A program made the translations under genes and the position numbers. From Convolutriloba macropyga (taxonomy: Eukaryota): DNA of 64,000 nucleotides. The stretch is taken from NCBI RefSeq assembly GCF_964194025.1, contig NC_134476.1, positions 24,924,001 to 24,988,000 on the forward strand. The letters run 5' to 3'. Of the stretch, positions 1 through 64,000 are shown piece by piece (the first letter of the stretch is position 1; each line of letters starts with the position of its first letter). The notes beneath the pieces were generated by a model. That model was not told the DNA's origin. It did not search any database and saw nothing but the letters and a program-made list of their open reading frames with translations.

Positions 1-53
1 AATCAAGAATAACGAATACATTTCATTATTCGAGACATAGAAAAGACAACGAG

Positions 54-78
54 TCATCCGCGACACAGATCCATCCTC
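54..78 (-). CDS. Possible terminal micro-exon of VPS41 (adds RMDLCRG*)
   Basis: Good polypyrimidine acceptor ttttttgttctgttcag| at 80-79, phase-compatible with the donor at 15191. There is no homology support. Confidence 0.3.
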
Positions 79-507
79 CTGAACAGAACAAAAAAACCGA
101 AAAATCCGAAATCAAACATACAAAACATTGAAAACTTTTGCAGAAAAATGTTAAAATTTTTGAGACTGCATTTATGAAAAAAAAATTTAACTGTTTTTCA
201 AAAACTTAACGCAAAAAATGATTGAATTTTTATTGAACGAAATTAAAGTCCCTCATGTTGCACAAAAAGACTATTTCTAGTAATTAAAACCAAAATACAA
301 ACAAAAACAGAAAAATTGGAAAAAAAAACTACCGAAATCGGATTAGCATATATACAATTCTATAAAACAAAATTACATCGAGGTAGAAAGAGAGGTTGAG
401 TATATGAATTATCAAGGAAAGGTTGCTATATTAACCGATTTTCGACAAAAAGACGGCTGAAAGATCCAAAAATGAGTGATCCAAAACATCCAATAAATTA
501 CTAAAAA

Positions 508-1578
508 AGTTTCCCGTTCTTTTAGGGCTAGAATATGTCAAATCTCAAACTCAAAGGGCGAAGAGCTCTTCGCCAAAAAGATGCCAACAGAAACAGAATA
601 TAAAAGCTTTTGAAAAGGAAGCGAAGGAAACAGAATTTAAAATCTCATTGAAAACAAAATAGAGCAAATAGAGAAATGGTCTGCGCGAATCCAAAAATGA
701 GGGATCCAAAACATCCAATAAATTACTAAAAAAGCAAAAAATTAACTAAAAAATCAAAAGATATGTGCCAATTTGGAACTTATAACGCATTTTCAGGCTC
801 TGCAAAACACTGTGGTATCATTTTCAGAGGTTTACATTACAATTTAGCATCGAATAAAATTTTTTTTTCAAAAAACCAAATTACAAGCGAAAAACTGGAC
901 CACATGGATGAAAAAACGGCTAAAAACGGTTATCTATTTATATGTGCCATTCAGTAAAAAACTCCAAAGTCAAGAAGTCATGGACCAAACGCAGCGCATA
1001 ATCAAAAACTTCTCTCGCTCAGAAAAAATAGTTCACACGGCAACTTTACTCACTTTCGCTTCCAGGTCAAAACATCGTCTGAACGAATAGTACTTCCGGT
1101 TAAAAAAAACCTTAAGAAAACCAGTACTCCTCTTCGAGTCGTAAAACAAACCAAGAGAAGGCCAATAGTGGCCCCAGCTATCGCAATTTCTTTAAGTATA
1201 GTGGTTTCTCCAAGAGAAAATCAAACAGCCCCTAACTTTCCTGCTATACTCAATTCACAATTCCTCAAACATTTCTATGGAAGTGGGTATATAAAAGCAA
1301 ATACGTGAAACACAGAATTCAAAAACATTGATTTTCGTTTCAAAAAATTTGAAATTATGTATAGCTTTCTTTTTCCATTCAGTAGTACATTCTCCAGTAA
1401 GTTTCCCGTTCTTTTAGGCCTAGAATATGTCAAATCTCAAACTCAAAGGTTGAAGAGCTCTTCGCCAAAAAGATGCCAACAGAAACAGAATATATAAGCT
1501 TTTGAAAAGGAAGCGAAGGAAACAGAATTTAAAATCTCATTGAAAACAAAATAGAGCAAATAGAGAAATGGTCTGCGC
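508..1578. repeat. ~180-bp local duplication (508-687 and 1399-1578)
   Basis: aagtttcccgttcttttagg...gagaaatggtctgcgcg is present twice; the first copy contains the palindrome GGCGAAGAGCTCTTCGCC. Confidence 0.88.
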
Positions 1579-2560
1579 GCATCAAAAAATTCTGAGATAG
1601 GATTAGGGTGAGGACAATGGATTAGGATCATGTAATTAGGATTAGTAATCTTCATTAAAAAAAAATCCATTTGTTAAACGATTGATATACTTTGCGCACA
1701 GATATAAATGCGCCACCTTCAAAAATACCGAAAAATTGAATCGATTGTTGATAGGGGTTAGGCCATGTTCGTTCAAAAACCTTTTATTTAATGGCTTATA
1801 CATAAAAGTAGTATTCAATGACTAAATGAAAGAAGTCCAATAATACTGATTTCCAGGCAGCATCTGAAAAAGTGAGATTTAAAACTGAACAAGATTTTCT
1901 TATATATATTGATACAAAAAATTACTTTTTTTTGCCAGGTTTTTTCTCATCAGATAACGTAAACATAACCGACTAATGTCGGGCGAATTGCTCTCAAACG
2001 ACCTGCGAGCGGAAGGTTCCATCAGTATATGGCCACAGTTTAGTGAGGCTAGCTTAAGCTTAATTGAAGGGACGTGAGGTGAGCGCCATGGGGGGGCAAC
2101 GGTGGGAGAGATACCCTTGGATGCACAGGGCCCTTACGGCCTGAACAATTTGCAGGGGGGATTAGGGGGCAGATGTGGGGGACCAATTTTTAAGAACCAC
2201 CCTTCACACCGTAAGAATAAGTCTCCAAAACAGTTTCTGTGAATATTATACTTGGAGACTAGCAAGCTGAAAGACTCTAAGATAACTTAATGCTCACTGA
2301 GCACTACCTCTTTATCCTAATTTTGAGGACAAAAAGTCTATTGGGTGAGACAACAAATCGCATAAAAAGACTAACAGGATAGGATTAATATAATTGCTAC
2401 AAAGTTCGTTTGAGAGAAATGAATAATGACTTCATAAAAAGTGCTGGTTCACTCATTTATGGTAAAAGATTTCTACAATAATTCAGCGTTAATGAGGGTA
2501 ATAGATGATAAAATCACGCCACATAACAGCAGATGTGCGACATCAACAAATGAGTTAAGG

Positions 2561-2561
2561 A

Positions 2562-2595
<34 letters not shown>

Positions 2596-2669
2596 CATAG
2601 TGGGAGAGATAAAACGTAAACAAGAAACAAAACGAAAGAAACCCCAACCGACAGAGAGAGAGAGAGAGA
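2561..2669. repeat. (AC)n(AG)n microsatellites
   Basis: acacacac...agagagag at 2561-2595 and an (AG)n run at 2653-2669. Confidence 0.9.
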
Positions 2670-3329
2670 TAGGAATTTTTTACATGAGATTCGACTCTGC
2701 AACTTCTACTTTTCTAGCCTTGTTAGTAATTAAACCATATAGAAAAAAAACTGAAAGGTGCAATATTTAAGTTTCCAGATTTTGCAGTGGAGAAAATGTT
2801 TTAAACCATTTTTTGTCTGTTGAGTTCTGTCATGTAACCCATCTTGCTGAAAAACTCACGCACAAGCACTGAAAGAGATTTATTTGCCACAAAAGGCACA
2901 AACTCGAGAAATATGACATATCCTTCAAACTGAAATATGCAAAATTTAAGAAATTTTTACATTTCCTTTTTTTTCTTGGAAAATCATTCAAGTATTCCAT
3001 CTGCTAGACTTCAAAAGTTTGCTTAGCCAGTAACGATCGTTAAACTCAGAAAAGGATTAAAAAAATCGAAAAATTTAAAAACAATTGCAAAATTTAACGA
3101 CATCTAACTGAAAATCATAAAATTTCGTTGTCTCACGAGACTATCGAGTCCCCCAATCTGAAGCCATAAAAAGTTTAACTCGTTCATAAAGGTCCATAAA
3201 CTTGGAATATCGTTTTACAAAAACAAGTTATGAAAAAAAAAATTAAATTTGATAAAAAAAATTGATAAAACTTTAGTCATTAGGATATTGGAAACCATTC
3301 CATTAACTCTTGAACATATGCGGTAACTT

Positions 3330-4230
3330 ATTATCAATAATTGGAGGAGGTCGCTGGGACCCTGTTACCCGAAGAAATCAAAAACCAATTCACAAATAAT
3401 CAAAAGCTTGAAAAAGTTGCTATTATTTTTTTAAAAAATTGCTTAAATTCGTGATATTAAGATGTTGAAAACATCCAGTACATGTAGAAACTATGCACTA
3501 TTATCAAACCCTAGGGAAGCTTTCTTGGTTCTTGAGGCTGGAGAACCCTAAAAATGAAAAGATTTCAGAAAACCTCAAATTGCAAAATCTATCAAAAAAT
3601 TACTACAATTTGTAATAAGTTGAAAAATAATCCATGGACAATGAAAAATTCACTAACTAATTATCAAACCCTAAAGGGGGTTTTCTAGCCCCTGGGGCTG
3701 GAAAAGCTTGAATATTGACAAAAAATCTCAATAAAATAGAAAAAGATTGCAAGTATTGTAAAAAAAATTCTAAATTTCGTGATGTTAAAATCTTGAAACA
3801 CAATCCATTACATCTAGAAACTATGCAGTAACTTATCATCAAACCCTAGAGGATGTTTTTTGTCGCATGAGGCTGGCAAAACCTAAAAAATGACAATTTT
3901 TTGATAAAAAAAAATAAAAGAAATTGCAATTTTTCTCAAAAATTGCTAAAATTTGTGATAAAAAGATGAAAACTATTCCCTGGCCAAAAAAAAATCAGTA
4001 ACTTATTATCAAACCCTAAAGGAGGTTTTCTATCCCCTGGGGCTTAAAAAACTTGAATAATGACAAAAAATGTAAGAAAAAATTGAACAACTGCAAGTTT
4101 TGTGAAAAAAACAGGATAAAATTTGTGATGTTAAAATGTTGAAAACCTTTCCATTACCTTTTGAAACCATGCAGTAACCTATTATCAAACCCTAGTGGAG
4201 GTTCCTTGACACTTAGGAATCGAAAAACGT
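3330..4230. repeat. Degenerate ~170-bp tandem repeat, 5-6 units
   Basis: (t/a)tcaaacccta recurs near 3501, 3661, 3838, 4006 and 4182. Confidence 0.8.
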
Positions 4231-5484
4231 TTCAAATATCAGGAAAAAATAGTGAAAATTAGTAAGAATTTGAGTGCTTTTGCATGGATTACCAAAACAT
4301 ATAGCTCTTAAAATGTTCATAAAAAACACTTATGTCTTGCAAAAGATCTTTCTCAACTTTAACCAGTCTCAATTGTAGAAAAATGACAAAAAACACACGA
4401 AAAATTTCAACATTTTGGGCTCAAAAACTCCTAAAAATGACATTTTAACCTTAAAATACGGCCTCCTCAGTAGCTTCACAACACTAAGCACTTGATGGAC
4501 TACTAAACGCGGCTAAGGGCCTCTAATGAAACTTAATGCCCGCTGGGCGCTACCTGTTTAACACGTTCCATGGACGAAAAATCAAATCGGTCAAGCGAAA
4601 AACCGCATAAAAAAGACCAACAGGACTAATAAAATTGCTACAAACTTCTTTTGAGAGCAATTAAAAATATCAATTGTGATATTTAAAAAAATAATTAGCT
4701 CCATTTTCTCTCAATTTTCAATATGGACTTAATAAGATGTTTTTGAATCTTCAATGAGGAAAAAGGTTACTCTGAATCTTTTTTTTCTTAAGAAAACTGC
4801 TTTCAAGTTATTAAGACGTAAATCAACTAAAGTCGGACGCACTACTCTCGAACGACAGGCAAGCGAACAATTTGGACAGGGGTATAGCTACAGAAATATT
4901 CATGGTAAACCCTCTGACTGCGAAGGGGCTCAAACGCGCAACCTAGTGGATACGAGCCTGCGATATTGACCGCTACTCTACAAAGGTTTTGTACGTTCAG
5001 CGCTCACATTCAATTTGATTTTAGCAACTGACTCACTTGAAATTCAAATCACTCAAAAAGTTTAGCAAGAAAACGTCACTCAAAAAAGGTAAAAAATAAA
5101 GTGTTCTAGAAGAAAACGGACAAACAAAAATTTTGCGTAAAAGACGATCACGTTCAAAATAATTGGTTCAAACTTCGATTGAGGGCAATTGAACAGTTAA
5201 ACATTTCGAAAAATTAAGATAATTTCTGAACACATTGTCAATAGCAGTATAATGCCACTTGCGCTTATCTTATTGTTATGGCAAAGAATGATGTCAAAAC
5301 TCGTCCACTTTTGTCCACAACGGCCCTCAGAACAGGCATATAGGTTTTTCCAATGACACATTGTGAAAGATGGATCATGTTGTTCTTGTTGTAGCTGTCG
5401 ATCAGAGATGAAATTAGCACGAAAATTGGGCGGGATACAGCCGCTTATTGCCATTTTTGACTGGTACCTTTGTAGAATTTGCAT

Positions 5485-8400
5485 CATAATAATAATAGAT
5501 ATAATAATAGTAGTACGTGACTGCCTATCAACATCCTGCTTGTGGTGCGGCGACCTTTCTGCATCTACGCCATGGTGCCTGACATGCTGTCCGCGGGTTA
5601 GGGGGACCAGGAGGGGCATCGTCAACATCAAAGAAAAGGGGCCAGGAAAGTGGATTAATCTGTGCAGTGTGGTCGTGTAGGACTGACGGTATCAAGTCCA
5701 GCCAGTTAGCTAACTCTACTGGTATTTTCCACAGGTCAATCACTTCCAGGTCCGTGGTTTTCGTACTACAGTTGATAATGTGGATTACACCATGTGGTGC
5801 TATATCACATTTGGGACAGCTGTTATCAACAAGGCCAAAGATCATACTCAGGTAAGAGCTCAGCAGGGGACAGTATCCAGTTCTCAGTTTGGAAATCGGA
5901 TACGTGCAATTCAAGCCAGCGTTTGTTCATCTTCTACTATCTTTGGTGGATGTGTTCCCAGTTGTTTGCTGTCTTTGTTCAACTGAGTATGGACCTTATG
6001 TGAACGGATTATTTTGAGCACATTTTTATATTCTTTGCGATTTAATTTCTCTTTATTGTTTGTGTATTGTTTCACGAGGTCCCTATAAGTATCATTTAGT
6101 GTCGGTCTCATGGGACGAAAAATGGTTGAAGAGGTTGTTTTATGATCAGCACGATGGCTCTGCTAACTGCCGGCTAGACATTGCTCTGCTAACATTTCTG
6201 AGCTTTGACAGGCAGCATTTCACCCTCATTGTGTAAGTCATTGATGTCGGACATTTTTACATAACCAGTAATTGTGCGAACAGCAAAGTTTTGTTGCGTT
6301 TGCAGGTGGTTGCAGTTTGTATTGCAGATTGTGAATCCTCAATGGAGCACCGTAGTTCAGGACGCTCCGACCGATAGCTTTGTAAGTCACTGAGAGCGTC
6401 TCTTGTGCAACCCCATTCGCTACCAGTAATCTTTTTGAGTATGTTATTGCGCTTAATTTCTCTTTGGTGCTTCTTACATGTTCTCCAAGGTTAAGCATGC
6501 TATCGAAGGAAACACCCAGTAATTTGACTTTGGACTTTACTGGTATTGATGAATTGCTGATGGTGAGGTATGGGTCAAATTCGGCCTCCTTTCTCCAGGT
6601 TGTGAACAGAGTTGCAATTAATTTTTCAGTTGATAACTTCAGTTTTCCTGATTCTAGCCAGTCGTGTAGACTATTTAAGCATGGACTTATCATGTCAAGT
6701 AATTTTTCATTCTGTGGGCGAGATGCAGATAAAGTTATTGCATCAGCGTGAGACGTGATGTCTATATTTTCCGTGGGTAGAGGCAGCTTCCTCATGTAGG
6801 CGTTGAAGAGCATTGGCGAAAATACATCACCGTGGGGGACACCCTGTTTGACTTTCCTCCACTTTGATTTTTTATTGTTACATTATACGTAAGAAAACCT
6901 GCCCTGTAAGTATGACGCGAACCAAATTTTGGTGCTATTCGGCAGCGGTGCCTCGAGAATGTATCTTAGTAGTAGGTTGTGATGAACCGAGTCGAAAGCG
7001 GCGTTGAGGTCTAAGGCTACAAGTAGAGTACAGTTGCAGTGTTTCTTTTGGTTAAGGCCTTTTTGTATATTGTTGGTGACAATCTTGAGAGCTGTTGTTG
7101 TGGAGTACTCAGGTTTAAAGCCATGCTGATGTTCTTTTAATGGATATTCTATCAAGTAATTTAGTAATAGTTCTTCTGTTAGTTTTGCAAAGGGGTAGAG
7201 GTGTACAATTGCTCTAATTCTTTTATATTCGTCTATGGTGTTTTACCGGCTTGTGTAGGAGTAAAATATGTTCGGGATTTTTGCACTGTTTACAGAGAGG
7301 TTTATAGTGTCAGTGAGGTATCTCACTGCTATGGGCCTATATGGAGTAAATTGATAAGCGCTACTCTATTTCTTCGGGTGTGGAGTGTATAGTTGGTTAA
7401 ACTTGTTGGCGCCTGTCCTTGGATCATCGTGAGGAGTAGTTTTCTTAGCATCAACTTATATGGCGCTGTCTGCAGCTGATTTAGCGTTGACTTGAGTCCT
7501 TTTACTGTGCTCCAGAGTTTAGAGCAGTTACCTCTGTAAAGTGTTTGTACAAACTCGATCCACTTTGCGCTTTTGACTGTGATCAAATTTGTTTATTTCA
7601 TGGTTTACATGCGTTATTTTGGGGTCCCCTGGATGTTTTCTAGCTGAATTGATTATTAATTTCATCTCCTTTTAGAAAGCTTTACTGCTTCCCTGGGAAA
7701 AATGGCAACCATTGTTTTAATTCTTCCCTGTGGGATATGCCTGCCAGCCGCTGCATTTGTGGCTTTCCTTAAATTCTTTCCCGAGTGATAGACATTGTTG
7801 GCCTGTGTTGTTTCTAAAGTATTAGTTCAAAGCCGTCTTTAAACCTTGCCAAGTCAGCTTTGCTGAAGTTGATAAAAATTCTTTGTGGTGTTGTGTGTGT
7901 TATGGGTTCACAGGTGATGGGAAGAACTATTGGTTAATCGTCTGAGCCTAATGCGTACTCCGTACGCCAGTCGATGTTCATTGCTAGGCTTGAGCTGGCG
8001 AGATTGATGTGCGGGGAGCTTTTACAAGAATCAGTTACTCTTGTGCTGGCTTTTTCGTTGACTACTACACAATTAGAGAGGTCTATTTCAATCGCAATAT
8101 TGTTTCCTCTTGTGTCGTCCGGTAATTTCGAGTGCCATAGAGGGCTAGGAGCATTGAAATCATTGACAATAATGCAGTCATCTAACTCAACTAGTTTACT
8201 GATGGATGTCTTGTAACCTGCATCACAGCTAGACGAAGGTGGTATGTAGGTGTTCACTAGTTTGATTTTATTAACACCTGCGTTGAGTTCTATGGCTTAG
8301 CCCTCTAGGTGTATGTCAGAAGTCCTAAGTTTAGGTTCTTGAAACAGTATTGTGTCCTTTGGGCCTCTTTCTTGGGCTCTTTCTTCGGGCCTATTTTCTT

Positions 8401-8860
8401 GATTATGCAATAGCCAGGAGGGCTTTTGAGGTTGGATTTTTCATTGAGGTTGGTCTCCTGGTTGGCAGCTATTTGGATGTTATTTTCTGCATCCAGTCTA
8501 TGATGTTGTCTACTTTTTGTTTGAGACCATTACCATTCAGTTGAAGAATGTTGACGTCTTTGGTCGTGAGTGGGTAAATTTCGCCTTGTATTTGCTTCTA
8601 TTATCTTGCACCAAGTCCAGCGCTTACAGTCAAACTTGTTGCTCCATTGCTCTAAGGACCGTAAGTTTCTGCAATTCAGGTGTACCCATACACCGCGGCC
8701 GCACCAGACGCCGTACTGATTCCAGGCCGGGGTTTGTTTCAATGATTCCGAGGATGAAAACCGTTTCTCGCAGACTGTGTATAGTGTGTATGGATCATGG
8801 GAGCGGTTGCCCGCTCGTAGCTCTGCCACATAGAGGCGTTAGTACTAGAGAACTGTGAAG
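5485..8860 (-). mobile_element. Decayed non-LTR retrotransposon (LINE): PHD-like finger, APE endonuclease, RT, C-terminal CCHC, no RNase H, (TAT)n tail
   Basis: WCGRGVWVHLNC...FDC (PHD-like); ILQLNGNG, QET, NDFNA, LGSD (EN); QHGFKPEYST, ALDLNAAFDSV, QGVPHGDVFSPMLFNAY, HADA, LLGVSFD (RT); CPKCDIAPHGVIHIINC. Many stops and frameshifts; TAT/TAC repeats at 5485-5515. Ends are approximate. Confidence 0.9.
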
Positions 8861-9265
8861 GACGAATCATCAATTTAATTCCTGCAGAAAATCTTTCCAA
8901 AATTGCACCCATTCCTTCCTCAATTTATGAAAGCTACTTTTAGGGTACTGAAGAATCTGGATAGTAGTACAAACATTTAGTAGTACAAACCATAATAACT
9001 AATATTCTGCGCCTTCATCCTTGAGATAAATTTTTGATTTTGTTGAAACGACTTCAAAGCTTCCATAAGACAAAAAATTGTGCTCAAAAAATTTTCCTTG
9101 CGCCAGCCTTTAAATTCAGTTTCTGAGCATTGTTCCCCAATTGCTTTTAGTTTAGAATTCGTATTTGGTGGCATAAATCGGCGAAACAGTTTGATCATGT
9201 TTTTTTTACTTACTACAAACTTAGTTTCCAAAATCCAAGGAAAATAATATACCCCGAACTTCACA

Positions 9266-9804
9266 AACATACCCGGCAGATTGCTGGAAAATAGCCGCCG
9301 TTGATTCCAATCAGCATGATTGGGACTGAAAGAAGAGATATTGAAAAAAAAAGATTTTTGTACAAAAACGATTTTTAAGTCCAATTTATTTTGATGGCAT
9401 TTCGTAGTTGAACGTAACGTCCTTCTGTTTGTTAGAGAGAGGCTACAGGGGCTACTATCAATACCAATAAGCATTAGAGATGGTAAATAAGACTTATAGG
9501 AACGACGTTCAAATAGCGGGCATCTAAAATTGGGCTTAATGGGTTTATCCCGTTTATACTTCTGACTTCAATTTTTTATACAGACTCTGTTCATTTTGAA
9601 TTGCTTTGCTGAGCAACTGATGTTCAAAATCACTTTTAGCAGAATGAGAGAAGAGAGAAACTAGCCTAGAGAGGTCAAAAAGATATCACGCAAAATGTTG
9701 AAAAAGCGGCAAAATGAGGTAAAGCGAAACATTTTTTTATTCGACGAAGTAAAAAAAATAGGAGCGCTATAATAGCCGGCTGAGAAGATGAGGGTGGCTA
9801 TTAA
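9266..9804 (+). repeat. Dispersed repeat family B (~530 bp). Close copy at 16450-16982, diverged copy at about 15893-16320
   Basis: Colinear from aacatacccggcagattgc to ctgagaagatgagggtggctatt. Confidence 0.88.
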
Positions 9805-11146
9805 TAACTCAATTGTAGTATTTCATGCCTTCCAGGCCAGAATCTTACCTTTCCCTTTCTTTCCGTACTCATAGTTCTACACTGGTACATCTTCCTTTCT
9901 CGCACAACTGAACAAAGCTAAACGTGGTAGCCTTAGTTCACAATGCCCCTGTTTTCTCACATTATTTTTAGTTCGTTAGTATTGATTTTCTATGGTTTGG
10001 CAAACTTTTTTATCTGACAAGTTTTGTAAAGATATTGGCATGTTGTACCAAGAAATTTCATACTTCTTTTGTTTCAGTGGAATCCAAACACATCAACACA
10101 CATTGTAGAAAGTTTGTTCAGATCACTTGTTTACGTCAGCAACTCTATTCTAACTGATACAATAGCATGCACGGTTGATTTCGTTTCCATTCTTCAACCA
10201 AATGACTCTCGATTGGTTTAAGCTTCTTAATTACTTTTGATTCTTTTACACAACACAAAACGTCACCAGCTCTCAGTTTGCAAACTCTATACCAGACAAA
10301 CTGCGCATTTCATTAACTGAAAAGAGTTTTTTGGTTGCACAAAAGATTAGGTTTCTGCTATATTGACGTAAGCATGGTTCTTAAAACTGTTTTGTTTCAC
10401 TGTTCGATATCAACTTTTGTGCCATTTGACACTAGGGTTATTAGCCTTCTTCGCTTGACTAGTTCACTCTAACTCAAAGTCAAGATGGTTTAATCTACAT
10501 TATTTAATTGTAACGAAATATATATAGCTCATAGACAATTTGAACTCTAAACTAGTATACTTAATCAGCAATGAGAATAACACAAAGCAATTTCAGATCT
10601 GATTGCCGTTCAAAAGATATCATCAACTAGAATTACTGACTCGAAAAGGACTCTTTATCAATAATCGTATATTTCCTGAACACCACAAATCTACATTTGA
10701 AACTAAATGGTAAAATATACTTCAATTTTTGAGACCTTAGTTAGCAAATAAGATCTGAAATTCCGCCAATATATCAAACTGATCACAAAACAATTTGACA
10801 GAATTTCTAATGAAAAAGTTTGATTGATACATAATTATAATTGAGAATGAAGAACAATCACTGCAGTTGGTTGCTTCGCGCCCATCGAAGGGAAGATCCA
10901 TTTAGGATGCGCTTTAATTAAAAACTTTGATATCCGATTAAAACCAACAAGACGGCAATCAACAAACCATAAACATTTAAGTGAATCAAATCACCGATCA
11001 TCTTGCTTCAGAAGGTATATGGCTTTGGTATTCAAGCACAATGTTTTCAACCAATTACCGTCTACTTTTCAAGATTCTATTATAACCGCTTTTTGTTCCC
11101 GAAAACCTGTTGCATCATCAGAAATCAAATTGCGTGGAAACAATAG

Positions 11147-11640
11147 CAAACATAGCCGGCAGGTTTCCGGAATAGCTGCGAAAGAAGACTTGCGTGACGT
11201 ATAATAGAGATAGAAACAGGTAGAGATATAACTTGAAAAAGTTATGGACGCCGCTCAAAAAGCTATGTAAAACACATTCAGTCATAAAATAATAAAGCCT
11301 GTTAAAATTCATTGCGCAGAAGCCTTTTCATTTGGGACCTTCATTACACATATGAACTCCTTTGACCTTAAACAATTTCAAATTAAACTTAAGTTTTAAA
11401 GTGCAAAAGTCATTTTATTGAGTGAGGTAAGTCACGTATCATCAAAATCTTAATCACACAAATGACCTAAAAACGTTGGCTAAAGAGAGTGAGAAATGAC
11501 ATCACGTGCCGATAGTGAGAAGAAGAAGTGATTCAGACATTTTACTTTTTCAGCTTTGCTGTGTGAGCAAATGTAAAACGAAAAAGAGCGTCAGACAAAA
11601 AATACATAACCGGAAGACTCCGGAATCAACTCGAATTAAC
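11147..11640 (+). repeat. Dispersed repeat family C. Related copies at about 60655-61330 (internally duplicated) and 63290-63800
   Basis: Shared gacgccgctcaaaagctat...cagaagcctttt...ttaagttttaaagtgcaaaagtcattttattgagtgag...aatgacctaaaaac. Confidence 0.8.
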
Positions 11641-14579
11641 CAATTATTTACACCAGCCAACCACTACCTGGTGAAACTATTAACTTTATTATACTATTAA
11701 ATTTGAAACCACCGGACTAAAAAAATTATCAGGGAAAAAATCAGGGAAAAAAATTATGAAATAGTTTTCTTGGAAAACTTTTATAAGTTGCATTTCCGAA
11801 GCATTGTGAATGATAGATTGTCTGGTAAAAAATATCTTAGCCCAACAATTGACTATCCAACGATGGGTCAAATATAACCAACGATATATCTCGGAAAAAG
11901 AAATCGAGCAACAAGAAATAAAGAAACCTTAAAAAATTTGTAAAAGTTTTCAATCAACTTCGCTGAAAACTGCAAGGTCTCAATAAACTGTTCCCAACAC
12001 ACCTTAAGAAAGATCCTGCTGATTTATTGCGCACCTAAACGATACTCAAACGCACTGTAGAACACAGAAAACGCGAGCAAGAACAAAAATTTAAAAAGAA
12101 AACGGCTGAAAAATTTTATTTTTATTCAAATAAAAGCGATCAAACCTTTAGTTGTTTGGACTTAAAGACCATGACCCTGACAACAACTCTAACCTAACAT
12201 TTAAGCAAGAAAAGTAAAAACATTTATTCTGAAAGTCAGAAGAAACGGAAGAATACGGCAAAAAAATCTTTAAATTAAGCGTACTTAAGTTTGTTGAAGC
12301 CAACTTAAACTGACATTGCCGATGTCAAACGGCCACGAAAACAAACACAGAGGCTCATTTTAACCAATTTTGTTTAAACAGATACTGGAAAAATGAAGTA
12401 CAAAAACCGTTAAAGCGTCTAAAACGGCGAAATCACAAAAATAGCTCAAGATTGCATATAAAACACTCACATATAATTGAAAAGGTCAACGAGATTCTCA
12501 TTCGTACAATAACTTGCAAAGATGGATAAAAAACACTCTGCACAAAAAAGTAAAGTAAAAACTAAAAAAGCTGCTGCGAACAAACCGAAACTGATTAAAA
12601 TATTTCGCTACCTTAGCAAATTTTTTTCATACCTACTTTTTTTCGCTCTCAAAAACACGATATGAACGATAATCAATCTCTCCGATCTTCAATTCGTTCA
12701 GCCATTTGATCAAAACGCTTAGTTTTTACGTGCGGCATTGACTTTTGCATCCTGTTTTAAATACACTCGAAAAAATTATCGATCTAAAAAAGAGCACCGT
12801 AATATAGCTCCACTCAGTTTACTGTTGTGCCGCTATAAAAACATATGGCCCAAATTTTGAATTTCTTTTAATTAGGTATGTAATTTCAAGATAGAATTAA
12901 TTTTCTTCGTCAGTTTACAGAGCTCAAAAAAACTATGTATGCTACCCGTAACGATTGCATTAAGTTGATCAGACATCTCAAATTTCATATTTTTGCAGCC
13001 AATTTTATGAAAAAGGAAGATAAAAACGTTGCTCTTCTTATTGCCCGAGTTTTCCTTCATCAAAAACAGGTGAGAGCGGGGTAGTGTTGGTGTTTTCTTG
13101 GGGTTGGGGGGAATAGGGTAAGACCAAAAATCGGTCGAGCTAAAAACACAAAACAACATAGTTGTTAAAAATTTGGTTTGATAGCAATTGAACACATCGA
13201 GGCTATAACTGAAAAACGTTAAAAGAAACCCCTAAAAGAAATGATCAGACCAAGTTTCAAACATTTGAGGCCCAGTTCATTGCTTCAACGAAAAAATACG
13301 TGAGAATAACCCCAAAACAATGACAAAAACCAACAAAAAATTGGTTGCAGAGCCTTAGAATACCCAAGCTATTGAAGCGTGACAAAACACGACTGTAGAA
13401 GCTTTCCCTACAGTGTCAAAGCGTATCAGTCTACGGAAAAGTTGGAAATGGTAAAAAAAAATTGGCAACTATAATCTGTCGATCTAATAGCTTTAGCTCA
13501 TTAACATGAGCAAAGGAAATGATCAATAACTCCATATGCCGTTACAAAGGGGTCAGAACTCGTCTCTGACTTTTTTACTTAAACTCCGAGAACGAAGCCT
13601 ACATAAAAGTCACGAAGGATTCACCATCTAAAATAACAACGCAATTGATCGGTACACTAAACCACGAGAACCAGTAAACTGGATAATGACAACAACCATT
13701 ACCGAAAAGGAGTGAGGAAGCCGTGCACCGACCATGAACTAATTTCTTTCAATAATGAACAAATTACTGAATTCTAATTTCATGTTACAAGTTTCAAGAT
13801 GAAAAGATCGAACATTTATGTAAATAAAGGTAATGCTGGCGAATTCTTAAAAATTGAAAATAAAGAGCATAACCGACTAACATCGGTAAAATTGCTCTCA
13901 AATAACTGGCGAGTTGTTCGCTTCAGTAATAACCAGCTGGGGCTTAAGTATGATAGCAATGGGGGAGGGGGGGGTTCAAACTGTTGGGGTAGTCAATCGA
14001 TTGGTGGCGGGTGGGGGTAATAAATTAACCCGTACATTTTTTCACCCCGATTTTAAGCTTCCTTTAATTGTTAATTAATGGCTCATGACTGTCTTAAAAA
14101 TAAAGATGAAGACTCAATAGGCAACAGCAAAACTAAAGCCATCGGCGAATTAGTTATCTCATTTAGTCCCCAATAGGGCAATTAAAAGCAATTGAAATAT
14201 CAATGGAACATTTCTTGTTTCATCGCATATTGAAATCAGCATGATAACTGCCGTTTTTAAGCTAACCACTTCCAAAACAAAGATACTTTGGTTGTAGACG
14301 GCCATGAGTTTTATGTTAAAAGCAGATCAACAGCACTTATGAAGCAAATCAACAGCACTTCGACAACTTTGTCATTGAAAAAATAGACGCGCCTTGTTAA
14401 AATTTTCAATCAAATTCTATCAAAAGACTGGGGTTGAACCGTCCTCCCAAATTCCCCCAAAAATCAAAAAGATGCAGCCATAGAGAGACATACCAGATCA
14501 ACTAATGCAGTCGAGGGTTGACGGGGAAGTGTTGGGGGGGGGGGGGCCTGAATGGGGTGGGACAAACTTTTAAGATAAA

Positions 14580-14815
14580 GAACCGCCCTTCACACCATCA
14601 AATTGTCTCCACAAAACAGTTTTGGCGGAAAGCATATAGAGTATAGAAAGTCGAAAGGCTTTAAGAGTCCTTAATGCCCTCCGGACGTTACCTGTTTATC
14701 CCGTTGAGGACGAAACGTCAAAAGGGTCAGAAAAAAATAGGCCAAGCGAAAAATCGCATAAAAAGACCAGGTGACTAATATAATTGCTACAATCTTCCTT
14801 TGAGAGCAATTAAAA
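14580..14815 (+). repeat. Dispersed repeat family A (~235 bp). Other copies at about 2195-2420, 4480-4667 (partial), 20211-20389 plus 33634-33678 (split by the LTR element) and 62849-63092
   Basis: Shared aaccgcccttcacacca...ttaatgcc....gggcgctacctgtttatcccg...aagcgaaaaatcgcataaaaagacc..ggactaatataattgc. Confidence 0.85.
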
Positions 14816-15187
14816 CTGAACTAAAGTCACTTCCGAGAAACTAAATTGTTCACTTTATTTATAAGGAATTTAAATCGTTTATCGTTTTAATTGTAAATAT
14901 CTCTACACTAAGCCTGACGATGCTAATTGCAGCGTTTGTGAATTATTTATCGATTACTTTTATCTCAAACAACTCTCGTCACGAGTCTGTTACAGTGTTT
15001 ACTTATAATAGTTATCGGTTAATTTTTCAGTTCACGTCAATTGAGAACAAATAAGCCATTTAAGCCGCTTCCATAATCCGTCTCGTGGAATCTCCCAAGA
15101 ATTCTATTGAACATCAGATGAGAAAAGGCGCGAAGCAACTGCATAACTTTTGAATAAATTAAGCAATGCTGACAATCAAGGCAATTA

Positions 15188-15477
15188 TCACCTTGACGGA
15201 TCACACTGTGGACAGAAAAAGTTATCGGCTACTGAGAACTGATTAAGGCTGTTTAGTTTTGCCAAAGTGGCTCTTCGGCCTAAAGGCATACCGGATCCAC
15301 TTCCCCCCATAGCACCATCTCTGCCCCCCATAATTGGGCTGCTCATTTGACCTCCCCCACTGGTTCCTGTTCCTCTGAGCCCTCCACTCTGTTGCTGAAT
15401 GGCCAGACAGTCGGAATGAAAGCAATGGGAGCAGTTGAATGTTGTAATTCCTCCTCCACCTCCAGTGCCCAGCACAC
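15188..15477 (-). CDS. VPS41: VPS41 exon completing the RING-H2 finger (probable last or penultimate coding exon)
   Basis: Acceptor atttcag|, phase 1, matching the previous exon. Encodes TFNCSHCFHSDCL...FFCPQC (C-x-H-x2-H-x2-C ... C-x2-C), then TGA at 15190-15188, which overlaps a possible AG|GTGATA donor. Confidence 0.88.
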
Positions 15478-18400
15478 CTGAAATTTATTGGATTTCCCTT
15501 CTCAAACGATTGCTCAAAACTCGCTTAAGAGATTGTTGCTAACATCTTGTAAGCTATTTCATGATTCTTATCAGGCATCATATGAGTCTTATAAGATTTC
15601 GTACTATTGAAGCAACAGGAATCCCACTAGATGAGTATTGACACCATAAGCTCATGAAATACTGATATTAATTAGGCAAGATTAATGCTTCGCTTTTTTC
15701 AGATCTAGGACCTGACAGTTAGCTCTTAGCTTCACTGTGGTCAAGATTAAGATTGTAGCTCGCAATTGTGCTTTGTAAAATTGAGCTGGCCAAATTACAA
15801 TAACGACACTTCTGATTATTTCAAACGAGCAATCATTCAGTGATAACTCTGTGAGAGCTATTTTGAAATTACGAAATGGAAAATATTGAAATCACAGCTG
15901 ACAGATTGCCTGGAAATAGCCGGCATTGATTCCCATAACCCTGGTTGGAATTGAAAGAACAGAAAAAATTACTTGTACAAAAACATTTCGAACTGTTTTA
16001 ATTTCATTTTGTAGTTAGACAAAGTCCTGTTTCTCATTGAGAAGATAAAGCGGCTAGTGGGCATCTAACATTTATAGGAACAAAGTTCAAGTAGCGGGCA
16101 TCATAAATTAGCCTTTATGGGTATATCCCGTTTCTATTTTAGATTTAATTTTTCAATAGAGACTATGTTGAGTCTAGATTGTGTTGATGTTCAAAAGCAC
16201 TTTGAGCATGAGACAAGAGTGAATTTAGCCTAGAGAAGTGAAAAAGATATCACGAAAAATGTTTAGCAAGCTGTGAAATAAAGTAAATCAAAACAATTTT
16301 TTGTTCGACGACGTAACAAAACATAGCAGGACAAGTCCTGACGTACAACTCAAAGAATTTTCATTGACTAAACGAAAAACTAGACCTAGAAAGGACTATT
16401 AATGGATTGGAAAAACCGTTTAGAAAAAAATCCATTCCAAAAAATCGAAAACATACCCGGTAGATTGCCCGAAAATAGCGGCCGTTGATTCCAATAAGCA
16501 TGATAGGGATTGAAAGAATAGAAGATACTGAAAAAAAAAGATTTTTGTAAAAACATTTTTTGTCCGATTTATTTTGATGACATTTCGTAGTTGAACATAC
16601 TTCTGTTTCTTAGAGAGGGGCTACAGGGGCTACTATCAATACCAATAAGCATTGGAGATGGTAACTAAGACTTATAGGAACGACGTTCAAATAGCGGGCA
16701 TCTAAAATTGGGCTTTATGGGTTTATCCCGTTTCTATTTCTGACTTAAATTTTTTATACTGACTCCATTCATTTTGAATTGCTTTGCTGAGCAACTGATG
16801 TTCAAAATCACTTTTAGCAGAATGAGAGAAGAGAGAAACTCGCCTAGAGAAGTCAAAAAGATTTCACGCAAAATGTTGAAAAAGCGGAAAAGTGAGGTAA
16901 AGCGGAACAATTTTTTGTTCGACAAAGCAAAAACATTAGGAGCGCTATAATAGCCGGCTGAGAAGATGAGGGCGGCTATTAAAAACAGTAAAAATCAAAG
17001 TGAAATTGTCGCATGTGAACAAAAAACCACTAGCGAGAAAGCGAATTTTTGTTCAAACACCGTTTTCTCACTCTACTTTAAAATTAGAGCGAAAAAATTT
17101 CACGCCACAAAGCCACTCGCTTTTTCGCCCCACTTCCTGTTTCGGCGTGACCAAAATCACTACTCCAATTTGACTTCAAAATTCATGAAAATTTGTGAAC
17201 AGATCTTAAAAAAAGTTAGCGCCCAATACAATTCAAATTCTTTGAATTGTAAAAAATAGGGACGATATAATAGACGGCTGAGAATATGAGATTGGCTATT
17301 AATTACCAAAACCGCCGACAGATTGCCGGAAAATAGCCGACGTTGACGCTATGTTAAAAACCATTTAGTTGAAACAGCGAGTGAAGTAAGTCAGAGAAGC
17401 TAAAAAAGAGCACACCCAAATAATAGACGATGAGAGGCTGAAACCGGCTATTAAAAAACAGTAGTAAACAAACTCCGCTCTTAATTATTTGTTGAGATGT
17501 AATTTTAATTAGGAATCTGTATAATTTAATTTTACGTCAACTAGCTGGTCTCAAATAACCTTTATCTCCTTGAAAGTCATTTTGAGACTGAGATAAATCA
17601 CCCGTGACCAAAAAAACCTGAAGAAAATTATGCCGAGGAACAAACAATTCGCGCCACTAGAGCAAAAAAAGAGCTCAAGCAAGTCATTTTTTTAAAATTG
17701 AATGAACCAATGAGAAGAAGCAGAATTGAAATCAATGAAAGCAATGAAAAAATCGTCACGTGATACGGTCGTGACAAATTTTCTGACGACTAAAGTTTTT
17801 TTTTAAAAAAACGCACTACAAGTCTTGAACTTAAATTAAAAGATATTTCATTAACTAAAGAAGACACAAGACCTGGAAATGGAGAGCAATTGATTCAAAA
17901 CTATATTTTATGAAAAAAAAGGACAAAAAAACATGAAAGTAGAGAAAAAACTAATCCTAATTTGCATAAACACCGTTTTCTCACACTTCTTGAAAACTGA
18001 AAAGAAAAAAGCCACAAAACTACCCGCTTTTTCCACTTCACTTCCTATTTCAGCATAACCAAAATCACTACTCTAATTTGAAGTCTAAGAGTATGAATAT
18101 GTGAGCAGGTCTTAAAAAACATACCACAAGACTCCTATACCGTATTGAAGTAGATATTCACTTAGGCCCGAACCAGCTACTAACTAAACAAAATTAACCT
18201 CCTACTTTATTACACTAATCATTTTCAGACAAGACCAGCTAAAGAAACAAGGCGAATCTGATAACAACTGATGAAAAGCACTGTCTTCACAAACCGCGCT
18301 TCCGAAAAAACAATTGACAAAAAAAGTTCAAGGAAATGAAAAATAAAAACAAAAGATATTTGAAAAACAATTCATACAGAGAAAACCGAGAAAAAGGGGA

Positions 18401-18637
18401 AAACGGAAAAGGCAAAACATGCAAAATTCTCCTGAAAAAGTTTAAACGGTTCTTTCCATGATGTATTCTGAGAAAACCTTTCAAGGATTCCTTCGCTTGA
18501 TCAGCGAAAAACGTATTTCCTTGCAGAGATACTAAACAACAATTTAAAAACACCACAAAAATTAGAAACGAGTATCATTTTACGCAGGGAAAACGGCCTC
18601 ATATAATCTTCAAGAATTACCAAAAAAGCTCTATATT

Positions 18638-19490
18638 AAAGAGTGAAAAAGAAACACGACTGCAAACGCCTTAAATTCGGCATATGAAGGCACAAAAAAA
18701 CAAGAGAACAAGGCGACTAAATTAAGGAGATTAATAACAACTAAAAAAACGTCCACAAGAACAAAATGGCAAAAAAATATCAAAATTGAACCTAGAAGTC
18801 TAATATTTGCTTCAAAGGGCCAGAAAATATTCCAAACTTACGAGCTGAGATGGAGAAACACATTTGGATAAAAAATCTATGTCGCACGTGATCAAAAATA
18901 ATGCTCGCTTAGCGCAAATGCTTTTCGCTCGCTTAAAGAGTGAAAAAGAAACACGACTGTAAAAGCCTTAAATTCAGAAGATAAAGGCAAAAAAACAAGA
19001 GAACAAGGCGACTAAATAAAGAAGATTAAAAACTACTAAATAACGTCCGTCCAACAAAACAAAATGGCAAAAAGTCTCAAAATTGCACCTAAAACTAATA
19101 TTTGCTTCAAAGGGCCAAAATTATTCCAAACACACGAGCTGAGATGGAGACAAACACATTTGGATTTTAAAAATCCAGGTCGCACGTGATCAAAAATAAT
19201 GCGTGAAACGTGATCAACAATAAAGAGTGAAAAAGAAACATGACTGCAAAAGCCTTAAGATAAAAGCAAAAAAAGAGCACAAGGCGACTAAACTGAGAAG
19301 ATTAAAAAACTACTGAATAACGTCCAACAGAACAATATGGCAAAAAATCTCAAAACTGCAGCAAACAATTATTTGCTTCAAAGGGTCAAAAATTATTCCG
19401 AACAAACAAGCTGAGATGGAGACGAACACATTTGAATGAAAAAAATCCATGTCACACAATCAAAAATAATGCTCGCTTAGCGCAAAATCT
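18638..19490. repeat. Tandem repeat, three ~290-bp units
   Basis: aaagagtgaaaaagaaaca.gactg at about 18638, 18935 and 19222. Confidence 0.88.
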
Positions 19491-19748
19491 TTTCACACCA
19501 TTTTTATCCCTCTCGCAGGGACTTATGCATGAACAGAAAACCGCTTGAATTTTTGATTTTTACTTTTTTCAGCACACTGTCCTATTTCAGATCCTTCTTC
19601 TTCTTTTCAGATCCGGCATCTGATTTCCTCTAAAACACATTCTCAATACATAAACCGACTATAGTCGTAAGAATAGATCTTGAACGACTGTCGAGGAAAA
19701 AAAATAGAAGGGGGCATAAACTACAGAAAAATTTATGGTGCAAAAACT

Positions 19749-19818
19749 TCTGACTCTGGAGCGATTCAAAACCTCGATCTCTTTGATGACAGTTGTCCAT
19801 ATTAACCACTAAGCTATA
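19749..19818 (-). repeat. Degenerate tRNA-like (Pol III A/B box) segment within a dispersed repeat. Related segments at about 4913-4985, 35712-35762 and 61384-61442
   Basis: Minus strand TAGCTTAGTGGTTAA...GAGGTTTTGAATCGCTCCAGAGTCA. The other copies have GGTTCGA, GTTTGAGCCC or GGTTTCAACCC and also end in GTC(A/G). Confidence 0.5.
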
Positions 19819-20389
19819 AATGTCAAATTCGCTCAGATCGGTTTCATTTTAGCAACAGACTTAATTTTTCGAAAGCTGGCAACTCAAATCACTCTAAATA
19901 AGAAAAGACTCACACGCGAAAAAGACACTCTAAATGTAAAATCGAAAGAATCAAAAATCAAAATCATAAGAATCAGAATTAAGAATCAAAAACGGTCAAT
20001 CAAAAATTTTCCATAAAAAGACACACGTTTACAATAATTGCTTCGAACTTCGAGCAATTGAAATAAAAGTTACCGAATAAAAACAATCGACGAACGGCGG
20101 ACGAAATACTCTCAAACGCCCAGCGAGCGGTTGCCTTCGGCAGCTGCCAGCAAGGGCTCAGGGATGCTAGCATTAGGGGGACTGAGGGGAGGCCAACTAT
20201 TAAGATTAACAACCGCCCTTCACACCATGAAATTGTCTTTAAAAACAGTTTTGGTCAATCGCATGTTTTGAGACTGCTAAGCCGTAAGGCTCTAAGAGAG
20301 CTGCCCAGCCACTTAATGGCCACCGGGCTTTACCTGTTTATCCCGTTGTTGTGGACGAAAAGTCAAAAAGGTCAGAATAAAAAAATGGT

Positions 20390-20953
20390 TATCATGTGCT
20401 CAAATATTATGTATTCGCTAGTGGTTGTTCATTTTGGTTGAAAGCAATTCTAGTTGATCAAATTGATTTGTTTACTCGAGTAAAATCTTTCAAATTAAAA
20501 CTTTTCTGGCAAGAACGAATACGTTGCTGAATTAACGATGGTTGTTCACAGCATTACAGCTTCAACAATTTAGCGAACAAAAATTGTGCTGAGCACCTAT
20601 TACAATTTAACGATTTTTCTGTTATTATTCACTATTGGATAGCTTTAGCGGTTTGGATCTTCGAATGGGTGAGTCGACAATCCCTTCGACAGCTGAAGAT
20701 CTTCTCTGGTAAAAACTTTATTTCAGTAATACAACTGTTTATTAGCGAGCAACTATTTTGTCTGTTACAATTTTAATATCTTGTTATTTACATTCAAATA
20801 TAGGCAAATATTAAACAGATTTTTCCAAAGTTGATTGGAATTCAGTAGTAAAGTTCAATTATGTAATAATGTGAACAAAATGATGGCATAATAAGAGTTA
20901 GTTAAATAACAGTAAAAGGTCAACGTTTGAACTTGGGTTTGAGCTACGTCATA
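20390..20953 (-). repeat. 3' LTR
   Basis: Direct repeat of 33065-33628, preceded on the minus strand by the polypurine tract. Confidence 0.96.
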
Positions 20954-20964
20954 CTCCCCTCCTC
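20954..20964 (-). promoter_or_regulatory. Polypurine tract
   Basis: GAGGAGGGGAG directly upstream of the 3' LTR. Confidence 0.85.
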
Positions 20965-21279
20965 AGGGAGACTTCCGGGCTCGAAAAATTTCGATATCCA
21001 TCATTCAGCGACGAAGCTCAAATCCGTAAAAGAGTAGAAGTTTGCCACAGTTCCATACCAGTTAGAAAGAATAAATGCGAGTAGAAAAGAATAAATGATC
21101 GTCCAACAATCGTACCATATGATAAGATCAGAAGAAATTGCTCCACTCCAACCGAATAATCGTTAATGAAAAAGTGATCTGTCGCAGTATGGGAGGAACT
21201 ATTGGTCTGCTGCAAGGGTACTCCAATTCTTCTTCAGTTTGGTAGTGCACATTATACTTTACAATACAACTGCACTAAT

Positions 21280-23665
21280 TCAAAGATCAGTTTCAATGCG
21301 TTGAGAACAAGTTTGTGAGAGACATGGGTCTGAATTTGATTCTACGTTTTTGTTCAACGTAGATAATGAAGTGCGTGAGCGAGATTTACTTCTCGGTCTA
21401 GTGGCTTCAGTCAGAATGTGATAGTTGTCTTTCCATTTTTGTGGAATGGCATCAGCAGCAATGTTGTCCTTCACACTAATGACTGGTTTGACACCAATGT
21501 CGTCATTTTTTGATTTGAGGAATGATGGAACAAATTTACGAATGATCTTAAATCTGTGATAAAGATAGAGAAATAAAATGTGTAAAATTATGTTCCCAAT
21601 GAAAACAATAACTGTAAGCGACAAAGACAACTTTAATGGGACGTATTCTTTGAATTCAGACACAAGTGTAGGCTTTAACGTTCTCATATCAGCAGTGATT
21701 GGTCTCGCAATCTGAACCAAGTCATCACTTTATTTTTGGGCTTCGAATCAGCTCTGCTCTCACTTTTCTCAGAAGCTCTACTCCCGCTGTTGTTCGAGAC
21801 TCGAAGTAGGGCATCTGATCGATTTGTGGAATTTCGCTCATCAAATGCTCTAAGGGATCTGGTAGCTTAACGTCGATAAGTTTCGCTTCAACTCGGTCGC
21901 AGCTCTCGAGATCGGATCGAATCTTCAAATTTTCTCCAACAATTATTTGATAGTTGCATTCGACTGTTATAATGCATATCTTGCATCCCGGAATTATTCT
22001 GTTCCATGACTTATGTACAGAATCAAGACTGTACTCACGCATTTCATAAGAATCTGAAGCCGAGGTGATTAGCCAAATGCCGTATCCTAAATTGGCAGCA
22101 TTCGCTTGCGTAGGAAGGTAAAATACTTCCGTGTCGCAAGTCTCCGCTGCTTTTAGGGTCGAACTAACGAAAAGGGTTGCCAGGCAAGAAGGATGATTCG
22201 TTTGGGTAGCGATAGTCTCATGGCATATTCGGTATCTAGCTGATCCTAGACATGCCTCAAACTGATCTTTTGAAAGTGTTACCGATTCCATTTGATCCTC
22301 TGATATGGCAAGATAGGGCGCTTCTATGACCCATCGGATTGCCATACGAGGTTCTGGCTGTGGCATCGGAACTATTTGCGCCTGGTACGTAGAAAAAACA
22401 GTTTGTCGCGAGGCCAACGGAATGGCAAGTGTAAGAACTAGTCCTTCATCCAAAGTCACGACATCTCGAAGAAGTTTTGCGTCATAATATGATAATAAAT
22501 CTGTTGGGGGTATGGCTAACGACAATCTGCTACCACTTAAAGACTGGTCAGCAGCGACAGATTTCAGTATAGCAAGTAGAGATTCTTTGGGTACCAAGGA
22601 CATTGGTAAATGTTGTTGTAGTAACGTTGGGATGGCATTTAGGACATTCATGCGATACGTGTAGAGAGCTGTTCTATAGCTTTTGACGTCCGCATAGAGC
22701 ATTGAGAGAAGAGAAGCTGCTGTGTCGAAGTTGAAATTGAGCTGTTGGTTCGAGAACAGCATTTGGGTGCAGTCTCGTAGAATGTGGAAGTTGCCCTCGA
22801 AAACTTTAAATTGCTCCTCGATGATAGCCCAATTTTTATTCTGTGTCTCTATCATCTGGTTTTGTGTCTCCCTAATCTCTTTTAATTCATTCCCAACTAA
22901 GAAAAACTTTTCATCAGTTGCAGTTTTTATCTGCATTACGTAGTCCGTCAGTGATGAAGTGAAACTGTATAGTCGATCAATATTAGCTGCATTCTCTTTA
23001 GCTCTGTCCTGGCATGATCCAAAAATGCCAGAGAGACCGCATCCGCCTCCATTTCCCATGAGGACACCAGAACCAAAGAGCCCTATTCCAGCCATAGCAG
23101 CGACTGCGACATGTGCTCCTCGTTTAACTCGGTTGTTTGTTCCTCTGATTTCATCACTGTTTTGAAGAAAGGTTGAAGTTTCGTTTCGAATGAGTCGAAC
23201 ATCCAGACTCGACTTATTGACTTCTTTCTCTATCTTTGACAAGATCCAATCAACATTGAAAGATGAGGCATTTCCATTAAAACTGGATGAGAAATCAAGT
23301 GGACACTGGATTGATGGTAATTTCCACATGTCATTCAAGCGTCTGAGTAATGTATTCAACTCTGGTTTTAAGGAAAAGTTGTACGATGGAAATGGAACCA
23401 TGAATTGAACAGGGACGAACTTTTCAGCCAAGAGAATTTTCGTTTCTTCGTTGAAAATTATTCCTTTTTCGAGTACGTCATCAAAGTTGCGCTCTTCTGA
23501 TGATCCAGCAGTATGAATATACATTAGGATGAGTTTAAGGAATAACGTGGCAAGCTTCATCATTCTAAACATGTGAACATTTGTGACTTTGTGTTTCAGG
23601 AGTGGAGTCATATGAGAAGTGTTACAGGTTTTAGTATAGAGAAAAGATATGCAGGTTTTTATCAT
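21280..23665 (-). pseudogene. env: Env-like class I fusion glycoprotein (baculovirus F / errantivirus env-like), one frameshift at about 21730
   Basis: Signal peptide MMKLATLFLKLILMYIHTAGS, furin site RVKR followed by fusion peptide GAHVAVAAMAGIGLFGSGVLMG, heptad repeats and a Cys-rich ectodomain. The TM segment LSLSLTVIVFIGNIILHILFLYLY lies in the downstream frame (21720-21280). Confidence 0.88.
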
Positions 23666-23680
23666 AATATTGTCAGTTAA

Positions 23681-23793
23681 CAGTACCGCCGACTGTGGCG
23701 TTAGGTGTGGGAACTATCAGGTTCACAAGTTATGTAGGTTTGTAAGGTAATTGATTCAGTTCAAAGCAGTACCGCCGACTGTGACGTAAGGTG
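23681..23793. repeat. 27-bp direct repeat between the divergent env and antisense genes
   Basis: cagtaccgccgactgtggcgttaggtg (23681-23707) and cagtaccgccgactgtgacgtaaggtg (23767-23793). Confidence 0.85.
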
Positions 23794-23900
23794 AAAAACA
23801 AGTTTCAAAATATGCAGTTGTGCATTAATGTGTGCAGTTTTTATAATTTTTAATCAAGAAGGCTACGTGAACTCAACGGAGTATATTCTTCAGAGTAAGA

Positions 23901-24217
23901 ATGGATGAGTTCGTAACTATGGCAATAATATTGTTTTTGCGTACGCGCAAAACTAACAGCACCATTCTTACGACGAATGAAAAACGAAAGGAGTTCCGCG
24001 ACTTGTGTCGTTTTTTTGAAGAGAAAGACGGCAAATTGGTCGCAAAAAGCGATCATTCGGTGGTTCCCACCCTTGCAGAAGTTGAAGCAGCTCTCCGAGA
24101 CGAGCATTACAAGGGGTTTAGCCATCTGAAGACTCGTTCGTCTCTCCGGGAGGTGTTGACGGGAAAATCTTGGTCCTACCCACCGAAACTTGGGGGATTC
24201 ACTCGGCTTGTAGAAGA
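23901..24217 (+). CDS. Antisense accessory gene of the LTR element, exon 1 (integrase-like H2C2 domain, N-terminal half)
   Basis: ATG ORF ...KRKEFRDLCRFFEEKDGKLV...VVPTLAEVEAALRDEHYKGFSHLK...WSYP...LVE ending at a consensus donor GA|GTGAGT. Confidence 0.75.
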
Positions 24218-24341
24218 GTGAGTTCTCTTTCAAGTTGATATTTTATAACAAAAAGTAACTGCATTAAAAGAGTTAAGGAAATTGTTCTAAAAGTAGAGAA
24301 AGCGTTGACTATCTGCGTAAACTGGAGCTTTGATTATTCAG

Positions 24342-24598
24342 GTTTGTCAGGACCTGTCCTCATTGTTACACTGAGGAGAACCAAAAAAGGCGGTTTCTTT
24401 GTACGGCTGTTTCGGAAAATCGCAAGAGAGCTTGGTGTGAACAGTTTGGTTTCACTTTTGTGAAAGATGCGGTTAAATACACCAACTCTGTTTGTGAGCT
24501 CGGGACTCCGGAACCAGCCGGGAAACCAAAATATGCTGAGGTTCATGGACAGTGTATTTTCTCTAGCATTTATTATCTGATTGTGGGGAAACGTTCAG
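24342..24598 (+). CDS. Antisense accessory gene, exon 2 (CxxC completing H2C2; OTU-like catalytic Cys motif)
   Basis: Acceptor ttattcag|. The in-phase join gives VEEFVRTCPHC. The frame stays open to AEVHGQCIFSSIYYLIVGKRS; donor G|GTTAAT. Confidence 0.72.
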
Positions 24599-24663
24599 GT
24601 TAATCAGCTTGCTGTTTTTTTTTTAAATTCATCATTGTTTCGAAAATTCTACATTTTATATAG

Positions 24664-24880
24664 GTGCGAAGTCAAAGAGTGCAGGAAAATCTAAGAAGAT
24701 GAAATCCTCTCCCTGCAATAAATTGAGGATTGCTACAGGGACTTTTATGCTGGAGAGCAAGGCTTTTTCATCTTTTTGTGCTCTCAAATACCATGTGTTA
24801 TGCAATGACTTCGAGATCACCACAATCGGGATAATGTAGGCCCTGTAGGAGAACATTGGGTTCGAGTTAAAATTTTTTTG
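24664..24880 (+). pseudogene. Antisense accessory gene, exon 3 (remainder of OTU-like domain, apparently frameshifted near 24809)
   Basis: Acceptor attttatatag|, in phase. Reads ...CNKLRIATGTFMLES...KYHVLCND, then stops at 24837-24839, while the -1 frame reads RDHHNRDNVGPVGEHWVRVK. The 3' end is uncertain. Confidence 0.5.
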
Positions 24881-25618
24881 CTTTCATTTGATCATTCTAG
24901 CTCACTGAACTTGGTGATTCATTTAGATTCTTGGTCTGGCTTGGCTATTGGGGCTAGACATTTACGTCTTTTGGGAATATTCTTCTGTTTCGTGTTGGGA
25001 GAGGTACATGCACTCTCCAACAAGTCAAAGTGGGGGTCCAGCACTTCTCCTGCATGTAAAACACAATGAGCATTACAATGCTTACCATTGTGAACCCCTA
25101 CTAGAGTTCCCGTCAAGAGAGTATGTCTTTCTCTATTTTTTTTACTCTTTTTTTGAAAAATTAATCATTTTTTTTTGAATTGAAGTACTGAAGGTGAATT
25201 TGATTCCTCCGGAGTCAACGGAGAAATTGGTCCTCGCGCTGCGAAGCGTTTGAGGAGTGACTCGGACTGAAAGTTGAGTTATGAGAAACTTATATTGAAT
25301 AAATTCAAATTTTTCATTGAACTCAACAGTTTTGACCTCATCACATTTGCGAAGAAACACTGAAGACATCTCAGAATACTCAATCCTTATCGGTTTTTCT
25401 CTCTACAGCTTTGCGGGTGATCATTTCGACGGTTTTTAGTGGCAAAAAGTGCAATTTTTCTCGAAGAAATAGGTGAATATAAAAAGCGCAATGAGATAAA
25501 GGTCAGAAAAAAAGTTCTTCCAAATCAGTTCAAACTTATCGGAATCGAATCTACATGCAAAAATAAGGTCGCAGACTAACTAAATTGGAGAAATTTTTTT
25601 TTTTGAGAATTTTTTTTT

Positions 25619-26033
25619 TCAAACAAAGAAATGAATTTCAAGTGATAACGAGCTGAAAATACCAAGAATAATCTTGCAGACGTGAGCCCAATCTAGACCC
25701 GAGTAGGATTCGAGCTGCTTCATGGCAATTTTTTCCACATTTTTGTCCTGAATGTGAAACTTTAATGTGTTTAAGCCTGCTATCAGGTTTGAATAACTTC
25801 CTGGTTCGAACTCTGTGTCTCTAACAATGAGGTTAAAGACAAACCGCTTCTGAAAGTTATCAAAAACAGATATCACTGATCCTTTGGCGTAACTTCTTGT
25901 GTCTTTTACGTTATCAAAAGAATTGATATTGAAAAATTCTAGGTTGTGAAATTTGTTTTCATTAGAAGTTGTTTGAACTATTGTGTCTGTAAAGTGTCGA
26001 ATATCTGATGTATGGTAATAAACCTGCAATTTA
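25619..26033 (-). other. TARG1/OARD1 (Poa1p/DarG-like) macrodomain at the integrase C-terminus
   Basis: RFVFNLIVRDTEFEPGSYSNLIAGLNTLKFHIQDKNVEKIAMKQLESYSGLDWAHVCKIILGIFSSLSLEIHFF aligns by eye with TARG1 [75 protein letters not shown]. Confidence 0.8.
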
Positions 26034-29000
26034 TTTGCCTCAAGTGTGTTCATGTTGTTAGAACTACTCTGCTCCTTTGCTTTTCTTATTCTGGTTCTAC
26101 AACCAACTGCTAATTTTGTGATCGGTGACAGTTCCTTTGCCGTTGCGGCTGTTCTCGGAGTTGAAGTACTTGTTCCAGGTGCATCAGTTTCACCTAATTG
26201 TTGATTTTTCACTTCTGTGCTTCTTTTGACGTCCAGTTTTGTTGCTCTAGATTCAGCTGCATTAGGATTTTTGATTAGACGTTCCATGTTTTTTCTATAT
26301 GACTGTTTAATATTACTTTGTTTTTCCGATTTCTTCAAGTGCGAATGTGGAATCAACATCTTTCCATCTATTGTACGAACCACATGCGGGTGATCCTTGT
26401 TAGCAGGTGCTGGAGAACGTGTTCCTTTTTTGAATTGTACTTTTCGAGGTTGGGTCTTTGATTGTCTCTCATTGTCTTCAAATAAATTGCGTCCTGTTTC
26501 ACGCTTAATTGATATTGGTGTTTCTGTTTTCTCGTACTCATCGGATTGTGCTTCCTCCTGCGTATTGGCGGGCTCTGTCGTGGTTTGCTGTGGCTCTCTG
26601 TCTGCGTTGTGGCCGTTGAATTGTTCAAATTGTTCAGTTTCACTTTCATTATTGACTTCTGGGAAAAATGGAAGTTCGGCAAAGTTGTCTACGACTTCGT
26701 CATTTTCTTCTATTGGAATGTTAGCCATCTGCTCTCCTTGTAGGTCGCCAGCGTCTTCTGCCGGTTCGAAAGGCTGAGCAGGGACATGGGGAACTATTGG
26801 AGCCACAGCAGGTGCAGGCAGTGCTCCTGCTGCGGCCATTGGGAAAGAGAGTGTGACTGTTGCAGGTGGTTGCTCTGTTTGATCTTCTTGATTTTCTTGT
26901 GGCACGTCGTCAATAAAATGGTGTTCAAGCAGTTTTGGAATTTGTTCATCGAACAATTCTGGTTCTTGTCTGTTTTTTCCCAAAAGAGGATCAGGAACGA
27001 ATTTGTTCGGATCAATGTCATCAAGATCTGATGACTTCACGTTTGTTGTATAGGGTCGAAGTCTTATACGGTGTACGCATTGTGTGAACAAAGTGCCAAC
27101 ATTTCGAATCAGGTAGTTTGAATTTGTTAGTACTCTCTCAATTCGATACAACGGCAGCCAAACAGTCATTGATTTATATCCAAAGTCAGATTGATTCATG
27201 AGCTTTGGGTTAAGTAGCAGGCAAAACGAATTAAGTGCTAGAGGGCTTGAAAGTGCCTTTTCGTCATAGTATGTTCGATACTTATGATAAGCGTGTATTA
27301 ATTTTGACTTATTCTCGGAAAATTTTTGCTGCATAGCATCTTGCAATTGGATAACAAAGTCAGATTTCGGATCAAGATTTTTCAGATTTTTATTGTTGAA
27401 CCTCACATCCAAGGGTTTAATCGGTTCACGACCGTGAAAAATTGATGTGGGTGTGCAACCTATTGACGAATAATATGAGGTATTATGAATGTAGGTTGAT
27501 AGAGGCACATATTTGTGCCAGTTGGACCATTGTTCATTAGTATTGAGTTTAAGAATTCTTTTCAGCGCTCCGTGTGCTCTCTCAACAACACCTACAGATT
27601 GCGCGTGCTTAAGTGTGGCGTGTTTAAGCTTTACTTCAAGCAATTGTGCTAACTCGTGCATTAGATCGGATACGAAACTACTGCCTAAGTCTGACAAAAT
27701 CGTATGCGGTATATAACTGTGTTGGAAAAATATTGATGTGAGCTCTTGTGCTACTCTTTGTGCGCTTACATTAGTGAGTGGTACAGCAAAAAGGTATTTG
27801 GAGAAAACATCAATACCAGTCAAAGCATACTTATAAATAGTTCCACGAAGTGGACCGACTAGGTCGATTTGAAGCATGTCCCCGGGAAAGGACTGTAGTG
27901 ATGATAAGGGTTGCAAAAATGTTTTTAGCGCTTTATTGGAAATGAGTTTTGTCTGTATACATGTTAGGCAATTTTTGATAGCATTTAGAAGATATTCTGT
28001 AAACCCAGGAAAATAAAATCTTTTTCTGAACTCAAAGGCAGTTCTAACTATTCCTATGTGTCCAGCAATTTTCGAATTATGCAATCTATAGATTACCTCT
28101 TTCCAAAGGTGTTTAGGCAGGCAGTACTGGTTGTAGAGAACTTTGCCAGTGTCATCAAAAAACTGTCGATACAGAACATCATTTTCAATTGTTAGTCTAT
28201 TGAATTGCTTAGCGTATTTTTTAAAAAGAGTGCGAATGATGCGTACTTGATATCCTCAACAGTGTTATTTTGTTTCCAAAAGATAACACGCTTTATAACT
28301 TCATCTAATGACTGCTCATGTTTAAGGTCGATAGGATTCAAGCGTTCAGTCAAGTCGTGCAAAAAATCGGCAGGATCATGCATCAAAACTGCATTGAGTT
28401 CTGGACCTTTTGATTTCAAACGAATAAAAGTTTGTATTTCATCGTCGTCGGTTTTTGAACTTTGCTCCTCAATTTGTCTTAAAATTCCATCTGGTATTCC
28501 AGATTGCTTCAACTTATCAAGCATTTCAATGCTGACGTTTGCTTTTTGTTCAAGTAAACACTCGATATTTGCCAATGAACTGAGTGATACGTCAGGCGTT
28601 TTGGCTGTTGACTCAATTTCTATCTCTCTAATTGGCATTCTATCCGTCAACTTTAGTTTCATTGTTTGCGATGGGTCAGTTTGCGACCTCGAAAGGAAAT
28701 CGGCAGCGTAATTTGCTCTGCCAGGAATGTGAGCGATAACAAGGTTGTATGACAAAACACGGTCAAGAAAATTCCATAGCGACGGTGGAATACTTTTTGC
28801 TTGGAAAAATTGGGTTAAACTTTTGTTGTCAGTAAGGACTATTACAGCTTTTTCCGTACCCCAAAGATAATGAGAAAAATGCTCAAGGGCAAAATAAAGT
28901 GCAAGAAATTCCTTATAGTAGACTGAGAATTTAAGCTGAGCGTTATTAAACAGTTTTGAACCAAACGCCACTGGCGCATAAGTTTTTCTGTTCTCATTTT

Positions 29001-31265
29001 TGTTGTTTTTAACATAATCCTCAATCATCAGTACAAAACCGGTGCCAAAATAACTGGCATCGCAGAGTAGAACATACTGCAATCCTGGTTTAGCTAATCT
29101 TAACGTTAAATCAGTTGCTTTTACAAGATCGGTTTTGACTATTTCAAGATGTTTTTCGTGTTCCTCTGTTAAGACAGGTTCAATATCCTTTCTCAGTAGC
29201 TTGTAGAAGGGCATGAGTTTATCTCCCAAATTGGGTATAAAATCACGCCAAAACTGGACAAAACCAACTAAACGCTTTACCTGTTTTGGTGTTCGGGGTA
29301 ACTTGATTGTTTTGAGAAACTTTTCGATTCTTTTGGATTCTGGTTGTATACCTTCTGGTGTTATAATTTTTCCAAGAAACTTGACTTTTTGCGTGGCAAA
29401 TGTACATTTATTTGGTGAAAGTTTAAGACCTGATGTTCTTATGCATTCAAATATTTTTCTGAGACTTGGAATCAACTCATCAAAATTTTTTACTGCGCTT
29501 CCTATGTCATCCATATACTGAGTGCAGATGTTTGCTGCAAGACAAGAATCTAAATAGTGCCTGATAAATGAACTGAATCCTGTTACGGACTTGCTTAGAC
29601 CTTGTGCTTAACACTTGTATGCATAGGTGCGAGAGGAAAAATTAAAGGCTAAAAGTTGGACTGAAAGATCATCCGCCATTTGAACACAGTGGTATGCCTG
29701 CGAACAATCAAGTTTTGTAAAAAAGGATTTTCCTGCAGAGTGATTTGAAGCATCGCTCATGTTTGAGATTGGAAAATTACTATTGATATAGTCATTTCTT
29801 AACAGATGATTGATACGCCTTAAGTCAATAAGAATTCTCAGTTTGCCAGAATCTTTGCGTTGCGCAAATATTGGACTACTGTACTTTGAATGTGATAAGG
29901 TCGTGATCAAATTATAGTAGTGCATCAATGCAAGTTCTACTGTGAGCTCATCTCTCAGGTGTATTGGCGTTTGTTGACTTTGAACATAAACAGGAAGGTT
30001 ATGCTCAGGTGTAAGTTTGATCTTTAACTCTGTGTTATAACCTACATCGAAACGGTGTTTAGCAAATATATCAGAAAATTCCACTAGTAACTTTTCTACC
30101 TGACATTTTTGCTCAAAGGTTAAAACAGAATTTTGCCAATCGAACTTTTCAAGAAAAAGGTCACGATCTTTTGCGTTATTCTTGGGGTCAATTTTTTCAA
30201 GATTTTGAAAGTGCAGAATTTGATCATAAATATCACGCTGCAAAGGAGACAATTTGCTGGGACTGTCACAGGTTTCAGGGGTCGGAAACCAAAGTTTTTC
30301 ATATTCTGGTTTTGGTCTGGTTTGATTCAGAGGCTGAAAGTTTTTTGTTTGAACAAGTTGATTAATTTCAGCTTCCAAGTTTTCGTGGCTTTTCATTTTT
30401 GCCAAAGCAATAAGCTGCGGGTCTACATTAACTAGCTTTTCTGTTTGTTTTTCATTCAAAATTTCAAAAAAGGCGACCTTTGAATCAACACATAGGGTTA
30501 TTTTGTGGTCAGTGATATTAAGTGCTGAAATAAAAACTCTACTTTTCTCATCTAATGTACTCAAGGATGATGTTAGAGCTATTTCCGTTTCGTTTTCAAA
30601 CTGAGTGCAAGGTATTATTACTCCACTGCAATTTTCTAAATTAGGAAAGCTCTTGTCGAGATAACATTCAAGCAATTGATGTGAGTTGGGCTGTAGTTCG
30701 TGTTTTTTACTCAGTAATATTGGAATTTTCTTCAGTTTTTTAGATGTTTGCCTCTTTTTATCTTTTGGCTTTATTTCATTAAGTTGTATTGTCATTTCAG
30801 GTAATTTCAATAAATTATAAGCGGGACTAATGTCGATAAAATTTTTCTTGAAGAAAGGGTTTCCTAAAATGACGGTATTCATTGTTGGAAGAACTAAAAA
30901 ACTATCACTGAAATGATGATTGCCAATTGTGAATTTTACTTTGATTTGCTGTTTTACTACAACTGGGGCACTTGAAGCTAACTTAACAGTGTTATAAGTG
31001 GGAGTTTCTACCTCAAAACAAATTTGTTTTTCCTCGAACTCATTTAATAAGGATAATGGGATAGCGTTTGAGCAAGATCCTGAGTCAATTAAAGCTCTTC
31101 GGCGAAGACTATTATCAAATTTTATTCTAACATAGGAGAGAGTTTCTCCTTCTAGAGGGATTACTGCGCAAATATTATCCTCAATCTGCATGTCTGAGTC
31201 TAATGAAGTATTTACATGTAAAGATTGATTTGATGAGCTGGTATCTAATGGAACTTGTGGCTTAT

Positions 31266-32495
31266 CTAGTTTTTTGAAGACCGTTGAAACGGAAAATTTG
31301 TTCCACCTCTGCGTCCACGTGATCGCATTGAGCAATTAGTTGCCAAATGATTTGGATAACCGCAGATATGGCAAATGATTTGGGCATATTGAGAAACAGG
31401 AACATGTGTTTCCTCAATTGGTTGAAAAACTTGAACAACTGGTTGCTCATTACTTGCTGTTTGTTGTTCTTGGATCGGTTGAAAGTTTTGCGGCGTTGTC
31501 GGCGCAAACTGTGGAGCATTTGGAGTATATTGGAAATTATTTTGAGCAGGGAATGAGAACTGGTTGTTGAAGTTATTGAAACCTCTGTATCCTCTCGATC
31601 TACCATAGCCTCGAAAATTTCCTCGACTTCGGTAGTTTGAATTGTTATATGAACCTCTTTGTCCACGGTTTGAGCCTCTAAAACCATTTCCCCGAAACTG
31701 ATTTCCAAAATTCTGACCTTGTGAAAATTTTTGCTCATCGAAACGTTTATTTTGCTCCTCGACTTGCTTACTTAAAGCGCTCATTCTATTTTCCATAGAT
31801 TCCTGCGTTTGGCTAAGTTTTGATAAAGCATTTATCAAATTATCTGAAATTGTTGGACTCACTTCGTTAAAAGCTCCGTCAATATAGTCCTCTTTTTTGC
31901 AAAGGTCGTGGATGGTCAGTTGCTTCCTAGCCAAGAGGCATGAATCCTCAACTGTTGTGTTGTCTGGTTGTTCCAACAACTTTGCTCTAAGCCAGCTAGG
32001 CATACATTTTTTGAAAAAGCGCTTCGTCTGATTTTGTCTCTCTTGTTGTGCAAAACGTAAATTCTCATCATTTCTAGCATCTACGGCATCTTGAGCCGCC
32101 TGATCCGCTCCGGGTGGATACGCCTCGGGTATGGGATCAGGATAAGCTTTCAAAGTCATATTTTGCAGGGACACAAGAAAATTTTCTGGTGAATCAGTTT
32201 TTGGGTAGAAACGAACATTTTCTAACTTGATTACATGTAACTCTTGCAACTGTGGGTTGCAGAAATGATTTCTTAACGCCGTTAAACTTAGAGCTAAATC
32301 ATTGCGTGTCGCTTCTGGTAAAGTCTGGAAATATCTTAGAGCTGCATCTCTCAGATGCAATTGCAAAAAGTTAGCCTGTTGGGCTCCTGCTACTGCTGCA
32401 ACTCCTATAATGCTTCTTAAAAGATGCTCGAACTCTCGAAAACTTTCTTTATCTGTACCGCTGAACGGTTTTAAGGCAATGTTAGGTTGTGCCAT
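31266..32495 (-). CDS. gag: Gag (capsid-like region, coiled coil, RG-rich segment, CCHC zinc knuckle)
   Basis: 409-aa ORF after the PBS; FSG...LHLRDAALRYF gypsy capsid pattern; CHICGYPNHLATNC knuckle. Confidence 0.92.
   Translation of the reverse strand: MAQPNIALKPFSGTDKESFREFEHLLRSIIGVAAVAGAQQANFLQLHLRDAALRYFQTLPEATRNDLALSLTALRNHFCNPQLQELHVIKLENVRFYPKTDSPENFLVSLQNMTLKAYPDPIPEAYPPGADQAAQDAVDARNDENLRFAQQERQNQTKRFFKKCMPSWLRAKLLEQPDNTTVEDSCLLARKQLTIHDLCKKEDYIDGAFNEVSPTISDNLINALSKLSQTQESMENRMSALSKQVEEQNKRFDEQKFSQGQNFGNQFRGNGFRGSNRGQRGSYNNSNYRSRGNFRGYGRSRGYRGFNNFNNQFSFPAQNNFQYTPNAPQFAPTTPQNFQPIQEQQTASNEQPVVQVFQPIEETHVPVSQYAQIICHICGYPNHLATNCSMRSRGRRGGTNFPFQRSSKN
31269..31275 (-). promoter_or_regulatory. 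gag-pol -1 ribosomal frameshift slippery heptamer A AAA AAC
   Basis: TCA AAA AAC TAG at the gag stop; the -1 frame is the open pol frame (FKKLDKPQ...). Confidence 0.8.
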
Positions 32496-33046
32496 TTTAT
32501 GTGCTCTAAATTTAAGTGTTTTAGCTTTGTAGTGTAGTTGAGTTGGTTGGACAGTGGTTCAACTTGCCGAGGAATTAAGAATTTTTAGTGTAGTCTCTTG
32601 TTTTGATGGCCTTAGACTTATTTAGATTCAAGATTTGAGTAAATGTAAAGGTTTCAAGCTTGATTATTTCTGAGAATCATATTCCTTACTGTGATCAATG
32701 TTTCAAATCAGTTTTGATGATTCAAATCAACAGAATGAAATCAGGAACAGATAGAGGTGTGGCGTTATCATAAAAGCACTGTATTAATTCACTGCACAAA
32801 AGTTGAAATCTAACGAACCCTTGTAGTCACTATGTTGTTGCGTCTGCCTATCAGCGTCAGCTCTGGCCACAGGGATATTGGTCACATGAAATCACAATTC
32901 CACCAAGCTGCAGTTCTCACTGTACTGATTTGAAACTGTACTGATTTGGATGGATACTGCTCGTTGTTCTGTTTTAGCCCTTCAATTCCGAAGTTGACAG
33001 TGGTGAGGATCTTTTCGAAGGTATTGGCTCACTATCCTGTCGATTG

Positions 33047-33064
33047 TCGTCCGTTCTGTCACCA
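33047..33064 (-). promoter_or_regulatory. Primer binding site
   Basis: TGGTGACAGAACGGACGA directly after the 5' LTR; TGG is complementary to tRNA CCA. The cognate tRNA was not identified. Confidence 0.8.
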
Positions 33065-33628
33065 TATCATGTGCTCAAATATTATGTATTCGCTAGTGGT
33101 TGTTCATTTTGGTTGAAGGCAATTCTAGTTGATCAAATCGATTTGTTTACTCGAGTAAACTCTTTCAAATAAAAACTTTTCTGGCAAGAACGAATACGTT
33201 GCTGAATTAACGATGGTTGTTCACAGCATTACAGCTTCAACAATTTAGCGAACAAAAATTGTGCTGAGCACCTATTACAATTTAACGATTTTTCTGTTAT
33301 TATTCACTATTGGATAGCTTTAGCGGTTTGGATCTTCGAATGGGTGAGTCGACAATCACTTCGACAGCTGAAGATCTTCTCTGGTAAAAACTTTATTTCA
33401 GTAATACAACTGTTTATTAGCGAGCAACTATTTTGTCTGTTACAATTTTAATATCTTGTTATTTACAATCAAATATAGGCAAATATTAAACAGATTTTTC
33501 CAAAGTTGATTGGAATTCAGTAGTAAAGTTCAATTATGTAATAATGTGAACAAAATGATGGCATAATAAGAGTTAGTTAAATAACAGTAAAAGGTCAACG
33601 TTTGAACTTGGGTTTGAGCTACGTCATA
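33065..33628 (-). repeat. 5' LTR
   Basis: Direct repeat of 20390-20953 with about 6 substitutions by eye. Followed on the minus strand by the TGG-PBS. Confidence 0.96.
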
Positions 33629-34062
33629 ATGGTGAAGCGAAAAATTGCATAAAAAGACCACAGGACTAATATAATTGCGTTGCAGAGCACTTAAAACAGA
33701 TCACCATTACTCCTCTACGTGTCGTAATATTAAAATAACGCCACTTTACACAATAGTTTCCTTATATAAGTGCTATCCTGAGTTAACTTACCAAATGTGA
33801 TAACTTACCAAATAGGGATTCAAATGTTTCTTTTAATTTCGAATATGAGAAAAATGCACAGACAAAAAGCAGGTTTAATTCCAAAATAATAGCCCAGGTT
33901 GTGGTACTTAGAGTTGACCAAGATTCTACTTCAGTGCAGCTTTGCTCTAATGGTAGCAGTTCCCGCCGTGTTTCTGGAGACATTAAGTGCATTTTTTAAG
34001 CTTTCATTCTTTATCATCAAATGGATCCAGCAAACAGCAGAGTAAAGTTTTTATAATTTAAC

Positions 34063-34266
34063 CTCCTGTTCCAGATGGCGATGTGCCTCCCGGAGACATA
34101 GAGGATGATCCAGCAGGCGTGACAGCAGAGATGTGTGTGGTTGTGGATAACTGGGCGAGAGCCGACTGCTGGTCCGGGAGAAGCACCCGGTGGCAGATTA
34201 AACAGTAGCGCGAGGAGGATATAAGCTGGCCTCTCCTTTGAGAGTTGATCATCCTGGTCATCAAGT
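34063..34266 (-). CDS. VPS41: VPS41 exon (start of RING-H2 finger)
   Basis: Acceptor ccatttttag|, donor |GTTAAA, phase 1 at both ends. Joins the upstream exon as ...DCF-D-LMTRMINSQRRGQLISSSRYCLICHRVLLPDQ, aligning with VPS41 LLKKMHRTQMKGVLVDEENICESCLSPILP. Confidence 0.9.
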
Positions 34267-37055
34267 CTAAAAATGGAAGGGTCACTATGAGGTACTTCAG
34301 TCCACCCTTCATAGGATGAGTAAATGTTATATTTGAAGTTGATATTGTATCCGTTAAACCCTCTTAATGTATCTTCCCCGATAGAAATTTATTGAAATCA
34401 AAATTTGAAGTCTGACTGAACACAGCCTACTTAACTAAAGCGAGCCATTAATCGTCGAAGAAAGTTTCCACTATAGGTATATGACAACATTTTCTCAATT
34501 GCAGCATACAAAGTTTTTGAATTTAACCTCAAATATTTCAGGGCAAGCATTTCTCAAGACAAATTGCATAAAAAATATGCCTACGTGAGAGCTTCCATAG
34601 CAACTCTGATACTGTATTTAACAAACGATACGTACAAAACTTTAATAACTGCTCCCCCTGAAATATTTTTTTTGGAACACACTATTAACTTATCGTCTAT
34701 AAAAATATCGAAACATTAAAGACTTCAGATTCAACTATTTTAAACATAGTTTGCGGATCATTTGAAACCAGTCCGGATTGACCACCTTAACATCCTTCGG
34801 GGTGGAAGAAGAAAAATTGAAAGACGTTTTTCGATGTTCAAAAACGTTCAAATTGGAAGGCAGCTTTCGTTACATTAGATGATTTTTTTGCCAAACTCAG
34901 CTTCCTAATTGAACGCTATGAGGCTTAATACTTATGCCAAATAATATAAACTCATGAAGACCCATGATAGCTTGAAGCACTTTGTTTTATAAGGCGCTTT
35001 GTTTTCTTATGATATCTCGCTTTTGAACTTGACAATATTCACAACAATGAGTAACATGTTTAGTAACATAAAATATGTCGTTAATTCGACAAAGGGACCA
35101 ATAACAAAAAACTAGAAGAACTGCCAAAGGTTAGCAAATTCTTGAAAATAACGAAATCAGCCTTAAATAAAATTAGCTACATACAAGATTAAGCAGAGAA
35201 GAATGTGAAAGAACATACATCACAGGACCTGTCAAAATACGACGAAAAGAAAAAGTAGCAACAAGAGCAAATATGGAACATTCGCAAAACACAGCCGGCA
35301 TATTGCCGGAAAATAGCCGCCGTTAACCCCACTGAATGACGTTGATATTGAAACAGTTTGGAAAAATTGACAGGCTAAAGTGTGAAAAAGTAATATAATT
35401 AGGCTTCATTGGTTTATCCCTTCTTTTGGTTTCGCATTTTGACTTTGACTGTATTTGCGTAAATTTTCTGAATGAATTCTAAATTCCATTCACTGGAAAC
35501 AGTGAATGAGGTAATTTAGAAGTGAAAGTGGTGATTTATGTAATCAAATTTTAAAATAGCAGGACAAATCATGAGCTACGGATTGAAAGAATTTTTAGAC
35601 AAAACAAAAGACCAGACTTAGAATTGATTCCGACAAAAATTTAGGAAACAAACAAAAAACACGAGAAAAAAACAGTACAAAAAAATCAAATTGCCTCAAG
35701 TGAACAAACAAACCGACTTCCGTCGAACCCGCGACCTCGCGGACGAGGGTTGACGCTACAAGGGGTATGTACGTTCATCGCTCACAAGCGGCTTTATTTT
35801 AGGACTTAATTTTTGACTTCACACAACCTCTCTAAAAAATCAAAAAGCCGAGCGTGAAAAAGTGAAATCGAAAGAATGTTCAAGAAGGTCAAGCAAAAAT
35901 TTTGCATAAAAAAGATACACATGTTTACCAAAATTGCTCGAGTTTTAAAATCAATCACACTCTCGTAGAATTAACGCTACTTTAGACTAATTTTTCGGAT
36001 TGGAGACTTAAAAAGTCCAGAATTTCGCGAAATTTAAGAGTTGTCAATATCTTACAACAATTCAACTCTTGCAACGGTCCTCTAAGTCTGGTTAGCCTTC
36101 AACTGTCTTAGAAATACCGCGGATTCTTTTGAAGTTGATCAAAATGTGCTGCAATTTGCTGTCCACTTGATAAGTTTTTGTAAGTTCGAGGTGATATTTC
36201 TGTTATACTTCGCATCACTTTTGTGAGCGAGCGAAATTCAAACAAAGAAATTGCGGCGCATATTTTCAAAATTATGCACGTCTGACTTTTATTAAATCCA
36301 ATCCACAGGCGAGAATAGCCGATATTGGAGAAAGTCTTGGTGCCTTCTCTAGCTTGTAATCTAAGTAAAAATTACAAAGTGACTAAGAAAGCAACATAAT
36401 TGCAACCAAGAATCTTAGGTTTCACTTAAAGACACCGTTCAACTTATTTCACAACTTTTAGTCAAAACAGTTGGACTAAAACTACCTTGTACCCGATTGA
36501 ACTTTTCAAAGTAGCAAAAAGTTTAATTTCAAGCAACATTTGTAACAGTTTGTTCGATACTAAGATAAAAATCGAATATCTAGTAATTAACAGACAGAAG
36601 CCACTCCCAAAACTGCTGCTCAATAAAATAGACAGAAGTTTATGACTACGTGCAAAAATGTTGCCTACATTTTTTCTAAGCCTGTTGATAATCTGCTCGT
36701 TCATTTTTTTGCAAATTGATTAATAGTACCTCGAAGACTGCCCAGCACTTTAGTGAACTTTGTATTCAACCGCAATAATTAGTTTAAACTTTACTCAACT
36801 TTTTTTTACTACAAAGAGGCGCTCGTCTGTCTTGATTATGTACGATGAAAGCTATCAAATAATGGTATAAATCAAAAACGACCGTCTAATTGGAGGGGAC
36901 GAGGGGAGTGAGTACTTATGCATTTGGTTCAGACAATAACAACAGTTAAAAATGAGTTTTATTGATGAAACGTTATTCTTTGTCAAAAACAGTGCTGATA
37001 TCAGTTGCTTTCAAATATCCGAAAGAAAGCACTCTTTTAGAGATAATCGCATAAA

Positions 37056-37167
37056 ATGATTCCAGTTACGATCTTCGTTTTTACCTGTTTCGCTTTTGCT
37101 CACGTGAGCGTTCAAGAAACAATTGTCATCGATAGTGGATCAAGATATGTGAAATCTGGTTTGGCAG
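37056..37167 (+). CDS. Divergent actin-like protein, exon 1 (hydrophobic leader plus phosphate-1 motif)
   Basis: AAAATG with an in-frame TAA 12 nt upstream. Translates MIPVTIFVFTCFAFAHVSVQETIVIDSGSRYVKSGLA (actin LVVDNGSGMCKAGFA). Donor G|GTAAAC, phase 1. Confidence 0.85.
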
Positions 37168-38595
37168 GTAAACTTTTTGAATTATTGTTTCAACTCCCAA
37201 CGAAATGGAGATAGGAACTCTATGCCAGCCTCACCTTTTGTATTACGTCAATTTTGGCTGAATTATATCTTTCGCGGAAAAGAGATAGTTGAGATGCTCT
37301 AGCAAAACTGAATCGATTGCTGAAGATATTTCTTCAATTTACCGTTTCTCGAAAAAAAAATGAGGCTTAGAAGTTTCTCAAATTACAAACCTTTTCACAC
37401 TTCGCATGTACATTTTATGAACATTTTAAATACACTTCAATCACATACAACAAACAAATTGATCAAATAGGTTCTTCCACAGAAAATATATCTTTCATTT
37501 CAAGCGTTTACGGTTGTTAAAACGAGGAGAGGTTCAAAATTCATGAAATAGCTTTCGTGTCATTTTCAACTAATAACAATTTAATGCGCCACAAGCTAGA
37601 TTAATTTTAGCTGTTTCTACTATAAAACTTCATTTAAATTTAACGAAAACAGCTACCGGAGAGTACTGTCTAAGATTACAACATAAATCGAGGAAGTAAT
37701 CGATAAACAATTACTTCAACTTTTTGGTAACACTGAGACTACAATTATTTTCACAACATTTTGATTCCTTGTTTTTTTTCTATGCGTCTTTACTTATTTA
37801 TTATGTTCATTTTTAATTAATTTATTGCGATTACTAGGTTTGATAGATTTAGCTGTTATCGACCTTCTCTTGGTTTTTACAACTCAAAGAAGGTCATATC
37901 TCGATGCCTTCACATTTCTCCCTGACTTAGTTCCAAAGCTGTTCCTAGAGTTCCTCGGAATTCCTTGGTGGTGCAAACTTAAAAATGATAGTGAATTTTG
38001 CTATGTATTTTCAAATTATTTTTTGAAAATTTTTGTTATTTCGGGGGTCAATTATATTTCATTAAAAAATGGGTTAACGATTCCGTTTGTACCCCCCCCC
38101 CCCCCAGTAAGTTATGCGCCCCCCATTTACCGAGAACGTGCCATTGCATAGTAAATCATCATGTACAAATATGGCACGAGGGTCTGGGGGGTGCAAATAA
38201 CATGCGCCCACTAAGCTGGATGGAGGGGGGGGGGGGGCACAAAAGGAAAAGACTCAAATTTTTTAATTATTTTTGCAGCAAAAACAACTCCTTTTTTCAA
38301 ATTTGTTAACATTTTCTATCGTTATTGCCTCTAATTGTCTCCATATCTCCGACCAACTTTTGACTAGCCTCTAACTTAGTTGTTCTGTAAACTTTGGCGA
38401 GAAATCATCGGTTTTGAAGACTTCAGTGTCAGATAGATCAGACAAATTAACAACGTTTGCAATTTTTTGGCAGCATTTTGAAAAGTTCTTTTTGACAATT
38501 TCGATTAGTTTTGTCTTCCTCTCAATTCATGTGGTAAATTACACCTTTCTAAGCTCGGAATTGGGCTCTTGCGTAGATAAAAGTCTTTCAATGCT

Positions 38596-41500
38596 AGTGT
38601 ATCCTACCTCCGTTTATCTCTTATATGTCCAGTCAGATTTTTTCAGATGCTAACTTAAAAGTTCTACGTTTTGCGCGACTTAGACCTCTAAAAATTTAGG
38701 TAGACAACACCCTAATATGCTCTTCGGCCTTAGTTAAGCATACAAAAACAAGTTTTCAACAATATTTGTAATTTTGAGAGTCGCACTAATGGTAGCAAAT
38801 AAAGCTCTATATATACATTACAATTCGCACCATGGGCACACAAGTTATGGTCAAAAACGGGAAATCCCTTACCATAAATAATATTGAATTGAAAGTCAAC
38901 AACTTTTGACTTCTTCAATAAAATCAACAAAAATAAAGCGCATCAAGGAAAATAGGTTGAGGGAATGGAAATCAGGAAATGAAAGGGTTTGGGAGGACGG
39001 AAATGTATTTGGGGGGAAGAAAATGTTTGCAAAGCTATTTAATGTTCAATTGAACAGCTCGAAGAGTCTTTAGTATTCATTATTCATTCAGTTCTTTGGT
39101 TTGTATTTCAGGACTCTAATGATGTTTTTATATTTCATCGTCAATCATTTTGTTCTGACATCTCGTTTCGAATCAGCTTTTCTGCATTCATTCCTGCTAT
39201 TAACTGAATAAATTGTGGGTCTGCCGCCTTATTTATACTTATTGTTTATTCATTCGCGTGAATATAGCTTATTGATGGCACACGACTTAGCTCACTCTCA
39301 AAATAATATGTCATTTCTCCAAAAATGAGTTTGCTAGTTGAACTTAATAGACAGTTAGGTTAGTTGAGGATAATATCTTAACCTAATTGAAGCCTAATTG
39401 AGGGTAAAATTAGAGCAGATGATTGTGACAGATTTTAGACATGGTCGAAATTCTAACAAATCTTCACTTCCAATTTTTAGGTCTTTCTTTTGAGACTACA
39501 GCCTTGAAGGCCAAAGCAGCAATATTATCAATCTGTCAGCTCTGTTCTTTTATTCGTTCATCTTCATTTTAATTAGTTTCCATTTAGTGAAGAGAGTTTT
39601 TCTGGTATAATTGGTAACAAAGAACAATTCGAGATAGAATACCAACAAATTGAAAGCTGCTGTCTATTTTTTAAAAAAAATATAACAACCAAAATCATTA
39701 GGTAGACCGTCAAACTATTATAGAACAACTCGCCCAAATCCCAGCGCCAGCCCCACTTTTTCTTATAAACAAAAAGTGTTCAAATTTCGTAGCTTCAAAA
39801 AAGGAAAACTCAGCCTCTAAATAGGACAATAAGCTGAAAATCAATAACAGTTAGCAGTGTACTCTCGGGATCTCTGATAATATACCGCACTAAGACAAGT
39901 CTCCACAGACATATGTCTAAGCCCGGCTTCCTTGTTTTGACATTGCTTATTGACAATTACCGCAATTGAAACATTGAGTAAGGTAACTCAATAACTAATT
40001 GACCCTAAGTGTATCCTACCTCCGTTTATCTCTTATATGTCCAGTCAGATTTTTTCAGATGCTTACTTAAAAGTTCTACGTTTTGCGCGACTTAGACCTC
40101 TAAAAATTTAGGTAGACAACACCCTAATATTTATGCTCTTCGGCCTTAGTTAAGCATACAAAAACAAGTTTTCAACAATATTTGTATTTTTGAGAGTCGC
40201 ACTAATGGTAGCAAATAAAGCTCTATATATACATTACAATTCGCACCATGGGCACACAAGTTATGGTTAAAAACGGGAAATCCCTTACCATAAATAATAT
40301 TGAATTGAAAGTCAACAACTTTTGACTTCTTCAATAAAATCAACAAAAATAAAGCGCATCAAGGAAAATAGGTTGAGGGAATGGAAATCAGGAAATGAAA
40401 GGGTTTGGGAGGACGGAAATGTATTTGGGGGGAAGAAAATGTTTGCAAAGCTATTTAATGTTCAATTGAACAGCTCGAAGAGTCTTTAGTATTCATTATT
40501 CATTCAGTTCTTTGGTTTGTATTTCAGGACTCTAATGATGTTTTTATATTTCATCGTCAATCATTTTGTTCTGACATCTCGTTTCGAATCAGCTTTTCTG
40601 CATTCATTCCTGCTATTAACTGAATAAATTGTGGGTCTGCCGCCTTATTTATACTTATTGTTTATTCATTCGCGTGAATATAGCTTATTGATGGCACACG
40701 ACTTAGCTCACTCTCAAAATGATATGTCATTTCTCCAAAAATGAGTTTGCTAGTTGAACTTAATTGACAGTTAGGTTAGTTGAGGATAATATCTTAACCT
40801 AATTGAGGGTAAAATTAGAGCAGATGAGTGTGGCAGATTTTAGACATGGTCAAAATTCTAACAAATCTTCTTTTCCAATTTTTAGGTCTTTCTTTTGAGA
40901 CTACAGCCTTGAAGGCCAAAGCAGCAATTTTATCAATCTGTCAGCTCTGTTCTTTTATTCGTTCATCTTGATTTTATTTAGTTTCCATTTAGTGAAGAGA
41001 GTTTTTGTGGTATAATTGGTAACAAAGAACAATTCGAGATAGAATACCAACAAATTGAAAGCTCCTGTCTATTTTTTAAAAAAATATAACAACCAAAATC
41101 ATTAGGTAGACCGTCAAACTATTAGAGAACAACTCGCCCAAATCCCAGCGCCAGCCCCACTTTTTCTTATAAACAAAAAGTGTTCACAATTCGTAGCTTA
41201 AAAAAGGAAAACTTAGCCTCTAAATAGGACAATAAGCTGAAAACCAATAACAGTTAGCAGTGTACTCTCGGGATCTCTGATAATATACCGCACTAAGACA
41301 AGTCTCCACAGACATTATGTCTAAGCCCGGCTTCATTGTTTTGACATCGCTTTTTGACAATTACCGCAATTGAAACATTGAGTAAGGTAACTCAATAATT
41401 AATTGATCCTAAGTGTATCCTACCTCCGTTTATCTCTTATAAGTCCAGTCAAGATTTTTTCAGATGCTTACTTAAAAGTTCTACGTTTTGCGCGACTTAG

Positions 41501-42820
41501 ACCTCTAAAAATTTAGGTAGACAACACCCTAATATTTATGCTCTTCGGCCTTAGTTAAGCATACAAAAACAAGTTTTCAACAATATTTGTATTTTTGAGA
41601 GTCGCACTAATGGTAGCAAATAAAGCTCTATATATACATTACAATTCGCACCATGGGCACACAAGTTATGGTCAAAAACGGGAAATCCCTTACCATAAAT
41701 AATACTGAATTGAAAGTCAACAACTTTTGACTTCTTCAATAAAATCAACAAAAATAAAGCGCATCAAGGAAAATAGGTTGAGGGAATGGAAATCAGGAAA
41801 TGAAAGGGTTTGGGAGGACGGAAATGTATTTGGGGGGAAGAAAATGTTTGCAAAGCTATTTAATGTTCAATTGAACAGCTCGAAGAGTCTTTAGTATTCA
41901 TTATTCATTCAGTTCTTTGGTTTGTATTTCAGGACTCTTATGATGTTTTTATATTTCATCGTCAATCATTTTGTTCTGACATCTCGTTTCGAATCAGCTT
42001 TTCCGCATTCATTCCCGCTATTAACTGAATAAATTGTGGTTCTGCCGCCTTATTTATACTTATTGTTTATTCATTCGCGTGAATATAGCTTATTGATGGC
42101 ACACGACTTAGGTCACTCTCAAAATATTATGTCATTTCTCCAAAAATGAGTTTGCTAGTTGAACTTAATTGACAGTTAGGTTAGTTAAGGATAATATCTT
42201 AACCTAATTGAAGCCTAATTGAGGGTAAAATTAGAGCAGATGAGTGTGACAGATTTTAGACATGGTCGAAATTCTATCAAATCTTCACTTCCAATTTTTA
42301 GGTCTTTCTTTTGAGACTACAGCCTTGAAGGCCAAAGCAGCAATTTTATCAATCTGTCAGCTCTGTTCTTACATTCGTTCATCTTCATTTTATTTAGTTT
42401 CCATTTAGTGAAGAGAGTTTTTATGGTATAATTGGTAACAAAGAACAATTCGAGATAGAATACCAACAAATTGAAAGCTGCTGTCTATTTTTTTAAAAAA
42501 ATATATCAACCAAAATCATTAGGTAGACCGTCAAACTATTATAGAACAACTCGCCCAAATCCCAGCGCCAGCCCCACTTTTTCTTATAAACAAAAGTGTT
42601 CAAATTTCGTAGCTTCAAAAAAAGGAAAACTCAGCCTCTAAATAGGACAATCAGCTGAAAGCCAAAAACAGTTAGCAGTGTACTCTCGGGATCTCTGATA
42701 ATATACCGCACTAAGACAAGTCTCCACAGACATTATGTCTAAGCCCGGCTTCATTGTTTTGACATCGCTTTTTGACAATTACCGCAATTGAAACATTGAG
42801 TAAGGTAACTCAATAATTAA
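38596..42820. repeat. Tandem array, three ~1.41-kb units
   Basis: agtgtatcctacctccg recurs at 38596, 40008 and 41412; the units are nearly identical. Confidence 0.95.
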
Positions 42821-45800
42821 AGGTGAAAATCGTGATCTAAGTAAAAAAAACTGATCGAAAACTAAAAAGAAAAAAGCATGCCATAAAGTATTGTATTGAT
42901 ACAATCCGAACAGTTGAATGAAAAAACGAAAATATTGTGCCCAAGTAGCAGACTAAATGACAATCACAGCAGCCAAACAGACAAACGTAGCTTCACAGAA
43001 TCAGAAAAAATAGCATTCCAAGTGTAAATACTTTTATGATCAGTGTGTTAAAACATAAAATTCCCTTGAGTATCTGGGTCCAAAATTTAGAGACAATACT
43101 GATTTAAAAAATTATTGTATGGACAGCACCATGCCAAAAAAGTTACCTAATTCTTCAGCTCCAAAAACATGGAAGTATGAAAATATTCCAAAAACTTCAA
43201 ACAAGAAAATCACAGCGAATTTGTTTTCCTCTTCATACTTATGAATGCCAAACCAAGTTTTCATACTCAATTTCATATAATAAGTAACCTGCATGCTAGC
43301 AGAAAACTTGCTGCACATACAGGGGCAAACAGAAAAGAGAAATAAAAATTGGAAATAGCCAAGAGTACAAGAAATTTGCATATGTTCGCTATGTCCGCAA
43401 AATCAAAAATTCAGCCACTAAAACATACATTGAAAAGTTTCATTGCACCCAACAAAAAAAAAACAAATTTCATAAAACTATGAAAAGGTTTTGATCATAA
43501 TTTTATGAAAATCTGATAAGTCATATTTCTCTGACACCAGACACTATCCAGTAACCAATCTTCCAGCTCTAAGTTCCAAATTGCCACAGTTAATAAGAAA
43601 CCGTTCAAAAATTAATTCACCGGCTCGAGATACAACCCAGTAACACGCCCACAAGTCCCAAAAAGTTATTGCCTCCTAAGGATCAAAAATCTAAATTAAA
43701 AAAGAGCAAAGTATGCAAAAGACCTCAAAATTGGCAAAAATCACTATCATTTTAGGTGTTTAAGTTTGCATTAAGTTTGTGATTAAGTTTATTCATTTTG
43801 ACTTTGTGTTTAAGTCTAAACAATTTAAGTCTTTAAGTTTGTATTAAAACAACATAAAGCACGAAAAAGGGACATAAAAACAGATTATAGATTCCAAAAG
43901 ACCTTAATAAACATCGAAAAGCGTTAAATTAATATCCAACTAATCAAATTCCAGAAAATGTCAAAGACGATGAAAAATTGAACTTTTTGGGCTCAGAACC
44001 ATGTGACCTTTTCATCTTGAAATCAGCCTACCCAGCAGTTTAAGCACTCTAGGCACTTGAATTAAACTACTAAAGCCAGCTCAAGTTTTCCAGCGAAACA
44101 ATGCTCAATGGGCGTTACCTGTTATTCCGTTTTGAGAGCTCTTAAGTCAAGAACTTTTGAAAACAGAAAACAAAAGAAACCCGTAATTTTTGTTCCTTTG
44201 ATTATAGCCTGATCAGAATCAACATTTTAACCTGCCTTCTCCTTGATATCAAATTTTGACATCTCGCTTCAAATCAGCTGCTCTGCGTTCATAGTTTAAT
44301 TGATTGGTTAAATTCCGGGTCTGACGCCGTTTTTACACTTATTAGAGCGAGTTGTTTATTCATTCGCGTGAACTCACCAAAAAAAAGTCATTTCTCTAAA
44401 ACTGACTTGCCAGTTGAACTAAATTGTCGGTAGGGTCAGTTCAGGATAAAATCTTATCCTAAATGAAGCCAAATTGAGGCTCAATTTAGAGCACATGTGT
44501 GACAAATTATAGACATAGCCAGAATTCTATCAAATCTTCCGTTCCCGTTTTTTTAGGTCTTTATTTCGAGCCAGAAGTCTATCAAATTTTCCGTTCCCGC
44601 TTTTTAGGTCTTCCTTTTGAGACTAAAGCCTCGGAAGCTAAAGCAGCAATTTTCAATCTGCCAGCTATTTTCATTTACTTGTTTATCTTCATTTTATCTA
44701 TTTTCCATTCAGTGAAAAAAAATGTTAAGAACAGTTCGAGATAAAATACTAACAATTTGAAAATTTCTGTCGATTTCAAAAAAAAACAATCACGACCAAA
44801 ATAATTAGGTCGACCGTCCAATTTTCATAGAGCAATTCGTTAAAAATCACAACGGCAGCGAAAATTTCTCGAAGTGAAAAAAAATTTCTAATTTTGTAGC
44901 ATCAAAAAATGGCAAACTCAGCCTCTAAATAGAAGAATAAGCTGAAAACTAATAACAGTTAGCAGTGTACTCTCAGGAGTTCTGATAATTTACCGCACTA
45001 AGACAAGTGTTCACAAACAATATCTCTTAGATCCCGAGCTTCATTGTTTTCACATCGCTTTTTGACAATTAGCGCATTTTCGCAAATCTGTTGAACACAT
45101 TGAGTAAAGTAACTCAATATAATCAACGGTGAAAATCGCGATCTAAGTAAAAAAAAACTGATCGAAAACTAAAAAGAAAAAAGCATACCATAAAGTATTG
45201 TATTGATACAATCCGAACAGTTGAATGAAAAACTGAAAACATTGTGCCCAAGCAGCAGACCAAATGACAATCACAGCAGCCAAACAGACAATCATAGCTT
45301 CACAGAATCAGAAAAAAAAGCATTATCAAATAAGCACTTCAAATAAGAATATCATTGCCAAATTGTTTTCTTCAAATTTATGAATGCCAAACCCAGTTTT
45401 TCTTACTCAATTTTATATAACTACTAACTTGCATGCTAGCAGAAAACTTGAGTCACATACAGAGTCAAACAGAAAAGAAATAAAAAGTTGGAAATAACCA
45501 AGAGTATAAGAAATTTGCATATGTTCGCTATGTCCGTGAAACCAGGAGTTCAACCACTAAAACGCGTATTGATAAATACAATTGCCCCCGACAAAGTGAA
45601 AAAACCAATTCCATAAAAATATGAAAAGGTATGAAAAATTCTGATAAGATCGTATTTCTCTGAAGCTAAAAAATATCCAGTAACCAATCTTCCAGCTCTA
45701 AAGTTCCCAACTGCCACAGTTCATAATAGGAAACAGTTCCAAATTAATTCATCGGCTCTCGATACAACCCAGTAACACACCCACAAGTCCAAAAAAGTTT

Positions 45801-48800
45801 AGTGCCTCCTAATAATTGAAAAATCTAAATTAAAAAAAAAGTGAAAGTATGCAAAAGACCTCAAAATTGGCAAAAATCACTATCATTTTAGAGGTGTTTA
45901 AGTTTGCATTAAGTTTGTGATTAAGTTTATTCATTTTGACTGTGTTTAAGTCTAAACAATTTAAGTGTTTAAGTTTGTATTAAAACAACATAAAGCACGA
46001 AAAAAGGACATAAAAAAATTATAGCTTCCAAAAGACCTTAAAAAAATTTGAAAAGCGTTAAATTAATATCCAACTAACCAAATTCCAGAAATTGTCAAGG
46101 ATCATGAGAAATTGAACCTTTCGTGCTCAAGGTAACCTTTTCATCTTGAAATAAGCCTACCCAGCAGCTTCAGCACTCTAGGCACTTGAAATAAACTACT
46201 AAAGCCAGCTCAGGGCTTCCAGCGAAACTCAAAGCCCACTGGGCGTTACCTTTTCATTACGTTTTGAGAGCTCTAAGTCATAAAACTTTTGAAAACAAAA
46301 AACAAGAGAAACCCATAGTTTTCGTTCCTTTCATTATAGCCTGATCATTTTCATTATAGCCTGATCAGAGTCAACATTCTAATCTGCCTTCTCGCTGATA
46401 TCAAACTTTTCCATCTCGCTTCAAATCAGCTTTTCTGCGTTCATTGTGTAATTCATTGGTTAAATTGCGGGTCTGACGCCATTTTTACACTTATTAGAGC
46501 GAGTTGTTTATTCATTTGCGTAAACTCACAGAAAAAATTCATTTCTTTAAAACAAAATTTTGCCAGTTGAACTAAATTGTCGGTTAGGTCAGTTCAGGAT
46601 CAAATCTTAACTTAATTGAAGCCAAATAGGGGGCAAAATTTAGAGCACATGTGTAATAGATTATAGACAAAGCCAGAAATCTATCATATTTTCCGTTCCC
46701 ATTTTTTGGTCTTCGTTTCGAGACTACAGCCTCGGAAGCTAAAGCAGCAATTTTCTCTCAATCTGCCAGCTATTTTCATTTAACTCGTTAACTTTCATTT
46801 TCTGTTTTCTATTCAGTGAACAATGTTTTTGTGGTATAATTGGCAACAAAGAACAATTCGAGATATAATACCAACTATTTGAAAACTTATGTCTAATTTG
46901 AAAAAACATTAGCGACCAAAATCATTAGTTTGACCGTTATAGAGCAGTTCTGAAAACTCAAAACGACAGCCAAAATTTTATAGAGCAGTTCTGAAAACTC
47001 AAAACGACAGCCAAAATTTTTCTAAGTGACAAAAAAGTTCTAATTTCGTAGCTTCAAAAAATGGCAAATTCAGCCTCTAAATAGAAGAATAAGCTGAAAA
47101 CCAATAACAGTTAGCAGTGTATTCTCAGGAGTTCTGATAATTTACCGCACTAAGACAAGTGTTCACAAACATTATCTCATAGATCCCGAGCTTCATTGTT
47201 TTCACATCGCTTTTTGAGAATTACCGCATTTTCGCAAATCTGTTGAATCAATGATAGCTTCTGGTCAGTTGAAACATTGAGTGAGGTAACTCAAAAATCA
47301 AAGGTGAGAATCTTGATCTGAACAAATAAACTAATCGAAAAATAAACAGAAAAAAGCATACCATAAAGTATTGTATTGAGATACAATCCGAAGTTGAAAG
47401 AAAAATCGAAAATATTGTGCCCAAGCAAAAGACCAAATGACAATCACAGCAGCCAAACAGACAATCATAGCTTCACAGAATCAGAAAAAAGCATTATCAA
47501 ATAAGCACTTCAAATAAGAATATCATTGCGAAATTGTTTTCTTCAAATTTATGAATGCCAAACCCAGTTTCTCTTACTCAATTTTATATAACTACTAACT
47601 TGCATGCTAGCAGAAAACTTGAGTCACATACAGAGTCAAACAGAAAAGAAATAAAAAGTTGGAAATAACCAAGAGTATAAGAAATTTGCATATGTTCGCT
47701 ATGTCCGTGAAACCAGGAATTCAACCACTAAAACGCGTATTGATAAATACAATTGCCCCCGACAAAGTGAAAAAACCAATTCCATAAAAATATGAAAAGG
47801 TTTGAAAAATTCTGATAAGATCGTATTTCTCTGAAGCTAAACAATATCCAGTAACCAATCTTCCAGCTCTAAAGTTCCCAATTGCCACAGTTCATAATAG
47901 GAAACAGTTCCAAATTAATTCATCGGTTCTCGATACAACGCAGTAACACACCCACAAGTCCAAAAAAGTTTACTGCCTCCTAAGAATCGAAAAATCTAAA
48001 TTAAAAAAAAGAGAAAGTATGCAAAAGACCTCAAAATTGGCAAAAATCACTATCATTTTAGGTGTTTAAGTTTGCATTAAGTTTGTGATTAAGTTTATTC
48101 ATTTTGACTTTGTATTTAAGTCTAAACAATTTAAGTGTTTAAGTTTGTATTAAAACAACATAAAGCACGAAAAAGGGACATAAAGAAATTATAGCTTCCA
48201 AAAGACCTTAAAAAAATTTGAAAAGCGTTAAATTAATATCCAACTAACCAAATTCCAAAAATTGTCAAGGAACATGAGAATTTGAACCTTTCGTGCTCAA
48301 GGTAACCTTTTCATCTTGAAATCAACTTGAAAAAAACTACTAAAGCCAGCTCAGGGCTTCCAGCGAAACTCAAAGCCCACTGGGCGTTACCTTTTCATTA
48401 CGTTTTGAGAGCTCTAAGTCATAAAACTTTTGAAAACAAAAAACAAGAGAAACCCATAGTTTTCGTTCCTTTCATTATAGCCTGATCAGAGTCAACATTC
48501 TAATCTGCCTTCTCGCTGATATCAAACTTTGCCATCTCGCTTCAAATCAGCTTTTCTGCGTTCATTGTGTAATTCATTGGTTAAATTGCGGGTCTGACGC
48601 CATTTTTACACTTATTAGAGCGAGTTGTTTATTCATTTGCGTAAACTCACAGAAAAAATTCATTTCTTTAAAACAAAATTTTGCCAGTTGAACTAAATTG
48701 TCGGTTAGGTCAGTTCAGGATCAAATCTTAACCTAATTGAAGCCAAATAGGGGGCAAAATTTAGAGCACATGTGTAATAGATTATAGACAAAGCCAGAAA

Positions 48801-51800
48801 TCTATCATATTTTCCGTTCCCATTTTTCGGTCTTCGTTTCGAGACTACAGCCTCGGAAGCTAAAGCAGCAATTTTCTCTCAATCTGCCAGCTATTTTCAT
48901 TTAACTCGTTATTATTCATTTTCTCTGTTTTCTATTCAGTGAAGAATGTTTTTGTGTTATAATTGGCAACAAAGAACAATTCTAGATATAATACCAACTA
49001 TTTGAAAATTATGTCTAATTTGAAAAAACATTAGCGACCAAAATCATTAGTTTGACCGTCAAAATTTTATAGAGCAGTTCTGAAAACTCAAAACGACAGC
49101 CAAAATTTTTCTCTAAGTGACAAAAAAGTTCTAATTTCGTAGCTTCAAAAAATGGCAAACTCAGCCTCTAAATAGAAGAATAAGCTGAAAACCAATAACA
49201 GTTAGCAGTGTATTCTCAGGAGTTCTGATAATTTACCGCACTAAGACAAGTGTTCACAAACATTATCTCATAGATCCCGAGCTTCATTGTTTTCACATCG
49301 CTTTTTGAGAATTACCGCATTTTCGCAAATCTGTTGAATCAATGATAGCTTCTGGTCAGTTGAAACATTGAGTGAGGTAACTCAAAAATCAAAGGTGAGA
49401 ATCTTGATCTGAACAAATAAACTAATCGAAAAATAAACAGAAAAAAGCATACCATAAAGTATTGTGTTGAGATACAATCCGAAGTTGAAAGAAAAATCGA
49501 AAATATTGTGCCCAAGCAACAGACCAAATGACAATCACAGCAGCCAAACAGACAACCATATCTTCACAGGATCAGAAAAAAAAGCATTCGAAGTTTAAAA
49601 ACTTTATGATCAGTGTGTTAAAAATCAAGATCCCCTTGAGTATCTGGGTCCAAAATTTTAGGACAAAACTGATGTCAAAATTAATGTATGGACAGCACCA
49701 AGCTGAAAAAAGTTAAGTAATTCTTCAGCTCCACAAATACGGAAGAAAGAAAACATTCCAAAACTTCAACCAAAAAAATTTGCGAATTTGTTTTCCTCTT
49801 CATACTTATGAAAGCCAAACCAAGTTATCTTACACAATTTTATAAAAACAACTATCTTGCATGCTAGCAGAAAACTTGCCGCACATACAGAGGCAAACAG
49901 AAGAGAAATAAAAAATTGGAAATAACCAAGAGTACAAGAAAAATGAAAATGTTCGCTATGCCCTCGAAACCAAAAACTCAGCCACTAAAACACATTGAAA
50001 AGCTTCATTGCACCCAAAAAGTGAAAAAACGAATTTCATAAAATTATGAAAAGGTTTTGATCATAATTTTATGAAAATCTAATAAGATCATATTTCTCTG
50101 ACACTAGACACTATCCATTAACCAATCGTCCAGCTGTAAAAATTCCAAATTGCCACAGTTAAAAGAAACCGTTCAAAATTAATGCATCGGCTTTAGATAC
50201 AACCCAGTTACACATCCACAAGTCCCAAAAGGTTATTGACTCCTAAGGATCGAAAAATTAAATTAAAAAGAACAAAAGTATGCTAAAGAATCAAAATTGT
50301 CAGAAATCACTATCATTTTAGATGTTCAAGTTTGCATTAAGTTTGTGTTTAAGTTTAATCATTTTGACTTTGTTTAAGTTTAAACAATTTAGGTGTTTAA
50401 GTTTGTATTAAAACAGCATTAAGCACGAAAAACGGACATAAAAACAAATTATAGCTACCGAAAGACATTAACAAACTTCGAAAAGCGTTAAACTAACATC
50501 CAACTAACCAAATTCCAGAAAATGTCAAAGACCATGAAAAATCGAACCTTTTAGGCTCGGAATTATGTGACCTTTTCATCTTGAAATCAGCCTACCCACC
50601 AGTTTCAGCACTCTAGGCACATGAAATAAACTACTAAAGCCAGCTCCGGTTTTCCAGTGAAACTTACTGACCACTGGGCGTTACCTGTTCATTACGTTTT
50701 GAGAGCTCTTAAGTCATGAAAGAACTTTTGAAAACAAAAAACGAGAAACCCATAATTTTCCTTCCTTTCATTATAGCCTGATCAGAATCAACATTCTAAT
50801 CGGCCTTCTCATTGATATCAAATTTTTACATCTCGCTTCAAATCAGCTTGTCTGCGTTCATTATTTATTTGATTGGTTAAATTCCGGGTCCGACGCCATT
50901 TTTGCACTTATTAGAGCGAGTTGTTTTCATTCGCGCGACCTCACCCAAAAAAAATTCATTTCTAAAATTGACTTTTGCCAGTTGAACTAATTTGTCGGTT
51001 AGGTCAGTTCAGGATGAAATCTGAAGCCAAATTGGGGGCAAATTTAGAGCACATGTCTGACAGATTATAGACATAGCCAGAACTCCATCAAATTTTCCGT
51101 TCACGTTTTTAGGGGTCTTCTCAAGACTACAGCCGCGGAAGCTGAAGCAGCCACTTTCTCTCAATCTGCCAGCTATTTTCATTTAACTCGTTTATTTTCA
51201 TTTTCTCTTTTGCATTCAGAGAAGAATTTTTTCGTGGTATAATTGGCAACAAAGAACAATTCGAGATACAAAACCAACTATTTGAAAATTTCTGTCTATT
51301 TTCAAAAAACAACAACGACCAATATCATCAGTTTGACCGTCAAAATTTTATAGAGCAATTCGTAAAAAATCACAACGACAGCCAAAACTTTTCTAGGTAG
51401 CTCCGAAAAATGGCAAACTCAGCCTCCAAAAAGGAGGATAAACTGCAAATCAATAACAGTAAGAGAGGTACTCTCACAACTTATCGCACTAAGTCAAGTC
51501 TTCACAAAACATTAAGTCTTAGTGCCCAGACTTCATTGTTTCCATTTCCTTGGACATATGCAAAAATCTGCTGACCAATGAAAAATCCCGCTCAGTTGGA
51601 ACAATGAGTGAGATATCTCAAAAAGCAAACGTGAAAGTCGTGACCTAATTAAAACAAAATGATCAAAAAATAAAACCAAATGAAAAAGCATACTACGGCG
51701 TCCTGAAATACAATCGGAAGAGTTGAATGAAAAATTGATAACTGCTGTGCCGAAGAAGCAGACCAATTGACAATCACAGCAGCCAAACAGGCAATCAAAG

Positions 51801-53250
51801 CTCCACAAAATCAGAAAAATAGCATTCGTAGTTTATATACTTTCATGATCAGTGTGTGTCAAATACCGAGATTCGCTGGAGTTTCTGGTTTCGAAATTTT
51901 AAGACGAAATTGTGATGTAAAAATTTTTGTATAGACAGCACAAGCTCAAGCTGAAAAAAGTTATTCAATTCTTCAGCTCTACAAACACGAAAGTATGAGA
52001 ACATGAAAACATTCCAAAAACTTCAAAGAAGATCATTGCAATTTTGTCTTAATCTTCATACTTATGAACACAAACCCAAATTTTTTTTTAACTCAAATCT
52101 ATATAACAACTTATGAGCAGGCTAGAAGAAAACTTGATGCACATACAGAGGCAACCAAAAAAAAAGAAAACAGAATATGGAAATAACCAAAAAAAAAACA
52201 AGCATGTCGCTAATGTTCTTGACGCTATGACCGCAAAACCAAAAATTCAGCTATTAAATCACACACTAAAAAATTCATTGCCCCGGCATTGAAAAAAATT
52301 TCACAAAATTATGAATAATTACAACAATTTCTGATAACACGATCATTTCTTTGTCTCTAGAAACTATCCAGTAACCAATCTTCCATCACCAAAAAATATC
52401 ATTGTCCCCTACAGATAAAAAACAACAAGTCAAAGTTGCCGCAGTTCATGATCGGAACACGTTTAAACATGTTCTCTTGGCTATAGATACTATCCAGTAA
52501 CAAATCAACAGGGCCCAAAAAAGGTATTAACTCCTAAGGATCTAAAAGTTTAAAATCAAAGTAACAAACATTCAAATGACCTCAAAAAAGGGCAAATATC
52601 ACTATCATTTCAGGTGTTTAAGTTTGCATTAGAACAACATAGAGCACGAAAAACGGACACAAAAAGAAGGAATTATAGCTTGCAAAAGACCTTAATGAGC
52701 CTTGAAAAGCGTTAATTTATTATCCAACTAACTGAGTTCCAGAAGATGACAAAACCGTGGAAAAATTGAACTTTTCAGGTTCACAAACAACAAGTGACGT
52801 TTTCATCTTTAATTAAGCCTACCCAGCAGGTTCAACCCCAGTCGATTTCGAATGGTTATCTTGCAAGATTCTGGCAGATTCTGCCAGAATCTTGCAAGAT
52901 AACCATTTTTCTGCCAGAATCTTGCAAGATAACCATTTTTCTGCCAGAATCTTGCAAGATAGGCAGTTTTTGCAAGATTCTGGCAGAATCTTGCAAGATA
53001 ACCATCTGGTCTCGACTGGGGAACACTCTAAGCACTTGGAATAAACTACTAAAGCCAGCTCAGGGCTTCGAATGAAACTTAATGCGCAGTGGACGTTAAC
53101 TGCTTATCACGCTTTGAAAGCTCTAAGTCATGGAAGAATTTCTGAAAACAGAAAACAAGAGAATCCAATAGTTTTCGCTCCTTTTACTCTAGCGTGATTA
53201 AAATCACCATTCTAATTTTACTTCTCATTGATATCGAAATTTCAAGATCT
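42821..53250. repeat. Tandem array, about 4.7 units of ~2.1-2.3 kb
   Basis: Unit start ggtga(a/g)aatc.tgatct recurs at about 42821, 45128, 47303, 49394 and 51630, with shared internal blocks such as cactatcattttaggtgtttaagtttgcattaag. Confidence 0.92.
52836..53021. mobile_element. 186-bp MITE-like insertion with TIRs and internal 30-bp repeats
   Basis: TIRs CCCCAGTCGA...TCGACTGGGG flanked by AA/AA, with repeated palindrome ATCTTGCAAGAT. It is absent from the same site (cccagcagcttcagcactcta) in the other array units. Confidence 0.88.
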
Positions 53251-53678
53251 CAAAAAAGACAGCCCCCTCTCCCTAATACAAAACAAGCCCTCTGATTCAA
53301 AGTCCCTTAGACAAATTGCACATTAAAAAAAATCAACATATCCCCAAAGATGTTTCAGTTTTTACAGATTTTTTCAATTCTAGTTAGCAATTGCATTAAC
53401 TAGATTTTCTTGTATCATCAAAAATTTCACACTCCAAGATCGAGTTTCCCCTTCACCGGTAGAGCGAGCTCATCTCTAATTGATAATCTTCTTCCTTTCT
53501 AATGGCATTTATAAACTGAAATGTAGCCTCGCACCTTTTATTAGTATGTTTTAAAACTAGTGTCCGCGCAAAAAATTGTCCGTTTTGTTTGCTTACACAG
53601 TTTACCTAATACAAAAATTTTATTCGCTGGGGAAAAAGAAGGAGTTCTGAACAGTCAATGATGAGTTGCAATGTTTAG

Positions 53679-53854
53679 AAGACGAGAGACCACGATCTAT
53701 AATGTCAAATGTGATCGGAGAGTCAAAAACGAATGATTGGGGCTTTTACAATCAGCAGATCTATGTTGGAAATGAGGCAGAGAGCCATAGGAGTATACTT
53801 AACCTCAAGTACCCAATGTCAGATGGATACATTAAATATCCGGACAAAATGAAA
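53679..53854 (+). CDS. Actin-like protein, exon 2
   Basis: Acceptor tgtttag|. EDERPRSIMSNVIGE...IYVGNEAESHRSILNLKYPMSDGYIKYPDKMK corresponds to actin DDAPRAVFPSIVG...[22 protein letters not shown]. Donor |GTACTG, phase 0. Confidence 0.9.
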
Positions 53855-54133
53855 GTACTGTAAAAAGTCCATAATTCAATTTTGTTTGTAAACTCAATGC
53901 AGTGCTGATTCACCCGCCATTAACATGATATCTTTGAACTCTTTGTTAGAAATGAAAAGGTTGCAGTCAAGTGTGACAATAAATAGCTCGAGCAGATAGC
54001 ATCCTAGGCAACTTTATTGGTTATTTCAGCGGTAATGTTGTTTAGAAGCATATGAAGAAGCGTATTTCAGTCGTGTTAGAGATCGATCTACGTGTCCTGG
54101 TTTTTCTTTTTATAAATAATTACAAATGTTTAG

Positions 54134-54215
54134 ATTGTTTGGGAACACATTTTCGAAGAGGAGCTGCGCATCAGCCCTTCACAAGGACCTGTTACCCTCA
54201 CTTACGCTCCTTTGG
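54134..54215 (+). CDS. Actin-like protein, exon 3
   Basis: tgtttag| IVWEHIFEEELRISPSQGPVTLTYAPL |GTAAGT; corresponds to actin [26 protein letters not shown]. Confidence 0.92.
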
Positions 54216-57200
54216 GTAAGTATGCATCAATTCATGTCATATTCAACAATCTTACCATAGTCACACCGTTTGCCATACTGTGCTATACGCCAGCAACCAC
54301 CCTCGTGTTTTATCTCGAATCAGACTTTATCTAGACTCAAGGACAAAATCAAATTTCAAGTTCTGGACTACATTTGGAAATACACCCAGCAGTCTGGACA
54401 CAGATATCCAGCAACAGACAAGTAATCTACTCAATTGTTAATTGATTTAAACTGACTCTGTTCTGATTCAACTCACCAAATAATGCCAAAATGAGCTTTT
54501 TAAATATTTAATTGTCAAAGGCTCAAAAATGAAAATTCTTTTTTATATTGACCAAATTTTTTCTGGATTGAACAGCCAAACCAACTGTAGTTGCAGTCCT
54601 TACAAGTCGAATAGGTCGAATTTCTAAAGCGATGCGGGGTTTAATTTAATCGTTTAATTGTGACCAAAAATTGCTCAACGCAATTGAGATTAGAACTAAT
54701 TTCTAAAAAGTTGAACAATTGGAGCTATGTGCCACAGAAAACAAGCAGAAATTTTAAACAGAAAGTTAACAACTTTTTGCGCTTTTATCCGTGAAAAAAG
54801 ACACCACTCCTATGTGATTTGACATTAAACAAGGTGACTCGGTAATGTGCGATCTCACATAAGGTTCCGACCCCGCTCATCCACAAATTTGGCTTGATTG
54901 TCTACCAAATGAGGAACATAGAAAAACCAAAAAATTCAAGTTTTTTAAAAAAAAATTGGCCTATGAACGAAAAGAAAGTCTCCAAAGCAAATAACTGTGG
55001 TGGAGTAAAAATGGCGCATTACATTGATGAGATGTGCAAATATTAAGAAAGCGAGTCAAGACGAACAGCAAAATCAAACAACAGCAACAACAAAAATTAA
55101 TTACATCAAAAACTTCATGTCCGTTTTAAAAAATAAAACTTAATAACTAAGTCAAAATACAGTCAGATAAAACTCATATTAAACAATATAACTTTTAATT
55201 CACCAGAAAAGATAAGGGAGTAGTCAATAAAAAGGCTTGGTAACAATTAGACAATAAAGAACAAAAACAGTAAAATTTAAAAATTCGCTTATTCTTTTTA
55301 AAAAAATTAATTTCGAATAATGAAAACCATTAGAAATCAAATAAAATATCCCATAGGTGTACGATTACCAATGCTTCCATAGAAGAAATTAAGAGCTGCC
55401 GGTATTCAATTTTTTACGCGGTTACAAAAAGAACATATAGACAACAAACAAAAAATCAAATAAAACGTGGCAGAATACGCTTTCGAAACCGTAAAGCCAT
55501 ACTATGGCCATCAAAATGTGTTCAATCGCACTTTATGCAACCACCGATAATGTATTATGTGACCTCTCATTAATGAAGCTAGGTAACAAGTAGACAAAAA
55601 AGGAAAACCAAATGCAAAAATAAGTAACACTTAAATTTTTTTCGAAAAAAAATATTTCCAAAGACATGAACGCCATTAATTACAGAATAAAAAATTAATT
55701 AGGTTTGTATATTCTTCCAAAAGAAGCCCATAAGAATTTAAATTATACAGAATATGTCTTATGTCTACAAAACGAACGTGACAAACATGACAAAAATCAA
55801 AAATTAATTTACTTTTTTTTCGTGTCGAAGCCTGTAAAGTCAACGAATTCTTTAAAAACATTAATTGCGTGACACTAATCCCCTTTTGAAACCTTCTTTT
55901 GACAACAATAAAGTCATAATTGGCCTGTAATTAACGAGACTAGATAACAACCAGACAATAAAAGGAACAAAATTGCGAAGTTAAAAGTGTTCTTTTTAAA
56001 TTTGGACAATTTGTTTTCAGAGTGATGAAAGCTATCATCTATCTACTAAAATCAGAAGATCGTCTCATCTATTCCTCCACAAAAAGGCAATGAAACGGGG
56101 TCATTGTACAGTAAAACTTCATACGACTAAAAAGACAAAGTAAAAACGGCAGTAAAAGAGAATTTAAAATCAATCAAATTTTTCGAGAAAGTAGTGTCGA
56201 CGCCATTAAAATCATAATCTATATCCTCAAGCATTTTAATACTATCAATTGTGCCTTATTTTGAAAGCCAATATTGTGATATATAAACTGCCAATAACGT
56301 GATAATGTGACAAAACTAGAAAACGTGAAAAATGGGCAAATAACTAAAAGTTAAGAAAATTTGAAATCTAGTTGTATCAAAGCCAATAGCTATAACTTAA
56401 GCGGTAAAACCTCAATAAGGATTAAATTTTATTTTAATAGAAAGAAGAAGCATTCTTTCATTGCGGATAATAAGCTACAAGTTGACCAAAGAAAGAGAAA
56501 AATAGAGGCAAAAGTTCAATAAGTCATTAATTATTTGAAAATCAAATACTTTTAAAAGTCAAAACGACCATAAGCTTCCAAGTAATCAACTAGATAAAAT
56601 AATGTGGAGCTAATTAGGATCCCAATTGGAACTATCATTAGTGAGCTTTTTTGAAATGTTCCGTTATTTAATTATTGTAGAAGAGATCGTGTTTTTTTTA
56701 TAAAAAAAAGACCGACTGTTTACAATCCGAATTATTTTTGTATTATACCAGTCCATGATTGGTCCAAATTAAGCCCTGCTAATGCTGTTTGTTCTTTAAG
56801 AACACTTAATTATTCGAATGTTATATATATTGACTTTTTGTCAATTAAAAAAAAATCAAAAATAGATGCTGCGTGTTTGATAATCAACGAATAAATTTAG
56901 CAAAAAACGGCGAAGTTTTAATTACAGAGCACTCTCAACGGAGTTTGAAGTAAAAAAGCCCCCTTTTGAGTCTACAAAAATTGCGTTAGTGGTGTTTGGG
57001 TCTGTACTTCCTGTAAATTTAATCAAAATGGACTAAATAAACTTATTTCGTGCTGTGGAAAAACTAACTCGAGGTAGAAAGCTGATAACTCTATTTAACG
57101 TCAATAGATTGAAAATTATCAAATCAATGTTAACCATAAAAATTGAACTCTCATGTATTTGGAACTAAATTTAAAAAACGCGTATTTCCGGGGAAGAAAA

Positions 57201-57268
57201 AAAAATAAATTCAATCAGAACAATTTGTAAATTATAACGAACTAGCACGAGGTTAATTTCAATTTCAG

Positions 57269-57493
57269 CCGCAAGTGCAATGACGGACCGCATGCGTTCC
57301 ATCATGCTGAACATGGGCGCACCTTCGGTAACTCTGGTAAACACGGCTCTCATGACACTCCGATTCTCTGGAAGAGAGACTGGCCTAGTAATTGAGACAG
57401 GTAGCCAAGGCACATTTGTGGTCCCGGTCTATCAAGGCTCCCCGATTGACTCTGCCACTGTTAAAGTTGACGTCGCCGGACAAGATATCTCAA
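57269..57493 (+). CDS. Actin-like protein, exon 4
   Basis: atttcag| ...FSGRETGLVIETGSQGTFVVPVYQG...VDVAGQDIS |GTTAGT; corresponds to actin [25 protein letters not shown]...LDLAGRDLT. Confidence 0.92.
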
Positions 57494-58042
57494 GTTAGTT
57501 CCGGATTTGTCCAAAATCTCAAGAATCTCATTTTTTGCAGATTTTAGTTCCAGTACCTTGAGCAATTATTGGAACACTTGCGCATAACGTGAAGAGAGGA
57601 TATAGTCTACTATGTACCCAATCAGGTGAGGAGTGGAAAGATCCGATGTTTGCAATCAACGCGTGAATGAGACAACTCATACCAACATGATTTCTTTCCT
57701 AACATCCTTTTGAGCAAGGCCAAACTTAATTGCTAAATGAGTTTTGTCTCATAAAATTCCTTAATGTGTATCTGTTATTCAGGCCCCTTTTAAACATTTC
57801 AGTCATTCTGTGACTCAATAGCATAGACCCATCAAATTAAGAACCCAATTTATCCACCTTCATAGCGTTATAGGCACTCATGAAAACAGCAACTTGTCTT
57901 AAGCAGCAACCTCAAAAAAGAACGATTGTGGTAACTTTTGCGGTAGTAAAAGTAACTTTTGGGATACTAGCAAATAACTTTTGGGCAAGTATTAATAACT
58001 TTTGCAGAAGAAATAACTCGCTCTTTTTTTGTTTGCTTCCAG

Positions 58043-58506
58043 TATACTTGACAAAACTTCTACAAGAAGAGGGCACCAGTCTGATGTCAATGGGTGCCGA
58101 TTCAGCCATCATCGATGACATCAAAGCCAAAGTGTGCTACGTTGCCCAAAACTACGAAACCGAATCGGCGTCCATAGTCCTATACGAGATGCGTTGGGGT
58201 GACATAGTCCCAATTGGCGACGCCCAGTTCAAAGCACCAGAGCTTCTGTTCCAGCCTTATCTGAATGGAATAGAAAGCGTCGGTTTGATCGAAGCTGTAT
58301 CCTACGCAATCAACTATTGCGACTCTTCAATCCAAGGCCAACTTTGGGCTAACATTGTCCTAGGAGGCGGGAACTCCATGCTTAATGGACTAGCGGAGCG
58401 TCTTGATTCCGATCTCTCAGCACTGACTAGATATGCAGTCAATATTTATGCTTTGGATGGCAGAGATGTATCCGCTTGGAAAGGTGCTGCAGATTTCAGT
58501 TATTGA
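58043..58506 (+). CDS. Actin-like protein, exon 5 (last). Spliced CDS is 1059 nt, 352 aa
   Basis: Acceptor tgcttccag|. IIDDIKAKVCYVA, FKAPELLFQP, LWANIVLGGGNSMLNGLAERL and SAWKGA match actin [44 protein letters not shown] and SVWIGG. Stop at 58504-58506. Confidence 0.93.
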
Positions 58507-61500
58507 ATCTCTCAGCTTAAACTATATCAAAGCTTTTACTGACCAAGATAGAAATGCTAACTTCGCAAAATTTTCTACGCGTGCTAATAAATTTATGTAA
58601 AATATTGAAATTCAAACTAAACGATTAGAGAATACCAATATTACGTTCATTAGAGAGATAAAAAAAACAGTTCTAGCCGGTCAGTGCTAAGCTTCACCCA
58701 TCGTCTGAGCTTGTTCTTCCATATTTGCAATAAAACTCCAATGCTTGGCTAGGCTGCCAAGATGCCATTCCTAACATTGGTTCAATTGATTCCTACTAAA
58801 GTTATTCGGTTTCCAGACATATCTTTGGGCTCTTTTCTGAACCTACCAGACATTGTTCATTCCTGGTCCCACTGTCGGTTGGTTCCAGCTATCTCCCGGC
58901 GCCATGAGGAAACAAAGAAGTGTAAACCGCTCTCCTTTCAATCGGAGCGCGTATGCAAGGTACCTTTACAAAGCCTTTACAAGATATTTCACTTTTCATA
59001 ATTCGTTTGACTGGACATTGATTGAAGCTGTTGAATTCTGCTGACATCACCTTTCGACTTTAATGGCCATGTTTCACAAACATACAGGGTCTTATTTGGG
59101 CTTTAAAGAATCGCAGTTTAAATTTTCTGCTTAAATCTCTGCTTGACCACGGTTTTCAGGGACGCTTAAGGTCTTGGTTGCCTTGCGAATGCACTTAGTG
59201 GGTCATTTCAACATTGCCACACACGATGCTAATTAGGTAATAGAAGGCTAAGACAAACCTAACATCTTTGCATTCTCGAGAACAATCTTGAGGATTATTT
59301 GCTGCTGTTTAGCATAAACTTAGGTACAAAAATTATCAAATGATTGCAACAGTTCACTTTGTATCAAAGCGTATTAGCTAAGCTCAAATGAAAGAAATGC
59401 ACAGGTAATGCAGACCATTATAATTGTAAAAAATCTATCACAATTGTCTTAGTTTCGTACTAGGACAGGAGATTTGACCGCTGGCAGAAATCGATCTCGC
59501 TATCAGGTAAAAAAAGAAAGGTAATAAAAAACGCGATACAAATGAAGTAAGGTGAACAATTTTTTGAAGGAAACCATAATTACGCTGGTACAACTAAGTA
59601 TTTTTTATCATAAGGTCCTTACTGTCTATATACACTATACTCGGGTCGATCTGATGCATCTGCTACATCTTGGCGTGCGATAAAAACTATCACACGTGCA
59701 TAAAAATAAGTATACAAGAGAAGCTGACAGGTGATACCATTATTGAATAAAACCTGTTGAATTCATTTAAAATTAGTTTTAGCTTCAAACAAACAAAAAA
59801 GCTTTTAAAAAACGATAGAATGAGCACCAAATCAGCAACTTTAAAGCAAATAAAACAATTAATGCGTCTTTTAAAAAAAAGACAGAGCACATTCAAACAT
59901 ATAAGATGAAGGCTGTCGATATAACAAAAACCAAAAATTGCTCATGGCAGCTTTCCACCAACTCTAACTGCGCGCTGTTAAATGACACACGCACTCTTTT
60001 AGCACAAAATTGAAAAAATAAACAAAAAAAGCTCATTTTGGATTGAAGAGTGTTCTCAAAAGCATCAAGGCAATTGTTGCGTATTGAAACAAAGTCAATT
60101 ATTTAGTTGCAAAAAATATTAACTGATTGCTCTTCATTGAAACACACAGAGCAAAAAAAACGGCAAGTACAAAAAAGGCGCATTTAGCAAAACACAAAAA
60201 ATCTCTAAATAAGAGTTCCGAAAATCAGAGCTGCTAAACGCAAGTTCCAACTAACTGAAACATCACGAGATCGCACTTGAAATATTTTAAAGAATAGTGT
60301 GAAATGAACAATTAATAAAGAGTTATAGCAAACAGTGAAAACATCAAATATAAAAATTATGAATGAAGTCAGTCATTCTGATCAATATCTCGATTTCAAC
60401 ACATCAGAAGCATTAGTAAACATAGCACCTATTAACAACGGCAATATATAAAAACAGCAAAAAAAATCCGAAGTCCAAAATTTCACAGGAAACACGCGGT
60501 CAAAGTCAACCAGGACCATATTCGCGTAATGATAACTTCAAACAACAAAAACCGGATCATTGGAAAACACGGCATCAATTAAATAAGTAAACTATCAATA
60601 GTTAATGAAAATGCTCATTATATAAGAAGCAATAGTTGACTAAATGAAACAACGTAGACGGTAGATTTCCTGAATAGCTGCAAAATAGACTTGCGTGCCG
60701 TATAATATAGATAGAAACAGATACAGATATAAGTTGAAAATTTATAGGCGCCGCTCAAAAATCTAACAAAGTATTCAGCGATAAATTAAAGCTCGTTAAA
60801 ACTCTTTCCGCAGAAGCCTTTTTAATTACGGACCTTTATTACACACAAGAGTTACACCGACCTTGAACTAGTTCAAATTAAACTTAATACTTCAAAAGTT
60901 TTAAAGAAGTCACTCATGATAAAAATCTAATCAAGCAAAAAATGGAAACAGATACAGATATAAGTTGAAAAAGGTATTGACGCCGCTCAAAAAGCTATAT
61001 AAAAACATTCAGCGATAAATTAATAAAGCTTGTTAAAATTCATTTCACAGAAGCCTTTTAAATAGACACCTTTATTACACATATGAGTTCCTTTGACCTT
61101 AAACTAATTCAAAATAAACTTAAGTTTTAAAGTGCAAAAGTCATTTTATTGAGTGAGACAACTCGCATATGATCAAAATCTAATAAAGCAAATGACCTAA
61201 AAACTATTGCTAAAGAAGGAGAAAAATGAGGTCACGCGCGCAAACGCCGTTAGTGAGAGGAAGAAGTCATTAAGAAATTTTGACTTTTTCAGCTTTGCTG
61301 TGTGAACAAATGTAAAACAAAACATAAACCGACTAATTTCAGAAGAATTGCTCTTGAACGACAGGCAGGTGGAAAACATTTGACCCCGCTGGGGTTGAAA
61401 CCACTGATCTCCGGATCCATAACCAAACGCAGTGCCCACCACTTTTTGTTATGCTGCAACCACTTTTTGTTATGCTGCAACCAATTTTATATTAGCAACA

Positions 61501-62515
61501 AGCTTTACTTTGGAGTGAGAGCAATAGAGATCACTCAAAAATGAAGAGCAAAAGCGTGAAAAGTCACCTGAGAAGTCAAAGAATGTTCCAGAAGAAAAGC
61601 GCAAAAACGGTCAACTGAAAAATTTGCATAAGACCAACCCGTTTACAATCATTGCTGAACTTCGTTTAAGAGCAATTAAAAAGAGCTACTGACAATAACC
61701 ACGAATACCGCAATACAGCTCCACTCAGCTGACAGCTTCGCAGCTATAAAACAATGTGATCCCCAGTTTCCTATTAATTAATCATAATTGAGAACACGGC
61801 GCATTTGTTTCTTACAGTGGTTTAAATGGGAGTCGAGTTGATAAAATCATAAATGTTAAAAGACGCCAATCTGTGTGGAGCAGCGGCGAAGAAGAAACAT
61901 TGATCAGGCAGATAGTGCATTAAAAAACTGAACTCGATTATTAGCCAAACCTTTCTCGAGTAAACAATGAAGATTCTGTTCCCCTTCGTTCAAAACCAAG
62001 CAGGAGTTACACGGTGCTGCAATCACTTTCCACCTATTGATATTGAAATAAGTCAAATTCTTTTCAACAATGCCCGTGATAAGACCCGCCAGAGTCCTCT
62101 GAATAACACTCGTAATCCCTAACTGACTTCGTCTCCCTGATTATGTTTACCATTAATTTGTGTGAACGAACTAACGCTAGTTTTTGTCCGAAAACCGCAG
62201 TCCGGCTATCGAGGCCAAGCCGCGACCAGCGCCCATTGGCCCGCCAAGGACAATTTAGAATATGGGTATAATAAGTCACTTGACCTCATTTTCCAAGTTC
62301 AGCTTGCTTGCCTATCGGCTTACTTGACCGTCAGCTTTCAATTTACATAAACCATTATAAAGGCGTGATATGTCAATAATTTATGCTCGTATTTTAGGTA
62401 AGGGCAGGATTTAATTCCCATTATAAATGGGGAAGCATTCATATTTTCATATTAAGCTCATAAACGTATCGTTAGTAAATTTCTCCTCAGTTCAAGCAAC
62501 TGCTAAACCACTCAC

Positions 62516-62711
62516 CAAAGCAGTCCTTGACGAGTATGTTGCTGCATCCTTCTGTGAGGTTGCGTTGGAGATTGTAGTCCTGTAGGATCTTCACCAGGGA
62601 GTCCCTCAGACCAGGGATCTCCAGACCCAACTTAATCTTCTGGATTATTTTGATTGGGTCCACATGTGTGCCAATGTTATTCAGCAGGCCTGATATGTAT
62701 TTGGGGTTGTC
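62516..62711 (-). CDS. VPS41: VPS41 (HOPS subunit) internal exon
   Basis: Acceptor ccatttag| and donor |GTGAGT. Translates DNPKYISGLLNNIGTHVDPIKIIQKIKLGLEIPGLRDSLVKILQDYNLQRNLTEGCSNILVKDCF, which closely matches metazoan VPS41 (GLLNNIGTHVDP...EIP.LRDSLVKILQDYNLQ..L.EGC..ILV.D). Ends in phase 1. Confidence 0.95.
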
Positions 62712-64000
62712 CTAAATGGCATTAATTTTACAAATTTTGTTTAAGAGACACGTTACTGCATTATTTCTAGACTTGAATGCTTGCGGATCTCTTCACGTCC
62801 ATATTACAATTTCCGCCAACTCATAGAGATTGAAATTGGGTCAACTAAGAACCGCCCTTCACACCATAAGTATAAATCTCCAAAACAGTTTGTGAATCGC
62901 ATACTTGGAGACTAGTGAGCTGAAAGGCTCTAAGAGCACTTAATGCCCGCTGGGCGCTACCTGTTTATCCCGTTTTTGAGGACGCAAAGTCAAATGGGTA
63001 AGACAAAAAATAGGTCAAGCGAAAAATCACATTAAAAAAGACCGACAGGACTAATATAATTGCAACAAACTTCGTTTGAGAGCAATTAAAAATGTATCTC
63101 TCGCCTCTCAAAATTGCAGTTATTACGCCCAAACTCAACCGGGCGCGAGCAATCTTTCGTGTTTTCAAAAAAAATCAGTTGTTTCATATTGAAACCTGTA
63201 GTATTAGAGAAACCAATACAGCATTAGAAGACGGGTTCTGCCTTTTAATAACAACGCGAAATGACAAAGTCTAAGAAAACAGCAAAAAACATAGCTGGCA
63301 GATTGCCAGAAAATAGCCGCAATAGATTCGTAGATCGGCAGTCTAAAAAAACAGTAAATAAGACAGACCAAAAAAATTTGTCTTTTCATTGAAGGCCGAT
63401 ATGTTACATTTTGGTTAAAAATCTGTATAAGTTATTGCTGCCTCTATTACCTCCTCCCAAATAACCTTCATTTAGAGTGACACACACCCATTTGACCTTA
63501 TCTTTTTGAATTAAAGTAAATAAAAGTCAATTTCAAACTGAGGAGGTCATTTTTGAGAGTGAGGTAAGTCAAGTGTGACCAAAAATTTAATCACGCGAAT
63601 GAACAAAAAACTCGCTCCACTAAGAGCCAAAAATGACGTCACGCATGCAATTCAGTTGAAATTGCATGAACGAATGAACAAAAAGTGGCTGTGACGTCAT
63701 ATGATCGTAACAAAAATCATGACGACGAAATAAAAAACATAGCCGGAAGAATTCCGGAAGCGACTCGAAGCGTCAAAATTTCACTAACAAAACCGTAATT
63801 GCAACGGAAGCCACTAGCTTTTGTACTAAACCAGAAACTCACTACTTCTCCAGGTCTGCTCTAAAAATTGAAATCATTTTTAACAAATGAAAAAATCAAT
63901 ATACCGAAAAGAAATGTAGGTGCCAGGACAAAGCTGGAATGATACCAACTAGAAGGTGAAGAATATGGGCACAATGTAAGGAACACCGTAACAAAGACAT

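Follow-up and report, generated by a model that had tools for sequence, protein, structure and literature searches.

An env-bearing Ty3/gypsy element with a Pol-fused macrodomain and an exchangeable antisense slot for a predicted zinc-finger-OTU protease

Gypsy elements with env are usually taken for simple gag-pol-env viruses, and a copy in the genome of Convolutriloba macropyga raises the question of why such an element would carry a macrodomain and an intron-bearing antisense gene between integrase and env. The copy, an env-bearing Ty3/gypsy element of 13.2 kb, lies on the minus strand at positions 20390-33628 of the window, the 64-kb stretch of DNA analysed here. Its 564-bp long terminal repeats (5' LTR, 33065-33628, ending TAT...ATA and not TG...CA; 3' LTR, 20390-20953) are 98.9% identical, with 6 mismatches, and the target-site duplication (TSD) is 5 bp. 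A primer-binding-site-like stretch (PBS, 33047-33064) begins with TGG and abuts the LTR, and is followed by a gag ORF of 430 amino acids with a weak CCHC knuckle (31266-32558), by pol, encoding protease, RT, RNase H, integrase (HHCC, rve) and a linker (26051-31335), and, next to the 3' LTR, by a polypurine tract (PPT, 20954-20964). The Pol order PR-RT-RH-IN, together with the LTRs, TSD, PBS and PPT, all of which are present, is that of Ty3/gypsy elements. The element is multicopy and, as the initial annotation had it, young. Close relatives were not found in metagenome scans, which returned just seven distant RTs at 23-28% identity.

The env gene (21280-23713, minus strand) is probably of the F type. 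It encodes a hydrophobic N-terminus, an RVKR site, a Gly/Ala-rich peptide and a hydrophobic helix at the C-terminus, and relatives carry env ORFs of 750-840 amino acids. A third sense ORF with a signal-like N-terminus, a basic cleavage site and a membrane helix is what operationally defines an errantivirus, and this element has one. The env sequence matched nothing in PDB or Pfam, nor in a search against viral contigs; a sister env gave an Atlas lead (0.93) to Fusion_gly clusters. In the window copy itself, pol, env and the antisense gene all carry frameshifts: that of pol lies near 28,225, in addition to a stop near 29,607, and that of env near 21,730.

The macrodomain is in frame with integrase, forming the final ~140 amino acids of the integrase ORF (25619-28255, minus strand; macrodomain, 25619-26050). 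As a single sequence it has only a weak PDB match (E=0.045) and no match in Pfam, whereas a profile built from 11 copies identifies it at E=3e-25. An AF2 model (pLDDT 87) is matched by Foldseek to TARG1 (E=7e-10, TM about 0.75), so that profile and model both place it nearest TARG1, and the earlier description of a TARG1-type macrodomain fused to Pol holds. The fold is shared with human TARG1 and bacterial DarG, whose Lys84 and Asp125 equivalents are absent from the window subfamily: in the window macrodomain an Arg occupies the Lys84 position, and the Asp125 loop is missing, changes that the initial annotation does not mention. Since this pair is catalytic in TARG1 (PMC9411070), the subfamily macrodomain is probably not a standard hydrolase, although inactivity does not follow, because SCO6735 lacks both residues and is nonetheless active, according to the same source. 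Among the 11 aligned rows, Lys is kept in seven and Lys and Asp together in three, meaning that some sister lineages retain the catalytic residues.

Between pol and env, five exons are predicted on the plus strand, with splicing read from the DNA. Exon 1 (23901-24217) encodes the His...His half of an integrase-like HHCC module, and exon 2 (24342-24598) its CxxC, a pre-domain resembling that of Helitron OTUs, and the predicted catalytic Cys (codon 24553-24555). The helical part of the OTU domain is in exon 3 (24664-24859), and its beta sheet in exon 4 (24927-25120), with the predicted catalytic His at codon 25086-25088 in the motif HCEP; the predicted exon 5 (25186-25270) carries a basic KRLR tail and the stop codon, with an AATAAA at 25298. 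Introns 1-3 are constant in position and phase across families that are 25-55% identical. In 17 copies from about 13 families, donors 1, 2 and 3 are GT in 15, 15 and 17 copies, and acceptors 1 and 3 are AG in 17 and 15. Wherever an exon-2 locus lies near a macrodomain match (45 of 45 cases), position and orientation are likewise fixed. No joints with skipped introns were seen in the contigs of three runs from one study, a result that weighs neither way, and each search for a full-length spliced homologue gave one exon-level ORF. At the level of DNA sequence, then, the spliced antisense gene is real as a conserved structure. In the window copy, exon 3 is shifted out of frame by one base near 24,820, a change that none of eight siblings shares; with this and the breaks in pol and env, the full protein cannot be made.

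The predicted product consists of the HHCC zinc module, an OTU fold and a basic tail, the last in only some families. Single-sequence Pfam and PDB scans of the exons and of the read-through found no match, and the gene is not detected at the Pfam OTU (PF02338) cut-off, where scores are lowered because exons were scanned apart. In contrast, hhalign of the OTU profile gives P=95.7% and E=9e-9 over 127 columns, with 30 shuffled or reversed controls at or below 1%. The fold was modelled on a copy from a sister family (42% identical in exon 2) with its introns read through, and is thus not that of the window protein; AF2 confidence drops under 50 nowhere except at residues 86-105 and 158-172, which correspond to intron-coded stretches and their edges. 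In VIA, this model matches OTUD1 at Z=10.0, with an rmsd of 3.0 across 129 residues, and the top 33 matches are all OTU-like, the first unrelated one following at Z=3.2; the best Foldseek match has E=0.017. Viral OTUs, which match in fold alone and not in sequence, do so no better than cellular ones (OTUD1 and OTUD3, Z 10.0 and 9.8, versus 9.9 for viral OTUs). The Cys motif GxC is found in every one of 13 rows and the His motif HCxP in every one of 11, and the residue at His+2 is E in nine rows, N in one and L in one, giving the Cys/His order and the mostly acidic or amide His+2 of OTU proteases; the Asp of the D-G-N-C motif, at position Cys-3, is not conserved. With conserved splice sites, an invariant Cys motif and the sister-model fold, the separate antisense gene with an OTU-like Cys motif proposed earlier is borne out as a conserved structure that is predicted to be spliced. 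The HHCC module has a moderate likeness to that of integrase (P=72% and E=3e-5 in hhalign, where no control exceeded 2.6%), with the second His present in most rows.

The antisense gene, a spacer and the macrodomain make up a cassette (23799-26078) that has been swapped in 3 of 3 copies examined, each 95-97% identical to the window copy elsewhere and carrying a diverged homologue of the cassette. The slot is therefore modular, since near-identical backbones carry different cassettes, as judged with a tree of elements from this genome alone. Next to the swap boundary, the interval separating the env start from the antisense ATG contains a 27-nt sequence repeated directly (two copies, 23681-23793, plus strand), which is not conserved outside the subfamily and its swap sister. 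Among 27 hand-picked relatives, 12 carry the OTU gene, 11 a JmjC-like gene and four an empty slot, and thus the cassette is dispensable for the clade. The JmjC-like genes match Pfam Cupin_8 (E=2.5e-5, with Pfam scores below cut-off), with PHF8/PHF2 as best PDB matches (E=0.002) and Atlas values of 0.94-0.97. They keep the HxD/E...H iron triad characteristic of JmjC in the cupin domain, and are likely to encode demethylases; no HHCC module was seen in these stand-alone genes. OTU and JmjC products alike end in basic clusters, in some of the families.

Comparisons between families, akin to the dN/dS check proposed in the initial annotation, show the accessory modules to be under purifying selection. 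For the antisense gene, dN/dS is 0.41 (0.22-0.75) and 0.32 (0.22-0.58) in two pairs, and five further pairs have pS of 0.77-0.82 against pN of 0.33-0.37; the degenerate macrodomains give 0.09-0.41 in six pairs. A control, the integrase core of the L108/L110 pair, has pS 0.36 and pN 0.03; misframed integrase rows, the window-L080 comparison among them, were excluded. Counting against selection are three of nine antisense pairs and one macrodomain pair: intervals span 1 in two antisense pairs and the L104/L112 macrodomain pair. Within the young subfamily, private changes in the antisense gene look neutral (56 N/19 S, dN/dS 0.84), and the shared changes (3/2) are too few to reveal recent selection. 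Private changes give the same neutral picture for the core genes, as is expected after insertion.

Each part of this architecture has a precedent, with macrodomains known in the Pol region (PMC4977317) and OTUs in transposons (PMC2836005). The 'ancient errantiviruses' of Chary and Hayashi (PMC13524379) share the gag-pol-env order, LTRs, a probable F-type env, and a young, multicopy state. However, a keyword search found no macro, OTU or antisense in that text and neither domain in seven supplements, and its prefilter allowed a pol-env gap of 500-1000 nt (with wider manual windows for some phyla), versus about 2-6 kb here. Ginger1, as described in PMC2836005, has an HHCC zinc finger, a C-terminal OTU and GT-AG introns, but the antisense gene is not classed as a Ginger1: it is a passenger within an LTR element, and neither a DDE domain nor terminal inverted repeats were found for it. 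The detected sequence kin of the antisense OTU are Helitron-borne OTUs of the same genome, with profile similarity over the whole OTU and pre-domain, although Helitron/Helentron OTUs (PMC6431247; ORFs of this genome) are intronless and fused to Rep-helicase. Fish epsilon-like ERVs with macro-domain ORFs (Basta 2009, cited in PMC4977317) are LTR retroelements that also captured a macrodomain, but belong to Retroviridae, and an antisense OTU is not reported for them in that source. Plant Retand/Tat elements have conserved antisense genes downstream of pol, likened to retroviral antisense genes in PMC11963269, yet they lack env, encode a TRP28 domain instead of enzymes, and are described in a text without the word 'intron'. 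The combination of gypsy env, macrodomain and antisense OTU was not found in the literature searched, though a repeat catalogue such as Repbase, Dfam or GyDB may hold an entry for it. Within that literature, the view that this architecture lies outside the known plan stands for the combination and not for its parts.

What, then, might the slot do? The reading to which we give an even chance is that of an env-bearing Ty3/gypsy element with an exchangeable slot, whose predicted zinc-finger-OTU protease is likely nuclear and likely takes off ubiquitin that marks for silencing or degradation. The antisense gene would yield a spliced protease that enters the nucleus, and strips ubiquitin that silences the element or destroys its proteins. 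Introns would survive in antisense because they are not spliced from the reverse-transcribed genomic RNA. Through its HHCC module, the enzyme would be anchored on DNA or chromatin, as yeast Spt10 is by its integrase-like finger (PMC1807970). A shared ability to erase repressive marks would make OTU and JmjC interchangeable, and the macrodomain would travel with integrase, hydrolysing ADP-ribose where Lys and Asp are kept and serving as a binder or scaffold in the window subfamily. Somewhat more tentative is the broader proposal of a 'complex errantivirus' clade, in which an antisense locus swaps deubiquitinase and JmjC genes by recombination beside a macrodomain, as counter-silencing erasers of ubiquitin, methyl and ADP-ribose marks.

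The initial annotation had likened the accessory genes to RNA-virus immune evasion. On such a reading, OTU and macrodomain would dampen cytoplasmic ubiquitin and ADP-ribose antiviral signalling during cell-to-cell spread. An env gene is present, nairovirus OTUs are among the best fold matches, and viral macrodomains counter antiviral PARPs (PMC7729036). However, the cellular OTUs score equally, the sequence kin are Helitron-borne, and the macrodomain is TARG1-class and degenerate in the window subfamily, making this reading improbable. The folds stand, but JmjC genes in the slot and basic product ends favour nuclear or chromatin action over interferon-type evasion, and JmjC exchange and the HHCC module suit a nuclear role better.

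Rather unlikely is a role in transposition, with the HHCC module docking OTU on the element's own integrase/PIC against ubiquitin/SUMO turnover, and the macrodomain handling PARP at integration breaks. Ginger1 transposases and Helitron proteins carry fused OTU and Ulp1 domains, for which PMC2836005 suggests a role as aids to transposition, and both the integrase likeness of HHCC and the integrase-fused macrodomain would fit, but replacement by stand-alone JmjC genes without HHCC is left unexplained. That the modules are neutral cargo, with the OTU gene left over from a Ginger/Helitron insertion nested in the element and the macrodomain carried along as it decays, is very improbable: the window copy is broken, macrodomain catalytic residues are lost and selection is not visible in the young subfamily, but the core genes look neutral on private changes too, DDE and inverted repeats were not found, and the fixed orientation, with intron sites and catalytic residues kept over saturated synonymous distance, largely refutes this reading.

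Returning to the nuclear reading, the likely function of the slot is to remove the marks by which the host silences the element. The clade has enzymes as accessory products, an antisense gene with introns, and exchange of its cassettes, all of them features associated with complex retroviruses, in keeping with the retrovirus-like lineage first suggested. Elements of this kind would escape any survey in which the pol-env gap is capped or detection depends on ORF calling. Because OTU, JmjC and empty-slot families share one genome, they offer a natural comparison of the silencing marks that restrain retroelements.

The env-bearing Ty3/gypsy element occupies window positions 20390-33628 on the minus strand. 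Its LTRs are 564 bp each, differ from one another at six sites, and are bordered by a 5-bp target duplication. A primer site starting with TGG and a polypurine tract are present, and Pfam recovers the Ty3/gypsy order of protease (a weak match), RT, RNase H and integrase. The LTR termini read TAT...ATA rather than TG...CA (20390-20392 and 33626-33628), as do those of its siblings. The env ORF starts with a hydrophobic stretch, carries an RVKR site and has a hydrophobic helix at its C-terminus; a sister env gave an Atlas lead to paramyxovirus-like fusion proteins (0.93) but no match in the PDB. Three genes of the window copy are disrupted: pol at two places, near 29,607 and near 28,225; env near 21,730; and the antisense gene near 24,820. 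The copy's cassette region, the exchangeable pol-env interval, is matched at 96% or more in nine places of the 1.18-Gb genome, this copy included. Inside the young subfamily formed with its closest siblings, shared changes in the core genes (20 N/54 S) indicate purifying selection. Elsewhere in the window are a non-LTR RT-like fragment (6241-6882, minus) and an actin-like exon (57874-58503, plus), both recognised by eye, and a tandem array (38600-53200) of 1.4-2.3 kb units with internal repeats.

On the plus strand, five antisense exons are predicted (23901-24217, 24342-24598, 24664-24859, 24927-25120 and 25186-25270), followed by AATAAA at 25298; the fifth could be recognised in some families only. 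Introns 1-3 keep their site and phase across 17 copies from about 13 families; donors 1, 2 and 3 are GT in 15, 15 (plus one GC) and 17 of these, and AG is present at acceptor 1 in 17 and at acceptor 3 in 15. Introns in the sense strand would vanish from genomic RNA, whereas antisense introns persist. Exon-2 homologues gave at least 144 matches (144 of 150 scored, from 189 candidates), at identities down to 26%. When 63 of these 144 loci were compared with 49 of 150 macrodomain loci, 45 of the 63 had a macrodomain match within 6 kb, all 45 being antisense and convergent. An exon-4 profile search found 29 proteins, or 25 once four long repetitive ones were dropped; four of the 25 are at least 80% identical to loci collected here. 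For P0136, the one member of the profile search that was compared with this genome, no match exceeds 43%, and therefore the antisense family occurs in other assemblies. Between families, antisense dN/dS was 0.41 and 0.32 with intervals below 1, and 0.40 and 0.65 with intervals that include 1; in five pairs, pS is saturated (0.77-0.82) as against a pN of 0.33-0.37.

The initial annotation proposed that this spliced gene carries an OTU-like cysteine motif, and the intron sites kept in the DNA-based prediction, the GxC and HCxP motifs, invariant among aligned copies, and profile and fold matches all bear this out. Exon models, with X placed at the joints, aligned to OTU domains detected by PF02338 in the same genome (P=95.7%, E=9e-9), whereas 30 control alignments reached at most 1%. 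Both of the two host ORFs with PF02338 domains that were scanned are OTU-Rep-helicase Helitron proteins; Helitron ORFs of this type, of about 2,500 aa, are open in several copies (L140-L146, L160-L161). A sister copy, with exons 2-4 in one frame and stops entered as X, folded with a pLDDT of 80.9, confidence being low mainly at intron-coded stretches. Foldseek returned OTU proteins in 32 of the 32 matches listed, none reaching E=0.001, and with VIA the top 33 chains were OTU-like (OTUD1 Z=10.0, nairovirus 9.9, OTUD3 9.8), the first unrelated chain scoring 3.2. At its N-terminus the product is similar to the HHCC zinc domains of integrases (P=72%; no control exceeds 2.6%).

The C-terminal ~140 aa of the integrase ORF match TARG1 weakly (E=0.045). 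The claim of a TARG1-type macrodomain fused to Pol is nonetheless upheld by an 11-copy profile (TARG1 E=3e-25, DarG E=4e-7) and by the AF2 model built for the window's own copy of the domain (pLDDT 87), whose best match is TARG1 (E=7e-10, TM ~0.75); in two relatives, L104 and L112, the domain scores above the Pfam Macro cut-off. The AHCIS-D-M-G loop and the equivalents of Lys84 and Asp125, residues whose roles are taken from PMC9411070, are kept in three of 11 alignment rows, and the window domain has Arg at the Lys84 equivalent and lacks that of Asp125. The same source describes an active relative without these two residues. Degenerate versions are still constrained, with six dN/dS values of 0.09 (0.04-0.17), 0.24 (0.14-0.39), 0.17 (0.12-0.41), 0.41 (0.22-0.76), 0.34 and 0.22 by NG86, several pairs being close to saturation. 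A genome search gave at least 150 matches (150 of 150 scored, 495 candidates in all). The domain is also found in about 16 of 120 database Pols, which are not independent because at least one is identical to a copy from this genome.

The pol-env interval forms a modular slot. In three copies that were examined, identity to the window is 95-97% outside 23799-26078, and within that interval they hold a diverged OTU-macro cassette (exon 2 32%, macrodomain 48%). Of 27 elements picked by hand, OTU is present in 12, a JmjC-like antisense gene in 11 and neither in four. On trees of Pol and of env, which leave out four collected regions (deleted, rearranged or redundant), the three types intermingle, and Pol sisters can carry non-sister OTU genes, with branch supports taken from FastTree. 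OTU and macrodomain are separable, since four OTU-bearing relatives have no macrodomain match. One JmjC type gave 102 matches among 118 candidates, with context checked for part of them, and PHF8/PHF2 are the best, albeit weak, PDB matches of the JmjC-like genes. At least three JmjC-like cassette types were seen, long single-ORF and probably spliced (L104:5089-6174, plus; L113:1020-2105, minus; L110:6719-7336, plus; L180-L181, with a second, cupin-like antisense ORF), and in one such element (L190-L191) gag-pol is inverted relative to env. In most sister elements a second small antisense ORF, of ~100 aa, lies between the start of env and the gene for the enzyme (for instance L093:1441-1818, minus; L080:5226-5519, plus; L088:5312-5689, plus). 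It has a signal-like start, a Cys pattern and a membrane helix; none was seen in the window subfamily, and the one such ORF scanned had no Pfam match. Upstream of this small ORF, runs of tiny AG...GT-bounded antisense segments (L080, L082, L093, L110) suggest that there are micro-exons which are not translated, and that transcription starts far away, perhaps within the 3' LTR.

The HHCC module, the basic tails of the cassette products, which by motif we take to be NLS-like, and the exchange with JmjC genes would place the action in the nucleus, and it is because of these that a nuclear role is favoured. The putative OTU product may there erase repressive ubiquitin marks, a reading that we prefer to its three rivals and give roughly an even chance. 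That the predicted product protects the integrase instead is conceivable but doubtful. In the case of the counter-defence toolkit originally envisaged, the accessory modules have stood, whereas RNA-virus-like immune evasion by them is not favoured in light of the same nuclear indicators and appears unlikely. Neutral cargo, for modules that are under selection, is highly improbable.

Single parts have precedents: epsilon-like ERVs of fish carry macro ORFs (PMC4977317), Ginger1 elements and Helitrons carry OTU (PMC2836005, PMC6431247), Retand elements of plants have antisense ORFs (PMC11963269), LTR elements of rotifers have extra ORFs (PMC5408684), and chromatin domains occur in transposons (10.1101/2021.11.30.470311). 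The combination was not found in a search confined to the literature, and the accessible part of a pan-metazoan errantivirus survey (PMC13524379) makes no mention of macro, OTU or antisense modules. The element is genuine and under selection, shows more modularity than the initial annotation described, and represents a variant among env-bearing Ty3/gypsy elements.

Follow-up and report, generated by a model that had tools for sequence, protein, structure and literature searches.

The window analysed here, a 64,000-nucleotide stretch of the genome of Convolutriloba macropyga, contains a complete 13.2-kb Ty3/gypsy-type LTR element on its minus strand. The element possesses its LTRs, gag, a pol with protease, reverse transcriptase, RNase H and integrase in this order, and a third, env-like ORF, which together make the errantivirus-like layout of env-bearing Ty3/gypsy elements. 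The 564-bp 3' LTR (20390–20953, minus strand), preceded by a purine tract, is 98.9% identical to the 5' LTR (33065–33628, minus strand), which is followed by a TGG primer-binding-like site, and inspection of the flanks revealed the 5-bp target duplication ACCAT on both sides of the element. The gag gene (31266–32558, minus strand) encodes a zinc knuckle that scores below the Pfam cut-off for zf-CCHC. In pol (25619–31335, minus strand), which occupies three frames in the window copy, Pfam recognizes the protease, reverse transcriptase, RNase H and an integrase with an H2C2 finger of its own, followed by a long tail. A large tandem array with units of ~1.4 kb and 2.1–2.3 kb occupies positions 38600–53200 of the window and is unrelated to the gene described below.

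The env-like gene (21280–23713, minus strand) lies in two frames in the window copy. It contains an RVKR motif with a hydrophobic stretch behind it, as well as a hydrophobic segment at the C-terminus, which we take, with labels after class I fusogens, to be a cleavage-like site and the hydrophobic parts of an envelope protein; no sequence match to env was found in Pfam or the PDB, and a six-sequence profile gave nothing under E 0.2 against the PDB. A 27-nt direct repeat (23681–23707 and 23768–23794) is placed just before position 23798, the boundary of the cassette discussed below, and each of its copies resembles an env splice acceptor on the minus strand. The pol tail ends in a macro-domain-like module (25622–26041, minus strand), 39% identical to that of another element of the same genome (L178:7203–7682), the one among the six tested in which Pfam Macro was detected, at E 2e-4 and with 21.8 bits against a cut-off of 22. 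The macro-like module may be a third reader or eraser type within the same elements.

Between pol and env there is a gap of ~1.9 kb, occupied by a plus-strand gene, antisense to the element, with five predicted exons and a product of ~350 amino acids. Exon 1 (23901–24217), with its ATG at 23901 just 3' of a splice-acceptor-like site (23886–23893; a one-base variant of TTTCAG in the window), encodes an integrase-type N-terminal module with the predicted zinc-binding residues H69 and H75. It is followed by intron 1 (24218–24341; GT-AG, phase 2, 124 nt) and by exon 2 (24342–24598), which supplies the CxxC that completes the finger, the extension C..LG..F known from transposon-type OTUs and the predicted catalytic Cys (GQC). 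Intron 2 (24599–24663; GT-AG, phase 1, 65 nt), which one lineage lacks, leads to exon 3 (24664–24859), the putative OTU helical lobe, which ends in a Trp and is frameshifted in the window copy. After intron 3 (24860–24926; GT-AG, phase 0), exon 4 (24927–25120) encodes the putative OTU beta lobe with the predicted catalytic His and an acidic residue two positions further on (YHCEP), and after intron 4 (25121–25185; GT-AG, phase 2), exon 5 (25186–25270) adds a short conserved tail with a basic PRAAKRLR-like motif and the stop codon. The tail is present in nine other loci of six lineages, and its basic motif suggests nuclear localisation. An AATAAA (25298–25303, plus strand) is found 28 nt 3' of the stop codon, and one occurs within 200 nt of it in six of the nine other loci.

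The original prediction of a hidden antisense gene, made from the letters of the window, had reached three of these five exons. Its reading of the ATG at 23901, of introns 1 and 2 and of one continuous frame across exons 1, 2 and 3 stands, as does its general interpretation as an intron-bearing antisense gene that joins an H2C2 finger to an OTU-like domain. Its gene end near 24880 was placed too early, as intron 3, exon 4, intron 4 and exon 5 come after the GEHW motif; exons 4 and 5 were recognised through a locus at 43% identity, which has the intron after GEHW, the YHCEP exon, a fourth intron and the tail. The His of GEHWV had been misassigned as the catalytic residue: its position is not conserved across the lineages, where H, Y, F, Q or S is found, and the invariant His is located in exon 4, with which the earlier caveat of a short Cys–His spacing falls away. 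A -1 shift had been invoked near 24809, but a programmed -1 frameshift in exon 3 was rejected, the change being a lesion private to the window copy. All eight close siblings of this copy (96–99% DNA identity) differ from it there, and exon 3 is open in six of the eight.

Searches of the 1.18-Gb assembly with exon 2 returned at least 144 matches among 150 scored candidates, with identities of 26–100%, and an internal stop is absent in 132 of the 144. Of forty diverse loci that were fetched, 35 have env upstream, on the opposite strand, and 24 have an integrase downstream within 8 kb; the six longer stretches were all whole LTR elements with LTRs 97–100% identical. Splice anchors were identified in 30 of the 40 loci, and there the splice sites are, as the original prediction required of related copies, held in common, in the same codon and the same phase. 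Acceptor 1 is an AG at the same codon position in 28/28; donor 2 is GT in 23 and GC in two of 27, the remaining two being the lineage that lacks intron 2 and a frame-broken copy; and donor 3 is GT in 27/27. Intron lengths range from 63 to about 210 nt across loci, with codon position and phase unchanged. The lineage without intron 2, as well as the public fragment P0004, has exon 2 running directly into exon 3 in the DNA, a natural check on the exon 2–3 junction.

The 45 distinct four-exon sets group into 12 clusters with 24–54% amino acid identity between them, which together with the intron-2-less lineage makes at least 13 lineages that keep the gene. Synonymous sites are saturated between the 12 clusters (pS 0.70–0.85, 66 pairs). 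Within lineages, dN/dS was below 0.5 in 35 of the 46 pairs with pS above 0.08 and 0.5–1.0 in the other 11, values to be read with the non-independence of the pairs and the downward bias of the pS filter in mind. Exons 1–4 are all open in 9/12, 5/5 and 4/9 copies of three other lineages, and in only 1/9 copies of the window's own. By the evidence of its sequences, this is a real accessory gene under purifying selection.

Several loci depart from the common arrangement. Tandem duplications of the antisense gene occur at L011/L012, L102, L105 and L084, and in some of these env is absent from the 8 kb covered. Among the OTU lineages, the most abundant (L174–L177) carries three diverged repeats of 170 bp in the interval from pol to the cassette; its exon 1 is longer and includes a YP motif similar to the one reported ahead of the Ginger1/Gypsy finger.

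The residues expected of both modules are conserved throughout. H69 and H75 of exon 1 are invariant in 10/10 lineages aligned, C5, C8, C32, G69 and C71 of exon 2 in 14/14, and H54 and C55 of exon 4 in 13/13. Junction 1 joins the CxxC to the two finger His, with 35 residues from the second His to the first Cys (H-x(few)-H ... C-x2-C), and given the lineage-wide conservation, this is far beyond chance, in agreement with what had been argued from the window copy. The assignment of an integrase-type H2C2 finger is likewise upheld as a prediction by the invariant HH-CC and by fold matches to the PFV and Ty3 integrases. In a joint alignment with 33 OTU domains, the Cys (12/12), the His (12/12) and a Glu at His+2 (10/12) of the antisense proteins fall in the same columns, and the order of the putative triad, Cys-His-acidic, is that of the OTU cysteine proteases (PF02338 clan). 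The first position of the DGNC motif, already reported as other than Asp in the window copy, is altered in all lineages (to H, F, Y, S, W, N, G or K), and so is W-G-x-x-x-E, with the Trp placed later; the substrate may therefore differ from ubiquitin.

Standard searches do not recognize the protein. Pfam gave no OTU or Integrase_H2C2 hit for single exons or for intron-containing read-throughs; PDB sequence profiles of exon 4, exon 1 and exons 2–4 gave nothing under E 0.2; the word-indexed homologue search found nothing with the read-through and, with exon 1, only a copy of the window's own lineage; and a JGI metagenome scan with one public fragment gave no match. In the language-model Atlas, exon 4 is placed beside OTU clusters (0.90, 0.88) and exon 1 beside Integrase_H2C2 clusters (0.90, 0.87; low recognition). 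Fold models were built from natural read-throughs with in-frame introns and include intron-derived residues (mean pLDDT 56), and all fold-search Z values are under 8. With the low-confidence model of exons 2–4 compared with 48,161 chains, the top 23 VIA rows were all OTU (best Z 6.9, rmsd 3.8, 126 aligned), and Foldseek likewise gave OTU matches, with E from 0.017 and all above 0.01. For the exon 1–2 model, the PFV, Ty3 and MLV integrases occupied rows 1–3 (PFV Z 6.7, Ty3 Z 6.4; unrelated 3.0), and at the profile level the module matches the elements' own integrase weakly (prob 20, E 0.001).

Among 1.84 billion representatives, a profile search produced 125 hits, mostly unnamed exon-sized fragments. 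The 29 longer hits that were scanned comprise 19 with Pfam OTU, seven with nothing and three unrelated repeats, and among the longer hits are a Pif1-helicase-plus-OTU protein and an SH3-plus-OTU protein, which are layouts of Helitrons and of Ginger1. A profile of the Pfam-positive OTUs matched the antisense protein with prob 98.9 and E 2.4e-17, its Cys and His aligning with those of the profile, and the query-only insertions in this alignment fall where the introns lie. The OTU-like domain is thus supported by the profile match, by the fold matches and by the invariant Cys and His, and we predict that the gene encodes a zinc-finger OTU cysteine protease. All the antisense OTUs group in a single long-branched clade (SH-aLRT 100), for which the tree indicates no clear donor. 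Of the 125 profile hits, 81 are <60% identical to the fetched loci, a set that includes true OTUs and possibly unfetched lineages of the same genome; public hit P0014 is likely from another genome, because it has no own-genome match above 35% among the 147 scored.

Comparison of the window element with its relatives reveals a sharply bounded segment around the gene. Three elements are 92–96% identical to it over the 3' LTR and env and 87–93% over the integrase, with no DNA match across 23799–25613 (plus strand), which we take as the extent of an exchangeable cassette. One of the three is 94–98% identical to the window element in gag, pol and env, with an antisense protein only 30% identical; between the window and L093, the values are 98% in env, 95% in the integrase and 30% in the antisense protein. 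In a second pair, L107 and L086, they are 87%, 86% and 31%, respectively; the antisense-protein tree is in conflict with the env and integrase trees. A value of 30% beside 95–98% is beyond fast divergence alone and therefore argues for replacement of the cassette.

Replacement extends to other putative enzymes. From 150 listed env matches, 20 loci without a nearby OTU-exon hit were picked; none of the 20 has the OTU gene, and 19 carry a JmjC-like ORF in the same place and orientation, while the remaining one has no pol–env gap. In this last locus (L202), env comes directly after a truncated integrase, probably through deletion or rearrangement. The JmjC-like antisense genes (L186–L201 and L203–L205, in the pol–env gap, opposite to env) are of three types. 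Type B (10 loci) has the motif H-x-D...H, with H76, D78 and H149 invariant in 5/5, and gives matches to PHF2, PHF8 and KDM7A with E between 2e-8 and 4e-7, its Pfam hits being below the cut-off; an exon-like ORF precedes it and is likely spliced to the JmjC ORF. Types C and D (9 loci) have H-x-E...H, are single ORFs of 360–470 amino acids without a Pfam or PDB match, and are linked to type B by profile (prob 92, E 7e-7). The PHF8/KDM7 group comprises demethylases for repressive histone marks.

In a 28-taxon integrase tree, the OTU and JmjC states interchange at least five times, and in one case an OTU lineage has two JmjC loci as its sisters, with 81–88% integrase identity. By these comparisons, the OTU gene is exchanged among lineages and swapped with JmjC-like genes in the same slot. 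The divergent OTU versions and their JmjC-like replacements make the slot an exchangeable accessory cassette of eraser-type enzymes, and this slot shared with JmjC-like genes goes beyond what the original prediction had seen. The JmjC loci and 22/40 OTU loci have a further gene located between env and the enzyme gene (L187:810–1115 and equivalents, antisense, adjoining the env start). It encodes a small Cys-rich membrane protein of ~90 amino acids, which bears a CCxNG motif and has a hydrophobic segment at its C-terminus; none was seen in the window's lineage.

Many starts of these genes share an upstream signal. TTTCAG is found at most 32 nt from the ATG in 8/12 OTU-gene lineages, with starts fixed by alignment, versus 3.8% of background ATGs and, in the same comparison, 1/21 internal acceptors. 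It also precedes 8/11 JmjC and 15/16 membrane-gene starts, these starts having been chosen with the motif in view. Its position suggests that a leader is joined there, in cis or in trans. Contigs from four runs (one study, kind unrecorded) cover introns and exons alike, with no joints, and are uninformative on expression.

Introns that are antisense to the genomic RNA escape splicing there and persist through reverse transcription. The orientation of the antisense gene would therefore allow its introns to be carried through reverse transcription, which fits all lineages seen. A separate antisense transcript would acquire a leader through the acceptor that precedes the ATG and be spliced, while the genomic RNA, made from the other strand, would retain the introns. 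The basic tail would take the protein to the nucleus, where the HH-CC module would tether it to chromatin or to the integration complex of the element. There, we consider with modest confidence, the product probably strips a ubiquitin or ubiquitin-like mark and so keeps the element out of host silencing. The substrate might be a repressive ubiquitin mark, with H2A ubiquitin as the first guess, or a ubiquitylated silencing factor. Removal of silencing-linked ubiquitin appears to be the likeliest job because the same slot otherwise holds relatives of demethylases, so that the anti-silencing reading is drawn by analogy with the JmjC occupants, whose activity is itself predicted.

The same enzyme might instead serve integration or protein stability, docking on the element's own integrase or intasome and deubiquitinating Gag, integrase or repair factors. 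The integrase fold modelled for the N-terminal module would suit such docking, Helitrons of the same genome also bear OTUs on their replication protein, and a role of this kind was suggested for the OTU and Ulp1 domains fused to Ginger1 transposases (PMC2836005). A helper of the integrase should track it, yet versions 30% alike are found beside integrases 95% alike, and 19/20 other relatives dispense with the OTU gene and carry a JmjC-like gene in its place; we regard this role as rather unlikely. Still less probable is that the enzyme counters ubiquitin-based innate immune signalling where an enveloped particle is made or enters, in the manner of nairovirus OTUs. Viral OTUs are among the best fold matches, but cellular OTUs tie with them in the ranks and the nearest OTUs by sequence are transposon-type. 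The small single-pass membrane-protein gene next to the slot and the fast exchange, which fits host conflict, would agree with immune antagonism, but a nuclear role is indicated by the basic tail and by the JmjC-like genes that occupy the slot in other elements.

It is very improbable that the gene is a decaying or passive remnant left by a nested DNA transposon of the Ginger type, or that its only importance is as antisense RNA. With its H2C2 finger, OTU and introns, it does have the layout of Ginger1 minus the DDE core (PMC2836005), and the window copy and most of its siblings are broken. However, the frame, splice phases and catalytic residues have survived the saturation of synonymous sites, the 9/12, 5/5 and 4/9 copies with open exons belong to three other lineages, and no inverted repeat of at least 40 bp surrounds the gene. 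A remnant is thus largely refuted as to function, while a Ginger-like origin of the gene is possible.

The anti-silencing reading can be widened to the whole antisense strand. Tentatively, and with rather more doubt than confidence, this strand may be a modular counter-silencing operon, in which the membrane-protein gene and an interchangeable mark eraser are expressed by TTTCAG leader splicing and swapped by recombination, like phage anti-defence hotspots. The eraser would then conceivably be either a deubiquitinase tethered through an integrase finger or one of several enzymes resembling JmjC demethylases, a proposal as tentative as the operon to which it belongs.

The escape of animal retrotransposons from silencing is mostly attributed to changes in their sequence or in their site of expression. 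Element-encoded erasers of repressive marks would, if the anti-silencing reading is true, represent a direct counter-attack on silencing. Near-identical elements with different cassettes are a natural experiment, through which the substrates become testable and could be read as a map of the host silencing pathway. The predictable chemistry of these genes makes the role of antisense ORFs in LTR elements testable as well. A multi-intron antisense gene is invisible to ORF-based annotation, and public collections therefore hold only exon-sized fragments of it.

Spliced antisense accessory genes are familiar from deltaretroviruses, for example HBZ, a bZIP factor. HBZ resembles the present gene in being spliced, antisense and accessory, but is neither an OTU nor a JmjC enzyme. 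In the openly available literature covered, no LTR element was found described as carrying an antisense gene for an OTU or JmjC protein.

The OTUs of animal Helitrons belong to the same OTU subfamily by profile and share with the antisense OTUs the C..LG..F extension and the W-x-x-Y strand. They are, however, part of or beside the Rep-helicase ORF and intronless in the loci read, whereas the antisense OTUs are a separate long-branched clade. The Helitrons of the same genome (L145–L163, L168–L173) carry an N-terminal OTU, some of them in single ORFs of ~2,500 amino acids.

Ginger1 transposases combine an H2C2 finger, a DDE core and an OTU, and their genes contain introns (Bao et al. 2010, PMC2836005). 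The likeness to the antisense gene lies in a Gypsy-type integrase N-terminus with an H2C2 finger, a C-terminal OTU and introns, and a Ginger1-like layout is present among the profile matches in P0091, with a Tf2-type SH3 (GPY/F) domain and an OTU. The antisense gene differs in that it has no DDE core or GPY/F, with 63 residues from the CxxC to the catalytic Cys in all lineages, and in that it is a passenger of an LTR element, with no terminal inverted repeats of at least 40 bp near the gene. A search of the same genome with P0091 as query gave no Ginger-like match. By its layout, a nested Ginger-like element minus its core is a plausible origin of the gene.

In the plant LTR elements Grande (gene23), RIRE2 and Retand, antisense ORFs located between pol and the 3' LTR are conserved in most copies, some of their products being nuclear; the review describes them as without clear protein homology or known origin and urges that spliced antisense transcripts be looked for (Vicient and Casacuberta 2020, PMC7264820). 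The plant ORFs are similar in being antisense, conserved and of proposed accessory role, while the gene described here differs by its four introns, predicted enzyme fold, pol–env site and exchange with other enzymes.

Metazoan env-carrying Ty3/gypsy elements share with the present host the LTR-gag-pol-env layout, multiple copies and young age; the main text of their description contains neither 'antisense' nor 'OTU' (Chary and Hayashi 2026, PMC13524379). The env of the Tor elements of Oikopleura has an internal promoter (PMC4402516). Bdelloid LTR elements also have an accessory position of variable content, with enzymes common to different types of element, but their ORF3 encodes esterases, exonucleases or env and replaces env (PMC5408684); the available parts of PMC5408684 and PMC6338049 contain no OTU. 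Antisense ORFs as such and Ginger1 H2C2-OTU fusions were known before; what appears new, within the literature covered, is an antisense slot for predicted erasers of the OTU and JmjC types, with an intron-bearing OTU gene.

Follow-up and report, generated by a model that had tools for sequence, protein, structure and literature searches.

A TARG1/DarG-type macrodomain with a degenerate ADP-ribose pocket at the Pol end of Ty3/gypsy elements of Convolutriloba macropyga

Organization of the element

The window, as the whole stretch of 64,000 nucleotides analysed is called here, holds on its minus strand a full-length LTR element of ~13.2 kb (20390-33628), in which gag, protease, reverse transcriptase (RT), RNase H and integrase are followed by an env-like gene, an order that assigns it to the Ty3/gypsy type (Table 1). 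The LTRs, a TGG-initial primer-binding site adjoining the 5' LTR, a purine tract and the 5-bp target duplication ATGGT, which flanks both LTRs on their outer side, agree with this assignment. LTRs usually, though not universally, end in TG...CA; those of the window and of nearly all copies examined (L071-L102) end in TA...TA, with a CA end in one copy. One frame of 878 codons (25619-28255, minus strand) holds Integrase_H2C2, rve and, as residues ~740-878, the terminal macrodomain considered here. In Pol of the window copy, RT is interrupted by a stop near 29608 and the reading frame shifts near 28200-28255, so that this copy cannot make the macrodomain as part of Pol, and its env-like gene shifts frame near 21725. 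The env-like ORF of ~660 aa with its hydrophobic tail is conserved, has homologues in related loci and matches no Pfam family.

Two A-runs (25591-25619) lie directly past the macrodomain stop, and L027, L034, L049 and L060 likewise have A-rich runs past the stop. Elsewhere in the window, tandem arrays, in which the repeat unit is ~1.4 kb or 2.1-2.3 kb long, occupy 38600-53200, and four frames of 164-214 codons are found at 5197-9567 (minus strand) and 57874-58506 (plus strand). Elsewhere in the genome, L061-L067 are several copies with frames of ~2,500 codons (1,178 in L066) that include an OTU domain and possibly belong to another mobile element.

Table 1. Features of the element in the window and accessory genes of related loci (locus coordinates are preceded by the locus name)
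Feature	Position	Strand	Basis or remark
3' LTR, 564 bp	20390..20953	-	purine tract adjoins, ~20954-20971
env-like gene, 662-codon frame	21280..23713	-	hydrophobic tail in other frame, 21280-21729
Exchangeable cassette: macrodomain and accessory region	23800..26050		divergent version in sister copies on near-identical backbone
Antisense multi-exon accessory gene (predicted exons)	23901..25271	+	His/His-CxxC zinc-finger-like part, then Cys-box and His-box motifs
TARG1/DarG-fold macrodomain, degenerate ADP-ribose pocket, C-terminal ~139 aa	25619..26038	-	profile, structure, alignment
Predicted retropepsin cleavage site ahead of macrodomain	26039..26059	-	rank 1 of 349 positions, junction matrix
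Acidic-then-basic low-complexity linker, 339 aa	26039..27055	-	between integrase and macrodomain
Integrase: H2C2 zinc domain, rve core, C-terminal part	27056..28255	-	Pfam
RT C-terminal part and RNase H	28192..29607	-	Pfam; shift to integrase frame near 28200-28255
Protease and RT N-terminal part, ending at stop within RT	29608..31335	-	open frame, Pfam
gag, one zinc knuckle	31266..32558	-	zf-CCHC weak (Pfam E 0.12)
5' LTR	33065..33628	-	558/564 bases same as 3' LTR
JmjC/JmjC-like genes	L030:2736-3335, L049:7142-7753, L028:1190-2275, L033:1403-2617, L035:1835-2671	antisense	
Small membrane-protein ORF	L023:9517-9852, L030:1990-2283, L027:8574-8909, L103:7671-8000	antisense	no Pfam family

Fold and pocket of the macrodomain

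The initial annotation had read the end of the integrase frame as a TARG1/DarG-like macrodomain behind a long acidic-then-basic linker, whose length, put there at ~330 aa, comes to 339 aa. Profile comparison, which it had proposed as a check, gave a divided answer: Pfam Macro does not match the window domain, which as a single sequence resembles TARG1 weakly (E 0.045), whereas a profile built from nine degenerate relatives matches TARG1 with an E of 5e-17. Structure prediction and superposition, proposed as well, bear the assignment out, as an AF2 model built on 15 sequences reaches a pLDDT of 89.6, its best Foldseek match is TARG1 (4j5q; E 2.5e-10, TM 0.83), and VIA-align gives Z 17.9 for DarG, with an rmsd of 2.2 over 136 residues, and Z 16.6 for TARG1. 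By this model, the window domain is an ALC1-like (TARG1/DarG) minimal macro fold. When homologues were sought directly with this part of the 878-aa frame, none turned up among 108 candidates. Contigs of four public runs from one study span the macrodomain with few substitutions and no indel listed within it, so that it is not an assembly artefact.

The altered motifs described by the annotation recur in the alignment with TARG1, where ITK is replaced by IVR, IGCGLD by LESYSG and the GAGIA loop by other residues. By its residues the window domain is probably not a TARG1-type hydrolase, as both the catalytic Lys84 and the catalytic Asp125 are missing (TARG1 numbering anchored on PDB alignments, dyad positions from excerpts of PMC9411070). 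All seven intact rows of the alignment keep G43, K84, G123 and D125; in the clade of the window, G43, G123 and D125 are each kept in none of ten rows, while Glu or Asp stands at G121 in all ten and Gln replaces a conserved His in seven. K84 is retained in six of these degenerate rows, with Arg in the window and three other rows devoid of the Lys, and the adenine-side Asp in seven.

In the domain tree the degenerate rows group together as a single clade (SH-aLRT 98 and 99), which the integrase tree supports weakly (81 and 61), all trees being quick trees with support by SH-aLRT only. G121E also occurs in L116/L122 and L118/L119, two lineages that both trees place within the intact families, with G123E in addition in L116; in a further lineage of three copies (L111/L113/L117) loop 1 was lost instead. 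By alignment and trees, an acidic residue in the diphosphate loop has thus been gained in at least three lineages, and in two of the three the gain of E121 is accompanied by the loss of D125.

An acidic residue at G121 would block the diphosphate site and with it the pocket. In human TARG1 itself, G43E, I44E and G123E abolish ADP-ribose binding and activity, and G123E also abolishes recruitment to DNA damage, while G43E and G123E still bind RNA through basic surface patches (excerpts of PMC5928194). Since the binding glycines are lost and the TARG1 glycine mutants do not bind, ADP-ribose binding has likely been lost in the window clade, with the caveat that DarG without the Asp and SCO6735 without both catalytic residues are active (PMC9411070).

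Distribution among retroelement families

A genome search for the domain gave at least 114 matches, 150 of the 495 candidates having been scored. As the annotation had implied for related elements, integrase and C-terminal macrodomain share one frame in 20 of the 41 regions picked for the domain; five others (L041-L045) represent a separate gypsy family, present in high copy, in which protease and RT are separated by an intact TARG1-like domain, and the remainder are frame-broken copies. Independently of the domain, 20 loci were picked on integrase similarity alone, previously unsampled ones being chosen from 150 integrase matches; 19 of them carry the macrodomain, which is missing only from a copy with an internal deletion. 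At this Pol position, the TARG1 motifs are intact in sister families (E 3e-18). In the degenerate families, several copies are nearly identical to one another and have long Pol frames without interruption.

From representative proteins, the degenerate profile retrieved 2250 matches, of which the domain sequences of P0030-P0062 and of those >400 aa among the best 150 were examined. Domains of the clade's degenerate type occur only among the top few of these examined best-150 matches and resemble this genome's own families; the other examined matches have intact TARG1 motifs, some with degenerate tandem copies. In P0023, P0092 and P0177, RNase H is separated from integrase by an intact TARG1-like domain, P0092 having a second, degenerate copy, and in P0161 a TARG1-like domain occurs together with gag. 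Tandem TARG1-like domains, an intact copy followed by a degenerate one, are seen in P0035, P0044, P0051, P0092 and similar database proteins.

Selection and cassette exchange

The degenerate domain is under purifying selection, with a dN/dS of ~0.2. Between the domains of L030 and L034 (131 codons), dN is 0.17 and dS 0.75, with a 95% CI of pN/pS of 0.21-0.46; the corresponding interval for the window versus L060 is 0.31-0.56. Besides L030 and L034, three other degenerate pairs give intervals <1. Compared by dN/dS, the domain (0.23) is constrained close to the linker (0.30) and much less than the integrase (0.06), and fold maintenance alone could give such modest values. Among the degenerate families the domain is 25-51% identical, compared with 73-82% for the integrase, and the acidic residue at position 121 is invariant in spite of this divergence.

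Compared with the L060/L025/L055 family, the window element has an identity of ~92-100% in gag-pol as far as ~26400 and again in env below ~23400, while identity falls to ~60% over the macrodomain and 40-55% over the region after it. Between the window and L060, dS amounts to 0.06 in the integrase, 0.04 in env and 2.55 in the macrodomain. Among 15 loci compared with the window domain, seven match it at at least 97%, one at 81%, four at ~65% over part of it and three not at all; the upstream linker is matched by 14 of the 15 at 87-99.6%. L026 and L056 repeat the pattern of window and L060, in L028 versus L033 only the downstream accessory part is swapped, and the pair L030 and L034 has no such cassette swap. 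These alignments show the macrodomain within a cassette exchanged between near-identical backbones, the divergence of which could be old variation borne between conserved recombining flanks without any arms race.

Behind the macrodomain, the cassette of the window contains an antisense gene with Cys-box and His-box motifs, which is conserved between pol and env in the window, L022, L023, L026, L027, L039, L060 and L104 with invariant G-x-C-x-F and H-C columns in the alignment. The motifs resemble, as we presume, those of an OTU protease; single exons have no Pfam or PDB match to support this putative identity, for which the atlas lead is 0.82, and the gene is absent from the 27 OTU matches in the genome. 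In sister families, the same slot is filled by an antisense JmjC or JmjC-like gene, of which that of L030 matches Cupin_8 above the Pfam cut-off (E 2.5e-6), that of L049 is below the cut-off and those of L028, L033 and L035 have no Pfam match. The accessory versions of L028 and L033 are just ~26% identical on near-identical backbones, and a single-sequence fold of the L033 protein reaches a pLDDT of 36.8. The type of accessory gene does not track the integrase tree. The contigs of the four public runs contain no splice joints, which has no bearing on expression.

In many families, a small antisense ORF (~100 aa) with a signal-like start, conserved cysteines and a membrane segment lies just upstream of env; it is not seen in the cassette of the window.

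Release from integrase and insertion targets

A short hydrophobic-Asn-small-hydrophobic pattern is found in four places between Pol domains and a further time directly ahead of the macrodomain, and these words would represent protease sites. The four upstream junctions, which are themselves predicted, supplied 27 words to train a junction matrix. With this matrix, a site 9-14 aa ahead of the domain ranks first in 7 of 13 linkers, the window included, and is not top-ranked in the other six; after merging of near-copies and removal of two short linkers, 3 of 9 compare with a chance of ~6.5% each (p ~0.017). As the site is missed in 6 of 13 linkers and the pattern had first been noticed at this very place, before matrix scoring, the evidence for release is moderate. 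With a protease-like site ~10 residues ahead of it, the macrodomain is likely cut from integrase by the element protease.

The 15 insertions with both ends are flanked by 5-bp duplications, 12 of them exact and three with one mismatch, which comprise 14 different words. No common target sequence or locus is found among them, a result at the level of sequence and locus with which a chromatin preference is compatible. The macrodomain is probably not an anchor that steers insertion.

Discussion

To account for the fold and position of the domain, its loss of motifs, its retention under purifying selection and its exchange as part of a cassette, we propose, with a probability of roughly one half, that a TARG1-type macrodomain without its pocket residues is kept by selection, likely released by the protease and likely active in free form, as a non-catalytic accessory protein with a host factor as its binding partner. 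The non-catalytic or repurposed role considered in the initial annotation appears likely. To judge from the intact sister families, an ancestral element would have acquired at its Pol end a TARG1-like eraser, then still active, which may have removed host ADP-ribosylation from element proteins or nucleic acid, and which would be freed by the element protease and carried in the particle. The diphosphate loop then gained an acidic residue that would have blocked the pocket, while the fold was kept and divergent versions were exchanged between backbones, the new job likely being a protein-binding or decoy role against host defence. Such a role, if this is what the domain has, would explain the swapping of divergent versions and their persistence on one and the same backbone.

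Other functions have to be weighed against this accessory protein. A remodelled enzyme or altered-ligand binder, with a rebuilt pocket acting on another type of ADP-ribose linkage or on some related ligand, could explain why K84 persists in 6 of 10 rows, Gln in 7 and the acidic residue 121 in all 10, as well as the coupling of E121 gain to D125 loss in two of three lineages, and SCO6735 is a precedent for activity without the dyad (PMC9411070); yet this is rather unlikely with both diphosphate-loop glycines gone in 10 of 10 rows, Arg84 in the window and three others without Lys, since such glycine changes end both binding and activity of TARG1 (PMC5928194). Less probable is a passenger under weak constraint, kept just so that the end of Pol folds and escapes degradation and having no partner of its own. 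It would agree with a dN/dS near that of the linker, with the gap in identity between domain (25-51%) and integrase (73-82%), and with the fact that Gly to Glu or Asp is a single-base change. On the other hand, one stop codon could remove a terminal passenger, yet 19 of 20 integrase-picked loci keep the domain, the exception being internally deleted, and the acidic residue has remained invariant across such divergent sequences.

That the domain binds RNA or other nucleic acid independently of the pocket, in packaging or reverse transcription, is suggested by the TARG1 mutants G123E and G43E, which keep RNA binding via basic patches (PMC5928194); the calculated pI, however, ranges from 5.2 to 9.5 among degenerate rows (6.3 in the window), so that there is no conserved basic character, and we consider this role improbable. 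Least probable is the proposal of the initial annotation that the domain stays on integrase as a reader and tethers integration to ADP-ribosylated chromatin, or to another chromatin feature. The frame in common with integrase, the chromodomain position, the adenine-side Asp kept in 7 of 10 rows and the targeting by the chromodomain of the gypsy element MAGGY (as cited in bioRxiv 10.1101/2021.11.30.470311) speak in its favour. Against it stand the loss of the binding glycines, the predicted cleavage site just ahead of the domain, the 15 insertions with varied 5-bp duplications and no common target locus, and the L041-L045 family, whose intact TARG1-like domain is placed far from integrase, behind protease and ahead of RT.

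A more far-reaching and as yet tentative proposal concerns the cassette as a whole, which may be a recombining set of captured modification erasers, in which the TARG1 macrodomain is combined with an antisense JmjC or zinc-finger/OTU-like gene. A host defence based on ADP-ribosylation would repeatedly have driven the transition from enzyme to pocket-blocked decoy, with divergent alleles side by side on one backbone.

With TARG1/OARD1 and DarG, the domain shares the minimal macro fold (TM 0.83; Z 16.6-17.9), while the window clade differs in the absence of G43, G123 and D125, in the acidic residue 121, in Arg84 in the window and in being encoded in the Pol of a retroelement. The same macrodomain class has repeatedly been captured by LTR retrotransposons, as in the gypsy elements P0023, P0092, P0177, P0161 and L041-L045, where it has other polyprotein positions and intact motifs; there is therefore precedent for the capture of a macrodomain by a retroelement. 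Fish epsilon-like endogenous retroviruses also have a macro domain as an extra function (Basta et al., 2009, as cited in PMC4977317), but are, by this citing description, true retroviruses with the macro domains in additional ORFs. The divergent gypsy-like Tor elements of Oikopleura, with env and in some cases a gap between pol and env, are similar in layout, while 'macro' is absent from the main text that describes them (excerpts of PMC4402516). The chromodomain of chromovirus integrases is likewise an extra C-terminal domain in the integrase frame; its fold is another one, and the window domain is set apart by the 339-aa linker, the predicted cleavage and the lost ligand pocket.

The macrodomains of the SARS-unique domain are not known to bind ADP-ribose. 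Macrodomain II in complex with Paip1 (PDB 6yxj; VIA-align Z 9.2) illustrates how the macro fold can serve protein binding, although as an analogy only, since it belongs to another macrodomain class and another virus. In titles and the starts of abstracts, a literature search found no description of gypsy Pol with TARG1-type domains, of the repeated disabling of such domains or of such a cassette; supplements, repeat databases and most subscription journals were outside its scope, and an earlier description is therefore possible.

With their swapped antisense accessory genes, the elements have a variable accessory region like complex retroviruses. Macrodomains of RNA viruses antagonise ADP-ribose-based immunity, and if the tentative proposal on the cassette were true, it would mean that invertebrate retroelements and PARP-type immunity are engaged in an arms race, in parallel to the macrodomain and deubiquitinase kit of RNA viruses. 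In one genome, intact and independently disabled macrodomains are found at the same place in related retroelements, all of them expressible as domains of ~140 aa, which provides a natural series to ask whether ADP-ribosylation restricts LTR retrotransposons and what a pocket-blocked macrodomain does.

What the first reader, a model, noticed from the sequence alone, without database searches (positions are those of the whole stretch)
37056..58506. Intact divergent actin-like gene that starts with a signal-peptide-like leader: a possibly secreted actin
The first ATG follows an in-frame stop and has good AAAATG context. It encodes MIPVTIFVFTCFAFAHVSV directly before the actin fold (QETIVIDSGS): a hydrophobic core with a plausible AFA|H or VSV|Q cleavage site, replacing actin's acidic N-terminus. 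Actins and Arps are cytosolic or nuclear and lack signal peptides. All five exons join in frame without stops, which argues for selection. Inference: an actin fold exported to the secretory pathway, e.g. as a decoy, scavenger, or mucus or immune protein. Caveat: the n-region has no basic residue.
Basis: partly seen in the sequence, partly recalled or inferred. Interest (0 to 1): 0.85.

Follow-up and report, generated by a model that had tools for sequence, protein, structure and literature searches.

The report
Signal-peptide actin family in acoel worm
This intact gene belongs to a family of divergent actin-like genes in an acoel worm, and all 12 first exons found for the family start with a hydrophobic leader predicted to be an export signal, so actin, normally confined to the cell interior, has likely been re-routed for secretion.

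Summary
Five GT-AG exons give a 352-aa protein identical to RefSeq XP_075253378.1, labelled 'actin-6-like [Convolutriloba macropyga]'. The predicted fold is actin (TM 0.90).

All 12 family first exons found in this genome carry an ATG-led hydrophobic leader with a (-3,-1) cleavage site. None of 6 non-family actin/Arp hits does, and only 0.4-0.7% of control sites do. An intron-less, probably transcript-derived orthologue from another organism (P0008) keeps the leader. The family is one clade (100/100).

All 8 full-length members lose actin's C-terminal tail, Q137, D154, G158, K336 and the N12 sequon, and are acidic, but keep the phosphate-1 loop.

Best reading: a likely secreted, ATPase-dead, non-cytoskeletal actin family (ER entry about 0.8). 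A structural role in gland secretions such as sagittocysts is a hypothesis (about 0.35). No signal-peptide predictor, RNA data or protein data could be tested. Nine literature searches found no signal-peptide actin family, and the scan had not noted one.

The parts
37056..37100 (+). Codons 1-15: predicted signal peptide (uncharged run of 15 residues, A-F-A|H cleavage site)
   Evidence: pLDDT 63-68 over residues 1-20, outside the fold
37056..37167 (+). Exon 1: leader plus actin phosphate-1 loop (D11, G13, S14, K18 kept; N12 lost); ends at a phase-1 donor also present in the genome's conventional actins
37168..53678 (+). Intron 1, 16,511 nt, GT-AG, largely filled by about 1.4-kb and 2.1-2.3-kb tandem repeat units
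53679..53854 (+). Exon 2: subdomain 2 with degenerate D-loop and H73 replaced; PF00022 E 4.2e-6
54134..54215 (+). Exon 3
57269..57493 (+). Exon 4: Q137T, D154E, D157S, G158Q, H161F (phosphate-2 loop altered); PF00022 E 2.5e-11
58043..58506 (+). Exon 5: subdomains 3 and 4, G301/G302 kept, K336D; stop about 27 residues before actin's end; no KDEL or hydrophobic tail; PF00022 E 5.4e-25
58586..58734 (+). Two AATAAA hexamers (58586, 58729), candidate polyadenylation signals
   Evidence: motif match only

Best explanation
The gene encodes an actin-fold protein with a hydrophobic N-terminal leader that likely sends it into the ER and is predicted to be cut after Ala15, releasing an acidic protein that has likely lost ATP hydrolysis and normal filament contacts and would serve as a matrix or structural component of gland secretions. 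Shown: the intact gene, the actin fold model, the family-wide leader, the single clade, and the shared residue and tail losses. Inferred: translocation and cleavage (about 0.8); loss of hydrolysis, possibly with nucleotide kept as a structural cofactor (about 0.8); origin by one gain of a leader on a divergent cytosolic actin resembling the leaderless paralogue on C6 (about 0.6); a role in gland products such as sagittocysts, rhabdoids or mucus (about 0.35 for extrusomes specifically).
For: LEADER. Present in 12 of 12 family first exons (length 20-32 aa, best KD9 2.42-3.30, each with a (-3,-1) site). Absent in 0 of 6 non-family actin/Arp hits and 0 of 14 chance pattern hits; null rate 0.43-0.71%. 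Longest uncharged run is 9-16 in 11 of 12 (20 in one), short for a membrane anchor. T is most frequent at codon position 2 in 7 of the 8 leaders tested (tied with position 3 in one of them; highest at position 3 in C2). The leader has no indels among three C12-type paralogues whose flanking UTR and intron are full of gaps. FOREIGN ORTHOLOGUE. P0008 (354 aa on a 1157-nt JGI contig, best genome match 60-63%) runs unbroken across two intron positions and keeps a leader. MATURE DOMAIN. In 8 of 8 full-length members: Q137T, D154E, G158 replaced, K336 acidic, N12 (an N-G-S sequon in the nucleotide cleft of actin) removed, tail lost. Among 51 other actin-like proteins, Q137 is kept in 27, N12 in 38, and the tail is missing in 2. 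Mature pI is 4.21-4.84, against 5.24-5.66 for three actins of this genome. No KDEL, GPI-like or transmembrane tail. dN/dS 0.43 between the closest paralogue pair. Seven complete intact genes. Clade support 100/100. [quoted passage not shown]
Against: No SignalP-class predictor was available; my test is a hydropathy plus (-3,-1) heuristic with its threshold set from the family itself. No RNA evidence was seen for the window gene's first exon. Six of 12 leaders, including this one, lack a basic n-region residue. Leader dN/dS between C12a and C12b is 0.74 on 20 codons, which is not clearly constrained. Conventional actin is an obligate client of cytosolic TRiC (10.1101/2022.07.25.501395, abstract start), so ER folding needs an untested change. 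Individual substitutions are not unique to the family (T137 in 9 of 51, E154 in 10 of 51 outgroup proteins). The structure model used an actin-rich alignment; the single-sequence fold failed (pLDDT 34). Nothing links the family to any cell type. Lost filament contacts argue against a canonical polymer.
Confidence: 0.62

Rival explanations
1. The leader is an uncleaved reverse signal-anchor (N-out, C-in) that tethers a dead actin domain to the cytosolic face of the ER or vesicles, as an Arp-like adaptor.
For: Half of the leaders lack an N-terminal basic residue. The C12-type leaders are followed by KK. The domain would stay near TRiC and ATP. The phosphate-1 loop is kept.
Against: Uncharged runs are 9-16 residues in 11 of 12, with small-residue cleavage sites (A-x-A at 13-15 in three genes). 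Strong acidification and loss of the cleft sequon fit a luminal location better.
Confidence: 0.12
2. Secreted, but as a soluble mucus or defence protein (nucleotide binder, microbe binder, or decoy for actin-targeting toxins and effectors) rather than a structural component.
For: Same export evidence as the best explanation. Leaderless extracellular actin binds bacteria in Anopheles (PMC13763760, passage). These acoels lack major immune signalling pathways (PMC12849515, abstract). Paralogues are diverse (33-51% identity between main lineages).
Against: The D-loop is degenerate, Y143/Y169 are mostly replaced, residues 349-375 are gone, and R177 is kept in only 2 of 8 full-length members, so actin mimicry looks lost. 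No actin gene appears in the 4 held supplements of the Vibrio-challenge paper (weak, not all files are held).
Confidence: 0.16
3. The leader is not translated: it is the pyrimidine tract of an intron before a short upstream exon, and the protein is an ordinary cytosolic non-canonical Arp.
For: The leader is T-rich (44% against 25% in the rest of the CDS) with AG at 37107 and 37115. C12-type genes have a strong TTYCAG 15 nt before the Asp codon. One family intron ends in AAG.
Against: Needs 12 chance ATG-led open hydrophobic frames at 0.7% each (at least 6 deep lineages). No AG position or phase is shared by all 8 leaders tested. P0008 has the leader in an intron-less frame. RefSeq uses this start.
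Confidence: 0.05
4. A secreted reproductive protein (sperm, seminal or egg-capsule), as divergent Arps in other animals are often testis-biased.
For: Non-canonical Arps such as Drosophila Arp53D are testis-enriched (PMC8291977, abstract start). The family is fast-evolving and duplicated.
Against: No expression data. Known testis Arps are intracellular and leaderless (recalled).
Confidence: 0.05

Closest known systems
Conventional actin (PF00022; best PDB sequence hit Acanthamoeba actin-1 4efh_A, E 4e-69; best fold hit 3ci5_A)
   Same: Fold (TM 0.90, rmsd 1.6 A); D11, G13, S14, K18, G156, K213, G301, G302; two intron positions shared with this genome's actin L006; 37-38% identity
   Different: Hydrophobic leader in place of the acidic N-terminus; Q137T, D154E, G158, K336 and H73 changed; D-loop degenerate; residues ~349-375 missing; pI 4.6
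Lineage-specific non-canonical Arps (Drosophila Arp53D, ciliate tArp, sponge HdA6)
   Same: Divergent, lineage-restricted actin duplicates
   Different: Those are described as intracellular (abstracts or passages seen); none is reported with a signal peptide
Extracellular actin (Anopheles immune actin, DAMP actin, sponge spicule axial-filament actin)
   Same: Actin fold acting outside the cytosol
   Different: Those are conventional actins released without a signal peptide (PMC13763760, passage); here a dedicated family carries one
Secretory-pathway members of the actin/Hsp70/sugar-kinase superfamily (BiP, ecto-NTPDases; recalled, not tested)
   Same: Actin-like ATPase fold works in the ER lumen or outside the cell
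   Different: Separate ancient families; this one is 30-38% identical to true actin and derives from it
Leaderless divergent actin on G000 C6 (L034/L035)
   Same: Probable sister gene (93/90); shares the 7-residue subdomain-4 deletion and two introns
   Different: No leader; keeps Q137, D154, G158 and the C-terminal tail

Membership tests
Actin family (PF00022) | Profile match and actin fold | tested here: met
   Exon hits to PF00022; AF2 pLDDT 93.7, Foldseek TM 0.90 to actin
Conventional actin | High identity to actin (about 80% or more; threshold recalled) | tested here: not met
   37-38% to this genome's actins
Conventional actin | Hydrolysis and phosphate-2 residues Q137, D154, D157, G158; H73 | tested here: not met
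   T, E, S, Q and D in the window protein; 137/154/157/158 changed in 8 of 8 members
Conventional actin | Filament contacts: D-loop and C-terminal tail | tested here: not met
   D-loop degenerate; tail absent in 8 of 8
Conserved Arps (Arp1-10) | Groups with a conserved Arp clade | tested here: inconclusive
   Separate 100/100 clade away from this genome's Arp1-like gene; Arp2-Arp10 were not put in the tree, but the best hits are actins
Classically secreted proteins | Short hydrophobic core plus (-3,-1) cleavage site at the N-terminus | tested here: met
   Heuristic test: 12 of 12 genomic leaders and P0008
Classically secreted proteins | Basic n-region | tested here: inconclusive
   6 of 12 leaders; absent in the window gene
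Classically secreted proteins | No retention signal or further transmembrane segment | tested here: met
   C-termini of 8 full-length members inspected; hydropathy of the window protein peaks only in the leader
Classically secreted proteins | SignalP score, translocation, cleavage, release | not testable with these tools
   No predictor, RNA or proteomic data
Sagittocyst or rhabdoid components | Expression in the gland cells; presence in the extrusome; co-distribution across acoels | not testable with these tools
   No other acoel genome or expression data could be searched

The most novel reading that the evidence does not exclude
Convolutid acoels turned actin into a family of secreted building proteins. 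A dozen signal-peptide actins fold in the ER without TRiC and co-assemble, by contacts other than those of F-actin, into the filament core or fibrous cortex of the needle-like sagittocysts or other gland extrusomes. This would be a dedicated extracellular actin material.
Probability: 0.3. Interest if true: 0.95.

Novelty: new variant of a known kind. Interest (0 to 1): 0.82.

Why it matters
Actins and Arps are treated as cytosolic or nuclear, and extracellular actin is described as puzzling precisely because it lacks a signal peptide (PMC13763760, passage). A selected, multi-gene family with export leaders would be a counter-example.

It gives a natural test of which features make actin depend on TRiC, because these proteins would have to fold in the ER. 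The family-wide changes (tail loss, Q137T, D154E) point to candidates.

It also supplies named molecular candidates for acoel gland products such as sagittocysts, whose composition was not given in the passages I read. The gene is mis-summarised as 'actin-6-like' in the public annotation.

Tried and rejected
EXPRESSION. The sequencing-run search listed no RNA holder. The four runs laid were DNA-type contigs with no splice joints in exon 1. Neither says anything about expression.

STRUCTURE AND LANGUAGE MODEL. The single-sequence fold failed (pLDDT 34) and was replaced by the alignment-based model. ESM Atlas returned only generic actin clusters for the whole protein and for P0008 residues 1-45, so it was no use as a signal-peptide proxy.

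HOMOLOGUE SEARCHES. The metagenome contig scan gave 11 loci at 28-39% identity, generic actins or Arps, and did not return the contigs of P0008 or P0002. Three word-based protein searches found only P0001, P0002 and fragments of the family; absence of other acoel members there is weak evidence.

UNFINISHED GENE MODELS. My spliced aligner invents junk exons where true ones are missing, so the 5' parts it proposed for C16b, C16c, C12c, C1960, C10, C16d, C4497 and C6b were discarded. No first exon was found for six 3' pieces (C12c, C16b, C16c, C3167, C4497, C6:55.48 Mb), so their leader state is unknown. Five genes with leaders (C192, C12d, C16d, C10, C1960) are assigned by exon-2 similarity and were not completed.

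READINGS REJECTED. Mitochondrial targeting (no Arg-rich amphipathic stretch); ER retention (no KDEL); pseudogene (open frame, purifying selection in paralogues); the V-S-V|Q cleavage site. No complex prediction was run.

LITERATURE. Searches found no signal-peptide actin family. PMC12050087 (review) has 0 occurrences of 'secreted' or 'signal peptide'. Passages of PMC8519440, PMC12146513 and PMC8097308 were irrelevant. Subscription journals are not covered. Earlier scan notes: none bearing.
Full report
1. Observation. The five exons lie at 37056-37167, 53679-53854, 54134-54215, 57269-57493 and 58043-58506, with GT-AG introns, and join to 352 aa without stops. The product is identical to P0001, which NCBI lists as XP_075253378.1 'actin-6-like [Convolutriloba macropyga]'. 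A spliced alignment driven only by a 40%-identical foreign protein recovers the same exons, including the 16.5-kb first intron. Exons 2, 4 and 5 match PF00022. An alignment-based AlphaFold model has mean pLDDT 93.7, with residues 1-20 at 63-68. Its best Foldseek hit is actin at TM 0.90, rmsd 1.6 A. The alignment was actin-rich, so this shows compatibility with the fold rather than independent proof.

2. It is a family. Searches of G000 with the last exon, P0001 and P0008, two degenerate patterns and an exon-2 query led to 12 first exons: the window gene, C2, C8a, C8b, C16a, C16d, C12a, C12b, C12d, C192, C10 and C1960. Seven give complete intact genes of 338-364 aa. Five are assigned by exon-2 similarity and were not completed. 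Six further 3' pieces had no first exon in the DNA I fetched. Examples of leaders are MISTFSLCIASIFSLIGLSC (C8a), MIVAFKILIAAFALA (C12b) and MTKYFHVLAFLSLCCLAVS (C10).

All 12 first exons have an ATG 20-32 codons before the first strand, a best 9-residue hydropathy of 2.42-3.30 and at least one (-3,-1) site; 6 have K or R in the first 7 residues. Of the 30 pattern hits examined, 10 were family, 6 were other actins or Arps and 14 were chance matches; none of the 20 non-family hits passes. The same test passes at 428 of 100,000 random positions and 74 of 10,386 positions behind acceptor-like sites. The threshold was set by the weakest family member, and paralogues are not fully independent, but the main lineages are only 33-51% identical.

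3. A second organism. In the HMMER scan of 1.84 billion representatives, P0008 was the only top-scoring hit whose match covers the leader (residues 2-348; 40%; 281 bits). It starts MTLIINILILYATCVKLCSS and is the only protein on record from a 1157-nt JGI contig. Its best match in G000 is 60-63%, and it pairs with the C2 gene at 100/98. It crosses both intron positions of C2 without a break, so it is probably a spliced transcript of another species; I could not see its DNA. P0002 (1063-nt contig, 5'-truncated) is a second foreign member.

4. Is the leader only a pyrimidine tract? It is T-rich and contains AGs. However, no AG position is shared by all 8 leaders tested, T is most frequent at codon position 2 in 7 of 8 (tied in one), and position -3 of the ATG is a purine in 8 of 8, as in four conventional actins. 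Three C12-type leaders align without gaps while their UTRs and introns do not. Against this, leader dN/dS for C12a/C12b is 0.74 on 20 codons (mature part 0.41; whole gene 0.43). That is loose, as expected for signal peptides, but not positive evidence. No RNA could be checked.

5. The mature domain changed with the leader. In 8 of 8 full-length members D11, G13, S/T14, K18, G156, G301 and G302 are kept, while Q137 is T, D154 is E, D157 and G158 are replaced, H161 is F, T303 is N and K336 is acidic. The D-loop is short or unrelated, and the chain stops just after the SAWxGA motif, removing actin residues ~349-375. Among 51 other actin-like proteins the tail is missing in 2, Q137 is kept in 27 and N12 in 38. 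N12 forms an N-G-S glycosylation sequon inside actin's nucleotide cleft, and its loss suits ER passage. This is weak, because the leaderless C6 gene has lost it too.

Mature pI is 4.21-4.84, against 5.24-5.66 for three actins of this genome and a median of 5.56 in the outgroup. No member ends in KDEL or a hydrophobic tail. The roles of these residues (Q137 in hydrolysis; D-loop and tail in filament and profilin contacts) are established knowledge, recalled.

6. Origin. The 10 family rows form one clade: SH-aLRT 100 in a quick 52-row tree and 100/100 in a careful 31-row tree, for which I dropped 21 outgroup rows for time. The nearest row is a leaderless divergent actin on C6 (93/90; long-branch attraction possible). 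It keeps Q137, D154 and the tail but shares a 7-residue deletion and two intron positions with the family and, for the introns, with conventional actin L006. The simplest history is duplication of a cytosolic actin, one gain of a leader, loss of cytoskeletal features, and expansion before the split from the organism that gave P0008.

7. Mechanism. Most likely the leader is recognised by SRP, the chain enters the ER, signal peptidase cuts after Ala15, and an acidic, hydrolysis-dead actin fold passes to secretory granules (about 0.8). A cytosol-facing anchor is the main rival, but 11 of 12 uncharged runs are only 9-16 residues. Actin is an obligate TRiC client (10.1101/2022.07.25.501395 and 10.1101/2021.03.26.436673, abstract starts), so ER folding is a real open problem.

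For function, mimicry of actin is disfavoured because the recognised surfaces are lost. I favour a matrix or structural role in gland products. The named species has gland cells with rhabdoids and sagittocysts (PMC13650328, passage). [quoted passage not shown] A multi-gene family of acidic proteins also recalls ciliate extrusome matrix proteins (recalled). No data here tie the family to these cells.

8. Comparison and novelty. It is a member of the actin family by profile and fold, but not a conventional actin, and it does not group with the Arp1-like gene tested. Known extracellular actin lacks a signal peptide (PMC13763760, passage). Nine searches of the open literature found no signal-peptide actin family; subscription journals and some supplements were not seen. 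The scan had no related note. Two unrelated unnamed proteins, P0101 and P0093, also put hydrophobic leaders on actin folds but keep the tail and fall outside the clade, so the step may have happened more than once.

Verdict: a real, selected, apparently undescribed family; a new variant of a known kind; interest 0.82.

Noticed in passing
P0101 (413 aa, ENA, 9.7-kb contig) and P0093 (419 aa, Logan): Two unrelated actin-family proteins with N-terminal hydrophobic leaders (P0101 has a basic n-region and a bacterial-style leader). Both keep the C-terminal tail and fall outside the acoel clade; possible independent signal-peptide actins.
   Followed up: partly
G000:C6:72460990-72474200 (L034, L035): Leaderless divergent actin (about 50% to actin), probable sister of the family. 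Its ATG is preceded by an open, hydrophobic but ATG-less stretch, which hints at how a leader could arise from upstream T-rich DNA.
   Followed up: partly
window 20500-33450, - strand: LTR retroelement: gag-like ORF, RT, RNase H and integrase split over several frames, a long env-like ORF with no Pfam hit (21728-23713), and matching direct repeats near 20531 and 33206. Observed only.
   Followed up: partly
window 5900-8300, - strand: Fragmented LINE-type element (RT Pfam hit at 6241-6882).
   Followed up: no
window 38600-53200: Intron 1 is filled by three ~1.4-kb and about five 2.1-2.3-kb related tandem units, 97-99% identical within each set.
   Followed up: no
L122, L157, L160 (C12d, C10, C1960): These three paralogues have a GC donor (GCAAGT) at the conserved first intron.
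   Followed up: no
G000:C16:1869500-1913000 (L025-L028): Divergently oriented near-identical copies; the minus-strand copy has exons 3-6, but no exons 1-2 were found in the fetched DNA.
   Followed up: partly
G000:C10:58632027 (+) and 58658896-58662500 (-): First two exons and a family-like last exon lie on opposite strands 27 kb apart: an inversion, an assembly issue or two genes.
   Followed up: no
P0007, P0163 (ENA fragments): Near-identical variants of the window gene with two changes in exon 5 and one in exon 4, probably alleles.
   Followed up: no
L019 (G000:C1:70055188-70058574): Intron-less actin-like frame of 828 codons with a long acidic low-complexity extension before the actin domain.
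   Followed up: no
window 61900-62711, - strand: Short coding-looking exons of another gene (resembles a vacuolar sorting/RING protein by eye, recalled); no Pfam hit.
   Followed up: no
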